Shown here piece by piece: positions 1-40,587 of a stretch of 40,587 nucleotides of DNA. Where the stretch lies: the IMG/VR virus record IMGVR_UViG_3300045988_159944, one strand, 5' to 3'. The DNA is from a virus. A program made the position numbers and the translations under genes. How positions within the stretch are numbered: position 1 is the first letter of the stretch; the number at the start of each line of letters is the position of its first letter. Under the pieces are notes generated by a model. That model worked only from the letters and a program-made list of their open reading frames with translations, was not told where the DNA came from and did not search any database.

Positions 1-55
1 ACGGGGAGCAGGACGGTAGCGAAACGTCTAGCAAGTTGCTAGCAAACAGCCAAGC
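1..55. repeat. Terminal redundancy, identical to 40533..40587 (circular closure or assembly overlap)
   Basis: Compared base by base: acggggagcaggacggtagcgaaacgtctagcaagttgctagcaaacagccaagc occurs at both ends. Confidence 0.95.
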
Positions 56-572
56 AAAAACGTGGCATAAAACCGATACCTATACCGATATACCCTTCCC
101 GACCCCTCCCGCCGGCAAACCGAAGCAAACCGGAACCGAACCGCCGGACGCCGGCTACGAGCGGCTCGCCGAAACCTATCCCGGCACCGTCGGCACGAAA
201 GGCCGCAAACCCGACCTCGAAGCCCGAAGCCTGTACGCGAAAATCGCCGAGAACCCCGCCCAGCTCGCCCGACTCCAATCCGCCGTCCGCCGATACCAGC
301 GAGCCGTCAACGACGGCCAAATCCGCACGGGACACATCCCACGGCTCAACACATGGCTCCGCGACCAATGGCAGACCTGGGCACCCGAACCCACCACACC
401 AACCCGACCACACCGCCACACCTGGGACTGCGAACACGTCCACCGGATCATGGACCCCCACGAAAACGAATACGACCACACCGGCAGCCTCCGCACCGGC
501 AACCCAAGCGAATGGTACAAAGCCTGCGTCCAGGCAGCCAACCAACTCAACGAACAGGAGAAACAATCATGA
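1..572 (+). CDS. Replisome-organizer / replication-initiator-like protein, 3' part of the wrap-around gene join(40025..40587,56..572)
   Basis: The frame of ORF 36..572 is continuous with the open frame from ATG 40025 once the 55-bp duplicate is removed (total 1080 nt). The C-terminal part has the YxxLxxxYP...K..K...A...Y.K / ...P.L..WL.dq.W pattern seen in phage DnaD-like or replisome-organizer C-terminal regions. Confidence 0.65.
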   Translation, partial: GEQDGSETSSKLLANSQAKTWHKTDTYTDIPFPTPPAGKPKQTGTEPPDAGYERLAETYPGTVGTKGRKPDLEARSLYAKIAENPAQLARLQSAVRRYQRAVNDGQIRTGHIPRLNTWLRDQWQTWAPEPTTPTRPHRHTWDCEHVHRIMDPHENEYDHTGSLRTGNPSEWYKACVQAANQLNEQEKQS

Positions 573-1960
573 GCAACTACCACCAGAGCAACGAAATCAA
601 GCTCATCAACCCCAGCCTCATCGACCCACACCCAGACAATCCACGCAAAAACATCGGCGACGTGACCGACCTCGCCGCCAGCATCAAAGCCAACGGACTC
701 CTCTCACCCCTCAGCGTCGTACCCAACGGCAGCCGCTACCGTGTCATCGCCGGCCACCGCAGGCTCGCCGCATGCAAACAGGCCGGAACCGGAGCCATCC
801 CATGCTTCGTGCTCCAGCTCGACCCATTGCAGCAGCTCGAAGCCATGGTCACGGAGAACACGCAGCGTGAGCAGTTGACCGTGCTTGAGGAGGCTGACGC
901 CATCCAGGGCATGCTCGATCTGGGAGCCACCACCGCCGGCGTGGCGCATCGGCTCGGCCGAAGCGCCGACTACGTGCGTGACCGCGCCAAGGCCGCCAGC
1001 ATCGACAACGAGGTCAGAGCGACCCGTGACGACTTCTCCCAGCTCACCATCGGCCAGCTCGTGGCCATCGCACGATACGACGGCCAGCCGGATCGGCAGA
1101 AGGAGCTCGCGCAGGCGGCCGGCACCCCGAACTTCGACTACGTCCTCCACAACATCGAACGCGAGGACCGTGCCCGCCGATGGCTCGAATCGGTCGCCGC
1201 GCTCCTCGGGGACGAAACCAACGGCCTTAACCTCATCCCGGAACCGGAAAAACCGTTCAACGACCCCGAATGGCGTTACGACGGCTGGGTCGGCGCGGCC
1301 TCCGGCACACCCGAAGAGACGTTGGAGTACCTCCGGGAGCAACGACCCGACGCAGTCTCCATCCACGAGGAGACCCGCCAGATCTACCTGTGGCACCGCC
1401 GGGACCGGGCCGCCGCCTCCGCCGAGGAGGAACGACGGGCGCTCGAACGGGCCGAACGCGACGCGAGGATCCATGCGCTCGAGGAATACGCCGCCGCCTC
1501 CGCCTCCAAACGCATGGCATGGCTCCACAGCCATCTCCACGCCATCAAACGCTCCCAGCTCATCGAAACGGCCGCGAAGCTCGGACTCCTGCAAATCACC
1601 GACCCCATCCCAGGCGGTCTCGTCGACGCCCTCACCAGCTGGAACGACCACACCGGCAGCCGCGAGGAATACGAGAAGATCACCGGCATCCCCGCCGCGG
1701 ACGCCCCGCACACCGCCCACACCATCCTGCAAACCTCCGACTGGCCACCGGAGGCCGTATCCATCCTCGCCAGCCGCATCGAATGGTTCATCGAACCATC
1801 CGACTGGACCGACGTCAACGACACCAGCCGCCGCATCCCCGGCTACTACCAGATCCTCCAAGACATCGGATACCAGCCCGCAGACGACGAAACCAGCCAC
1901 CTCGACCAACTCATCGCCGCCATCACGGAAGCCGACCAAGACGAAGAGAACGACCAATGA
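569..1960 (+). CDS. ParB-like nuclease domain (ParB/Srx N-terminal) protein
   Basis: ATG 569 overlaps the upstream stop (ATGA), with aggag upstream. The N-terminus reads IDPHPDNPRK...LAASIKANGLLSPLSV...YRVIAGHRRLAAC, a classic ParB-box GxRR motif. The long C-terminal extension is of unknown function. Confidence 0.85.
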   Translation: MSNYHQSNEIKLINPSLIDPHPDNPRKNIGDVTDLAASIKANGLLSPLSVVPNGSRYRVIAGHRRLAACKQAGTGAIPCFVLQLDPLQQLEAMVTENTQREQLTVLEEADAIQGMLDLGATTAGVAHRLGRSADYVRDRAKAASIDNEVRATRDDFSQLTIGQLVAIARYDGQPDRQKELAQAAGTPNFDYVLHNIEREDRARRWLESVAALLGDETNGLNLIPEPEKPFNDPEWRYDGWVGAASGTPEETLEYLREQRPDAVSIHEETRQIYLWHRRDRAAASAEEERRALERAERDARIHALEEYAAASASKRMAWLHSHLHAIKRSQLIETAAKLGLLQITDPIPGGLVDALTSWNDHTGSREEYEKITGIPAADAPHTAHTILQTSDWPPEAVSILASRIEWFIEPSDWTDVNDTSRRIPGYYQILQDIGYQPADDETSHLDQLIAAITEADQDEENDQ

Positions 1961-2160
1961 CCAGGGAACAACTCGAAAGACTCGCCCAACTCCTCACCGA
2001 CACAGCCCAGACCGCCAGCACAATCGAACTGCGAGCGCTCGCCGGTGGCAAGGCTGATAACGGCATTGCCGCGATGGCCTCCGGACTGAGAGCCAACTGC
2101 ACTTCATGTTTGGTGCTGGTCAATGGCCTGATGCAGGAGGTGTCGTATGGGCGAGTTTGA
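1957..2160 (+). CDS. Hypothetical protein (67 aa)
   Basis: ATGA overlap with the ParB-like stop. It ends inside the start region of the next gene, which suggests operon coupling. Confidence 0.5.
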   Translation: MTREQLERLAQLLTDTAQTASTIELRALAGGKADNGIAAMASGLRANCTSCLVLVNGLMQEVSYGRV

Positions 2161-2542
2161 GGATTCCAAGCGCATCGCACTGCAACGTCAGGGTTGGCAT
2201 TGCCTCCGCTGCGGGGCGAACATCCATGATCCGTCCCGTTGGCCTGGGCGCAGTGGCCATCACAGGCAGTTGCGTCGTGCGGCGGATCCGGATGTGCGGC
2301 ACAGTCCGGCGAACATCGTCGAGTTGTGCGGCAGCGGTGACACGGGCTGCCATGGGTGGGTCCACCGGCATGTGGCGGAGGCGGAACGGCTGGGGCTGAT
2401 CGTGCCGTTCGGCATGGATCCGCTCGCCATTCCCGTGCGTGACTGGCGGGGGAAGTGGTTCCGGCTCAACCAGGACGGGACAGCCGTCGCACTCACCCAG
2501 ACCGAAATCATCCTCCTCCAGACGAAAGGAAACCAACAATGA
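2147..2542 (+). CDS. HNH endonuclease
   Basis: aggagg RBS upstream. Motifs: CLRCG...GHHRQ.R.......NIVELC...CHGWVH (HNH with a Cys zinc knuckle). Confidence 0.85.
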   Translation: MGEFEDSKRIALQRQGWHCLRCGANIHDPSRWPGRSGHHRQLRRAADPDVRHSPANIVELCGSGDTGCHGWVHRHVAEAERLGLIVPFGMDPLAIPVRDWRGKWFRLNQDGTAVALTQTEIILLQTKGNQQ

Positions 2543-3105
2543 GCGAAGAAGCGACCAAGCCGGACGTGCTCCTGTGGCTGGACTTCGAGACCACCGGCAT
2601 CGATAGGGCGTCGTCCCTCCCGTTGGAGGTCGGCATGGAATGCACCGACGTGCTGGGCGAACAGTCGTATGGTTCGCTGCATCGCATCATCCGCCCGGCC
2701 GGTCTGGACCTGTTGGACATGAGTCCGATCGCGTTCTCGATGCACACCGACAACGGGCTGCTGTACGAGTTGCTGAACGGCTCGCGCAACAACGATAGCG
2801 TGGGCGCCGTGGCGAATGCGGTGGAGGAGTACCTCGACTCGCTTTCGCAACGTTTCACGCTGGTTCCGGCGGGAACGAACGTGGATTTCGACCTCGATTT
2901 TCTCAAGCGTCTGAACCTGAATCCGGACGCGTGGCTGAGTTACCGCAAGTTCGATCTGACCACATTGCGTCGCTATCTCACGTTCCTGGATTGTCCCGAG
3001 GACCCGTACAAGGGGCATAACGGCTCGCACAGGGTGCGTGATTGCATCCGTCGCGACATCAACGACTACCGGTGGTACCGCGAACTCCTGAAAGGGGCAT
3101 GGTGA
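2539..3105 (+). CDS. DEDDh 3'-5' exonuclease, oligoribonuclease-like
   Basis: ATGA overlap start. Motifs: LLWLDFETTGID (ExoI), NVDFDLDFL (ExoII), and HRVRDCIRRDINDYRWYRE (H-x4-D ExoIII, with an Orn-like C-terminus). Confidence 0.8.
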   Translation: MSEEATKPDVLLWLDFETTGIDRASSLPLEVGMECTDVLGEQSYGSLHRIIRPAGLDLLDMSPIAFSMHTDNGLLYELLNGSRNNDSVGAVANAVEEYLDSLSQRFTLVPAGTNVDFDLDFLKRLNLNPDAWLSYRKFDLTTLRRYLTFLDCPEDPYKGHNGSHRVRDCIRRDINDYRWYRELLKGAW

Positions 3106-3179
3106 TGAATGCGATCGTCGCGGCGCTCCTGCCGTTCGGCGTGATCATCCTGACCGGCTTGACCGGAGGCCGGCCATGA
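3105..3179 (+). CDS. Possible 24-aa hydrophobic micro-protein
   Basis: ATG overlaps the upstream TGA, and its own stop overlaps the next ATG (ATGA). Sequence is MNAIVAALLPFGVIILTGLTGGRP. The only support is the coupling geometry. Confidence 0.3.
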   Translation: MNAIVAALLPFGVIILTGLTGGRP

Positions 3180-3427
3180 CGGTCCAGGCGCACACGGCAT
3201 GGCGATACCGGAATCCCGCCGACCTGATCGGCCGGCGATGCATCGCACTCACCCGCATGGACGTCACGTTGGACGGCCCACTGGACCTGATCCGGTTGAG
3301 CCCGGTCCACGCGGTCCTGAAATACCAGGGCATCGGCCTGCACATCATCGACTGCGACCTGCGCCACCACACGAACAAGCCCGCCGACGGCATCCGGACC
3401 GTCATCATCACGGAAAGCAAACCATGA
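3176..3427 (+). CDS. Hypothetical protein (83 aa)
   Basis: ORF with ATGA coupling at both ends. Confidence 0.55.
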   Translation: MTVQAHTAWRYRNPADLIGRRCIALTRMDVTLDGPLDLIRLSPVHAVLKYQGIGLHIIDCDLRHHTNKPADGIRTVIITESKP

Positions 3428-3678
3428 AACACATGAGAAACATCATCCATCCGCACATCAGGAAATGGCACAAGACCAGCCCATGCCCATACTGCGGCAC
3501 AAGGAAACCCAACATCGAACACTACGCCCGAATCATCGGAGCCACGACCCGCTTCTTCTGGATCGCCAAATGCCGTGGATGCCCGAACGCCATCTGGATC
3601 ACGACCCCGGACGACGACATCAAAACCGCAATACGCGGATGGAACCGATACGCCAACGGAGAATGGCGCAAGCGATAG
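3424..3678 (+). CDS. Lar-family-like zinc-ribbon protein (candidate restriction alleviation)
   Basis: Internal ATG 3424 is coupled to the upstream stop. The pattern PCPYCG...x24...C.GC......DDDIKTAIRGWNRY resembles the CPFCG...C..C...eeAi.aWNrr signature of the Lar family. Confidence 0.5.
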   Translation: MKHMRNIIHPHIRKWHKTSPCPYCGTRKPNIEHYARIIGATTRFFWIAKCRGCPNAIWITTPDDDIKTAIRGWNRYANGEWRKR

Positions 3679-3690
3679 GAGGAAACCGAA

Positions 3691-4029
3691 ATGAAAAGAA
3701 AAACCAGGATGGCGCTCGCCGCCAACGGGAGGGAGGAACGCGATACGCGGAACACGTTCCGATGCCGACGCGGCGAACTCACCACGAGTGACATGAGGGA
3801 GAGGGATAAGGTCCTCAGCGAACTCATCGAATGGCTTGGCGGGGAACGTGATTACGTGCTGCAATGGCGCGGGAAGGATGGGAAGGGCCTTGTCAATGAC
3901 CCGGTGCGGCCGGTTGATTTTTGGACGCATGAAGCAAACGTCTTCGCACGCGTGATTCGTCACTGTGAATCCATGCTCGGTCATGGCGGGCCAATGCCCA
4001 CGGAAGTGAAAGCAAGGGGTGTGAAATGA
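3691..4029 (+). CDS. Hypothetical protein (112 aa)
   Basis: ggagga RBS 6 nt upstream. The stop overlaps the next start. Confidence 0.55.
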   Translation: MKRKTRMALAANGREERDTRNTFRCRRGELTTSDMRERDKVLSELIEWLGGERDYVLQWRGKDGKGLVNDPVRPVDFWTHEANVFARVIRHCESMLGHGGPMPTEVKARGVK

Positions 4030-4415
4030 GTGGGAGACGCAATCTGGCGGCGGCTCATGCCGGGTACATGACCTGGGATCCGCCGGAGGTCCGTTGCCGT
4101 GGATGCGAGTGCCGCTTCGACTCGTGGCAGGCGTTCGGCGAGCACGTGGACAGGCTGTTCTCGGCCCCGCCGCGGTCCAGGGCGCAGGCCGTGAAGGACG
4201 TGCTGGCCGACCATCTGGGTGACTTCGATTCGGAAGGCGTCCTCGGGCCGTGCATCAACGGCCATGGCCGCATCGTTTGCGGTTGCGGCTGGATGGCGAG
4301 GGGCTCGGACATCGAGGACTGGTATGGCCATCTCGCCACTGCGATCCAGACCGGGCTGGACGGCGTGGCCGCCGAAGCGATCGGGGGACACGCGACCGAT
4401 GAGCCGGGCGAGTAA
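4026..4415 (+). CDS. Hypothetical Cys/His-containing protein (129 aa)
   Basis: ATGA-coupled ORF containing CRGCEC and CGCG clusters. Confidence 0.55.
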   Translation: MSGRRNLAAAHAGYMTWDPPEVRCRGCECRFDSWQAFGEHVDRLFSAPPRSRAQAVKDVLADHLGDFDSEGVLGPCINGHGRIVCGCGWMARGSDIEDWYGHLATAIQTGLDGVAAEAIGGHATDEPGE

Positions 4416-4425
4416 GGGGACGGGT

Positions 4426-4602
4426 ATGGAGGACAGGATGCTCAGATCCCGTGAGGCCGCGCGGATGATCGGGATCTCGCCTAGGACGTTGGCGAAGTGG
4501 CGTCAGAGGGGCATCGGCCCGCAATGCGTGAGATTGGGATACAACCTCGTGATCTACCGCCTCTCGGACATCGACGCATGGATACGGGAGCATGAGGCAT
4601 AG
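4426..4602 (+). CDS. Excisionase/MerR-type (HTH_17-like) small DNA-binding protein
   Basis: aagggga RBS. Sequence is MLRSREAARMIGISPRTLAKWRQRGIGP..V.LG....YRLSDIDAWI. Confidence 0.75.
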   Translation: MEDRMLRSREAARMIGISPRTLAKWRQRGIGPQCVRLGYNLVIYRLSDIDAWIREHEA

Positions 4603-4679
4603 AAAAGAGCCCACCGTCTCCGGCGGGCCCTGGCATCATCACCAACCAGCCTACACCACCGGAAGCGGGAATCGAACAA

Positions 4680-5540
4680 ATGAACGAACCAACCAACGAA
4701 TCCCAACCAACGCCAAGCCAGATACAACCAGCACAAACTAACCCAAACAAGCCGGCGCCCGCTGGCATGTGCCAAGTGTGCGGCAGGGAGTGCCGCATCC
4801 GGACCACACTCTGCGAAGGGTGCGAGATCACCTTGAAGGGTTGGATCCGCGACTATCCCGTCTGGATCCGTGCCCTGCGTGAATTCCTGGATTCGACCGC
4901 CCACTATGGTGGACGTCAGTCCTGGCGCGTCAACCTGCCGGCCGCACCCACGCCGATTAGACTGTCGGTTATCGACCATCTGCGGGAGATCGAGGATGCG
5001 ACGACCGCGTTATGGCGCCGGCTATATGCGCCGCCGGCCATGCCATGGGCCACGAGCATCGTCCACCCGCCGATCGTGGACATGCTGAAGGCCTGCTGGT
5101 CATGCCGTCGACTGAACCGCCTACCGGACATCGGGCTCATCTATGACGACTGGCGGCGGCTGGCACGCAGGACCCTCAGCGTCATCGACGTGCCACCCGC
5201 CAAACACGGCATCGGCAGATGCCTGAACCCGCTGTGCGGCGTGAAACTAACGGCGGAGGTCGGAGCGGCAAGCGTCGCATGTCCCGTATGCGGCAACGTT
5301 TACCGCGTGGTGGACGTGCGGTTGGGATTCCTGAGGGAGTGCATCGAATCGGGCAGGGCGTTCACGGCGGGGGAGTGCGCGGAGCTGTTGCGCGAATGCG
5401 GATTCCAATGCAATGCGAACACGATTCGCTCATGGCGCAAGCGCGGCAGGATCCAGCCGGCCGGCCAGAACGAGAAGGGCCGGCCGTTGTACCGGCTTTC
5501 CGACGTCCACCGGCAGGTGTCGCGACGCGACTCGATTTGA
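4680..5540 (+). CDS. Multi-zinc-ribbon protein with a C-terminal HTH_17-like domain (candidate regulator)
   Basis: CxxC pairs are present (CQVCGREC..C.GC; CLNPLCG...CPVCG). The C-terminus ECAELLRECGF..NANTIRSWRKRGRI.....G.PLYRLSDV resembles the protein encoded at 4426..4602. It is the last gene before a strong hairpin and the packaging genes. Confidence 0.65.
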   Translation: MNEPTNESQPTPSQIQPAQTNPNKPAPAGMCQVCGRECRIRTTLCEGCEITLKGWIRDYPVWIRALREFLDSTAHYGGRQSWRVNLPAAPTPIRLSVIDHLREIEDATTALWRRLYAPPAMPWATSIVHPPIVDMLKACWSCRRLNRLPDIGLIYDDWRRLARRTLSVIDVPPAKHGIGRCLNPLCGVKLTAEVGAASVACPVCGNVYRVVDVRLGFLRECIESGRAFTAGECAELLRECGFQCNANTIRSWRKRGRIQPAGQNEKGRPLYRLSDVHRQVSRRDSI

Positions 5541-5578
5541 CAAAATCGAAGGTGCAACGCAGAATTGTCAATGGATCA

Positions 5579-5615
5579 GAGGGTCCAAACCGAGGTGTAA
5601 ACGGTTTGGACCCTC
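5579..5615 (+). terminator. Perfect 14-bp stem hairpin at the end of the early operon
   Basis: gagggtccaaaccg-N9-cggtttggaccctc. There is no clear T-tract, so intrinsic-terminator function is uncertain. Confidence 0.45.
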
Positions 5616-5888
5616 CTCATATCCGCCAATGGATTCTCCCAACCCCGTGGGCCGTAGGCCCGTTCCGTCCGACCGGCATGTCAGACACGCTTGCCTGTGG
5701 GCGCGACCCGAAATCGCGTGCGTACCGGGTTCCAATCGCGTAATCCGTTCAGGTCGGATTACGGTTCGCCTTCGTAGGAATCAGTGGTGGATCATACCGG
5801 CCGCGGATCCCTAACGGGTCCCCCTCCTCGCGGCCGCGTGTGTGAGGGTCCGAATCCCGACGAAGGCGTCCCATGCCACCTGACCCCG

Positions 5889-6224
5889 ATGAGTGGATGG
5901 CGGTGGATGCGCAATCAGATGAACTGGAACAGCAGTGACAGGAGATTCAGGCTCCCCGACGATTGGGAGAAGCGCAGGGCCATGGTCAAGGCTCGTGCTC
6001 ATGGACGCTGCGAAGCAAGAATCCACGCGAAGGATTGCGATGGGATCGGGACCGATTGCGACCACATCGTTCCCGGAGACAATCATTCGCTGGATAATCT
6101 GCAATGGCTGAGCTATGCTTGCCACAAGGCGAAGACGGCGCTCGAAAGCGCCGAAAGGAACAGAAGATACAAGAAACTGAGAAGTCATCCGAATGAACGA
6201 CACCCGGGTCTGATCGGCCGATGA
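5889..6224 (+). CDS. HNH endonuclease (terminase-associated type)
   Basis: Motifs: RC....H......DCDHIVPG.....DNLQWLS.ACHKAKT. It lies just upstream of the packaging genes. The start is uncertain (ATG 5889, 5907 or 5919; the ORF is open from 5784). Confidence 0.8.
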   Translation: MSGWRWMRNQMNWNSSDRRFRLPDDWEKRRAMVKARAHGRCEARIHAKDCDGIGTDCDHIVPGDNHSLDNLQWLSYACHKAKTALESAERNRRYKKLRSHPNERHPGLIGR

Positions 6225-6517
6225 ACGGGTGACGATGCCGGTGGGGGAGGACTCCGCCGGCGTCTACCCCATAACCGCCGATAGCAACTCAGGTCATACA
6301 TACGCCTTTCCGTCCCGTTTTTCGCGGTCCCATGTTTTTCCGACCATTCGTCGAGATGACCCCACATATCCCGGTCCACGCGCCGCACAGGCATGGCGCA
6401 GCGTTCCCCCACGCCTTCCGGTGATTCTCAGACAAATGTTTTTTACTGATGTCACGAAATAATAAAAACCATTGGAAATATTGATATTCGGCGTTTTACG
6501 AGAGAAAAACAAATATA

Positions 6518-7135
6518 ATGGGGAGCGTGAACACCTGCGAAACATGCGGAATCGAGCTCCCCGAACAGACCGGACGCGGCAGACGTCGCCGTTACTGCTC
6601 CGACGCATGCCGCAAACAGGCCAACCGCAGTAAACTCACCCCTCCGGCGCGCATGGCGATGGCGGACCGCTGGGTCAGATGGCGCAAGGTCGTCCGCGGC
6701 GACGGAACGACGAAGATCCCGCTGACGATAGACGGGACCACGGCCTCCAGCACCGACCCCGGCACATGGAGCACGTTCGGGGCGGCCGAGGCATCCACCG
6801 TGGGCGACGGACTCGGCTTCGCGCTGGGCGGCGGAATCGCCTGCATCGACCTCGACCACTGCTACGACTCGCGCGGATACCTCGCCGACTGGGCCAAATG
6901 CCTCATCGCACCGGTCGAGGGAAAGACCTGGATCGAGATAAGCCCCAGCGGCGACGGCCTGCACATCTGGGGACTGATGCCGGAACGCACCGGAATCAAG
7001 GTGCGCGGCATCATGAACGCCGAAGCCTACAGCCAAGGCCGCTACATCACCGTCACCGGACGCACGTTCCGCGATTCGCCGGCCAGACTGGCCGACCTCA
7101 CGTTCCCCTTCGACCTGCTCGACAGGCTCAGATGA
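6518..7135 (+). CDS. Zinc-ribbon plus Prim-Pol (bifunctional primase/polymerase N-terminal-like) domain protein
   Basis: Motifs: CETCG...RRRYCSDACRKQANR; W..WR......K.P....G...S..DP.TWSTF..A; GLGFALGGGIACIDLDHC (DxD); EISPSGDGLHIW (sGxGxH); YITVTG. No helicase domain follows. Confidence 0.65.
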   Translation: MGSVNTCETCGIELPEQTGRGRRRRYCSDACRKQANRSKLTPPARMAMADRWVRWRKVVRGDGTTKIPLTIDGTTASSTDPGTWSTFGAAEASTVGDGLGFALGGGIACIDLDHCYDSRGYLADWAKCLIAPVEGKTWIEISPSGDGLHIWGLMPERTGIKVRGIMNAEAYSQGRYITVTGRTFRDSPARLADLTFPFDLLDRLR

Positions 7136-7139
7136 CCTT

Positions 7140-7559
7140 ATGAACGGAGGAAGCATGGCCAAGGACGCATCCTCCCACCGCATGCCGGCCGGACTGATCA
7201 AAAACGGCCGCGGCCAAAGGCTCTGGCACGACATCACCGCGAAATGGGAGCTCACCGAAAGCGAATACCGCACGCTGGAGAACGCCTGCTACACCGCCGA
7301 CCGCATCGGACGCATCCGCAGGGCCCTCGGCGACGAGCTCACCACCGAAGGAAGCCAGGGACAGCTCGTCGTCCACCCGCTCCTGCCCGAACTGCGCCGC
7401 GACGAGACCCATCTGGCCGACCTGCTCAAACGAATCGACATGCCGGAACCCGAGGAACAGTCGGAAGATGCCTCGTCCGACGGCGGCAGGTCCAGCCGGA
7501 TGCGCGCCACCGTCAACAGACGATGGCACGACAGCAAATGGGAGAAAGCCTACGGCTGA
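7140..7559 (+). CDS. Terminase small subunit (P27-family-like)
   Basis: Its position is directly upstream of, and overlapping, the large subunit start. Motifs: G..LW.DI...WEL...E...LE.AC...D....R..L. Alternative start at ATG 7155 after ggagga. Confidence 0.7.
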   Translation: MNGGSMAKDASSHRMPAGLIKNGRGQRLWHDITAKWELTESEYRTLENACYTADRIGRIRRALGDELTTEGSQGQLVVHPLLPELRRDETHLADLLKRIDMPEPEEQSEDASSDGGRSSRMRATVNRRWHDSKWEKAYG

Positions 7560-9364
7560 TGGCAAGACTACGCAGCAACCGGAAGGCCGCCGCGTTCATC
7601 CCAAGCCGCGAAAGCGAGATCCGCGGAATCGCCGACTGGTACCGTTGCATGCTCGCCGACGAGCCCGCACCGCAATGGAACACCAATCCGGTACTCATCG
7701 GCCCGACATGGCGTCGCGACGGGAACGGCTGGGTCCTTCCGCAGGCGACACTCGGCTGGCGGTTCCTCGGATGGAGCGGCTACTGGCTGCGCGACTCCGC
7801 CAAAGGACTGCCGTGGAAATGGACCAGCGAGCAGGCGAGGTTCTGGCTGTGGTTCTGGGCGTTGGACGACCATGGACGCCCCCTGCACGACAACGCCGTG
7901 CTGCAGCGGCTCAAAGGCTGGGGCAAGGACCCGATGGCGGCCGGAGGCGCGTGCGGCGCATGCTTCGCTCCGTTGACGTTCGACCATTGGGACCCCGCGA
8001 GCGGCGATCCGATCGGCCGAGACGAGCCGAACGCATGGGTGCAGGTGTGCGCCGTCAGCCAGGAACAGACCAAGAACACCATGAAACTCCTGCCGGGACT
8101 CCTGCCGGCGGCCACACGCAAATACTACGGCATCCAATTGGGCAAGCTCAACATGTACGCGATGGGCGACAGCCGGCAGATCGAGGCCGTCACCAGCTCG
8201 CCGCTGGCGTTGGAAGGAGGACGACCCACCTTCGTGATCCGCAACGAGACCCAGAACTGGAACTCGTCCAACGGCGGCAGCGACATGGACGGCGTGCTTT
8301 CCGGCAACGCCGCCAAACGCGAGGAAGGCGTCGCGGTCAAGATGCTCGACATCTGCAACGCCTACCGTGACGGCGAGGACAGCGTCGGCCAGAAGGTACG
8401 CGAGGCATGGGAGGGCACCCAAGGCGATCCCGACAGCGACGACGAGGGCAAACGCCCCAAATACCTCGACTTCGGCCTGCTCTACGATTCCCTGGAAGCC
8501 GCTCCCGACAGCCCGATGAGCGAGGACACGATAGGCAGGGTCATCGAGGACGTGCGCGGCGACAGCACCTGGCTGTCCATCAGCCGAATCGGCAAGGAGA
8601 TCCTCAATCCGAAGAACCCGGTAAGCGAATCACGGCGCAAATGGTACAACCAGTCCACGGCACCCGAGGACGCATACGTGACCCATCAGGAATGGGATCG
8701 GAACGAGCATCCCGAACTTTCGCTCGAGCATGGTGAGCGCATCAGCATGTTCCTCGACTGCTCGCTGAACGACGACAGCACCGCCCTCGTGGCCTGCCGC
8801 ATCTCCGACGGATTCGTCAAACCATTGGGCTTGTGGCAGAAGCCGGCGGGGGAGCGTGGCAAGGACTGGCGCGTGCCCAGGGAAAGCGTCGACGACGTGG
8901 TGCGCACCGCATTCCACACGTACGACGTGGTCGGCTTCTTCGGCGACCCCAGCCACGTGTTGGACTCCGAGACCGGACTGAGATACTGGGACGCACTGTT
9001 CGACAGGTGGCATCGCGACTACGGGCGCCGACTCAAGACATGGGCCGTACCGTCGGGCCGCGACAGGCACGCCGTCATGTTCGACATGATCAACACCGAC
9101 ATCCAACGCAGGTTCGTCACCGCGGTCGACCAGGCCTACACCGACATCACGGAAGGCGACTTCCCGCACGACGGTGACGCCAGACTGCGATTGCACATGC
9201 TCAACGCCAGACGCCAGCCCACGAGGGTCGGCATGAGCATCGCCAAGGAAAGCCGCGAGTCGAAACGCAAGATCGACCTCGCGATATGCGCCATCGGCGC
9301 CCGCATGGTCAGACGCGAATACCTGAACAGGAACTCCAGAAGCGGAGGAGGACAGCTATGGTGA
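7559..9364 (+). CDS. Terminase large subunit
   Basis: ATG 7559 overlaps the small-subunit TGA. About 600 aa, followed by the portal gene. Contains an MFLDCSLNDDSTALV nuclease-type acidic motif. Confidence 0.85.
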   Translation: MARLRSNRKAAAFIPSRESEIRGIADWYRCMLADEPAPQWNTNPVLIGPTWRRDGNGWVLPQATLGWRFLGWSGYWLRDSAKGLPWKWTSEQARFWLWFWALDDHGRPLHDNAVLQRLKGWGKDPMAAGGACGACFAPLTFDHWDPASGDPIGRDEPNAWVQVCAVSQEQTKNTMKLLPGLLPAATRKYYGIQLGKLNMYAMGDSRQIEAVTSSPLALEGGRPTFVIRNETQNWNSSNGGSDMDGVLSGNAAKREEGVAVKMLDICNAYRDGEDSVGQKVREAWEGTQGDPDSDDEGKRPKYLDFGLLYDSLEAAPDSPMSEDTIGRVIEDVRGDSTWLSISRIGKEILNPKNPVSESRRKWYNQSTAPEDAYVTHQEWDRNEHPELSLEHGERISMFLDCSLNDDSTALVACRISDGFVKPLGLWQKPAGERGKDWRVPRESVDDVVRTAFHTYDVVGFFGDPSHVLDSETGLRYWDALFDRWHRDYGRRLKTWAVPSGRDRHAVMFDMINTDIQRRFVTAVDQAYTDITEGDFPHDGDARLRLHMLNARRQPTRVGMSIAKESRESKRKIDLAICAIGARMVRREYLNRNSRSGGGQLW

Positions 9365-10764
9365 CCACCACCGGCTACGACAGCGAGAAACAGGCGTTCG
9401 CCGCATTGAGCACGCTGCTCATCCCGGCGTTCGACAATGAGACACCGAAACTCAACAGGATCGACCGCTGGTGGCGGTGGAACCCCAAACCCATCCGCCT
9501 CAACGTCGGAGCGACCCCGGAACACCGCATGCTGCGCGACATGGGCGAGACCCCATGGCTCGGCCTTGTGGTCACCACGCTCGCCCAGACCCTCTATCTG
9601 GAAGGAGTCGACTCCGAAACACAGGACACCGGCGACGCGCAACGCTTCTGGGAACCATGGCAGCGCAACCGCATGGGCGAACGCCAGATCGCACTGCACC
9701 GCGAGGCCATCGCATACGGCACCGCATACACCGCCGTCCAAGGCGAAGACACGCCGGACGGACTCCATGCGCGAATCGACTGCTGGAGCCCACGCGACGC
9801 CATCGCCCTCTACGACGACCCCGCATCCGACAACTGGCCGCAGATCTTCATGCGCCGCCGCAAACTCGGCGACAAAACCATCGAATACCAGCTCTGGGAC
9901 GCCTGGAGCATCTGGACATGGCGCAGGACCGGCGGCACATGGGCCTTCGACGGCCAGACACCGCATGGAGTGGCCTCGCCGGACGGCGACCCCGTCTGCC
10001 CCATCGTCAGATACTGCAACCAGCGCGACCTGCAGGGCCGCGTACCGGGAGAGGTCGAACCCTACATCCGCATGGCCAGCCGCCTGAACAAGGACAACTA
10101 CGACCGCATGCTCGCCCAACACTACAACAGCTGGAAGGTCAAAACCGCCACCGGCCTCGACATGAGCGGACTGACCGAAGCGGAAAGGGAAGCCAAGAAA
10201 CTCCAGATCGAACACGACAGCGTCCTCGCCGGCGGCATGGACGTGAAATTCGGCAGCCTGCCGGAAACCGACCTCGCCAACATCGTCGCGGCCAAGACCA
10301 GCGACGTCGAGGAACTCGCCGCGGTCAGCCAGACACCGACCACCGCGTTCGGCAAGATGACCAACGTCGGAGACGCCGGCATCGAGGAATCACGCGCCGG
10401 ATTCTACGCGAAACGAAACGAACGCCGACGCGCGTTCGGCGTCAGCCACATGGACACGCTCCGACTCGCCTCATCCGCCGAAGGACGCCAGGACGACGCC
10501 GCCAACTTCCACCTCTTCCCCAAATGGGAAGACACCGACACGAGAACCCTCAGCCAAGCAGTAGACGCACTCGGCAAAGCCGTCCAAATGCTCCACGTCC
10601 CCAACCAACTCGTCTGGGACATGATCCCAGGCATCTCCAAACCACAAGCCGACGCATGGCGCGAATACGCAGCCCAACACCCCTCCGCCGACGACATCGC
10701 AGCCCAGATCCAAATCGGACAACTCAACGGAAACGGAGCATACGACGATGGCATCGACGGCTAA
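9358..10764 (+). CDS. Portal protein
   Basis: ggaggagg RBS. Overlaps the terminase stop. About 468 aa, located between the terminase and the MuF-like gene. Confidence 0.85.
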   Translation: MVTTTGYDSEKQAFAALSTLLIPAFDNETPKLNRIDRWWRWNPKPIRLNVGATPEHRMLRDMGETPWLGLVVTTLAQTLYLEGVDSETQDTGDAQRFWEPWQRNRMGERQIALHREAIAYGTAYTAVQGEDTPDGLHARIDCWSPRDAIALYDDPASDNWPQIFMRRRKLGDKTIEYQLWDAWSIWTWRRTGGTWAFDGQTPHGVASPDGDPVCPIVRYCNQRDLQGRVPGEVEPYIRMASRLNKDNYDRMLAQHYNSWKVKTATGLDMSGLTEAEREAKKLQIEHDSVLAGGMDVKFGSLPETDLANIVAAKTSDVEELAAVSQTPTTAFGKMTNVGDAGIEESRAGFYAKRNERRRAFGVSHMDTLRLASSAEGRQDDAANFHLFPKWEDTDTRTLSQAVDALGKAVQMLHVPNQLVWDMIPGISKPQADAWREYAAQHPSADDIAAQIQIGQLNGNGAYDDGIDG

Positions 10765-11593
10765 GGGAAACATCCTGACCGACCAGCACCGCAGACGACA
10801 GGTCGCGCTCGCCATCACGGCGGACAGCCAGATGCGGCGCGTCTGGGACGACACGCTCGACGTGAACGACCTCGACCACACTCAGCCGATCTGGAAGAAG
10901 GCGATGCTCGACCTGCTCGGACAATGGTGGAAGGTCAGCGCCGACACAGCGGCGCAATACCTGCCACGGTTCCGAAAAGCCGAAATCGGCGATGGGAGCG
11001 TAAAGGTCGGCGTGCCCCGCTTCAACCGGAGCCAGGCTGGGAAACGACTCGAATGGGGCGGAGTGGCGAACATCCTGTGGCACGTGGCCATGGGACAGAC
11101 GCAGGAGGCCGCATACCTGGCCGCACGCGAACTGTTCATCGGCATGTTCCACGAGGCCGTGCTCACCGGAGGACGGCTCACCCTGCAACAATGGGCCGCC
11201 AAGGACGCGCGCGCTTCCGGATGGCGTCGCGTGTCGGACGGGCACCCATGCGCGTTCTGCGCGATGCTCGTCGGCCGTGGACCCATCTACACAAGCGAGC
11301 GGACGGCATTGTACCGCCAGTCGGATGGGGGTAAGTTCCACCCGCACTGCGGCTGCACCGTCGAAGTCGTGTACGGTGACTGGATCCCGTCCGACAAGGA
11401 GAAACAGTGGATCGACGATTATTACAGAGCCGCCGAGAGCCTGCCCAAAGGCACCGCGAGGACATACGACCGGATCCTGCCGATCATGCGCAGGACCGGA
11501 GACTACCGCGACTCGCCATCCGCCCGCGCCTCCGGAGCAATGAAAAAGGACCCTCCCTCCAAGAACCAAGGGGTTCGAACGGAAAAGCCCTAA
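10748..11593 (+). CDS. MuF-like / SPP1 gp7-like minor capsid (head morphogenesis) protein
   Basis: Motifs: GWRRVSDGHPCAFCAML.GRG.........FHPHCGCTV. Canonical position after the portal gene. Confidence 0.8.
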   Translation: MASTAKGNILTDQHRRRQVALAITADSQMRRVWDDTLDVNDLDHTQPIWKKAMLDLLGQWWKVSADTAAQYLPRFRKAEIGDGSVKVGVPRFNRSQAGKRLEWGGVANILWHVAMGQTQEAAYLAARELFIGMFHEAVLTGGRLTLQQWAAKDARASGWRRVSDGHPCAFCAMLVGRGPIYTSERTALYRQSDGGKFHPHCGCTVEVVYGDWIPSDKEKQWIDDYYRAAESLPKGTARTYDRILPIMRRTGDYRDSPSARASGAMKKDPPSKNQGVRTEKP

Positions 11594-11681
11594 ACACGAC
11601 CACCATATCAGATTTCCGCCGGGAAGAACCCGACGCCATTCCCACCCGCAGGACGGGCCGGAACAAGGAAAGGAGCCCACA

Positions 11682-12269
11682 GTGGCAGACGACAACCAGC
11701 AGGACGGCGACGTCCAGAACGAACCAGACGGCATCCAACAGCCCGATCCGAACACGAATGGCACGGAAGGACAGGAGGACGGCCGGCAGGAGCCGAGGGC
11801 CCCATGGGAACGCGAGGGCCAGCAGTTCGACCCCGCCACCGCATGGAAGCTCATCCAGAACCTCCGTGAGGAGAACGGCACCCTCAAACACAAGAACGGC
11901 GAACTCGCCGACAAGAACCGCGCATACGAGGACGCCAAGCTCACCGAAACGGAAAAGACCCAAAGGGACCTCGACGAAGCCAACCAGAAAATCGCACGGC
12001 TCGAAGCCGACAATGCCTGGGCCCATGCGCTTGCGGCGCATCCTCAGCTTTCGGCCGAGGACCGTGAACTGGTCGGAGACGGAACCCCGGAACGGATCGA
12101 GGCGAAGGCGGCGAAGCTCGCCGCACGATACGCCGCACAGGCTGCGGTGCGGAACGGGCCGGCATCCAATGAGCCGGCGAATAGGGCGAAGCCGACGGGA
12201 GGAATGGACCCGACCAGGCCGTCGCGTCCATCCGACTGGATGCGCGACGCCATCGACAACAACGACTGA
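11682..12269 (+). CDS. Capsid scaffolding protein
   Basis: GTG start after aaggaaaggag. Acidic N-terminus, coiled-coil middle (ENGTLKHKNGELADKNRAYEDAKLTETEK...LEADNAW). Directly upstream of the major capsid gene. Confidence 0.75.
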   Translation: MADDNQQDGDVQNEPDGIQQPDPNTNGTEGQEDGRQEPRAPWEREGQQFDPATAWKLIQNLREENGTLKHKNGELADKNRAYEDAKLTETEKTQRDLDEANQKIARLEADNAWAHALAAHPQLSAEDRELVGDGTPERIEAKAAKLAARYAAQAAVRNGPASNEPANRAKPTGGMDPTRPSRPSDWMRDAIDNND

Positions 12270-12290
12270 CAGCCATACAAGGAGCAGACA

Positions 12291-13256
12291 ATGGCCAACA
12301 ATTTCGATTCCAACATCAAACGCAACGACCTCGGACAGGCCCTCGTGCCCGACGAGATCAGCCAGGAGATCATCCAGACCATGCCGGAGAAGAGCGTCAT
12401 GCTCACCCGTGCAAAGCGCATGACCATGAGCGCCAGGAAGAAGACCCAGCCGGTCCTCGCCACCCTGCCGGAAGCCTACTGGGTCTCCGAGGGAGGCCTC
12501 AAGGAGACCACCAAAAGCGGTTGGGAGGACGTGAACATCACCGCCGAAGAACTCGCCGTGCTCGTCCCGATCCCGGACTCCGTGCGGGAGGACGCGTCCA
12601 TCAACCTGTTCGAGACCATGAAGCCGCTGATCGCCGAGGCGTTCGGCAAGAAGATCGACCAGGCCGCCATCTTCGGCGTCGACAAGCCGACCACCTGGGG
12701 CGACGACATCCTCTCCGGCGCGAAGACCGCCAAGAACACCATCGCGCAGGGAACCGGCAAGGACCTCGCCGCCGATGTGGCCGCCCTCGGCAAGATGCTC
12801 GCCAAGGAAGGCTACGCGCTCAACGGCTTCGCCAGCCAGCCCGGCCTCAACTGGGAACTGACCGAATTGCGTGATACGAACAACCGTCCCATCTACACGC
12901 CGAACCTGACCGACAAACAGCCGGCGAACCTGTACGGATACCCATGCAACGAGGTCCTCAACGGCAGCTGGGATCCGACCAAGGCCGTGCTGCTGGCGGC
13001 CGACTGGTCGAAGTTCATCGTCGGCATCCGACAGGACATCACCTACAAGGTGTTCGACCAAGGCGTCATCTCCAACGCCACCGGCGCGATCGTGTACAAC
13101 GCGATGCAGCAGGACAGCCAGATCATGCGAGTGGTCATGCGCGTCGGCTTCCAAGTCGCCAATCCGGTCACCCGCGTGGCCAAGAAGGGCACCCAGTACC
13201 CCGCCGGATTCATCCTCCCGCCCACCGGCGGTTCCCCCTCTCCTGAATCCCACTGA
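12291..13256 (+). CDS. Major capsid protein (HK97-fold type)
   Basis: aaggag RBS, 321 aa, positioned after the scaffold gene. The N-terminal region has typical MCP motifs (...LVPDEIS.EII......SV.L..A.......K...P...). Confidence 0.9.
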   Translation: MANNFDSNIKRNDLGQALVPDEISQEIIQTMPEKSVMLTRAKRMTMSARKKTQPVLATLPEAYWVSEGGLKETTKSGWEDVNITAEELAVLVPIPDSVREDASINLFETMKPLIAEAFGKKIDQAAIFGVDKPTTWGDDILSGAKTAKNTIAQGTGKDLAADVAALGKMLAKEGYALNGFASQPGLNWELTELRDTNNRPIYTPNLTDKQPANLYGYPCNEVLNGSWDPTKAVLLAADWSKFIVGIRQDITYKVFDQGVISNATGAIVYNAMQQDSQIMRVVMRVGFQVANPVTRVAKKGTQYPAGFILPPTGGSPSPESH

Positions 13257-13267
13257 CGGGAAGGATC

Positions 13268-13747
13268 ATGATGGCGCGTGAACCATTCGCCACCGTCCCG
13301 CAACTGGCCGAATGGCTCGGCGAGGACATCGACGAGAAGTCGGCGGACGGCAAACGGGCGGCCATGGCGCTCAGATTCGCATCCAACCGCATCCGCGCCT
13401 ACACCCGGCGCGAATGGTCGGAACCCGACCTGCCGGAGGACCTTCAGGACGTGTGCCTCACCTGCGCCGGACGCCTGTGGAGCAATCCGAACGCGGAAAC
13501 GCAATGGACGCGCCAGATCGACGACGCCATGGACGGCGGAAGCCGGAAGGTCGACGAGGCCGGCGCCTACCTGACCTCCAGCGAGAAGGAGACCCTCGAC
13601 CAGCTCGTTGCCGGCCAGTCACCGGTCATCGCCGGCATCGGCGTCCTGCACTCCACCAGGAACGAATCCGCCAACACGGACATGAGCCGATACTGGACGG
13701 ACGATGAAGACGGCGAACCGTTCCTCATGGCGAAGGTGACGGGATGA
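13268..13747 (+). CDS. Head-tail connector/adaptor (gp6-like)
   Basis: Position plus the N-terminal pattern ...ATVPQLAEWLG...D......A..AL..AS..IR.YT.R. Confidence 0.65.
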   Translation: MMAREPFATVPQLAEWLGEDIDEKSADGKRAAMALRFASNRIRAYTRREWSEPDLPEDLQDVCLTCAGRLWSNPNAETQWTRQIDDAMDGGSRKVDEAGAYLTSSEKETLDQLVAGQSPVIAGIGVLHSTRNESANTDMSRYWTDDEDGEPFLMAKVTG

Positions 13748-14166
13748 ACGACAGGACATTGACGAGAATGCGCCGGTGGGCGGAAACCCTCATGACCGAC
13801 CGGATACGCGTCACCGCACCCGGCACCGTCACGGTCGACCCGAACACGGGAGCCGAAACCGTAGCCCAGAACGTCGTCTATGACGGCAAGGGGAAGGTGC
13901 AGACGGCCGGCGGTACGGCGAGCCAGCAGCACAACGTGACCGGCAGCAACGCGGTGGGCGCGTTCGTCCTCGAATGGGGACTCTACCTCCACCTGCCCGT
14001 CACGGCCACGACGCCACGCGAGGGCTGCGAGGCCACCGTCGTGGAATCGGCCGATCCGGCCCTCGTCGGACGACGTTTCCGTCTGGTGAACATGCAATCC
14101 GAGAAGACGCACGCCACCGCCAGAAGGTGGAATGTGCAGGAGATCCCGATGGAAGGCGGCTCATGA
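13744..14166 (+). CDS. Head closure / head-tail joining protein
   Basis: ATGA-coupled. Called from size and position within the connector block. Confidence 0.55.
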   Translation: MNDRTLTRMRRWAETLMTDRIRVTAPGTVTVDPNTGAETVAQNVVYDGKGKVQTAGGTASQQHNVTGSNAVGAFVLEWGLYLHLPVTATTPREGCEATVVESADPALVGRRFRLVNMQSEKTHATARRWNVQEIPMEGGS

Positions 14167-14534
14167 TGCATATCGACTCCCATGAACTCGATGAGCTGGC
14201 GAGGAGACTCACCGTCGCCAGCGTCCGCGCGCCCATCAAAGCGGCCAACGCCGTCAAGAAAGGCGCGCAGAACATCAAAACCGCCATCAAGGCGGATCTC
14301 ACGTCGAGCGGCCATACGAACTTCCGTCGAATCCCCATCGCCTACGAGATCAGGGCCGAGGGCATGAAGGTCGAGGCGGACATCGCGCCCGTCAAATCCG
14401 TCGGCGGACTCGCCAACATCGCGTTCTTCGGCGGCGCGCACGGCGGAGGCGGCACGCACCGCTTCTACGAGCACGGCGAGGACGAGTTCGAAACGACCGC
14501 CCGATACGTCGAGGAAGCCGGGGCGAGCCTATGA
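14163..14534 (+). CDS. HK97 gp10-like tail completion component
   Basis: ATGA-coupled internal start. The sequence IDSHELDELARRL......P.K.A.AVKKGA.NIK.AIK resembles the gp10 family. Confidence 0.65.
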   Translation: MMHIDSHELDELARRLTVASVRAPIKAANAVKKGAQNIKTAIKADLTSSGHTNFRRIPIAYEIRAEGMKVEADIAPVKSVGGLANIAFFGGAHGGGGTHRFYEHGEDEFETTARYVEEAGASL

Positions 14535-14938
14535 CCGACTTCCTGAAGGTCAGGGAATCCGTCATCCGCCTCGTCGGCGAGATCCGCGGATGGGACGTGT
14601 ACACGGACGGCATCGCGCCAGCCGGCAAAACCCCTCCATGGGTCGTCGTCGGACTGACCGAAACCAGTCGCACGCATACGGAAAGCCAACGCACGGACCT
14701 GCACATCGGCAGACTCGACATCCGCATCGTCGCACGAAGCCAGACAAGCGTCGACATGCTCGCCTCGCTCCTCACGGAAAGGCTCGACGGGGCCCGACCG
14801 GACATGCCGGGACCATCCCCGCTCATCGGGGACGTGGACACCGGCAGCAACCCAAGCGACCTGACCGATCCGGACACGGGCACGCCATACATGATGCGCG
14901 TGCTCACATGGCGGATCGGCTGGCCGGAAACAACATGA
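14531..14938 (+). CDS. Tail terminator-like protein
   Basis: ATGA-coupled. It is the last small gene before the major tail protein. The call rests on position only. Confidence 0.5.
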   Translation: MTDFLKVRESVIRLVGEIRGWDVYTDGIAPAGKTPPWVVVGLTETSRTHTESQRTDLHIGRLDIRIVARSQTSVDMLASLLTERLDGARPDMPGPSPLIGDVDTGSNPSDLTDPDTGTPYMMRVLTWRIGWPETT

Positions 14939-14951
14939 AAGGAAACACACC

Positions 14952-15494
14952 ATGCAGAAAGTCCCAGCACATCTCGGAGACGGCGAATTCCGGACCATCA
15001 TGGTCGAGGAATCCGGCATCGTGAACTATCTGAAACCAACCGCCACCGAACTGAACAACACCAGCAACCTCGACCTGAGCTACTACCTGTCCGCGACCGG
15101 CTGGCACCTGACCCACAGCCAGGACATGATCGACGACGACCGCGAATCCTCCGCCGCGGTCGGACAGATCCCCGGACAGGAAAAATACTCCGACGGCAGC
15201 ATGGACCTCATCGACAACGTCAACACCCCCGACGCGACCAACTTCAACAAAGCCGTCGACACCCTCACCCGCGGCAAACGCTGCTGGATCGTCCGCCGAC
15301 GCGGCAAGGCCGTATCCGCTCCATTCGCAGCCGGGGACGTGATCTCCATCTACCTCGCGACCATCGGCATAAAAATCCCGGTCGCCCACAGCGCCAACAG
15401 CCGCCAGATGAGCACCATCAACTTCAGCGTCGACCCGATCAGCCTCGAGGAATCCGTCACCGTCGTCGACGCCGCATCCTCAACCGGCAGGTAA
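14952..15494 (+). CDS. Major tail protein
   Basis: aaagga RBS, 180 aa, immediately upstream of the chaperone pair and the tape measure gene. Confidence 0.75.
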   Translation: MQKVPAHLGDGEFRTIMVEESGIVNYLKPTATELNNTSNLDLSYYLSATGWHLTHSQDMIDDDRESSAAVGQIPGQEKYSDGSMDLIDNVNTPDATNFNKAVDTLTRGKRCWIVRRRGKAVSAPFAAGDVISIYLATIGIKIPVAHSANSRQMSTINFSVDPISLEESVTVVDAASSTGR

Positions 15495-15592
15495 ACCCAA
15501 CAACCGCACGCCCCGTGCCAGCAGCCATCCGACACGGGACGTCACCCAACCACGCAACGGACGGCAAACCACGAACGGGACGGCAAAAACAC

Positions 15593-16102
15593 ATGAACAT
15601 CACCATCACACGCCCGACGGCGCAACACCGCATCATCACCGACATGCAGGCGCTCGCGGAAAGCGTACGGCTCGGCAACAGGATCCTCGAACTCGACGCC
15701 ACGACGGATTCAACCGAGGCGGAGGCATCCGAACGCCGCAAGGAGCAGGATGCCGTCCGCGAACGGCTGGACTCGCTGCTGAAAAGTATCGAGCATAGGA
15801 CGCTCGTGGTCACGCTCCGCGGACTGAACTCCAGCCAGTGGGCGCAGATCACCCTCAAGAACTCCAGGACGGTACATGGACGGGTGGTCAGTGATCTTCC
15901 CGCCATCGCCAAGGAGGCCGCGCCGCTCATGCTGGAATCCGCCGGATGGGCCGACGGCAGCGACGTGGAATTCACCGGCGAGGAATTCTCCAGGCTCATC
16001 GATTCGATGACCGACAGCCAGGTCAACGCGCTCATGCAGACGGTGCAGGAGCTCAACACGCCGGTGGTCGAAATCCCAAAAGAGTTGACGCGGCTGGCCT
16101 AG
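15593..16102 (+). CDS. Tail assembly chaperone (G-like)
   Basis: Lies between the major tail and tape measure genes. Carries a slippery heptamer near its 3' end. Alternative start at 15515. Confidence 0.7.
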   Translation: MNITITRPTAQHRIITDMQALAESVRLGNRILELDATTDSTEAEASERRKEQDAVRERLDSLLKSIEHRTLVVTLRGLNSSQWAQITLKNSRTVHGRVVSDLPAIAKEAAPLMLESAGWADGSDVEFTGEEFSRLIDSMTDSQVNALMQTVQELNTPVVEIPKELTRLA

Positions 16103-16467
16103 CGGATCGGCTTGAGCACGCGCCGGTCCTGCTCAACGACCTGCGATGCGCGAGACGTCTCGGCATCAGCCTGAAACGATGGCTCGGATGGGCTCCATCC
16201 GACGACGACCCGATCGAATGGGACGAGACCGAACGCGACTGGATGCGCGCCCTCGACCTGTACGAGCGGCTGCACGAATGCCCATTGTGCGGGTTGAGCA
16301 CCGACCTGTGCCACGACCAAGGCAAGGTGGACAGTCTATTCGCCGGAGCGCAGGTGGAAACCTGCTGGATCACGTTCCAACGTGAACGCGCGATGCGCAA
16401 ATACGAGGAGTCCGGTACGGTGCTCGCGCCTCACGCGCAGACGGCGAACCTCATACCGAGGAACTAG
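15593..16467 (+). CDS. Tail assembly chaperone -1 frameshift fusion (GT-like), shift at 16075..16081
   Basis: The -1 frame is open from before the heptamer to 16467, just upstream of the tape measure start. Confidence 0.65.
16075..16081 (+). promoter_or_regulatory. Programmed -1 ribosomal frameshift slippery heptamer C CCA AAA
   Basis: In the zero frame the codons are atC CCA AAA gag, which fits the X XXY YYZ pattern. The site is 21 nt before the G stop codon. Confidence 0.7.
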
Positions 16468-16476
16468 AGAGGGGAG

Positions 16477-19400
16477 ATGCCGACGATGGCGTTGAACGAG
16501 AACATCATGATCCGCCTGTCGGCCGACACCTCCAACTATTCGACGAGGATGGCCGCCGCGAGCACACAGGCGGAGAAGCTCTCCACCGCGTTGGAGAAGC
16601 CGGGCAGCAAAAGCCGGATCGCCACGAATCTCATGGCCGGAATGGGCTTGGCCGCCATCGCATTGGGCGTGTCAGCCACGAAGCTGGCCGCCGACTTCGA
16701 CCAGAGCATGAGCACCATCCAAGCCGATTTGCAGGCGTCGGACGGCGACATGCAGAAGCTGCGCGCCGCCGCCATCCAGGCGGGCGCCGACACCATCTAC
16801 AACGCGAATGAGGCCGCGGATGGCATCGACGCGTTGGGCAAGGCCGGCCTGTCCACCGCGGACATCCTTTCCGGAGGTCTGTCTGGAGCGTTGAATCTGG
16901 CCGCGTCCGATGGCATGCAGGTCGGCGAGGCCGCGGAACTGATGAGCACCACGCTCAAACAGTTCAACCTGGAAGGCGCGGACGCGGGCAAGGTCGCGGA
17001 CGCGCTGGCCGCCGGCGCGGGCAAGGCCGTCGGCTCGGCCCATGATCTGGGTCTCGCATTGAACCAGGCCGGTCTGATGGCCAACAGCATGGGCGTGAGC
17101 ATGACCGAAACGGTCGGCACGTTGGCTGCGTTCGCGAACGCCGGCATGATCGGCTCCGACGCCGGCACCTCGCTGAAGACGATGCTGCAACGCCTGTCGA
17201 AACCCACCAAAGAGGCCCAGGCGCAGATGGACGAGCTGGGCATCAGCGCGTACGACGCGTCGGGCAACTTCGTCGGCTTGGAGAACTTCGCCGGACAGTT
17301 GAAGAACTCGCTGAGCGGGTTGTCGCAACAGCAGCGCAACGCCGCCTTGAACATCATCTTCGGCTCAGACGCGGTACGCGCAGCAAACGTCCTGTACTCG
17401 GAAGGCTCCGACGGCATCGCCGGATGGACGAAGGCCGTGTCCGACAGTGGTTTCGCCGCTGACGTGGCCGCCGAGAAGAACGACAACCTCAAAGGCGACA
17501 TCGAACAATTGTCCGGCAGCGTCGAAACCCTCATGATCAATCTCGGCGAAGGCTCGCAGGGAATGCTCCGCAAGCTCGTTCAGGGATTGGATACGCTCGT
17601 GGACTCGTTCTCATCCCTGCCCGCATCGGTCCAGCAGGGTACGGTCGCGTTGACCGCCATGCTCGGCGGAGCCGTCGCATTGCACAAGGCGTTGGGGCCG
17701 TTGGAGGAATCCGTCGGAACCGTAGGCGGTGCGATCGCCTTGGCCGTCGACCCGATCCAACGTGCCAGGAAGGCGGCCCCGAAGTTGGCCGAAGGCCTGA
17801 TGCAGGTCGGCTCGGCCATGGGCACCGCAACGACCGATCTGGCCACGGGAGCCGTCACCGTCGGCAAGGGTGCGACGGCTCTCAACGGCATGAAGATGGC
17901 CGGCTCAGGAGTCATCGACCTGCTCGGCGGACCATGGGGCATCACACTCACCGCCGCGACCACGGTATTGGGCGCGTTCATCTCCGAACAGCAGAAAGCC
18001 CAGGAGCGTACCACGCAACTGTCGACCGCACTGCATGACGGCGTCTCCGCGACCCAGTACTATCAGAAGGCGCTATCGGACTCGTCAGGAGCGAAAATCA
18101 CCGACAGCCAGCTCGGCCGACTGGTGACCGGATATGACAACGTGTGGCAGGCCGTGAACAAGGTCGGCATCAAGCACGGCACGTTCATCAAAGCCATCCA
18201 AGGCGAAAAGACCGCCGTCGGCGAGGTCAACAGGGAAATCGAAGCCTACCGCAAGCGGCTCGTCGACCAAGGCAACCTGTTCACAGGCAGCGAATACCGG
18301 GTCATCTCGCAGAGTCTCGCCGAACTACAAGGACAGTACAAGGCAAGCCAATCCGCGTCGGCCGACCTCGCACAGGCCGACAAGGAGGCCACCCAGGCAG
18401 GCCTCGACAAGACAGGGGCCCTCCTGAAGGGGGCCGACGCGGCAAGCCAATCCGCGGATAGCTCGCAGGATGCGGCCAGCGCCGACGACATCCTCGCCGA
18501 AGCGTTCGGAGCGACCAAGGATGCGGTCAGCGACACGTCGGCCGCACTGTCCGAAGTCATCGACGCGATGCAAACCTACTACGGGTTCGCCATCGACTCG
18601 TCCGACGCGCAAGTCAACCTCATGGACAAGATCGCATCGGCGAATGACACCATCGGCAAGAGCGCCAAGACCCTCGACCTGAACACGGAAGCCGGACGCA
18701 AGAACCAGACCGCGTTGAACGACATCGCCGAAGCGGCCCTCAAATGCGCGAAAGCGCAAGCCCAGAACGGCGACAGTCTCAACGACATCTACCCGAACAT
18801 CGACAAGGCCCACGACGCGTTCACCAAACTCATGCAATCCCTCGGCAAAACACCCGAAGAGGCCGAAGCCGCGGCACAATCCTACGGGCTGACCCGCAAA
18901 GCGGTCGACGACCTGGTCAGCAGCCTGCAATCCGCACCGGACTCGAAAACCATCGAGGTCAAGGTCACCGGAGACGCCGTCGCCAAATTCGAGGAGGTCA
19001 AACTCGCCGCCAAGGAAACCCCGGATGGTAAACACGTCACCATCAGTGGCGACAACACCGACCTGATGAAGAAAATCGCCCAAGCCGCAAACGCGAAAAT
19101 CGATCCCAAGAACGGCACCCTCACCTTGGACAGCAACCAATACATGATCGCCCTCGCCATCGCGAACGGAGCCAAAATCGACGACAAGACCGGCTACCTC
19201 AAAGGCGACAACTCCGACGCAATGAACAAATTCCTCGAAACGCAAGGATGGAAACTCAACGACAAAGGATTCATCGTCAACGCGGACGGCTCACCCGCCA
19301 TGAACGTGCTCACCAACCTGACCAACTACCAGATAGCCGACAAATACTTCCAAATCCACGGAAGCTACGTCGACGCATCCGGAGGCACATACTCGGGCCA

Positions 19401-19842
19401 AGGATATCGTCCGAAAGGCGCCACGGGCAACATCCCAACAGGAGCCACCGGCGGCATGTACGACGGCAACCAGTTCCGATACGCCAACGGAGGCATCGCC
19501 TTCAACGGCTACGTCAACCCGACATGGGCCCCCGGCACGGCAACCAGCGACAGCGTCTACCTCGACAACGCGCGCATCGCACGAGGCGAATACGTCCAAA
19601 ACGCGCTCGCCACCAGCTACTATGGCGTGGAATTCATGGATGCGCTGAACCGAAGGACCATACCTCGTGAAGCATTCGCAGCCATGCCGCAGCAACAGAT
19701 CGTCGTGAAAGTCGAAATGCCGAAGAACGTTGGCCAAACGGTCGTGAACATGCCCCAAAGGATCGTCGTGGCCGACCAGCCATCCGTATCCGGCGCCATC
19801 ATCGGCAGTAAGGTACTGACCACATTGAGGGGAGTGAGATGA
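16477..19842 (+). CDS. Tape measure protein
   Basis: 1121 aa with a Gly/Ala-rich helical core. Canonical position. Alternative start at ATG 16486. Confidence 0.95.
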   Translation: MPTMALNENIMIRLSADTSNYSTRMAAASTQAEKLSTALEKPGSKSRIATNLMAGMGLAAIALGVSATKLAADFDQSMSTIQADLQASDGDMQKLRAAAIQAGADTIYNANEAADGIDALGKAGLSTADILSGGLSGALNLAASDGMQVGEAAELMSTTLKQFNLEGADAGKVADALAAGAGKAVGSAHDLGLALNQAGLMANSMGVSMTETVGTLAAFANAGMIGSDAGTSLKTMLQRLSKPTKEAQAQMDELGISAYDASGNFVGLENFAGQLKNSLSGLSQQQRNAALNIIFGSDAVRAANVLYSEGSDGIAGWTKAVSDSGFAADVAAEKNDNLKGDIEQLSGSVETLMINLGEGSQGMLRKLVQGLDTLVDSFSSLPASVQQGTVALTAMLGGAVALHKALGPLEESVGTVGGAIALAVDPIQRARKAAPKLAEGLMQVGSAMGTATTDLATGAVTVGKGATALNGMKMAGSGVIDLLGGPWGITLTAATTVLGAFISEQQKAQERTTQLSTALHDGVSATQYYQKALSDSSGAKITDSQLGRLVTGYDNVWQAVNKVGIKHGTFIKAIQGEKTAVGEVNREIEAYRKRLVDQGNLFTGSEYRVISQSLAELQGQYKASQSASADLAQADKEATQAGLDKTGALLKGADAASQSADSSQDAASADDILAEAFGATKDAVSDTSAALSEVIDAMQTYYGFAIDSSDAQVNLMDKIASANDTIGKSAKTLDLNTEAGRKNQTALNDIAEAALKCAKAQAQNGDSLNDIYPNIDKAHDAFTKLMQSLGKTPEEAEAAAQSYGLTRKAVDDLVSSLQSAPDSKTIEVKVTGDAVAKFEEVKLAAKETPDGKHVTISGDNTDLMKKIAQAANAKIDPKNGTLTLDSNQYMIALAIANGAKIDDKTGYLKGDNSDAMNKFLETQGWKLNDKGFIVNADGSPAMNVLTNLTNYQIADKYFQIHGSYVDASGGTYSGQGYRPKGATGNIPTGATGGMYDGNQFRYANGGIAFNGYVNPTWAPGTATSDSVYLDNARIARGEYVQNALATSYYGVEFMDALNRRTIPREAFAAMPQQQIVVKVEMPKNVGQTVVNMPQRIVVADQPSVSGAIIGSKVLTTLRGVR

Positions 19843-20723
19843 GCGACGTCATATTGCAGGGAAACGGAAGATCCATCATCCTGCATGGTGATGGATCCTA
19901 CCGGGGGCCCGGACTCGCTCTGACCGGTATCACGGGATGGTACCAGACACCGGACGCGAAGGTCACGACAAGCTCACGCGGGCAAGGAGACGGCGGCCAT
20001 GACATAGCCGCCGATGACATCATGTACGAGGCGCGCGTAGTCATCATCGGCTATCGCGCGCTCGCCGGCTCCGACCGCGGCGAGGCATTGCATCAGCTCG
20101 TCCTGCTTGACAGGCTCGTGCATGGGCTCGTGTCCTGTCGCGTTATGGACGTCGGACAGGACACTCGCTGCTCAGGAGGCTACTACGTGCGGTCGCTCGA
20201 GCAGAAGACCCAGAATCCGCTCTGGCAGAACGTGACCGGAGATATCACGCTCGTCTTCGAACGTCCTGAACGCCTGTCCTCGCTGGCACATTCCGGCGAG
20301 GCTCGCGCGTCGGTGGTGCAGTCGGGCGGACTGAGCTACGGCTCGTCCAACGCTGGACTGGCGTATCCGCTGGGTTACGGCGTCACGTCGGATGGTGCGA
20401 CGGTCATGCGCCTGCCGAACCAGGGCACCTCACGCGCCTACCCGACATTCGTGTTGAATGGTGATTGGCCGGAAGGCTGCGCATTGCGTCTGGCCTGTGA
20501 TGGCAGGACCTCGACCTTGGGATTCGGCGAAGCCATCCACGCCGGCATTCCCGTCCTTCTTGATACCCGCTCGCGCACGGCGACCATGGGCGGCGTGGAT
20601 GTGACCTCGGGATTGTCTCGGCGTGGATGGATGACGATTCCGGCCGGCAAGGCATTGACGGTCAATCTCGCGACGCCCGGCAGCGGATGGGTCACATGCG
20701 AATCACACGACACATACATGTAA
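19839..20723 (+). CDS. Distal tail protein (Dit-like)
   Basis: ATGA overlap with the tape measure stop. Size and position are consistent. Confidence 0.65.
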   Translation: MSDVILQGNGRSIILHGDGSYRGPGLALTGITGWYQTPDAKVTTSSRGQGDGGHDIAADDIMYEARVVIIGYRALAGSDRGEALHQLVLLDRLVHGLVSCRVMDVGQDTRCSGGYYVRSLEQKTQNPLWQNVTGDITLVFERPERLSSLAHSGEARASVVQSGGLSYGSSNAGLAYPLGYGVTSDGATVMRLPNQGTSRAYPTFVLNGDWPEGCALRLACDGRTSTLGFGEAIHAGIPVLLDTRSRTATMGGVDVTSGLSRRGWMTIPAGKALTVNLATPGSGWVTCESHDTYM

Positions 20724-20751
20724 GACATCGTTCGTTTTGGAGGTGCAATTC

Positions 20752-21699
20752 ATGGTTACCGCTTTGGGCATCCGTCCCGACGGCAAGAATCAGGGCGTGA
20801 GCCCCCAGGTGCACAGGCACATCATCAGCTCGCAGTGGACGAGCGACGGCATCATCTATGGTCTGAATGTGACCGGCGGCACCGGACTCTCCTACACGGT
20901 GAGCGCCGGCACCGCGCTCATTCAGCCGGACGGGCAGAATGGCGAGGCCGTGCTCGCCTACCATCCTGGAGGACAGACGCCGACGGTCACCGCCGGCAAT
21001 GCCGGACTCCCCAGATACGATGTGGTGTGGCTTCGCGCCCATGACCCGGACAAGGGCGATGACGACAGCCAGCTCGTTCTCGGCGTCACGCAAGGCACTC
21101 CGTCCGTCGATCCGGATCCGCCACTCGAACAGGTGCCGTCCGACGTGGCCCGTCTGGCCGTCATGTATGTTCCCGCGGGCATGACGCAGACGAAATCATG
21201 CTCGTCCGACGGTGCGGAACGCTACGCGATGCCCTATGGCGCGTCACGCGGCTGCATCGCACGCAACGTCCGTAACTACGAGGGACCCGCGAACATGTCG
21301 GACAACGGCAGGGACTATTTCGAACAGGATACGCGATTCTATCTGCCGACCGACAGGTTGATCGAACTCAGGTACACCGCGACGGCTTCGGCCTGCCGGC
21401 ACGATGATCCGTCGAAACCGACCGAGAACGCGACGCAGATGGCCTGCTGGTACGTCGGATTCCAGTTGGACGGCCAGGACGTGGAAGGTGGAGGCGGCCA
21501 GTTCCAGGTCAGCCGCGCGTGGCAGCAGGTGCACCTGAACGCGCTGGTCAGCGTCCCGGCAGGATGGCATACGGTACGCACCAGAAACCACCGTGTCCCA
21601 TGGGGCGAGAATGTCTACTTCATCTGCCATTCCGATTCGAAGGAGCGATACCCCGGCCGTACCTTGGAGGTCTGGGACAGAGGCGTGAACGTCGGCTGA
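20752..21699 (+). CDS. Minor tail protein
   Basis: ggaggtg RBS. Position in the tail-tip block. Confidence 0.55.
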   Translation: MVTALGIRPDGKNQGVSPQVHRHIISSQWTSDGIIYGLNVTGGTGLSYTVSAGTALIQPDGQNGEAVLAYHPGGQTPTVTAGNAGLPRYDVVWLRAHDPDKGDDDSQLVLGVTQGTPSVDPDPPLEQVPSDVARLAVMYVPAGMTQTKSCSSDGAERYAMPYGASRGCIARNVRNYEGPANMSDNGRDYFEQDTRFYLPTDRLIELRYTATASACRHDDPSKPTENATQMACWYVGFQLDGQDVEGGGGQFQVSRAWQQVHLNALVSVPAGWHTVRTRNHRVPWGENVYFICHSDSKERYPGRTLEVWDRGVNVG

Positions 21700-21710
21700 A
21701 GGAGGATTCG

Positions 21711-22928
21711 ATGAGCTGGAGGACATATGCGGTCGACACGATCAGCGGGCGGATCCTCTGTCCGATCGACCTGCCGAATTTCAGCTGGTCGGTGAGCGTG
21801 AGCGACTCATCGCTCTCGACAACCAAGTCGAAGGGTGCGGGACAGGACGAGGTGAGCGGCCTGAAGGTGCCATGGACGGCGGTACCGGCCAATTCGCCGG
21901 ACGAACGCAGCCGCCTGCTCGCACCCGACCGGCGCAGCATCGCATTGTGCTGGACGAGCCCATTGGACGACGAAGACGCGATAGGCACGCCGATACTCTG
22001 CGGTCCGATCGGACAGCGCAAGGACGGGCCGCTCGACACGGACTTCAGCCTGAACAGCATCTACGGTCTGCTCGGCGACAGATACCTCGTACGTGAAGGC
22101 GTCTACGGTGCCGGACAGGGGAGCACGAGTACCGACATAATCAACCTCTCGAATCTTTCCCTGCGCGCCATCGCCGCCGAGGCCGGATGGCTGTGCACCA
22201 ACGCCAAGCCCGGCGGCGGTCTGCCAATCGACTGGCATTACAGGGGGGAGAGGGGCTCGCATCAGCGTGGGTATGACAGCTGGGACATTCAGAATCTGAA
22301 ATGCTCCGACGTGTGGGACAAGATCGCCAACGTCGAAAACGGCCCTGATCTACAGCTTCGTCCTAGGCTCTCGGGCGACACGATACGCTTCGACTTCATC
22401 GCCGGATCCGACGTGGATCCGGATATCGCGCAATCCACGGTCATCGAACTGTCCAGTTCGCCCCATGGCGGCACGCTGGAGAACATGACCATCGACCACT
22501 TGGGCGCAGTCAACCGCGTCTACGCCTCGGGCTCGGGCACGGACAAGGCTCAACTCTGCCACCTTTCCGAAGACCTATCGCTCGTGAACGGCGATCATGA
22601 GCCATTTCCGCTGCGCGAGATGACCTACAGCGACACCGACGCGGCCGACGTGACGCTACTCCGCCGGCATGCCGACGGCATTCTCAACGACAACCGCAGG
22701 CCGCTCATGCAGATCAAGGGCGAATTGCACGCCAACGATGCGGACACGAACGGCACGCCCCTTCACCCGCTCGGCAGTTTCTGGCCGGGCGAGACCATGA
22801 AATTGGACGTCCAAGGCTTTCCGAGCCTGTCGGATGGCGTATACGAGTGCCGTCTCATGCAGATGAGCGGCGACCAATCGGACAAGGTGAGCCTCACCTT
22901 CGATGCCATGGAGGATCCCATGGCCTGA
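21711..22928 (+). CDS. Minor tail protein (tail tip/baseplate)
   Basis: gaaggagg RBS. Position in the tail-tip block. Confidence 0.6.
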   Translation: MSWRTYAVDTISGRILCPIDLPNFSWSVSVSDSSLSTTKSKGAGQDEVSGLKVPWTAVPANSPDERSRLLAPDRRSIALCWTSPLDDEDAIGTPILCGPIGQRKDGPLDTDFSLNSIYGLLGDRYLVREGVYGAGQGSTSTDIINLSNLSLRAIAAEAGWLCTNAKPGGGLPIDWHYRGERGSHQRGYDSWDIQNLKCSDVWDKIANVENGPDLQLRPRLSGDTIRFDFIAGSDVDPDIAQSTVIELSSSPHGGTLENMTIDHLGAVNRVYASGSGTDKAQLCHLSEDLSLVNGDHEPFPLREMTYSDTDAADVTLLRRHADGILNDNRRPLMQIKGELHANDADTNGTPLHPLGSFWPGETMKLDVQGFPSLSDGVYECRLMQMSGDQSDKVSLTFDAMEDPMA

Positions 22929-22944
22929 CATCTTTGGAGGATCG

Positions 22945-24912
22945 ATGTCTTCGCACGTCGAATTGAATCCCGATGACGACATGCTTGGGCTGTGCCTGGG
23001 CCTTAAGGCCATGCGCCTCGCATCGACGCAGAAGACGCATAAAACCGGTACCGTGCGCATCCCTACCTCCACCGGCAAGGATTTCATCGCCGGTAAGGGT
23101 GCCGAGGATGGCGCGAACTGGATTGACGGGGAGGGCGTGCAGACGCCGCTCGTCGACACCGCCGCCATTGATAAGGCCGTCGATGAGATCGGCAAGAAGG
23201 CCGACGCTGCCGCCGCCAGTGCGGATAAGGCGTATGAGGAAGCGAAGAGGACCGGCCAGTTGGCGGTGACCGCGAGCAGGACGGAGTATGCGACTTCGAC
23301 GGACGCGACGGTTACACCAGCCGACGGCTGGTCGGAAACGCCACCAACCTATATGGATGGCCAGTACACGTGGCTGAGGGTCACGGTCACTTATGGTGAC
23401 GGGCATACGGAGCTTTCGAATCCAGTCCTGATGACCGGGCCGAAAGGCGGAAAGGGCGAGACCGGTACGGCGGGCGTGTCGGTCACTTCGTTGACGACGT
23501 TCTGGCGGCTGGCGGCGGACACTCCGGACACTCCGAGCGGGGCCGATGATCCGTCCGGGTGGAGCAGGACGGAGCCGAGCATTCCCGACGGCTACGATGG
23601 CAGGCTGTATCGGACGATTCGCACGATCATGTCGGACGGCACGGCCACATGGACGAGCCCCGACGTGGATAGCATGTTCGAGTACATGGCTCGCACGTAT
23701 AGGACCGCTTCCGGTGCGGTTACCGTGTCGAGTGAGGCGAAGCGGACGGCTGAGGGCAATGCGGAGACGATCAAGCAGGTCGGCACCACCGCCGATGATG
23801 CGCTCAGTAAGGCGACTACGGTCGAGACGAATTTCGCCGGTTTCAAAACCGAAGTGAGCGAAACGTATCAGACGAAGGCCGGCATGTCCTCGTACGGCAC
23901 GAAATCGTACGTGGACGAAACGTCGAAATCGGTTGCGCTTGGCGTGGTGCAGGGTTACAAGGGCGCGGACGGTTCGGGGCTCGCCACGAAGTCGGACATC
24001 AGCGTGTCGAGGACGGAAATCACCAGCGAGGTTTCCAACACGTATGCGACCAAGGATGGCGTCAGCGAGGAAATCAGTTCGAAGATCACGCAGAACAACG
24101 GTTCATGGGAGCTGAAGTTCGCGACGAAGACGGAGGCCAAGAGCGCGCAGGACGCCGCCAATGCCGCCAACGCGGCTGCGGCCGACGCGCAGTCCCGCGT
24201 GGGGAATCTGGAACCATGCATCCGCATGACCTCCGACGGCGTGAGGGTCGGCAAGCGTTCCGGCGACAGTTTCACCGGCACGAGCGCATTGGTCGGTACG
24301 GGCGGCACGTTCGACATCCTGGACGAGCATGGCGAGCGAATGCTCGAAATGTCCGACACCGGCCTGCGTCTGCCGGTCCTGAAGAACAATACGGCGTTCA
24401 AGATCGGACGATACCATCATCCGACATACGATTCCGACGTCGTGTACATCGGCGACGATTATGATTCCAACGTCGCCTCGCCGGCCCGGATCGAATTCAA
24501 CAGGAACAGCATCAACCTGACCGCGAGACTGCTGAACATGAACCTGACCGACAGTCGTTTCTACGTCAACGGCCATCCGATGGGCAAGGCGAGCGACATC
24601 AAACAGAGCCAAAGATGGTCGAACATCAACATGCAGGCATGGAATTTCGGCAACCTCGGCATCATCAACATCCTGCACCCGTCCGGAACCAACGCCCACA
24701 TCATGGGCAACGACAATCCCACCGAGATCGGGCGCATCAGCCCTCTGAACGCGCCGAGGGATTACGTGGGCTGTACGCTGGCCGCCTACGGCAATACGAC
24801 CCTGTTCGCCGAGGTCACGCCGGACGGACTGGTCAAATGCTTCACCGCGTTCGGCGGCCAGCACGACTGGGATTATTTCACGGGAACGATCGTGTTCCCA
24901 TTGACATGGTAA
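22945..24912 (+). CDS. Tail fibre / receptor-binding protein candidate
   Basis: ggagga RBS, 655 aa. It has a central Ser/Thr/Ala-rich coiled-coil-like segment and a distinct C-terminal domain, and it is the last large tail gene. Confidence 0.6.
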   Translation: MSSHVELNPDDDMLGLCLGLKAMRLASTQKTHKTGTVRIPTSTGKDFIAGKGAEDGANWIDGEGVQTPLVDTAAIDKAVDEIGKKADAAAASADKAYEEAKRTGQLAVTASRTEYATSTDATVTPADGWSETPPTYMDGQYTWLRVTVTYGDGHTELSNPVLMTGPKGGKGETGTAGVSVTSLTTFWRLAADTPDTPSGADDPSGWSRTEPSIPDGYDGRLYRTIRTIMSDGTATWTSPDVDSMFEYMARTYRTASGAVTVSSEAKRTAEGNAETIKQVGTTADDALSKATTVETNFAGFKTEVSETYQTKAGMSSYGTKSYVDETSKSVALGVVQGYKGADGSGLATKSDISVSRTEITSEVSNTYATKDGVSEEISSKITQNNGSWELKFATKTEAKSAQDAANAANAAAADAQSRVGNLEPCIRMTSDGVRVGKRSGDSFTGTSALVGTGGTFDILDEHGERMLEMSDTGLRLPVLKNNTAFKIGRYHHPTYDSDVVYIGDDYDSNVASPARIEFNRNSINLTARLLNMNLTDSRFYVNGHPMGKASDIKQSQRWSNINMQAWNFGNLGIINILHPSGTNAHIMGNDNPTEIGRISPLNAPRDYVGCTLAAYGNTTLFAEVTPDGLVKCFTAFGGQHDWDYFTGTIVFPLTW

Positions 24913-24925
24913 GGAGCAAACGACA

Positions 24926-25219
24926 ATGACCGATGCGACCATTCTGGATGGCATCCTCGACCTTCGTCCGGACAGGGACACGATCACGTTCCAGATGCTT
25001 CGTCTGGGATTGCAATACGAGGGCCTCACCGACGGCAACGAGGTGTGGAGCAACTACGGCATCGGCGTCGTGGCCGCGTTCCCGCATGAGGATCCGAAAA
25101 TCGTGACGGTGACGGATGTCGACATCAAGGAGTCGTTCCACATTCCCATCGAACGGATCCCCGAGATCAGACGGATCAAGACATGGCGTTCGGATGGTTC
25201 GGAGATGCTGGGAGATTGA
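24926..25219 (+). CDS. Hypothetical protein (97 aa)
   Basis: aaggag RBS, ORF. Confidence 0.5.
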   Translation: MTDATILDGILDLRPDRDTITFQMLRLGLQYEGLTDGNEVWSNYGIGVVAAFPHEDPKIVTVTDVDIKESFHIPIERIPEIRRIKTWRSDGSEMLGD

Positions 25220-25221
25220 CG

Positions 25222-25716
25222 ATGCCACCGTTCCAGGAATTGTTCAATTCGCAGGAGTTCTGGTCGGCTGTCATCATCAGTCTTATCGGCGGTGGCGGCA
25301 TCGTCGGTGCGATCATCACCGCATGGAGCAACCGAAGGTCGAAATCACAGGAGGACCGGGACGGTGCCGAAGCGGATAAATTGGCTGCCGAGGCCGCGCA
25401 AGCCGCCGTGCAGATACTCACGGATTCGGTGATTCAACCATTGCGTGAGCAGGTGGATAAGCAGGCTGCCCAAATCCAGCATTTGGAGGAGAAGCAAGCC
25501 ATGCAGACCCGGAATCTGGAACAGACGCAGCAGGATCTGAAGGAGAAGCAGGAGGAGTATTTCGCGCTCGGCGCTTACACGCGGAGCCTGTTCCATTGGC
25601 TTCAGGAGTTTTGCGAAATCATGGAGCCCGATTTTCTGGCGCGCCATCCGAAGCCACGCTTGCCGGACAGGCTGAGGCCCGACATCGCGCCCGAAACCGT
25701 AGGAAAGGAGCCGTGA
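25222..25716 (+). CDS. Membrane-anchored coiled-coil protein
   Basis: N-terminal TM segment (FWSAVIISLIGGGGIVGAIITAW) followed by a Q/E-rich heptad region. Confidence 0.55.
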   Translation: MPPFQELFNSQEFWSAVIISLIGGGGIVGAIITAWSNRRSKSQEDRDGAEADKLAAEAAQAAVQILTDSVIQPLREQVDKQAAQIQHLEEKQAMQTRNLEQTQQDLKEKQEEYFALGAYTRSLFHWLQEFCEIMEPDFLARHPKPRLPDRLRPDIAPETVGKEP

Positions 25717-25784
25717 TGGGCCACGCATTCCCGTTCATCTTCATTTTCATGATCGTTCTCTGGAATTACACGAGACGACAGTAA
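25716..25784 (+). CDS. Possible 22-aa hydrophobic micro-protein
   Basis: ATG overlaps the upstream TGA. Sequence is MGHAFPFIFIFMIVLWNYTRRQ. Confidence 0.3.
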   Translation: MGHAFPFIFIFMIVLWNYTRRQ

Positions 25785-25802
25785 AACCAACCCATTTTTC
25801 AA

Positions 25803-25832
25803 AGCCATCCCATTTATGGGGGTGGCTTTTTT
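25803..25832 (+). terminator. Rho-independent terminator
   Basis: gccatccc-attta-tgggggtggc stem followed by tttttt. Confidence 0.75.
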
Positions 25833-25846
25833 GTTAGGAGGAAACA

Positions 25847-26320
25847 ATGGCGGAACACGCCAACAACAACACCAAAGCCAATCTTCCCGGCCTGACCGGC
25901 GAACGCGTCAAGGCCGTCGTGACGATTCTCGTCACGCTCTTCTCGCTGGCGAATGCGGGATTGAGCTTGGCCGGATTCAACCCGTTGCCGTTCACCAACG
26001 AACAGGTGAGCGCGACCCTGTTCGCCGTCATCGGCGTGATCGGCACCGTGTACGGCTGGTGGAAGAACCAGAACATCACTTCGGCTTCCCTCGCGGGTCA
26101 GCAGCTCGTGGACGCCCTCAAGAAGGAGGGTGTCGTGCATGGTGTGTCCGCCGCGAAGAACGCCGCATTGAGCGCCGCAAGCGCGGTGGCCAAGACCGCA
26201 CCGGCAGAGGAAACCGCCGAGGAAACCGCCAAGACTGCTGAATCCGCTGAGGCCGCTACCGAGTCGGCGACCGTCGAAACCACGGCCGAAGCCCAGTTCG
26301 AACCGGGCGGCAACCTCTGA
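25847..26320 (+). CDS. Holin
   Basis: aggagg RBS. Two TM segments plus the WWKNQNIT motif typical of phi-LC3/LL-H-type holins. Directly upstream of the endolysin. Confidence 0.8.
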   Translation: MAEHANNNTKANLPGLTGERVKAVVTILVTLFSLANAGLSLAGFNPLPFTNEQVSATLFAVIGVIGTVYGWWKNQNITSASLAGQQLVDALKKEGVVHGVSAAKNAALSAASAVAKTAPAEETAEETAKTAESAEAATESATVETTAEAQFEPGGNL

Positions 26321-27219
26321 TGACCGGCGCAAGTTTCGCAATATGGCGAGACAGCCCAAACCATTACAGCGGACGGCTTGGGCAGTCCGTCAACCACATC
26401 ACCCTGCACATCATGGTCGGCAGATTGGCCGGCACCGATAGTTGCTTCCAACGTTCCAGCTTCGGCGCCGCAAGCCATTACGGCGTGGGCGGGGACGGCA
26501 CCGTCTACCAGTGGGTGGACGAGTCCAACGGCAGCTGGGCCGACGCCAACTGGCAGTCCGACTGTTCCGGTGTGACCATCGAACACGAGGGCGGCATGAG
26601 TGGTGTGCCCGTCACCGATGCGGAGGTGGAGGCCAGCGCCCAGCTGTGTGCGGACATCGCCAAACGCTACGGCTGGACAAGCCTCAACCATGACGCCAGC
26701 GGCAATCGCACCGGCAACATCGTCCTACACAGGGAAGTGCCCGGCACCGACCATTACGGGTGCCCCGACAGGTGCACGAACGGCCTGCCGGTGGACCGAA
26801 TCATCAATCGAGCGAACGAAATCCTAGGAGGAGACAATATGAATGCGGAAGACGTTTGGGATTTCGACCAGAACGGCGTGAAGATGCGGGACCGTCTGCA
26901 AGGCACCGACGCGGCCGCCAACGAGGCCCGGACCGAACTGTTCCGGCTCTCGCAGTGGGACACGAAGACGCACGCCTCGCCATTGGGCAATCTGGTCGCG
27001 GAGATGCCGATACAGGGCGGAGCCAAATTGGGCGATCGTGTGGCCGGCATCGACTCGAAGACCAGCCAGCTCATCACGCAGGTGAGCGCACTGTCCGAAG
27101 CGGTCAAGGCATTGGCATCCGCACAGGGCGCCGACCCCGAGCAGATCGCGAAGATCGTGGAGACCGCGGTCAAGGACAAGCTCGCCAAATTGAAGATCAC
27201 CGTGACCGACAACGAGTGA
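26320..27219 (+). CDS. Endolysin, N-acetylmuramoyl-L-alanine amidase (Amidase_2/PGRP type) with a C-terminal domain
   Basis: Motifs: ITLHIM.G......F......ASHYGVG.DG.VYQWVDE....WA......VTIEHEG...VLHREV.....CP. Confidence 0.9.
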   Translation: MTGASFAIWRDSPNHYSGRLGQSVNHITLHIMVGRLAGTDSCFQRSSFGAASHYGVGGDGTVYQWVDESNGSWADANWQSDCSGVTIEHEGGMSGVPVTDAEVEASAQLCADIAKRYGWTSLNHDASGNRTGNIVLHREVPGTDHYGCPDRCTNGLPVDRIINRANEILGGDNMNAEDVWDFDQNGVKMRDRLQGTDAAANEARTELFRLSQWDTKTHASPLGNLVAEMPIQGGAKLGDRVAGIDSKTSQLITQVSALSEAVKALASAQGADPEQIAKIVETAVKDKLAKLKITVTDNE

Positions 27220-27316
27220 CGGCTCAATTAATTCCCGGAACCGAAAACCAGATTCGTGTGCGAAAAATCGCACCGGATGGTGCTTGATGGAATATTCTGC
27301 ACCCGGATGCAACATT

Positions 27317-27357
27317 GCCCCCTCTCCCGGCACCTGCCGGAAGAGGGGGCATTTTTC
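27317..27357 (+). terminator. Rho-independent terminator after the lysis cassette
   Basis: gccccctct...agagggggc stem with an inner ccggca/tgccgg pairing, followed by attttt. Confidence 0.75.
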
Positions 27358-27380
27358 CGTTGCTCGAAAGATCATTTTGT

Positions 27381-27402
27381 GACAACATTTTGACAACATT
27401 TT
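27381..27402 (+). repeat. Tandem 11-bp gacaacatttt x2 (candidate integrase arm-type site, P arm)
   Basis: Near-identical to the block at 27590..27610, in the same orientation. The two blocks flank the tRNA-like core. Confidence 0.55.
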
Positions 27403-27472
27403 TTAAAAAACGACGTAATTTCTGTCATGTTCGTAATGAACGTGAAGAGCCGAAAACCGTTGGGAATAAAGG

Positions 27473-27497
27473 AAAAGCCGCCATTTCCGGCGGCTTT
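27473..27497 (-). terminator. Hairpin plus T-run immediately 3' of the tRNA-like end (minus strand)
   Basis: Minus strand reads ...cca ttcgaaagccgccggaaatggcggcttttccttta. Confidence 0.55.
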
Positions 27498-27501
27498 CGA
27501 A

Positions 27502-27556
27502 TGGTGGAGCTGCGGGGAATCGAACCCCGGGACACCAAGCCCGAAAGCCTTGCAAC
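27502..27556 (-). other. attP core: 3' fragment of a tRNA-like gene (best fit is a tmRNA/ssrA 3' end)
   Basis: Minus strand reads ...cggggTTCGATTccccgCAGCTCCACCA, i.e. T-arm, 7-nt acceptor strand, discriminator A and CCA. No matching 5' acceptor strand is found upstream, so it is a fragment. The inner boundary is not determinable from this window. Confidence 0.7.
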
Positions 27557-27564
27557 CGCTTGGA

Positions 27565-28695
27565 TTATGCGGCGTCAACGGTTCCTTCTGACAACATTTT
27601 GACAACATTCCCGCGAAGCAGCAGAGCGTCCATCGCAGCGCCCACCTCGTCGAGGTCGTCGTCGAAAAGGTCGGCGTAGACGTCCAGGGTCATCGCCGCC
27701 GACGCATGCCCGAGCTGGTTCTGGATCGCCTTGACGTTCGCGCCGGACCTGACCATGAGGCTCGCGGCGGTGTGACGCAGGTCGTGATAGGTCAGGCCGG
27801 CAGGCACGCCGGCACGCCTCTTCGCCCACCAGAACCACTTCGTCCTGTCGTTCGGCTGCGCCGTGCGGACGAGATACCCTCCGTCCGGCGCGGGGAACAG
27901 CGGCTCGCCGCCATCCCTTCCACCGCACTGGTCGCGCAACGGCCCGTCCAGCACGCCCGGGAACACCACCCGTCTCGTCTCGCCGGACTTCGGCAGATCC
28001 ACCACCACGCCGTGCCCCACCGTGGTCGCGCTCCTTCTGACGCTCAGCCGATGCCGGACGAAGTCCACGTCGGCGACGTGCAGCCCGGCCATCTCGCCCC
28101 ATCTCAGCCCGCACAGGCCGAGCACGAGCACCATCGTGCGGCGTTCGCCGGATTCGTCGGCGAGGCGGAACAACTGTTCGACGGTGAGGTACGTGTGGTC
28201 CTTGCGTTTCTTGCGTGGGGTCTCGATCCCGGCGCATGGGTTGGATGCGATGAGACGGTCGGCGCATGCGTCGGCGCAGATGCCCCGCAGTATGCCGAGG
28301 TTGCGCAGCACCACGGTCGCGCTTTTGCCCTGCGCCTGGCCGGTGACCCATTCCTGCACCTCGTTGCGGTGGATCGACGAGAGCCGCCGGACGCCCCATT
28401 TGGGTTCCACGTGCACGCGCCATGCGCGTTCCAGGGATTCCACGTAGCTCGCCTTCGAGGACACGCGTTTCTTCGCGATCCATGCCGGCCATAGGCCGCC
28501 GACCGTGACCCTGCCTGCCTGCGGGTCGATGAAGCCGCCCCGTGCGACCGCCATCGTCACATGCTCCGCGGCCCATTCCTGCGCGTCGCGTTTGCGCAGG
28601 AAGCCTCGCTTGCATGTCTGCGACCCGTCCGGCTTGCGGTAGGTCACCCTCCATCGCCTGCCGGCCTTCAGCATGTACGAATCGATCACCGCCAT
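27565..28695 (-). CDS. int: Tyrosine integrase
   Basis: Motifs: ...LGLCGLRWGE...; HDLRHTAASLMVRSGANVKAIQNQLGHASAAMTLDVYADLF (R..H.R.Y catalytic signature). gaggtgg RBS before ATG 28695; the ORF is open to GTG 28710. Confidence 0.95.
   Translation of the reverse strand: MAVIDSYMLKAGRRWRVTYRKPDGSQTCKRGFLRKRDAQEWAAEHVTMAVARGGFIDPQAGRVTVGGLWPAWIAKKRVSSKASYVESLERAWRVHVEPKWGVRRLSSIHRNEVQEWVTGQAQGKSATVVLRNLGILRGICADACADRLIASNPCAGIETPRKKRKDHTYLTVEQLFRLADESGERRTMVLVLGLCGLRWGEMAGLHVADVDFVRHRLSVRRSATTVGHGVVVDLPKSGETRRVVFPGVLDGPLRDQCGGRDGGEPLFPAPDGGYLVRTAQPNDRTKWFWWAKRRAGVPAGLTYHDLRHTAASLMVRSGANVKAIQNQLGHASAAMTLDVYADLFDDDLDEVGAAMDALLLRGNVVKMLSEGTVDAA
27590..27610 (+). repeat. Second gacaacatttt gacaacatt block (candidate arm-type site, P' arm), inside the integrase 3' coding end
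   Basis: Direct repeat of 27381..27402. It encodes NVVKMLS of the integrase C-terminal tail on the minus strand. Confidence 0.55.
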
Positions 28696-28893
28696 CACGC
28701 ACCACCTCACGGCTCCATGCGACCTCGTGGAGCCTCTTTCAAATGTCCGGAACCGGAAAACGACGTCGGATGACCGGACCGCGCATGCCTCCCATGGTTC
28801 TTTCGCCCGGCGGTGAAGTGCAGCATGATGCGCATGCGCTTATGACTGACATTGATTAACATTACTGACATTACCGGCAACTCGCCAAAAACG

Positions 28894-28922
28894 TTGACAG
28901 TGACATTACCCACCGGTAGATT
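28894..28922 (+). promoter_or_regulatory. Promoter P1: TTGACA-N17-TAGATT
   Basis: Consensus -35 and a near-consensus -10. A tgacattacc repeat (also at 28866..28875, with a shorter tgacatt copy at 28847..28853) sits in the spacer. Confidence 0.55.
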
Positions 28923-28942
28923 GAAGGCAAAAGGGAGGTGCC

Positions 28943-29557
28943 GTGGACGATGAGCATGAAGACGATGATGAGAATAATGACGATTCCAGGATTGAGCGGG
29001 ACGCGCCAACTGGAGAATTGCCGCATGGAGTCGATGCGGCACGCGCAGGCAAACCTGTCCCGGCAGACGAGAAGCCGTCTCGTGACGTCAATGATCGGCC
29101 GGGTGAAAGTGGAGAAGGACAAGGCGAGATAACATCCCCGAACGGCGAGGAACTAATGCGCGCACTGTCCGTCCTGATCCAGTCCGGGGTCTCGGAATCA
29201 TACTCCGGCATGCTTCCAAGACCGGCCGATTTCAACGCGTATCCAGCTGACGTCCAGGAACGCATGTGCAGATGGAACGACGCCTTCACCGTCGACGAAT
29301 CAAACCGGCAGAACCGGCTCGTCGAAGCGGAGATAGAGCAGAGCCGCAAAGGCATGTGGTCCAGCGTCATCCTGTTCGCGGCCGCCTTGGCGATGAGCTT
29401 CATCTCGTTCCTCGCCACGTCAAAACCATGGTCGTTCGGATTCCTGGCCGTTCCCGTGGTGTCCATAATCGCAAGCCTGTTCGAGCCGATCGCGTCAAGA
29501 AGCAGCCGGGACAAGGAGAAACACGACGGACGCGAACCGGGAAAAGACAGCCGCTAA
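28943..29557 (+). CDS. DUF2335-like membrane protein, paralog 1
   Basis: GTG start after gggagg. Acidic, apparently disordered N-terminus. Then SGMLPRPADFNAYPADVQERMCRWND......R....EAE, followed by two TM segments. Confidence 0.65.
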   Translation: MDDEHEDDDENNDDSRIERDAPTGELPHGVDAARAGKPVPADEKPSRDVNDRPGESGEGQGEITSPNGEELMRALSVLIQSGVSESYSGMLPRPADFNAYPADVQERMCRWNDAFTVDESNRQNRLVEAEIEQSRKGMWSSVILFAAALAMSFISFLATSKPWSFGFLAVPVVSIIASLFEPIASRSSRDKEKHDGREPGKDSR

Positions 29558-29634
29558 GACAGACGCGGCAATCCATGTTCTGAAAACCAAAGACCCCAGG
29601 CCCCGGCGCTCGCAATATGCTGGCGGTCGGGTCT

Positions 29635-29742
29635 TTGAACTTATTCGGTTTCCTGACGATTACCGAAATCACCGAAATGTGTCAGGATTATCCAGATTGT
29701 GAAGAAACGTTGACGACGCTACCGACGCATCGGTAGATTGAA
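29635..29742 (+). repeat. About 108-bp intergenic repeat, copy A (terminator-proximal leader plus promoter P2)
   Basis: Near-identical to 30332..30440. Contains the accgaaat x2 repeat and the tcctgac-N23-gtcagga inverted repeat. Confidence 0.85.
29710..29739 (+). promoter_or_regulatory. Promoter P2: TTGACG-N18-TAGATT
   Basis: Same -10 and downstream leader as P1; 45 nt are identical (28914..28958 = 29731..29775). Confidence 0.55.
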
Positions 29743-29759
29743 GGCAAAAGGGAGGTGCC

Positions 29760-30287
29760 GTGGACGATGAGCATGGAAACGAAAGCCCTGGCCAAGGGAA
29801 TACGCAGGGGAGCGTCCCTCGTAATGGCGCCGAATCCGACGATGGAATTCAACCGCATCAAAAAGAGGATAGCAAGAACGGACGTGGAAACGTCGTCGGC
29901 CAGGCTGATCGCAGTATCGATGGGAGAAGCGACCCGCAGGACAATGGCGGACAACCGACGATACTAGGATCGCTCTGGGCCGGCGCGACCCCGTCTCCGG
30001 AGGACATGGCCGGTTTCAAAGCCGTCGACCCGACGTTCCCCGAACGCATCATGCGCATGTCCGAAGAGACCGTGCACGCTAAGAACAAGGCGATGCTACG
30101 CTCATCGACACTCGAATCATGGGCGGTTCTCATCACGTCCGCCAGCATGTCCGCATTGCCTTGGGTCATCTGCTTCATAGGCGTCATCAACAAGAACAAC
30201 GCGGCGGCCGTCATAGGCGGCATCGCTGGCCTTATCGGAGCAGGATCAAGCCTGATACAGGCGATCCGCAATAGGAAAGACGACTAA
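29760..30287 (+). CDS. DUF2335-like membrane protein, paralog 2
   Basis: Same GTG start and VDDEH N-terminus as paralog 1. Then GATPSPEDMAGFKAVDPTFPERIMRMSEE, followed by two TM segments. Confidence 0.65.
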   Translation: MDDEHGNESPGQGNTQGSVPRNGAESDDGIQPHQKEDSKNGRGNVVGQADRSIDGRSDPQDNGGQPTILGSLWAGATPSPEDMAGFKAVDPTFPERIMRMSEETVHAKNKAMLRSSTLESWAVLITSASMSALPWVICFIGVINKNNAAAVIGGIAGLIGAGSSLIQAIRNRKDD

Positions 30288-30298
30288 ACGACATCAAA

Positions 30299-30329
30299 CC
30301 CCGGCGCCCACAATATGTGGGTGCCGGGG
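30299..30329 (+). terminator. Strong hairpin terminator after paralog 2
   Basis: ccccggcgcccaca / tgtgggtgccgggg, a 14-bp stem with one G-T pair, followed by a T-rich tract. Confidence 0.7.
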
Positions 30330-30331
30330 CC

Positions 30332-30440
30332 TTGAATTTATTCGGTTTTCCTGATGACTACCGAAATCACCGGAATGTGTCAGGATTATCCAGATTGTGA
30401 AGAAACGTTGACGACGCTACCGACGCATCGGTAGATTGAA
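30332..30440 (+). repeat. About 109-bp intergenic repeat, copy B (plus promoter P3)
   Basis: See copy A at 29635..29742. Confidence 0.85.
30408..30437 (+). promoter_or_regulatory. Promoter P3: TTGACG-N18-TAGATT
   Basis: Identical to P2 through the -10. The downstream leader differs. Confidence 0.55.
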
Positions 30441-30462
30441 AACTAAAACAGGGAGGCGCGCG

Positions 30463-30993
30463 ATGAAGTCCATGACATATGGCGAGGCAAGACAGATTGC
30501 GCGCGATCTCGCAAGGGACACATTGGAGAACTACTGGCCGTCCGGTTCCTATCCGGTGGATCCAGTGGCAATCGCGCGGCGTGCCGGCATAGAGGTGTAC
30601 AGCTCACAACTCGGGACGGATACATGGGGGATGCTTGTCGGCGGCGACAACAACGTCACCATGTACCTCGACAAGGACCAGCCGCTAAACAGAATGCGTT
30701 TCAGCGCCGCGCATGAGCTCGGCCATTACATGACGCACACCACGTCTGACGAGCGGCTTTCAGATTATGTCAAGGCAATACCCGTCGGTAAAGGATACAC
30801 GGACAAACGCAGTGATGCCGGACGTGGCAATCTCTTCGAAGTGATCGCCAACGAATTCGCCGGCGCGCTTCTCATGCCGGAACCCGAACTGCGAAGAATG
30901 ACGAAGGCCGGAGACAGCAACATATCCATAGCAAAGGCATTTCATGTATCCGTGGACGCTGTAGCGTATAGACGAAAGATTCTTGCGCTGTGA
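30463..30993 (+). CDS. ImmA/IrrE-family (COG2856) zinc metallopeptidase
   Basis: gggagg RBS. Motifs: RFSAAHELGHY (HExxH); EFAGALLMP; the typical C-terminal ...IA..F.VS..A...R. Confidence 0.85.
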   Translation: MKSMTYGEARQIARDLARDTLENYWPSGSYPVDPVAIARRAGIEVYSSQLGTDTWGMLVGGDNNVTMYLDKDQPLNRMRFSAAHELGHYMTHTTSDERLSDYVKAIPVGKGYTDKRSDAGRGNLFEVIANEFAGALLMPEPELRRMTKAGDSNISIAKAFHVSVDAVAYRRKILAL

Positions 30994-31406
30994 CGGAGGA
31001 AGAGGACTATTTCGGATGGACTGAAGCGTCGGATGCCGACGATATCCCGTCCATGGAAGACGATTTTGCGCAGCCATCTGATCTGCCTCCGAAGGACGAC
31101 GATTCACAGATCGAGAAATTGCCGGATGATCTAGGGCTGGAATCTTCTTCTCAGCCCGAATCTAAAGACATGAATATGAACATGCTGCTCAAAGCCGCTG
31201 GCTGGCATCCATTCCTCCATCTATTCGTCAGAATCTCGAACATGCTATACGGAAATTATCCGGAATGGCAACGCCCCAACGTCCTCGCGGCAAGACACAG
31301 ACGCATGTTCTGGTACTCATGGGTAAGCGACCAGATAGTCCAATGGCTATGTGTATTGGGAGTCCTGGCGTTCATCAGCGCCACCGCGTATAAGGCGCTC
31401 ACATAA
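30990..31406 (+). CDS. Hypothetical protein with an acidic N-terminus and a C-terminal TM segment
   Basis: GTGA-coupled to the ImmA stop. WLCVLGVLAFISATAY is hydrophobic. Confidence 0.45.
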   Translation: MTEEEDYFGWTEASDADDIPSMEDDFAQPSDLPPKDDDSQIEKLPDDLGLESSSQPESKDMNMNMLLKAAGWHPFLHLFVRISNMLYGNYPEWQRPNVLAARHRRMFWYSWVSDQIVQWLCVLGVLAFISATAYKALT

Positions 31407-31481
31407 TCAGACTTCGGCGCTCGCGGTATGCGGGCGGCCGGGGGTCGGCTATATCTATTGGGTGATGAGAACGCTGTGATA

Positions 31482-32318
31482 TCAGGCCTTTGGGAGCATT
31501 AGCGAGAGTTCGAGCTTCTTGGGTCCCTGTGAGATGAATGCGATGCAACAGGATGGGGATATTCCCAGCCGCGTCTTGTATTTTTCGTATTGGGTCGCGG
31601 TTATGTATCCGATTTCAATGCCGTCCAGCGAAGCCCAGTATGTGGGGCTCCCTTTGTATTTGCCTTTTGGGATCTCGCCTTTTTCCAATGTGACCCATAC
31701 GAATGTGTCGACGCCGTATATTCCGAGCTTGTCCTGATGGAGTTCCTCTCCCAGAACTGAGACCTGATGCTCCGCGTCCAGACAGACATAGCCGGTGGGA
31801 CAGTCGTTCGCAGCGGACGGCGTTGTAGGGGAGCAGTGCAGGATGATTTCGTAACCTCCGCCATTCTTGTGATACACCGCGGCATCGCATGTCGGATATC
31901 TGAGGTTCCTTTCCATCAGTTTCATCCAAGGCTGCCATAGGCGGGTTTCCTCTTTTGCGATGTAGCCAACGAGGATGCCATTGATGGACACCGAAACCGC
32001 ATTCCTGTCGTACTGGTTATTCGGCTCCCTTAATATCGCTGCGGTGAGCATAAGCGTGTTATCCCATTCTCCCATCGGAGAGATTTCGCGTTCATGCCCG
32101 CTGATGGCATTTCTGATTGATGACTGACGGTAACGCTCTCCGACGATTGAGGTTCTTCCAACGGGTGGCATGCGCACGGGCGTTAGACCATCGGCGTTGA
32201 TGTCATCGATTGTTTCCGCGTCGTCATCGACTTGGGTTGAGGGAGCGTCCGCCTTCTCGACTACCGTGATGCAGACATAGGCAATCAACACTCCCAGTAT
32301 GATGATGATTATAAACAT
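31482..32318 (-). CDS. Membrane-anchored protein with tandem HIRAN-like domains
   Basis: N-terminal TM segment MFIIIIILGVLIAYVCITVV. Motif IVGERYRQ...AILREPNNQYDRNAVSVSINGILVGYIAKEE is HIRAN-like. A second, weaker copy follows (VSVLGEELH...WVTLEKGE...WASLDGIEIGYITATQ). Confidence 0.7.
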   Translation of the reverse strand: MFIIIIILGVLIAYVCITVVEKADAPSTQVDDDAETIDDINADGLTPVRMPPVGRTSIVGERYRQSSIRNAISGHEREISPMGEWDNTLMLTAAILREPNNQYDRNAVSVSINGILVGYIAKEETRLWQPWMKLMERNLRYPTCDAAVYHKNGGGYEIILHCSPTTPSAANDCPTGYVCLDAEHQVSVLGEELHQDKLGIYGVDTFVWVTLEKGEIPKGKYKGSPTYWASLDGIEIGYITATQYEKYKTRLGISPSCCIAFISQGPKKLELSLMLPKA

Positions 32319-32393
32319 ATGTCGTGCTCTTCTCTTTCAGGCATATGAAATACCTCGCAATCTTGTCGCGGGGACTTTTCCGTAACGGCGTCG

Positions 32394-32606
32394 TCACGCG
32401 GTGTGGCTGGTCTCGTCGGATTTGGTTTTGACGGAATCGTGATTTTCGACTCCAGTATCCGCATTATGCGTGTGGTCGATGGCGGCGAGGATCCCAGATT
32501 CTTTGATGCCGTCCTTGACGGCCCATTTGATGACGAAATACTCGATCATACATGCGAAAACCGCCACGACGAGTATGAACAAGAAACTTTCTCCGGAGTC
32601 GAACAT
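32394..32606 (-). CDS. Small single-TM protein (70 aa)
   Basis: gggaga RBS. FLFILVVAVFACMIEYFVI is hydrophobic. It lies 44 bp downstream of the ImmA-like gene. Confidence 0.55.
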   Translation of the reverse strand: MFDSGESFLFILVVAVFACMIEYFVIKWAVKDGIKESGILAAIDHTHNADTGVENHDSVKTKSDETSHTA

Positions 32607-32650
32607 AACCTTTTTCTCCCTTCAAAAACGGTCAGACAATAGTCTACGCT

Positions 32651-33088
32651 TCACTGCACACACACGCCGGAATCGTGGAGCAGCTGCCGATAGTCCGTCA
32701 ACACTTGGATCGTGACATCCAATTCGACGGCCATCATCCACATATTGCCTTCATACACCTGCTCCGCCATGCCGTAATCCACCGGGCTGATCAACACCGA
32801 CGCGGTCTCCCTGCGACACCGGAGCTCACATTTGGCGCCGTACGAGGCGCCGCATCCGGGATCGTGATGCCAGGCGTGGATGAGCTCATGGCACAGGGTG
32901 CAGTAGTGTTGGCGTTGGTTGAGCCAGTCGGCCAGCAGGATGAGTTTGTGATGGTCGTCGTACAAGCCGCATATGTCGCGTGGAAGGTCACGCGACATGA
33001 CTGACAGGCCCATGTATTCCGCGTTCCGGCGAAGCTCCGCGATGGTCTTGTTATCCACATTCCTCTCCTCTGAAAAGCACTCTTTCAC
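32651..33088 (-). CDS. ImmA/IrrE-like (COG2856) metallopeptidase, second copy
   Basis: Motif LCHELIHAWHHD (HExxH). Preceded by ...GLYDDHHKLILL.. as in family members. The start is uncertain (GTG 33088, GTG 33058 after gaggagagg, or ATG 33013). Confidence 0.7.
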   Translation of the reverse strand: MKECFSEERNVDNKTIAELRRNAEYMGLSVMSRDLPRDICGLYDDHHKLILLADWLNQRQHYCTLCHELIHAWHHDPGCGASYGAKCELRCRRETASVLISPVDYGMAEQVYEGNMWMMAVELDVTIQVLTDYRQLLHDSGVCVQ

Positions 33089-33198
33089 TGTTTGTCAAGT
33101 TCTGCTTGACAGTTGGAGTGTCGTATGTGATGCTTGAATCAGCTCATCTGCCAAGTTGTAGAAGGAGTTTCCTGGGTCGCTGCGGCGGCCCTTGCTTT

Positions 33199-33732
33199 TT
33201 ATTGGATTGCATCACCTGCTGATGAGGCATTTTCATATTGTCGAATCAGCTTGTTGTAACTGTGCTCGCGGTCGACGTAATAAGCGGTTACAAGAAGGCA
33301 ATACTTCTTGTCCTTATGTGGTTCCAGTACGACAAGGTACTTTTCTGGAACGATAAGAATGTGAACTCTGTTTCGGTGTCCCTTCCTGTACCACCAAGCA
33401 AGTGGTCTCTCGCATACTGAGTATGAGCATTGCGGGCAATTGTCGTAGTGTTCGATTGTCTGTCGTGGGTACCTGATGCGTTCGCATCTGCGAAGGTCGA
33501 CGTCACGTTTTCCTGTGACTTTGTCGTCCACGCTTGTGATATGGAAAAATCCAGCCCATTTTCCATCGCTTTCCTCGAGCTGACGTCGTACGTTTACCCT
33601 CAGTCCATTGAATTCAGGATGGGAATCGATGAAATCGGATTTGAAAACTGAGTAGATGCGATCCTCATACAGGGGGAAATCCTCGAAGGGGGACTTCGGC
33701 ATTAGCTCTGGTGTCCAATGAGGTGAAATCAT
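33199..33732 (-). CDS. Uncharacterised Cys-rich protein, translationally coupled partner of the DUF3800-like gene
   Basis: ATGA overlap with the upstream stop. Contains a CPQCSYSVC cluster. No family recognised by eye. Confidence 0.65.
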   Translation of the reverse strand: MISPHWTPELMPKSPFEDFPLYEDRIYSVFKSDFIDSHPEFNGLRVNVRRQLEESDGKWAGFFHITSVDDKVTGKRDVDLRRCERIRYPRQTIEHYDNCPQCSYSVCERPLAWWYRKGHRNRVHILIVPEKYLVVLEPHKDKKYCLLVTAYYVDREHSYNKLIRQYENASSAGDAIQ

Positions 33733-34433
33733 GAGCGTTTCCCCTCCCAGACGAAGATGTTGAGCTTGCGCGTACCCAGGGTCGTTGACTGGGTGAGCCG
33801 GAGCCTTGATCTCATGCGTATGTAGTCGATGATTTCAGCTTTCGCGCCTGATGGTTGGGGAATGGTCGTCCGGTTCGCCCTGCAGACGGCTCCGTTGATT
33901 ACATCGGTGATCTGCATCATCTGCACTTCGTCCGAACGGATTGGCTGCACCTTCTTGATGCACTCGTGGTTGAAGTCACGATGGCTGTTCGCAAGCACTT
34001 CCTCTAGTTTTTCGGTACGTTGCGCAGAGTGTGTGTCCTTGATGTCCACGTACACGTTGTAGGTGTTTGCGGAATCGAACAGCCTGTCCAACATGGTGAA
34101 ATACATCTTGTAGTACCAATCGTTGTGCGACTGGGACCATGCTTCATGATTCAGACGCGTCTTCTTGGCCACAAGAACACGGAACCTCATGTCGTCATCC
34201 AGGAAGAAGCAGTTCAGCAGATCCTTGTACAGGTCGATTTTTGGCATGCTGGCCTTCGTCCACTTCACTTCCGTACGTGCCTTGACGCCATAACGTGCCT
34301 TGATCTGGAGGATATTCTCCGTGATCTCCTGCCTTTTATCCTTGGGGATGATGAGGGCTCCAAGGACCATCACGTCGCTGTCATCGTGTTCCAGATGACA
34401 GCTCTCATCGCAATACAGGTTGTATTCAGTCAT
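33729..34433 (-). CDS. DUF3800-like protein
   Basis: Internal ATG 34433 after aaagga. The N-terminus MTEYNLYCDESCH matches the i.iDESG start typical of DUF3800. A second acidic/His region follows (YVDIKDTHS; SDEVQMMQITDVI). Confidence 0.7.
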   Translation of the reverse strand: MTEYNLYCDESCHLEHDDSDVMVLGALIIPKDKRQEITENILQIKARYGVKARTEVKWTKASMPKIDLYKDLLNCFFLDDDMRFRVLVAKKTRLNHEAWSQSHNDWYYKMYFTMLDRLFDSANTYNVYVDIKDTHSAQRTEKLEEVLANSHRDFNHECIKKVQPIRSDEVQMMQITDVINGAVCRANRTTIPQPSGAKAEIIDYIRMRSRLRLTQSTTLGTRKLNIFVWEGKRS

Positions 34434-34452
34434 TCGCGTTCCTTTCGATTTG

Positions 34453-34626
34453 TCATTCGTCTGGCGTCTCTGCCTCGAGCCGCGCGTTCGGATCTCTGTT
34501 CGCGGCCACGTCGTAGTCCTCCGGGTGCGCGGCGATACGGTCCACCAGATCATCCGTGATCCGGGACTCGCGCTCGCGGGCTTCGTAGGCGCGGGCGGCC
34601 TCTATAAGCAGAGTCCCGACATTCAT
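34453..34626 (-). CDS. Possible small acidic protein (57 aa)
   Basis: ATG 34626 to a stop 20 nt before the DUF3800-like start. The block is GC-rich, unlike its neighbours. The ATG lies in the loop of the 34611..34645 hairpin, and no RBS is seen. Confidence 0.3.
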   Translation of the reverse strand: MNVGTLLIEAARAYEARERESRITDDLVDRIAAHPEDYDVAANRDPNARLEAETPDE

Positions 34627-34666
34627 TAAACGGACATCGGGACTCGAACTATTTTCAAATGGTCTG

Positions 34667-35758
34667 TTAGAGAAGGCGGCGTACCTCTTCACGAATTTGT
34701 TCAGAGTATGCATAGATACCATTGAGCGTATCAATGGGCATGCGCTCGCAGTTCTTATTCTCGTCGAAGATTCCAAGATATTTTTGTTTGGTATTGAAAT
34801 AAAGGCGAACGATCGGTTTGCGGTTGTTGTCATCAAGGAATATTGCGCAGTATTTCTTCGCGTCCCTCATGGTTACTCGTTCTGGATCAACATCGCTGCA
34901 GGCAATGGCTTTGACAATGCGGTATCCAGCGATTTCCTCTTCAGTGGTGATGATTCCATCATCTTCCTTGCTTTCGGATTCATCCTCGGCGATTTCATTC
35001 TCGCCGGATTCGTCAGCCTCCATCACTCCAACCTTAATGTCATCGGCGCCTAGGGCGGTCTTGAGCCGGTCATTAACCTGGTCAGAGAGGAATTGTTTAA
35101 GAGCCTTACCGACCAGCGGTCTGAATTTATCCATGATGGAAGCGTAGAAGGAGCCATCGTACACATGGCTAGCGAGCAGTTTTACAAACTCGTCGGAGGG
35201 GCTCTTGAATTCCTCTCCAATGGCCCTTTTGAGTGCTCCGACGTATTTGAGTTCTTCCGCGCTGCTGGCGATTGAATCGAGATCAAATGCTGGCTTTGTC
35301 AGCTTTTGCAATGCCGGCAGTACTGTCGGATCGATATCGAGGAGATCTAGAACGAGGAACGGCTTGGAATCCATGCGGTTCGGCTCGTCGATGTCCATGT
35401 AGAAATTCCAGACTTGTCCGTTGGTCAGAACACCGATACGTGCGTTCGTGACAGCGAAGTAACGGTACAGTTGGCTTGCGTTCTCTAGGCTTAGCTGTGC
35501 CTCGATCTTCTTGCATTCGATAAGAATCTGAACTTGATCGTCATGCACGAGCGCGTAATCAACCTTCTCGCCTTTTTTCACTCCAACATCAGCGGTGAAT
35601 TCTGGTACAACCTCGGTTGGATTGAATACATCATAGCCGAGCACTTGGCCGATGAACGGCATAATAAACGCGTTCTTCGTAGCCTCTTCAGTCTCGATTC
35701 CGTCCTTCAGATCGCGTACCTTTGCGGCAACCTGATTAAGGCTCTCTTCAAATTCCAT
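34667..35758 (-). CDS. HsdR_N-type (type I restriction R-subunit N-terminal-like) PD-(D/E)xK nuclease-domain protein, stand-alone
   Basis: gggagag RBS. Motifs: EEATKNAFIMPFI..LGYDVF....V.PEF........KVDYAL......ILIECKK (D...E.K). A C-terminal domain follows after an acidic linker. No helicase or methylase is nearby. Confidence 0.75.
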   Translation of the reverse strand: MEFEESLNQVAAKVRDLKDGIETEEATKNAFIMPFIGQVLGYDVFNPTEVVPEFTADVGVKKGEKVDYALVHDDQVQILIECKKIEAQLSLENASQLYRYFAVTNARIGVLTNGQVWNFYMDIDEPNRMDSKPFLVLDLLDIDPTVLPALQKLTKPAFDLDSIASSAEELKYVGALKRAIGEEFKSPSDEFVKLLASHVYDGSFYASIMDKFRPLVGKALKQFLSDQVNDRLKTALGADDIKVGVMEADESGENEIAEDESESKEDDGIITTEEEIAGYRIVKAIACSDVDPERVTMRDAKKYCAIFLDDNNRKPIVRLYFNTKQKYLGIFDENKNCERMPIDTLNGIYAYSEQIREEVRRLL

Positions 35759-35773
35759 TGCTGCTCTCCCTTC

Positions 35774-36121
35774 TTATTTGGTTTTAATTGAATCTTCGGT
35801 TTTGATACGGTCAGCCCACTTATCGATGTCAATATCTTCGTGGGATGTCTCAAAATCACTTATAACATCTGGGTCTTTGCTGAGTGCATCAGCGTCGGCG
35901 ATGATTTGTGCCAAGGGTGTTCGTAGCGCTGTTGCGATGCGTTGCAATTGTTCGTAATCGGCAACAGTGTTTAATTCAAGAATTTTGCGCAAAGTACCAT
36001 AAGGTACGCCTGAGGCGTCAGCCAAGGCTGGACCACGCATATCTCTTGTTGTCATTGCGCGCTTAATCGCTATCGAAAGAGCCTTCGACTCGATAGTCGG
36101 AATCTTTGTTCCACGTGCCAT
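35774..36121 (-). CDS. XRE-family HTH repressor (CI-like)
   Basis: Motif ...MRGPALADASGVPYGTLRKILE... (HTH). Divergent from the Cro-like gene across an operator-rich 83-bp spacer. Confidence 0.8.
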   Translation of the reverse strand: MARGTKIPTIESKALSIAIKRAMTTRDMRGPALADASGVPYGTLRKILELNTVADYEQLQRIATALRTPLAQIIADADALSKDPDVISDFETSHEDIDIDKWADRIKTEDSIKTK

Positions 36122-36134
36122 ACAAGGGATTTTA

Positions 36135-36220
36135 GTTCCAACTGGAACATGAAAGTTCCATATAGGACACGCCGAGTTTTGTAAAGGTTTTTATTGGGCT
36201 TATCATGTTCTGTATGGAAC
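36135..36220. promoter_or_regulatory. Genetic-switch operators: three 14-bp GTTCC-N4-GGAAC-type palindromes
   Basis: GTTCCAACTGGAAC at 36135..36148; GTTCCATATAGGAC at 36155..36168; GTTCTGTATGGAAC at 36207..36220. Confidence 0.6.
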
Positions 36221-36465
36221 ACGAAAAGGTCTTAAAAGAACAAATGACATCCCAACAACTCGGTAAAGCAGTGAAAGCTACTTTCAAAAAAGCTGGCTTG
36301 ACACAAGAGGAAGCTGGCATCAAAACCGGCATTCCACGCAACAGCCTCAACCGCAAGCTCAACGGCGGAACATTCAACTTCGATGAGCTTGTTCGGATCA
36401 GCCAAGTCACTGGTCGCAAGCTCTCCGAAATCATTTCCGACGCTGAAGCGCTCGCTAGCGCTTGA
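36205..36465 (+). CDS. XRE-family HTH protein (Cro-like)
   Basis: Motif LGKAVKATFKKAGLTQEEAGIKTGIPRNSLNRKLNG. Alternative start at ATG 36214. Confidence 0.8.
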   Translation: MFCMEHEKVLKEQMTSQQLGKAVKATFKKAGLTQEEAGIKTGIPRNSLNRKLNGGTFNFDELVRISQVTGRKLSEIISDAEALASA

Positions 36466-36482
36466 ATCGAAAGGGGAATCCG

Positions 36483-36767
36483 ATGGAACTCACTGAAATC
36501 GACATCCGCGAATTGACGGAAGAACAGTTTCACACGCTCTGTGAACTGATCGGGGAGGACTACCAGGAGATGGCACGTCTTGATGAGAACCCCATGAGCG
36601 TGTGGTATTCGCCGGGAAACGATTCCACTGTGGTCAGGTACACGAAGATGCGGAAGCTCGACGGCAATCAGCTCGGCCATATCTTCGGCGTCACGACCGG
36701 TGATACGGAGGGACCGGTTTCATCACGGAGAACCGATGGGACGGATCATCCGGAAGCGTCCAAGTGA
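36483..36767 (+). CDS. Hypothetical early protein
   Basis: aaagggga RBS. The 3' end overlaps the convergent gene 36691..37227 by 77 nt. Confidence 0.45.
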   Translation: MELTEIDIRELTEEQFHTLCELIGEDYQEMARLDENPMSVWYSPGNDSTVVRYTKMRKLDGNQLGHIFGVTTGDTEGPVSSRRTDGTDHPEASK

Positions 36768-37227
36768 TATGCACATCATCGTCAGAACCGGCCCACACTC
36801 CACGTTCGCGGAACACGAAGCTCGCTTCGGAACCACGCGAAATGTCGCCGAGCTCGTACTTCTTGCCATTCGAAAGCTCGACCCTCACGTCCCTGGCATC
36901 GAACGGATTGTTGTTCGCGACGGAATGCTTGAGGTTCTGCACCTGACGGAGTTCCCACTTCGGAACGGACGCCTCATCCTCCTGGATGGCCGCCTGGCGT
37001 TGCAAGGCATCCGCCTGCGATTCGAGGGCATGCACCTGATCACGAAGCGCCGCAACCGCGGCATTCGATGCATCAATCCGCTCCCGCAGGAGTCTGATGT
37101 CTTCCTTGCGTTTCCTGTCCTGTTCTTTTGAGCTTTTGTGCTCGAGGATCCAGCCAATGATCGTCACAACGAGCGTGAAAACGAATGCGGCGAGCTCGAT
37201 GCCGTGCTGCGAAAACCAATCACTCAT
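36691..37227 (-). CDS. Membrane-anchored coiled-coil protein with a C-terminal beta-rich domain
   Basis: Start taken at MSDWF (ATG 37227). TM segment IELAAFVFTLVVTIIGWIL, then a coiled coil (LRERIDASNAAVAALRDQVHALESQADALQRQ). The ORF is open to GTG 37401. No clear RBS. Confidence 0.5.
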   Translation of the reverse strand: MSDWFSQHGIELAAFVFTLVVTIIGWILEHKSSKEQDRKRKEDIRLLRERIDASNAAVAALRDQVHALESQADALQRQAAIQEDEASVPKWELRQVQNLKHSVANNNPFDARDVRVELSNGKKYELGDISRGSEASFVFRERGVWAGSDDDVHITWTLPDDPSHRFSVMKPVPPYHRS

Positions 37228-37413
37228 GAAAACAATTCTAAGGAGAATCCAATGAACGATCTCAACATCGAGATTCCGGACGAGGAATGCGTCAAACTGT
37301 TCCGCTACGAGGATGATGACGGTGTCGCCGCGTATCTTCTGCTGTTTTCGGAACACGACATGCAAGCGGTCAAGCCGCGTATCGACGCGCAGCTTGACCA
37401 CGAGATGGCGATG

Positions 37414-37656
37414 TCAGTGAATGCGTCCGGCTCTTTGCGCAGGGGCGTCGTCGACCGCCCACCACAATGCGTTGGACGGATTGATGTGGATGGTGTCCGA
37501 GCCGGTGCCCTTGACGGAACCGCTGACGGTCACGACCGTACCGTTCTTGGCCGCATCCATGAGGTCTTCCTCAAGGCTTGCGCGGTCCTGCACTTCGGCA
37601 AGAAGCACGTGAACCGGTTCTCCGGTTCCGGTGCCGAGTGTGAGTCTGTCGCTCAT
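37414..37656 (-). CDS. Hypothetical small protein (80 aa)
   Basis: aggaga RBS 6 nt before ATG 37656. The sequence looks globular. It conflicts with the plus-strand ORF that starts at 37252. Confidence 0.5.
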   Translation of the reverse strand: MSDRLTLGTGTGEPVHVLLAEVQDRASLEEDLMDAAKNGTVVTVSGSVKGTGSDTIHINPSNALWWAVDDAPAQRAGRIH

Positions 37657-37775
37657 GATTCTTCTCCTAACTATTTGGCCCGCACGTCGCAAATGCGGGA
37701 TGACACCGATTCCAGGAGAAGGCCGGGCGGTTCTCCTAACGCCGTCCGGCAACACACATGCAAAGGAGGCGCGTG

Positions 37776-37997
37776 ATGGGACTGCCGCAGATGCTGACCA
37801 CCGTCCAGGTGGCACGGCTCTTCGGGGCCGAAACCCCGGAGGAAATCAAGACCCGGCAGGCGTATCTGGCCCAACTCCGCTTCCGTGGACAAGGGCCACG
37901 GTTCGTGAAGCACGGCCGCATGATCCTCTACCCGCAGGACGCGGTCGCCGAATGGCTCGAGGCCGGCGAGACCGACTGCACAAGGAGCATGCGATGA
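37776..37997 (+). CDS. Excisionase-family (HTH_17-like) DNA-binding protein, candidate Xis or early regulator
   Basis: aaaggagg RBS. Motif MLTTVQVARLFG.........R..G.GP.FVK.GR.ILYP.DAV.EWL. Confidence 0.7.
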   Translation: MGLPQMLTTVQVARLFGAETPEEIKTRQAYLAQLRFRGQGPRFVKHGRMILYPQDAVAEWLEAGETDCTRSMR

Positions 37998-38098
37998 GCT
38001 GGATGGATGACGGCGGGTTCGTGATGAACCTCCTGCCGCACAGGAGACACCTCGATGGCGGCGGGATCGTCCGAACAGGTAGGGCGGCATCACGATGA
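37994..38098 (+). CDS. Possible 34-aa protein
   Basis: ATGA coupling at both ends. Confidence 0.35.
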   Translation: MSWMDDGGFVMNLLPHRRHLDGGGIVRTGRAASR

Positions 38099-38313
38099 GA
38101 CTATCCACCCGCATCAGAACAAGACGCCTCCACCGCAGACTCGACGCCGCAAGCTACGCGGCGATGTCCCTGTGGTCCGAAACGAGCCGAAGCGACAACC
38201 CCGACGAGGGAGAGCTGGCACCCGTCCTCTGGGAGATCCTGAGGGACATCGATGCCCTGAGGGACGAGACGCTGGAACTCGCACGACACGCCAACCGGAA
38301 GGAGGAGCCATGA
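38095..38313 (+). CDS. Hypothetical protein (72 aa)
   Basis: ATGA-coupled ORF. Confidence 0.5.
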   Translation: MRLSTRIRTRRLHRRLDAASYAAMSLWSETSRSDNPDEGELAPVLWEILRDIDALRDETLELARHANRKEEP

Positions 38314-38531
38314 GGCGTCTCCTGTCCGTGATCCTCATGCAGCTATTGGCCGTGGCGTGGCTGCTGGCCCTTTACGTGCTGTTCGGCACGTCGGCCTGCA
38401 CGCATCCGATCGAGCATCTGCTCGCCGCGCCCCTGGCGGTCCTGCCGCCCGCCCTGCTCGTCACGTGCCGGCTGTCCGACAGTCCGCATGTCAGGCGCTG
38501 GCTCGCCGAGCATGGCGACGGCGACGAATAG
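38310..38531 (+). CDS. Small membrane protein (73 aa)
   Basis: ggaggag RBS, ATGA coupling, two hydrophobic segments. Confidence 0.55.
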   Translation: MRRLLSVILMQLLAVAWLLALYVLFGTSACTHPIEHLLAAPLAVLPPALLVTCRLSDSPHVRRWLAEHGDGDE

Positions 38532-38789
38532 GACCTGGGCGGCTCCCGCATTCACATTGCAGGCACTCGTCATTCGCCCCGCGGGAGCCGCTCACCCGTC
38601 AAGGAAAAGACGTTAAAACCGGCCGGACGGGTCATCTTCTCTCTTCTCCTCCCGTCCGTTCCCGCCGGGGCCCGCGATGGCGGCGGGCGCCATGGATCAG
38701 CGTGTCCGGGACACGCCGGCGAACGGATGACGTGGTCCGAAACCACGCCCCGGCACAAGCATCCACCAGACACGACAAGGAGTCCGCGA

Positions 38790-39071
38790 ATGAGACAGAC
38801 ATACAGGCCGGAGGGCGAGCGGTGGTTCGAGTGGCCGCTGACGCCCGACAGCGTCGGCATGAGCTCCGGCGAGCTGATCGCGGAGCTCTACGAGACCGTC
38901 AGCAAGCTCAACCATGACCGCGGCTGGGACCTCACCATGGTCGCGCCGGCGCGTTTCGGCGACGTCATCATCGACAGGCAGGCCGGCTGCCTGCGCGCCA
39001 GGTGCGCTTGGAAGGCCAAGGACCCCAGCCAGATGGGAGCCGAACCGTCCACCTACGTCAAGGAGGCATAG
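38790..39071 (+). CDS. Hypothetical protein (93 aa)
   Basis: aaggag RBS. Directly upstream of ssb. Confidence 0.55.
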   Translation: MRQTYRPEGERWFEWPLTPDSVGMSSGELIAELYETVSKLNHDRGWDLTMVAPARFGDVIIDRQAGCLRARCAWKAKDPSQMGAEPSTYVKEA

Positions 39072-39073
39072 CC

Positions 39074-39625
39074 ATGGCCGCAGAGACCGTCATCACCATC
39101 ATCGGCAACCTGACCGCCGACCCCGAACTGAGGACCACCGGCCAGGGCACGCAGGTCGCGGGCTTCACCATCGCGTCCACGCCACGCAACTGGAACCGGC
39201 AGACCGGCCAATACGAGGACGGCGCGGCCCTGTTCCTGCGATGCTCCGCATGGCGCGACCTCGCACAGCATTGCGCGCAGTCACTGTCCAAGGGCATGCG
39301 CGTCATCGCGCAGGGCAGGCTTACGCAACGCTCCTACCAGGCGCAGGACGGTTCCAACCGCACCGTCATCGAACTGCAGGTCGACGAGATCGGCCCATCG
39401 CTCCGTTACGCCACGGCACAGGTCTCCCGCACCGGACACCGGCAGGCGGACGGCACCTACGGCGACCCGCACGCCGTACCGCCCGTGGTCAACACCGGCA
39501 CGGGCGGCTGGAGCCAGCGACCGCAACAGCCCGCGCGGCCGCCGGCGGACGATCCATGGGCCACGCCGCCGGCCGACCAGTCATCATTCGGCGGGTCCGG
39601 CACGACCGGCGAACCGGACTTCTAA
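39074..39625 (+). CDS. ssb: Single-stranded DNA-binding protein
   Basis: aggagg RBS. Motif ITIIGNLTADPELR.T..G...A.F.IAS....W.......DG.ALFLRC..WR.LA......L.KG..V...GRL.QR.Y. Gly/Pro-rich tail ending EPDF. Confidence 0.95.
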   Translation: MAAETVITIIGNLTADPELRTTGQGTQVAGFTIASTPRNWNRQTGQYEDGAALFLRCSAWRDLAQHCAQSLSKGMRVIAQGRLTQRSYQAQDGSNRTVIELQVDEIGPSLRYATAQVSRTGHRQADGTYGDPHAVPPVVNTGTGGWSQRPQQPARPPADDPWATPPADQSSFGGSGTTGEPDF

Positions 39626-39643
39626 AGGGGAAGGAAACGAATC

Positions 39644-40003
39644 ATGAGGAAAACGGAACAACAGGCGCTCATCCCACAGGAGGCCACACCCGACCTGCTC
39701 ATCGACCTCATCGGCAAGACCCAGCAGATCACCAAGGCCGCGGCCGGCGTGCTCAAGGCGTGCCGCACCTGCATGGACACCAGGACCAAGAAGGAATACA
39801 TCGAGAAATGGGGCGGGATCCACACCGTCACCGAGGCGGTCTACGACTGCGCCGACCTCGCGCAGCGCATCGTCGATGCCGGGCTGGCGATGGAGACCAT
39901 GTGCGCGAAGCCGGCCGGCAGCCGTCAGATGATCCTCATCGACGACCTGCGGCGCAGCCTCGACATGGAACACGTCGATCCGTCCACCGGCGAAATCGAC
40001 TGA
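39644..40003 (+). CDS. Hypothetical protein (119 aa)
   Basis: ggaagga RBS. Lies between ssb and the replisome-organizer-like gene. Confidence 0.55.
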   Translation: MRKTEQQALIPQEATPDLLIDLIGKTQQITKAAAGVLKACRTCMDTRTKKEYIEKWGGIHTVTEAVYDCADLAQRIVDAGLAMETMCAKPAGSRQMILIDDLRRSLDMEHVDPSTGEID

Positions 40004-40024
40004 ACCACGAAAGGAGCAAGGGAG

Positions 40025-40587
40025 ATGTGGTTCATCATCGACGATCAGATGGCCGACGACAGGCGCATCCGCCGTCTGCCGCTCGCCACGGTCGGCCTGT
40101 GGGTCAAGCTGTGTGTCATCCATTCCAAGGGCGTTTCGATGCAGTCCAGGGATCCGAACGCGTATCCGGGCCGCTTCGACAAACTGGACCTCAAGGACGC
40201 CGGCGGCACCATGAAACAGCTCCAGCAGCTCATCGACGCCGGCCTCATGGAGGAGCATGACGGCGGCTGGCGTCCCGTCTACGCCGAGGGCATCTGCAAG
40301 GAGCCCAAGACGCTCTCGCCGGAGCAGCTCGAAGCGCGCCGCAAGGCCGGAAGCAGGGGAGGACGAAGCAAGGCCGCCAACCGGAAAGCCAAGCAAACGT
40401 CTAGCAACCTGCTGGCGAACGGCCAAACGAACGGGGAGCAAGACGGTAGCGAAACGTCTGGCAACCTGCTAGCGAACGGGGAGCAAGACGGTAGCGAAAC
40501 GTCTGGCAACCTGCTAGCAAACAGCCAAGCGAACGGGGAGCAGGACGGTAGCGAAACGTCTAGCAAGTTGCTAGCAAACAGCCAAGC
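40025..40587 (+). CDS. Replisome-organizer / replication-initiator-like protein, 5' part of the wrap-around gene
   Basis: agggag RBS then ATG 40025. The frame is open to the window end and continues into 56..572. The N-terminus MWFIIDDQMADDRRIRRLPLATVGLWVKLC resembles phage replisome-organizer N-termini. The middle carries the NGEQDGSETSGNLLA repeats. Confidence 0.65.
   Translation, partial: MWFIIDDQMADDRRIRRLPLATVGLWVKLCVIHSKGVSMQSRDPNAYPGRFDKLDLKDAGGTMKQLQQLIDAGLMEEHDGGWRPVYAEGICKEPKTLSPEQLEARRKAGSRGGRSKAANRKAKQTSSNLLANGQTNGEQDGSETSGNLLANGEQDGSETSGNLLANSQANGEQDGSETSSKLLANSQ
40394..40587 (+). repeat. In-frame 45-bp tandem repeat array, about 3.5 copies (candidate iterons/origin)
   Basis: Full units gaacggggagcaRgacggtagcgaaacgtctRgcaaSYtgctagc at 40429..40473, 40474..40518 and 40531..40575. 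A partial copy sits at 40394..40416. 12-bp aaacagccaagc inserts follow units 2 and 3. Confidence 0.85.

What the first reader, a model, noticed from the sequence alone, without database searches (positions are those of the whole stretch)
33199..34626. Translationally coupled DUF3800-like gene plus Cys-rich partner inside the lysogeny operon: candidate uncharacterised two- or three-gene system
Seen in the sequence: a gene whose product starts MTEYNLYCDESCH (a DUF3800-type N-terminus) overlaps by 4 nt (ATGA) a 177-aa gene encoding a protein with a CPQCSYSVC cluster that I cannot assign to any family. A possible 57-aa acidic ORF ends 20 nt upstream. All of these are on the repressor strand, in an AT-richer block, between a stand-alone nuclease and an ImmA-like peptidase.

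Established knowledge: DUF3800 is a domain of unknown function, and I know of no named defence or TA system defined by this pair.

Inference: the tight coupling and the prophage position, in a block likely expressed during lysogeny, fit an anti-phage, abortive-infection or toxin-antitoxin-like module.
Basis: partly seen in the sequence, partly recalled or inferred. Interest (0 to 1): 0.78.

Follow-up and report, generated by a model that had tools for sequence, protein, structure and literature searches.

The report
Prophage copy of defence candidate PDC-M04
Two overlapping genes in the lysogeny region of a Bifidobacterium phage are a clear copy of PDC-M04, a gene pair already listed as an untested anti-phage defence candidate, made of an RNase H-like nuclease and a partner protein with no recognisable fold.

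Summary
Gene A (33729-34433, minus strand, 234 aa) is a DUF3800 protein with an RNase HII-like predicted fold. Gene B (33199-33732, 177 aa) overlaps it by ATGA.

The pair is not unnamed. Both proteins match the PADLOC models PDC-M04A and PDC-M04B over their full length (E 3e-85 and 2e-76). PDC-M04 is one of 145 untested "phage defence candidates" that Payne et al. 2024 predicted because they lie inside type I restriction, BREX or DISARM operons.

I found the pairing to be obligate. All 156 A-seeded loci with enough sequence carry B directly downstream. There is no conserved third gene. The "57-aa ORF" is a relic of the C-terminal tail of the repressor of related phages. The Cys cluster sits in a variable insert that many B homologues lack.

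Type I restriction genes flank 17 of 62 lineages, always on the same strand. Within one phage lineage, A stays about 96% identical while B has been replaced by a 65%-identical allele.

Most likely this is a prophage-borne two-component defence, with A as nuclease effector and B as variable regulator or sensor. This function is inferred, not shown. It is a new member of a catalogued but uncharacterised kind, of moderate interest.

The parts
33729..34433 (-). Gene A (PDC-M04A): 234-aa DUF3800 protein with an RNase HII-like predicted fold; the putative nuclease effector
   Evidence: PADLOC PDLC04353 E 3.4e-85, residues 1-232. Pfam PF12686 E 3e-15. AF2 model pLDDT 84.8; best PDB match is RNase HII 1eke at E 1.4e-6. 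The start at 34433 is supported by the conserved N-terminus of 30 homologues.
33199..33732 (-). Gene B (PDC-M04B): 177-aa partner protein with no Pfam or NCBIfam family and no structural neighbour in the PDB
   Evidence: PADLOC PDLC04356 E 2.1e-76, residues 3-177. No Pfam or NCBIfam match. AF2 pLDDT 90.3, with no PDB match at E <= 0.001. The family has 1409 representatives at 50% identity, all stand-alone.
33729..33732 (-). ATGA stop/start overlap of A and B (translational coupling)
   Evidence: Read directly from the sequence. Stop/start overlap occurs in 80% of 79 dereplicated lineages, and the 4-nt overlap is the commonest form.
33741..33748 (-). GGGAGGGG Shine-Dalgarno-like sequence for B, inside the 3' end of A
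   Evidence: Sequence.
34440..34446 (-). GAAAGGA Shine-Dalgarno-like sequence for A
   Evidence: Sequence. Conserved in related phages.
34404..34409 (-). Codons for D9-E10 of A, the 'DE' motif of DUF3800 and a candidate metal-binding site
   Evidence: Invariant in 30 homologues. The DE and QxxD motifs are described for DUF3800 in PMC7736814.
33903..33914 (-). Codons for Q174-I-T-D177 of A, the 'QxxD' motif of DUF3800
   Evidence: Q174 and D177 are invariant in 30 homologues.
33412..33438 (-). Codons for C99-PQC-SYSV-C107 of B: a Cys-rich insert that varies across the family
   Evidence: The alignment of 67 family representatives shows the insert is missing in many members. Only H64 and R82 are invariant.
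33174..33191 (.). GC-rich hairpin 8 nt past the stop codon of B; marks the downstream edge of the exchangeable B segment
   Evidence: Terminator scan; the T-run is on the + strand only. The flank 33100-33200 is 90-95% identical to L097 although B itself is 52-72% identical.
34453..34626 (-).
   Evidence: In L097 the same sequence is the last ~48 codons of a 131-aa HTH repressor that directly precedes A. There is no ribosome-binding site before its ATG here. No counterpart exists in non-bifidobacterial loci.
35774..36121 (-). Context: HTH repressor-like gene at the head of the minus-strand (lysogeny) gene row
   Evidence: phrog_4583 transcriptional repressor E 2e-7. A divergent cro-like HTH gene lies at 36205-36465 on the + strand.
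32651..33088 (-). Context: ImmA-like M78 peptidase directly downstream of B
   Evidence: Pfam Peptidase_M78 E 4e-6; phrog_87 metallo-protease E 9e-14. It lies downstream of B in 76 related loci.

Best explanation
The pair is an instance of PADLOC phage-defence candidate PDC-M04, carried as a moron in the lysogeny operon of a temperate Bifidobacterium phage.

In the commonest related phages the order is repressor, A, B, ImmA-like peptidase, integrase. The pair would therefore be transcribed with the repressor in lysogens.

Proposed mechanism (inferred):
- A is a metal-dependent RNase H-like nuclease and acts as the effector.
- B is made in fixed proportion to A through the ATGA coupling. It is the regulatory or sensing subunit that keeps A inactive or directs it until a superinfecting phage is detected.
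- A then cuts nucleic acid, most plausibly RNA-DNA hybrids or replication and transcription intermediates. This blocks the incoming phage or aborts the infection.

What is shown: family identity, obligate pairing, operon position, fold of A, context and allele exchange. What is inferred: the defence function and the roles of A and B.
For: Identity: full-length matches to PDC-M04A and PDC-M04B. PDC-M04 is cassette CAS_00034, 'Assign as candidate PDC-M04', in Payne et al. 2024.

Obligate pair:
- B-seeded genome scan: A lies directly upstream in 72 of 80 loci. Of the other 8, 4 are cut by a contig end and 4 are fragments.
- A-seeded scans: B lies downstream in 79 of 80 viral loci and 77 of 80 metagenome loci. 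The remaining 4 are cut by a contig end. No A-only locus was found.
- Stop/start overlap occurs in 80% of 79 lineages.
- The A and B distance matrices correlate (r = 0.76; Mantel test, 0 of 2000 permutations reach this value).

Nuclease: the AF2 model of A matches only RNase HII, H2 and HIII structures (E 1e-6 to 1e-3). D9, E10, Q174 and D177 are invariant, and D130 and D133 are nearly so.

Defence context:
- Type I R-M subunit genes lie in the flanks of 17 of 62 lineages, and 69 of 69 hits are on the same strand.
- In L026 the order is hsdM-hsdS-A-B-hsdR.
- MADS genes, integrases, recombinases and LexA-like repressors also occur nearby.
- The pair is spread across Actinobacteria, Firmicutes, Fibrobacter, Spirochaetes and environmental metagenomes.

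Lysogeny position.

B as the variable part:
- Mean pairwise identity is 43% for B against 55% for A.
- One A cluster (>= 90% identity) pairs with two B alleles that are 65% identical.
- DNA identity drops exactly over B and recovers after its stop codon.
- Synonymous sites in B are saturated (pS 0.81), against dS 0.37 for A.
- GC3 of this B allele is 0.50, against 0.71 for A and about 0.80 for the phage.

Analogy: DUF3800 is the accessory protein or fused domain of type VII retrons (PMC7736814) and accompanies Cas12a2, Cas12a3 and Cas13 loci.
Against: - No experiment on PDC-M04 exists in the searchable literature. It is one of 145 untested candidates.
- In one study only 3 of 7 tested PDC types protected E. 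coli.
- The similarity of A to RNase H is at fold level only (TM about 0.46). There is no sequence match to any solved structure.
- The fold of B gives no hint of sensing or inhibition.
- A physical A-B complex was not tested.
- PHROGs labels the B family 'replication protein' (phrog_16230).
- Expression in lysogens is inferred from gene order only. The promoter scan was uninformative.
Confidence: 0.6

Rival explanations
1. Toxin-antitoxin or addiction module. One protein is a toxin (A as nuclease, or B as a RelE-like RNase) and the other neutralises it. Its main role would be to stabilise the prophage or other mobile elements rather than to stop phages.
For: - Tight translational coupling and obligate pairing.
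- No A-only loci, whereas rare B-only fragments exist.
- Frequent location on prophages, plasmid-like and integrative elements.
- The top Foldseek hits of B, though weak, are RelE, HigB and PfiT toxins.
Against: - The RelE resemblance is not significant: E 0.17 over about 50 columns, and hhalign probability 0.2%.
- Neither protein has the small DNA-binding antitoxin architecture.
- The pair is embedded on the same strand inside type I R-M operons, which fits defence better.
- B alleles are exchanged against a constant A. That would be risky for a cognate toxin-antitoxin pair.
- The two readings are not mutually exclusive, because many abortive-infection systems are built like toxin-antitoxin pairs.
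Confidence: 0.15
2. A guard of restriction, in the manner of PrrC. The pair would be a back-up that is held silent by a type I restriction enzyme, or by the neighbouring HSDR_N nuclease, and fires when a phage anti-restriction protein disables that enzyme.
For: - In L026 and L032 A-B lies upstream of hsdR in a type I R-M operon. In L026 it sits directly between hsdS and hsdR, the position prrC holds in the E. coli prr locus (established knowledge).
- 27% of lineages have type I R-M genes in the flanks, always on the same strand.
- In this window the upstream gene is a stand-alone HSDR_N nuclease.
Against: - Most lineages (45 of 62), including the 66 commonest related phages, have no R-M gene or HSDR_N nuclease nearby.
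- Payne et al. note that embedded systems usually also work on their own.
- No interaction data exist.
Confidence: 0.1
3. A function for the phage itself: an RNase H-type enzyme with an accessory protein, used in phage DNA replication or recombination, or in the ImmR/ImmA lysis-lysogeny switch.
For: - RNase H-like fold.
- PHROGs calls the B family 'replication protein'.
- The pair lies between the repressor and the ImmA-like peptidase in related phages.
Against: - It is on the repressor/integrase strand, away from the replication genes.
- Its composition looks foreign (GC3 0.50-0.71 against about 0.80).
- Many homologous pairs lie in chromosomal R-M operons with no phage genes nearby.
- Allele replacement occurs within an otherwise conserved backbone.
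- The PHROG label is an unverified annotation.
Confidence: 0.07

Closest known systems
PADLOC phage defence candidate PDC-M04 (Payne et al. 2024, bioRxiv 10.1101/2024.01.29.577857; cassette CAS_00034, FAM_00014>>FAM_00043)
   Same: Both proteins match the A and B models over their full length. The gene order, strand and adjacency are the same. Homologous loci are embedded in type I R-M operons, which is how the candidate was originally found.
   Different: This copy is in a prophage lysogeny operon rather than inside an R-M system. PDC-M04 itself has no demonstrated function, mechanism or structure.
Type VII retrons (RT plus msr/msd RNA plus a DUF3800 protein or domain; PMC7736814)
   Same: A DUF3800 RNase H2-like protein is part of a multi-component defence-type module, paired with a specific partner.
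   Different: There is no reverse transcriptase and no retron RNA here. A matches only the PDC-M04A models, not any retron model, in PADLOC. The partner is a protein (B). The retron DUF3800 proteins lack the Q of QxxD, whereas A keeps it.
DUF3800-I to DUF3800-XI RNA motifs (Weinberg et al. 2017, PMC5737381)
   Same: DUF3800 genes come with a dedicated, rapidly diversifying partner encoded next to them.
   Different: No such RNA was found in the window (E-value threshold) or in 12 homologous loci (gathering threshold). The partner here is a protein.
PrrC anticodon nuclease within the EcoprrI type I R-M locus
   Same: In some homologous loci A-B occupies the prrC position between hsdS and hsdR.
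   Different: There is no ABC ATPase or anticodon-nuclease domain. It is a two-gene unit. Most copies are not embedded, and this one is not.
RNase HII / H2 (for example PDB 1eke)
   Same: The predicted fold is similar, with an N-terminal D-E pair at the end of strand 1 and a C-terminal helix carrying an Asp.
   Different: There is no detectable sequence homology and TM is only about 0.46. The substrate is unknown. Housekeeping RNase HII has no B-like partner.
TPR-DUF3800 proteins of Cas12a2/Cas12a3 loci and Csx32 of Cas13 CASK loci
   Same: DUF3800 acts as an accessory of immune loci.
   Different: The architecture differs (TPR fusion, CRISPR linkage). Their function is also unknown.

Membership tests
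PADLOC PDC-M04 (candidate system) | A protein matching a PDC-M04A model | tested here: met
   PDLC04353 E 3.4e-85, 283 bits, residues 1-232 against model positions 1-229 of 232.
PADLOC PDC-M04 (candidate system) | A protein matching a PDC-M04B model | tested here: met
   PDLC04356 E 2.1e-76, residues 3-177 against model positions 2-176 of 176. Ten further PDC-M04B models also hit.
PADLOC PDC-M04 (candidate system) | The two genes are adjacent, in the order A then B, on one strand | tested here: met
   ATGA overlap at 33729-33732. The cassette order FAM_00014>>FAM_00043 is given in Payne et al., supplement file 8.
PADLOC PDC-M04 (candidate system) | Anti-phage activity | not testable with these tools
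   No paper in the library reports a test of PDC-M04. The source paper calls the 145 PDCs untested.
Pfam DUF3800 (PF12686) | HMM score above the gathering cut-off | tested here: met
   57.6 bits against 21; residues 5-185 cover model positions 1-148 of 149.
Pfam DUF3800 (PF12686) | N-terminal DE motif and C-terminal QxxD motif | tested here: met
   D9-E10 and Q174-I-T-D177 are invariant in 30 homologues. The motifs are as described in PMC7736814.
RNase HII/H2 enzymes | RNase H-like fold | tested here: met
   The 13 PDB hits with E <= 0.001 are all RNase HII or H2, with probability 1.0, but TM is only 0.40-0.46.
RNase HII/H2 enzymes | Sequence-family membership and the DEDD catalytic tetrad in equivalent positions | tested here: inconclusive
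   There is no Pfam RNase_HII hit and no sequence match to any PDB chain. Conserved acidic residues exist (D9, E10, D130/D133, D177), but their structural equivalence could not be checked residue by residue.
Type VII retron | Adjacent reverse transcriptase and msr/msd non-coding RNA | tested here: not met
   None of the proteins scanned across 30.4-36.8 kb has a reverse-transcriptase domain or a retron hit in Pfam or PADLOC. No Rfam match in 30000-38000.
DUF3800-associated RNA motifs (Rfam DUF3800-I to XI) | A structured RNA of one of these families next to the DUF3800 gene | tested here: not met
   No match in the window at E <= 1, and none at gathering score in 12 homologous loci.
RelE/ParE-type type II toxin-antitoxin | Toxin with a RelE/ParE fold | tested here: not met
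   Best Foldseek hit is RelE 4fxh_B at E 0.17 over 52 columns. hhalign of the B profile against E. coli RelE (sequence entered from memory, not retrieved from a database) gives probability 0.2%.
RelE/ParE-type type II toxin-antitoxin | A small antitoxin with a DNA-binding domain encoded next to the toxin | tested here: not met
   The partner is a 234-aa DUF3800 enzyme-like protein. The upstream 57-aa ORF is a repressor-tail relic.
PrrC-like systems embedded in type I R-M | Located inside a type I R-M operon | tested here: not met
   Not met for this window, where only a stand-alone HSDR_N nuclease lies upstream. Met for the homologous locus L026, and L032 has the same layout upstream of hsdR. 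17 of 62 lineages have type I R-M genes in their flanks.

The most novel reading that the evidence does not exclude
B is a protein of a previously unseen fold that acts as the exchangeable specificity or sensor subunit of a DUF3800 nuclease. If so, DUF3800 proteins would be a general class of immune effectors, each held in check by a fast-evolving dedicated partner: B here, RT-msDNA in type VII retrons, and the eleven DUF3800 RNA motifs elsewhere. The natural pair of B alleles on a constant A in these Bifidobacterium phages would then define which phages are excluded. In R-M-embedded copies the pair might additionally guard the restriction enzyme, as PrrC does.
Probability: 0.25. Interest if true: 0.7.

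Novelty: new member of a known kind. Interest (0 to 1): 0.4.

Why it matters
DUF3800 is a widespread domain of unknown function that keeps turning up in immune contexts: type VII retrons, Cas12a2/a3 and Cas13 accessory genes, and eleven orphan RNA motifs. No activity has been assigned to it.

PDC-M04 is a common DUF3800 cassette. It carries the number 679 in the first column of Payne et al.'s cassette table (a column I did not identify), and I found about 1400 B-family representatives at 50% identity.

This prophage copy offers a compact, natural test case. It has two small genes, a clear operon position in lysogens of a human-gut Bifidobacterium, and two natural B alleles on an almost identical A. 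Showing what it does would validate a catalogued candidate. It could also give the first functional handle on DUF3800 and bear on phage-phage exclusion in infant-gut bifidobacteria.

If it shows no phenotype, it is simply one more unvalidated candidate.

Tried and rejected
1. Structured RNA partner. An Rfam scan of 30000-38000 at E <= 1, and of 12 homologous loci at gathering score, found no DUF3800 motif and no retron RNA.
2. Third conserved gene. Clustering four genes on each side of the pair, in the 75 of 91 genome-scan and divergent viral loci where both genes could be called, found none. The small ORF was traced to a repressor tail.
3. B as a RelE/HigB-type toxin. Only weak partial Foldseek hits appeared, and profile comparison was negative.
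4. B or A related by sequence to any solved structure. Nothing was found.
5. B in the library of predicted viral structures. Only a member of its own family matched.
6. Cys cluster as a family-defining zinc site. Rejected, because the insert is missing in many members.
7. HNH, PD-(D/E)xK, GIY-YIG and 2H-phosphoesterase motifs in B. I considered these by eye. They fit neither the predicted secondary structure nor the Foldseek results, so I did not pursue them.
8. Literature. 'PDC-M04' and 'PDCM04' gave no hits. 'RlfA', the label of the A homologue in phage Bbif-1, returned only unrelated papers.
9. Promoter scan. The number of hits was no more than chance.
10. A-B fusions as evidence of interaction. 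None occurred among the best 150 B-family representatives.
Full report
**1. What is there**

The window is a complete or nearly complete temperate Bifidobacterium phage.
- Large terminase at 7244-9364, tape measure at 16477-19842 and endolysin at 26320-27219, all on the + strand.
- Integrase at 27565-28710 on the minus strand.
- Partial DNA similarity to Bifidobacterium phage Bbif-1.
- Dozens of near-identical human-gut viral contigs.

A row of minus-strand genes runs from 36.1 kb down to 31.5 kb:
- an HTH repressor-like gene (35774-36121), facing a divergent cro-like gene at 36205-36465
- a stand-alone HSDR_N nuclease (34667-35758)
- the small ORF (34453-34626)
- gene A (33729-34433)
- gene B (33199-33732)
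- an ImmA-like M78 peptidase (32651-33088)
- a DUF6019 protein
- a HIRAN-domain protein

GC content is 0.46-0.53 here, against 0.60-0.67 in the rest of the phage. The spacer between the small ORF and A is 19 nt.

**2. Identity**

A is a DUF3800 protein (Pfam 57.6 bits, cut-off 21). B has no Pfam or NCBIfam family.

Against PADLOC-DB:
- A matches PDC-M04A at E 3.4e-85.
- B matches PDC-M04B at E 2.1e-76.
- Both matches run end to end.

PDC stands for 'phage defence candidate'. These candidates come from Payne et al. 2024 (bioRxiv 10.1101/2024.01.29.577857). That study collected gene cassettes embedded in BREX, DISARM and type I R-M operons and kept 145 as untested candidates. [quoted passage not shown]

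I found no paper that tests PDC-M04. One study tested seven other PDC types in E. coli, and three of them protected. So the pair has a name, but only as an uncharacterised candidate.

**3. Is it a two- or three-gene unit?**

The pairing is obligate in both directions.
- B-seeded scan of one genome per species: 80 loci from Firmicutes, Coriobacteriia, Fibrobacter, Spirochaetia, Bacteroides and Mollicutes. A lies directly upstream on the same strand in 72. Four of the rest are cut by a contig end. Four are truncated B fragments, for example L010, which lacks the first 17 residues.
- A-seeded scans: B lies downstream in 79 of 80 viral contigs and in 77 of 80 metagenome contigs. All four exceptions are cut by the contig end. 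There is no A-only locus.
- In 79 lineages dereplicated at 80% identity, the stop and start codons overlap in 80%. The 4-nt overlap is the commonest form and no gap exceeds 17 nt. I chose the start codon nearest the stop, which favours short gaps.
- The pairwise identities of A and of B correlate across 39 lineages (r = 0.76; in a Mantel test 0 of 2000 permutations reach this value).

No third gene is conserved. I clustered the four genes on either side in the 75 of 91 genome-scan and divergent viral loci where both genes could be called.

The 57-aa ORF is something else. In the commonest related phage (L097), the same sequence forms the last ~48 codons of a 131-aa HTH repressor that directly precedes A. 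About 165 bp upstream of A are ~90% conserved in four phages, while the sequence further upstream is unrelated in each. Most substitutions fall on third codon positions of that reading frame. In this window, the stretch upstream of the conserved tail holds the 3' end of the nuclease gene instead of the HTH-coding part of that repressor; a different repressor-like gene lies further upstream. That leaves a relic with an ATG but no visible ribosome-binding site. It belongs to the phage backbone, not to the A-B cassette.

**4. The proteins**

A:
- The AlphaFold2 model (30-sequence alignment, pLDDT 84.8, pTM 0.85) matches only RNase HII, H2 and HIII structures in the PDB. The best match is 1eke at E 1.4e-6, TM about 0.46. 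This agrees with earlier modelling of DUF3800 (PMC7736814 and PMC10910872).
- D9, E10, Q174 and D177 (the DE and QxxD motifs) are invariant. D130 and D133 are nearly so.
- No sequence-level link to any solved structure was found.

B:
- It models with high confidence (pLDDT 90.3) as a mixed alpha/beta N-terminal half followed by a four-stranded meander and a long C-terminal helix.
- It has no PDB neighbour at E <= 0.001. The best hits are RelE and HigB toxins at E 0.17-0.6 over about 50 columns.
- In the viral structure library it matches only a member of its own family.
- An exhaustive profile search finds 1409 representatives at 50% identity (828 at E <= 1e-10). Nearly all of the best 150 are stand-alone proteins of about 155-190 aa, apart from some shorter fragments, and none is fused to another domain.
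- In 67 diverse members only H64 and R82 are invariant. P8, Y22, F30, R76, R85, W88, I93, W113 and T149 are at least 90% conserved. The consensus motif RxPDxRRCERIxWxRxxIEN stands out.
- The CPQCSYSVC cluster lies in an insert that many members lack, so it is not the core of the family.

**5. Context**

In related Bifidobacterium phages the order is: cro-like gene (opposite strand), repressor, A, B, M78 peptidase, integrase. This looks like an immR-immA-int type lysogeny operon with A-B inserted between the repressor and the peptidase. That comparison rests on established knowledge of ICEBs1.

Outside phages, A-B often sits in restriction operons.
- 17 of 62 lineages with at least 6 kb of sequence have type I R-M subunit genes within 5-6 kb.
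- All 69 matching segments are on the same strand as A-B.
- In L026 the order is hsdM-hsdS-A-B-hsdR-ygjP.
- Other neighbours include Eco57I/MmeI-type enzymes, MADS genes, M78 and YgjP peptidases, LexA-like repressors, RepA_N, and tyrosine and serine recombinases.

This independently recovers the reason PADLOC lists the pair. No Rfam DUF3800 RNA motif or retron RNA accompanies it.

**6. Allele exchange**

Among 80 related viral loci, one cluster of A (>= 90% identical) is paired with two B alleles. Sixty-six loci carry a B that is 65% identical to the window's B. Three loci carry the window's allele.

Compared with L097, DNA identity behaves as follows:
- 83-98% through the repressor tail and A
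- 52-72% exactly across B (33740-33200)
- 90-95% again immediately after the stop codon of B

Synonymous sites are saturated in B (pS 0.81), whereas A has dS 0.37 and dN 0.02. B was therefore replaced by an old, divergent allele through recombination. It was not altered by recent mutation. GC3 is 0.50 for this B, 0.71 for A and about 0.80 for phage structural genes.

Whole A-B cassettes only 54-56% identical in A also occupy the same slot between the conserved tail and the peptidase (L158-L160). Across all lineages B is more divergent than A (43% against 55% mean pairwise identity).

**7. Explanation**

The best-supported reading is a prophage-borne, two-component anti-phage module. A is the RNase H-like nuclease effector. 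B is the variable regulatory or sensing partner made in step with it.

Shown: family identity, obligate coupling, the fold of A, the operon position, the R-M and mobile-element company, and the exchange of B alleles.

Inferred: that it defends, that A cuts nucleic acid, and that B controls or targets A. This last inference is by analogy with type VII retrons, which also pair a DUF3800 protein with a dedicated partner, and it draws on the greater variability of B.

Rivals:
- a toxin-antitoxin or addiction role, which is compatible with abortive infection
- a PrrC-like guard of restriction
- a replication or lysogeny-switch function for the phage itself

Their evidence is listed separately.

**8. 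Verdict**

It is wrong on novelty of the kind, on the third gene and on the importance of the Cys cluster.

The pair is a new member of a catalogued, untested candidate family. Interest is moderate. Its value lies in being a compact, naturally polymorphic test case for a candidate system and for the function of DUF3800, not in being unknown.

Noticed in passing
window 34453-34626 (-) and about 165 bp upstream of 34433: The '57-aa ORF' is the conserved C-terminal tail of the CI-like repressor of related phages. Unrelated upstream sequences are joined to this same ~165-bp block in each of the four phages compared, so it acts as a recombination junction. It may also be a conserved functional tail, for example a target of the ImmA-like peptidase.
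   Followed up: partly
window 34667-35758 (-): A stand-alone 363-aa protein with an HSDR_N (type I restriction R-subunit N-terminal nuclease) domain; phrog_4225 'endonuclease' at E 7e-124. It is present in only 3 of the related loci, and in L150 it sits on the other side of the repressor tail. This makes it a separate movable moron and possibly another defence gene.
   Followed up: partly
window 30436-30993 (+): A second M78 peptidase in the same phage, matching the PADLOC capP model (the regulatory protease of CBASS-type systems) at E 4e-25. It is flanked on the + strand by a membrane-protein gene (29760-30287) and an ORF with an acidic N-terminal half (30990-31406).
   Followed up: no
window 31482-32318 (-): A 278-aa protein with a hydrophobic N-terminus and a HIRAN domain (Pfam E 3.5e-5, just under the gathering score), at the end of the minus-strand gene row. 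It is 97-99% conserved in the three phages that share the window's B allele.
   Followed up: no
window 33174-33191: A GC-rich hairpin 8 nt after the stop codon of B, with its T-run on the + strand only, so it points against the operon. The surrounding 100 bp are 90-95% conserved even between phages with different B alleles. All 11 terminator-like hits in 31000-36600 are on the + strand, against 5.2 hits expected on both strands together.
   Followed up: no
L161 (Bifidobacterium phage Bbif-1, GQ141189) 3579-4085 (-) and 4082-4786 (-): In the GenBank record the A homologue (54% identical) is annotated 'RlfA phagic protein' (BBP_0971). A B homologue (36% identical) lies in a stretch with no annotated gene.
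   Followed up: yes
window 35774-36121 (-) and 34667-35758 (-): The repressor-like gene and the nuclease have the lowest GC3 in the phage (0.41 and 0.56, against about 0.80). They are absent from most related phages, which suggests a recent replacement of the immunity region.
   Followed up: partly
protein P0058: A 198-aa metagenomic protein on a 1.2-kb contig is 93% identical to A over 56% of A's length and also carries a Peptidase_M78 Pfam hit. It may be a deletion that fuses A to the downstream peptidase and removes B.
   Followed up: no

What the first reader, a model, noticed from the sequence alone, without database searches (positions are those of the whole stretch)
34667..36121. Stand-alone HsdR_N-type PD-(D/E)xK nuclease placed 15 bp behind the CI-like repressor
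Seen: the repressor stop codon (35776..35774) and the nuclease ATG (35758) are separated by 15 nt that contain a gggagag RBS. I see no terminator between them, so the nuclease is probably co-transcribed from the maintenance promoter. The protein has the VDYAL...ILIECKK core and a distinct C-terminal domain after an acidic linker. There is no methyltransferase, helicase or specificity subunit anywhere in the window.

Inference: this would be a lysogen-expressed nuclease with no obvious self-protection partner. It could be a restriction-like, exclusion or DNA-sensing effector.
Basis: partly seen in the sequence, partly recalled or inferred. Interest (0 to 1): 0.62.

Follow-up and report, generated by a model that had tools for sequence, protein, structure and literature searches.

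The report
Promoterless nuclease cassette behind phage repressor
A Bifidobacterium-type temperate phage carries, 15 bases behind its repressor gene, a stand-alone DNA-cutting enzyme of unknown function that has no promoter or partner gene of its own; the same cassette sits behind unrelated repressors in phages of several phyla, so it is a good but untested candidate for a lysogen-expressed anti-phage nuclease.

Summary
A 363-aa ORF (34667..35758, minus strand) starts 15 nt after the stop of a 115-aa CI-like HTH gene, behind a GGGAGAG ribosome-binding site, with no terminator-like structure between them.

The protein has four parts: an HsdR-head-type PD-(D/E)xK nuclease with invariant D67, E81-x-K83 and Q96xxxY100; a helical connector; a non-conserved acidic linker; and a well-folded 95-aa C-terminal domain with no Pfam, PDB or BFVD match.

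New here: in related Bifidobacterium phages only the unit RBS + ORF + downstream hairpin (35786..34590) is conserved behind different upstream genes. The gene is therefore a promoterless cassette that depends on the repressor-operon transcript.

In 77 IMG/VR loci, 62 have a same-strand gene ending within 125 nt upstream, mostly HTH or HTH+S24 repressors of several unrelated families. Only 13 of 78 chromosomal loci do.

The family is very large, patchy (2/29, 45/201 and 190/5426 genomes) and has no conserved partner or DNA methyltransferase. It is not a Type I enzyme, despite its database name, and is absent from PADLOC.

The most likely role is a partnerless, lysogen-expressed defence nuclease, in the same position as BstA and RexAB. 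A defence role is unproven, and many chromosomal copies lie among housekeeping genes. RNA-seq could not be run. The scan noted the same arrangement in another genome.

The parts
36135..36220 (.). Switch region between the divergent repressor-like and Cro-like HTH genes. It holds three 14-bp operator-like palindromes of the form GTTCCAnnTGGAAC, at 36135-36148, 36155-36168 and 36207-36220.
   Evidence: the repeat finder. The divergent HTH genes are 35774..36121 (-) and 36205..36465 (+).
35774..36121 (-). CI-like repressor, 115 aa, Cro/C1-type HTH.
   Evidence: PHROG 4583 'transcriptional repressor' E = 1.9e-7. Pfam HTH_3 is weak at E = 0.003, below the gathering score. The assignment rests on the divergent arrangement with a Cro-like gene across the operators.
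35759..35786 (-). 5' boundary of the cassette: the repressor stop codon plus a 15-nt spacer with the GAAGGGAG(AG) ribosome-binding site. There is no conserved promoter.
   Evidence: Sequence read directly. In loci with unrelated upstream genes, homology to the window starts at 35779-35786 and only the ribosome-binding site and ATG align.
35339..35758 (-). Nuclease domain, residues 1-140: an HsdR-head-type PD-(D/E)xK fold with D67, E81-x-K83 and Q96xxxY100.
   Evidence: Pfam HSDR_N E = 2.5e-11. Residues invariant in A1 and A2. The best Foldseek hits are the DrdV nuclease domain and HsdR fragments, at E about 0.02-0.1. pLDDT above 90.
35048..35338 (-). Helical connector, residues 141-237, with long helices at 160-185 and 206-236.
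   Evidence: AlphaFold model. No Pfam match. Mean pairwise identity 0.61.
34955..35047 (-). Disordered acidic linker, residues 238-268.
   Evidence: pLDDT below 50. 14 D/E against 2 K/R in 31 residues; mean pairwise identity 0.16.
34670..34954 (-). C-terminal alpha-beta5-alpha domain, residues 269-363, of unknown function. Invariant residues include T271, T272, E275, R298, D299, Y303, N311, N312 and R318.
   Evidence: Modelled alone: pLDDT 94, pTM 0.86. No PDB or BFVD fold match at E <= 0.001. No Pfam or PDB sequence match. Found in 1855 representative clusters, almost always together with this nuclease.
34611..34645 (-). Conserved hairpin 22 nt after the stop codon, with a 12-bp stem GAGUCCCGAUGU/AUGUCGGGACUC. 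It marks the 3' boundary of the cassette and is a candidate terminator without a U-tail.
   Evidence: The 86-nt stretch containing it folds to -23.9 kcal/mol, z = -2.47. The stem is essentially unchanged in 11 related loci (one mismatch each at two stem positions) while the loop and flanks vary, with no covariation. Homology blocks end just beyond it.

Best explanation
The gene is a promoterless accessory cassette made of a ribosome-binding site, the ORF and a hairpin. It rides on the transcript of the prophage repressor operon, so any cell that makes repressor (a lysogen) should also make the protein.

The protein is the nuclease head of Type I/IIL restriction enzymes, with all catalytic residues intact. 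It is detached from any motor or methylase. A helical connector and a floppy acidic linker join it to a conserved, previously undescribed C-terminal domain.

I propose that it cuts incoming or replicating foreign DNA in lysogens, as superinfection defence or exclusion. I further propose that it tells self from non-self without a cognate methylase, using the conserved C-terminal domain to recognise a generic feature such as a modified base, a DNA end or structure, or a small ligand, rather than a variable DNA sequence.

Shown:
- the anatomy of the protein
- the catalytic motifs
- the cassette boundaries
- the recurrent linkage to repressors
- the absence of a partner gene

Inferred:
- transcription in lysogens
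- nuclease activity
- the defence role
- the nature of the ligand
For: Operon placement:
- 15-nt spacer with a ribosome-binding site, and no terminator or significant structure at the junction.
- In related phages the conserved block is cro, operators, repressor, nuclease and hairpin, while the cargo downstream is swapped. In L099, L100, L104 and L112 only 35786..34590 is conserved, behind an M78-peptidase gene.
- 62 of 77 IMG/VR loci have a same-strand upstream gene within 125 nt, against 13 of 78 chromosomal loci.
- Those upstream genes match HTH_3 in 45, Peptidase_S24 in 28 and Peptidase_M78 in 7 of 77. They fall into 32 clusters from phages of 34-69% GC.
- The same order is seen in Corynebacterium phage Juicebox, Streptococcus phage IPP25 and a Coriobacteriaceae prophage.

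Active nuclease:
- HSDR_N E = 2.5e-11, and phrog_4225 'endonuclease' E = 7e-124 over the full length.
- D67, E81, K83, Q96 and Y100 are invariant.
- The best fold matches are the nuclease domains of DrdV and HsdR.

Partnerless accessory gene:
- No neighbour cluster occurs in more than 9 of 80 loci, and no Pfam family in more than 3 of 150 neighbours.
- Patchy distribution: 2/29, 45/201 and 190/5426 genomes.
- At least 10-14 switches between viral and chromosomal copies on the tree.
- About 12 of 150 chromosomal neighbours hit defence models, including MADS, AbiU, IetA, Dol and DrmC.
- hicAB lies next to it in E. coli and in a Porphyromonas phage.

Generic ligand:
- The C-terminal domain is about as conserved as the rest of the protein (0.59 mean identity), unlike restriction specificity domains.

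Precedent:
- BstA lies downstream of cI, presumably shares its promoter and has its own terminator. Lambda rexAB occupies the same site (PMC8585504).
Against:
- There are no phenotype data in the held literature. The only mention is an anecdotal strain difference in Campylobacter.
- The protein matches no PADLOC model, including the PDC candidates built from defence-island enrichment.
- Chromosomal copies in Pseudomonas marincola and Arthrobacter lie among metabolic and transport genes.
- A 49-member, purely chromosomal actinobacterial clade roughly follows taxonomy.
- Very high conservation (55% identity between Bifidobacterium phage and Pseudomonas copies) is unusual for proteins in an arms race.
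- The C-terminal domain resembles none of the known modified-base readers.
- The hairpin has no U-tail and shows no covariation.
Confidence: 0.5

Rival explanations
1. It is a cellular DNA-maintenance or stress-response nuclease (repair, recombination-intermediate processing or similar). It benefits the host directly, and temperate phages carry it as a fitness gene rather than an immune gene.
For: - Solitary copies lie among housekeeping genes.
- A large chromosomal clade tracks taxonomy.
- All folded domains are strongly conserved.
- There is no PADLOC hit.
- Rare fusions exist to TerD stress-response domains and to a borderline SeqA-C-like domain.
Against: - Patchy presence (7%, 22% and 3.5% of genomes) is not what a core repair function shows.
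- At least 389 viral contigs carry it.
- Its fixed position in the repressor operon is the classical slot for exclusion and defence genes.
- Some neighbours are defence genes.
Confidence: 0.22
2. It serves the phage's own life cycle under repressor-operon control, for example in establishing or maintaining lysogeny, or in processing DNA at induction together with the ImmA-type protease.
For: It sits inside repressor / ImmA-protease / integrase operons in Juicebox, IPP25 and the Bifidobacterium phages.
Against: - Homologues function as lone chromosomal genes with no phage genes nearby.
- Closely related phages place it behind different upstream genes, as an interchangeable cassette.
- Other lineages place it convergent to the repressor or beside hicAB.
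Confidence: 0.12
3. It is the toxin of an addiction or toxin-antitoxin-like pair, with the upstream Xre-type HTH protein acting as antitoxin, and so stabilises the prophage.
For: An Xre-type HTH gene followed closely by an effector gene is a common type II toxin-antitoxin layout. The upstream protein here is small and only weakly HTH_3. YdaS-type matches occur among upstream genes.
Against: - 28 of 77 upstream proteins carry a LexA/CI-type S24 autocleavage domain, and 7 are M78 peptidases.
- Upstream genes belong to many unrelated clusters while the nuclease stays the same.
- Chromosomal copies have no conserved HTH neighbour.
Confidence: 0.08
4. It is a decayed remnant or orphan subunit of a Type I restriction system that works only with a host HsdM/HsdS complex, or not at all.
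For: NCBI names it 'type I restriction endonuclease', and Pfam HSDR_N matches.
Against: - It has no helicase motor and no methylase-binding domain.
- It is a full-length family of uniform size with invariant catalytic residues and very few pseudogenes.
- No hsdM or hsdS is linked to it.
Confidence: 0.03

Closest known systems
BstA (Salmonella prophage BTP1) and lambda RexAB: defence genes placed directly downstream of the prophage repressor
   Same: Same-strand position immediately behind the repressor. The promoter is presumably shared, and the gene has its own hairpin or terminator. Both are prophage-associated but also occur outside prophages, and both are spread across distant bacteria (PMC8585504).
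   Different: The proteins are unrelated: BstA has a KilA-N-like DNA-binding domain and no nuclease fold. Defence by BstA and RexAB has been demonstrated, whereas here it is only inferred. No self-immunity element like aba was looked for or found.
N-terminal nuclease domain of Type I HsdR (EcoR124I, Vibrio vulnificus HsdR) and of Type IIL enzymes (DrdV)
   Same: The PD-(D/E)xK core with D...ExK and a following QxxxY. Pfam HSDR_N matches, and these domains are the best Foldseek hits.
   Different: There is no SF2 motor, no methyltransferase or target-recognition domain, and no hsdM/hsdS neighbours. The head is instead fused to a helical connector, an acidic linker and a new C-terminal domain.
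Solitary modification-dependent (Type IV) and two-domain restriction nucleases such as PvuRts1I/AbaSI, MspJI and Mrr (comparison from general knowledge)
   Same: A single polypeptide with a PD-(D/E)xK cleavage domain tethered to a separate putative recognition domain, and no cognate methylase needed.
   Different: The C-terminal domain shows no similarity to SRA, winged-helix or other known modified-base readers. Dependence on modification is untested.
PHROG family phrog_4225 ('endonuclease')
   Same: Full-length match at E = 7e-124, so the window protein is an ordinary member.
   Different: The PHROG entry is only an annotation label. No tested function, mechanism or genomic rule is attached to it.

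Membership tests
[quoted passage not shown] | Full-length profile match with the same domain order | tested here: met
   phrog_4225 E = 7e-124, residues 1-361 of 363. More than 8000 90%-identity clusters of the same length.
Type I restriction enzyme HsdR subunit | N-terminal PD-(D/E)xK nuclease domain | tested here: met
   Pfam HSDR_N E = 2.5e-11. D67, E81, K83, Q96 and Y100 are invariant.
Type I restriction enzyme HsdR subunit | SF2 helicase/translocase motor (ResIII/DEAD) and a C-terminal methylase-binding domain | tested here: not met
   No such Pfam matches. The protein is only 363 aa, and the rest is a helical connector, a linker and a new domain.
Type I restriction enzyme HsdR subunit | Linked hsdM and hsdS genes | tested here: not met
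   None among the window ORFs scanned. No N6-methylase or HsdS family among 150 neighbours of 80 homologues.
Repressor-linked prophage defence locus (RexAB / BstA type) | Gene lies directly downstream of the prophage repressor on the same strand, and this is recurrent among homologues | tested here: met
   15-nt gap in the window. 62 of 77 viral loci have a close same-strand upstream gene, with HTH_3 in 45 and S24 in 28 of 77.
Repressor-linked prophage defence locus (RexAB / BstA type) | Transcribed with the repressor during lysogeny | not testable with these tools
Indirect support: the cassette is conserved only from its ribosome-binding site onward, so it has no promoter of its own.
Repressor-linked prophage defence locus (RexAB / BstA type) | Confers resistance to other phages | not testable with these tools
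   Needs plaque assays. No report was found in the held literature.
Type IV (modification-dependent) restriction endonuclease | No cognate methyltransferase | tested here: met
Type IV (modification-dependent) restriction endonuclease | A recognisable modified-base reading domain (SRA, EVE/ASCH, Mrr-N winged helix and similar) | tested here: not met
   The C-terminal domain model (pLDDT 94) has no PDB or BFVD match at E <= 0.001. The best solved-structure resemblance is the frataxin fold, at TM 0.46.
Known or candidate defence systems in PADLOC-DB v2 | Match to any model | tested here: not met
   No hit at E <= 0.01 for the nuclease. The two genes downstream match PDC-M04A/B strongly.
Type II toxin-antitoxin pair (Xre antitoxin + toxin) | Conserved two-gene unit wherever the toxin occurs | tested here: not met
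   No conserved neighbour in 80 chromosomal loci. Upstream genes in phages are of many unrelated kinds.

The most novel reading that the evidence does not exclude
This is a very widespread, so far uncatalogued single-protein immune nuclease. It is the cutting head of Type I/IIL restriction enzymes set free and coupled, through an acidic and possibly autoinhibitory linker, to a new conserved sensor domain that recognises a generic mark of invading DNA without any methylase. It spreads as a promoterless cassette that uses the repressor transcripts of temperate phages in at least three phyla, and has also settled as a lone chromosomal gene in soil actinobacteria, pseudomonads and 3.5% of E. coli genomes.
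Probability: 0.35. Interest if true: 0.75.

Novelty: new variant of a known kind. Interest (0 to 1): 0.55.

Why it matters
If the protein is a defence nuclease, it would add a common single-gene system that current defence finders miss. It occurs in more than 8000 90%-identity protein clusters, at least 389 viral contigs, 22% of sampled Pseudomonas species and 190 complete E. coli genomes.

It would also show how a restriction nuclease head can work without a motor or a methylase, and would give a function to a new protein domain.

The cassette structure (ribosome-binding site, ORF, hairpin, no promoter) is a clear example of how accessory genes are plugged into the one prophage transcript that is guaranteed to be on in lysogens. 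This extends the BstA/RexAB rule to Gram-positive and actinobacterial phages.

For gut Bifidobacterium, it may influence which phages can superinfect lysogens.

If the protein turns out to be a repair or stress nuclease instead, the finding is of modest interest.

Tried and rejected
- **The window's own genome.** It is not held, because the window is a virus record. Prevalence was therefore measured in the genera of two homologue-bearing genomes.
- **Sequence searches of the PDB.** The protein, the full-family profile and the C-terminal profile found nothing, even at E <= 10.
- **Foldseek.** The full model gave only weak hits to nuclease domains. The C-terminal domain gave no credible hit in the PDB or BFVD. 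The frataxin, YkuJ and PH-like resemblances (TM 0.46 or less) were rejected as non-significant.
- **Pfam on the isolated connector and C-terminal domain.** Nothing was found.
- **NCBIfam and PADLOC on the nuclease.** Nothing was found.
- **Literature.** Six full-text searches found no functional study of the family. The only mention is a Campylobacter strain difference. A Streptococcus agalactiae prophage paper (PMC8223999) proved irrelevant.
- **Hairpin as a proven terminator.** The stem is conserved but shows no covariation, and there is no U-tail. It is kept only as a candidate.
- **Toxin-antitoxin and orphan-HsdR readings.** Both were considered and given low weight, for the reasons listed under the rival explanations.
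- **Gene calls in the fetched loci.** They are my own crude ORF picks, so individual neighbour assignments may be wrong even though the tallies are robust.
Full report
**1. What is in the sequence**

The window is a complete temperate-phage record of about 40.6 kb and 63% G+C.
- Structural and lysis genes fill roughly 1-27 kb.
- A tyrosine integrase lies at 27565..28710 (-).
- A 7.4-kb accessory region of about 50% G+C follows.
- It ends at a divergent pair of HTH genes, 35774..36121 (-) and 36205..36465 (+).
- Between these genes are three operator-like palindromes, GTTCCAnnTGGAAC.

The leftward HTH gene is the likely CI-type repressor: phrog_4583 matches at E = 1.9e-7, and Pfam HTH_3 only weakly.

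No minus-strand terminator-like site lies between the two genes. The junction folds no better than shuffled sequence, z = +1.27.

Twenty-two nucleotides after the nuclease stop there is a 12-bp hairpin at 34645..34611. The 86-nt stretch containing it folds to -23.9 kcal/mol, z = -2.47.

Further downstream on the same strand:
- a PDC-M04A/B defence-candidate pair (PADLOC E = 5.5e-85 and 2.1e-76)
- an ImmA/IrrE-type M78 peptidase
- a HIRAN-like protein

**2. The protein**

Pfam HSDR_N matches residues 23-128 at E = 2.5e-11. PHROG family 4225 ('endonuclease') matches the full length at E = 7e-124. NCBIfam, PADLOC and PDB sequence searches give nothing.

In alignments reaching down to 43% identity (phages of Corynebacterium, Streptococcus and Porphyromonas) and across 64 actinobacterial and proteobacterial homologues, these residues are invariant: E24, E25, K28, D57, K61, E64, D67, E81, K83, Q96, R99, Y100, N113 and G114. 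This is the D...ExK core plus a QxxxY motif. From general knowledge, QxxxY is characteristic of HsdR and RecB-type nuclease heads.

AlphaFold (mean pLDDT 85.6) gives four parts:
- a nuclease domain, residues 1-140
- a helical connector, 144-236
- a disordered stretch, 238-268
- an alpha-beta5-alpha domain, 270-363

Foldseek places the N-terminal part nearest the nuclease domains of DrdV (7lo5), Vibrio HsdR (3h1t) and EcoR124I, at weak E-values of 0.02-0.4.

The C-terminal domain was modelled alone (pLDDT 94, pTM 0.86). It has no match at E <= 0.001 in the PDB or BFVD, and no Pfam or PDB profile hit.

A profile of this domain finds 1855 representative clusters among 1.84 billion proteins. Of the 16 hits whose sequence or Pfam content I inspected, most are this same family or truncated copies of it. 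The exceptions are rare fusions with TerD, a borderline SeqA-C-like extension and one DUF4236 protein.

Mean pairwise identity by domain is 0.70 (nuclease), 0.61 (connector), 0.16 (linker, 14 acidic residues of 31) and 0.59 (C-terminal domain).

The C-terminal domain is therefore not a fast-diverging specificity module like HsdS or a target-recognition domain. Whatever it binds is probably the same in Bifidobacterium and Pseudomonas. This last point is inference.

**3. The cassette and its link to repressors**

This is the main new result. I compared the window with related Bifidobacterium phage contigs from IMG/VR.
- In one set, homology runs from about 36480 to 34460-34570. This covers the Cro-like gene's 5' end, the operators, the repressor, the nuclease and the hairpin, and then stops.
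- Even a 99%-identical relative (L094) lacks the PDC-M04 pair and carries other cargo there.
- In a second set (L099, L100, L104, L112), homology covers only 35786..34590. The upstream gene is there a different one, an M78 peptidase.

An alignment of nine such junctions shows that only GAAGGGAG-N-ATG is shared. Everything upstream is unrelated.

The hairpin stem is essentially unchanged in 11 loci (one mismatch each at two stem positions), while its loop and flanks vary. No covariation was seen, so this is conservation, not proof of structure.

The mobile unit is thus ribosome-binding site + ORF + hairpin, with no space for a promoter of its own. That is strong indirect evidence that the gene depends on the upstream transcript.

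At least 389 IMG/VR contigs encode a relative. Of the 77 viral loci analysed:
- 68 have the upstream gene on the same strand, and 62 of those end within 125 nt of the nuclease start
- the upstream proteins match HTH_3 in 45, HTH_26 in 29, Peptidase_S24 in 28 and Peptidase_M78 in 7
- they fall into 32 sequence clusters, from phages of 34% to 69% G+C

Annotated phages show the same order:
- Corynebacterium phage Juicebox: repressor gp34, endonuclease gp33, metalloprotease gp32
- Streptococcus phage IPP25: repressor, a 127-aa protein, the nuclease, integrase
- a Coriobacteriaceae prophage: repressor, then the nuclease

Exceptions exist. In a B. scardovii-type prophage the nuclease is convergent to the repressor. 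In a Porphyromonas phage it follows hicAB.

**4. Outside phages**

The family is very large. More than 8000 90%-identity clusters were scored, and at least 579 GTDB species representatives have a relative.

In 80 chromosomal loci:
- no neighbour cluster occurs in more than 9 loci
- no Pfam family occurs in more than 3 of 150 immediate neighbours
- there is no DNA methylase signal
- neighbour orientation is near random
- only 13 of 78 have a close same-strand upstream gene

Presence is patchy:
- 2 of 29 genomes in a Bifidobacterium-type genus
- 45 of 201 in a Pseudomonas-type genus, with a few frameshifted copies
- 190 of 5426 complete E. coli genomes, all chromosomal
- 47 plasmid records

About 12 of the 150 neighbours hit PADLOC models (mad2/mad3 in three, plus AbiU, IetA, DolB, DrmC and others). 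This is a modest signal.

Other copies lie among ordinary metabolic genes:
- P. marincola: selA-selB-NIPSNAP, the nuclease, then a chemoreceptor
- Arthrobacter: among transporter genes
- E. coli: between hicAB and aldB

A FastTree of 142 sequences needs 14 changes between viral and chromosomal labels at the fewest, of which well-supported branches force at least 10. It also shows a 49-member, purely chromosomal clade of soil actinobacteria that roughly follows taxonomy.

**5. Interpretation**

*Settled:*
- The protein is a stand-alone enzyme, not a Type I enzyme. It has no motor, no methylase-binding domain and no hsdM/hsdS.
- The catalytic residues are intact.
- In temperate phages it is an interchangeable, promoterless cassette placed in the repressor operon.

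*Likely:* it is made in lysogens and cuts DNA.

*Plausible but untested:* it protects lysogens against other phages. The position matches that of lambda rexAB and of BstA. [quoted passage not shown]

Because no methylase accompanies the gene and the C-terminal domain is conserved, I favour recognition of a generic feature (modified DNA, a DNA structure or end, or a ligand) over sequence-specific restriction.

The acidic linker might act as an autoinhibitory DNA mimic. That is speculation.

The main rival is a cellular repair or stress nuclease that phages carry as a fitness gene. It is supported by the housekeeping contexts, the taxonomy-tracking clade, the high conservation and the TerD fusions. 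Readings as a phage life-cycle function, a toxin-antitoxin pair or an orphan HsdR are weaker, for the reasons given under the rivals.

**6. Novelty and limits**

The family is already catalogued under uninformative or misleading names (phrog_4225; 'type I restriction endonuclease'). Six full-text searches found no functional study. The library lacks most subscription journals, so this is not proof of absence.

Three things appear to be new:
- the promoterless cassette
- its recurrent placement behind unrelated repressors across phyla
- the unassigned C-terminal domain

The scan had already noted the same 15-nt repressor-nuclease arrangement in another genome.

Limits:
- Expression could not be tested.
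- Neighbour genes in the fetched loci come from my own simple ORF picking.
- Viral loci are partly redundant, so the Fisher p-value overstates independence.
- Most structural-region ORFs of the window were checked for methylase motifs by pattern only.

Noticed in passing
window 33199-34553 (-): Directly downstream of the nuclease hairpin lies a strong copy of the PADLOC defence candidate PDC-M04 (DUF3800 protein plus partner; E = 5.5e-85 and 2.1e-76). It is absent from a 99%-identical relative phage (L094), so this slot holds swappable cargo.
   Followed up: partly
window 30436-30993 (+) and 32651-33088 (-): The phage carries two ImmA/IrrE-type M78 peptidases, and neither is adjacent to the repressor. 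In sister phages an M78 peptidase gene sits directly upstream of the nuclease cassette.
   Followed up: partly
window 36135-36220: Three operator-like palindromes, GTTCCAnnTGGAAC, lie between the divergent HTH genes. A TAAAAT about 8 nt before the repressor ATG, with no ribosome-binding site, suggests a leaderless repressor mRNA.
   Followed up: partly
window 353-1960 (+): A 535-aa protein has a ParB N-terminal domain (E = 4.8e-13) and an unassigned remainder of about 360 aa. No methyltransferase motif was found in it.
   Followed up: no
P0186, P0214, P0191, P0226 (representative proteins): Rare variants of the family carry an extra TerD domain at either end. Others carry a C-terminal extension with a borderline match to the SeqA C-terminal domain, which binds hemimethylated GATC (E = 2.5e-5, just under the Pfam cut-off). 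These are possible clues to regulation or to DNA-methylation reading.
   Followed up: partly
L178 (E. coli CFSAN018748, 601351-603517) and L003 (Porphyromonas phage, 3244-5071): A hicA-hicB toxin-antitoxin pair lies next to the nuclease gene in two very distant lineages. In E. coli the islet sits beside aldB near selAB, and in Pseudomonas marincola the gene is also next to selAB. This may be coincidence or an insertion hotspot.
   Followed up: no
L057 (Sphaerisporangium) and L060 (Cellulosimicrobium): Nearly identical nuclease proteins (branch lengths 0.003 and 0) occur in genomes of two different actinobacterial families. This points to very recent transfer or to assembly contamination.
   Followed up: no
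L009-L011 (Pseudoscardovia suis-type contigs): The homologue is a lone gene with about 1 kb of non-coding DNA upstream, near a DEDDh/RNase T exonuclease gene, with no phage genes nearby.
   Followed up: no
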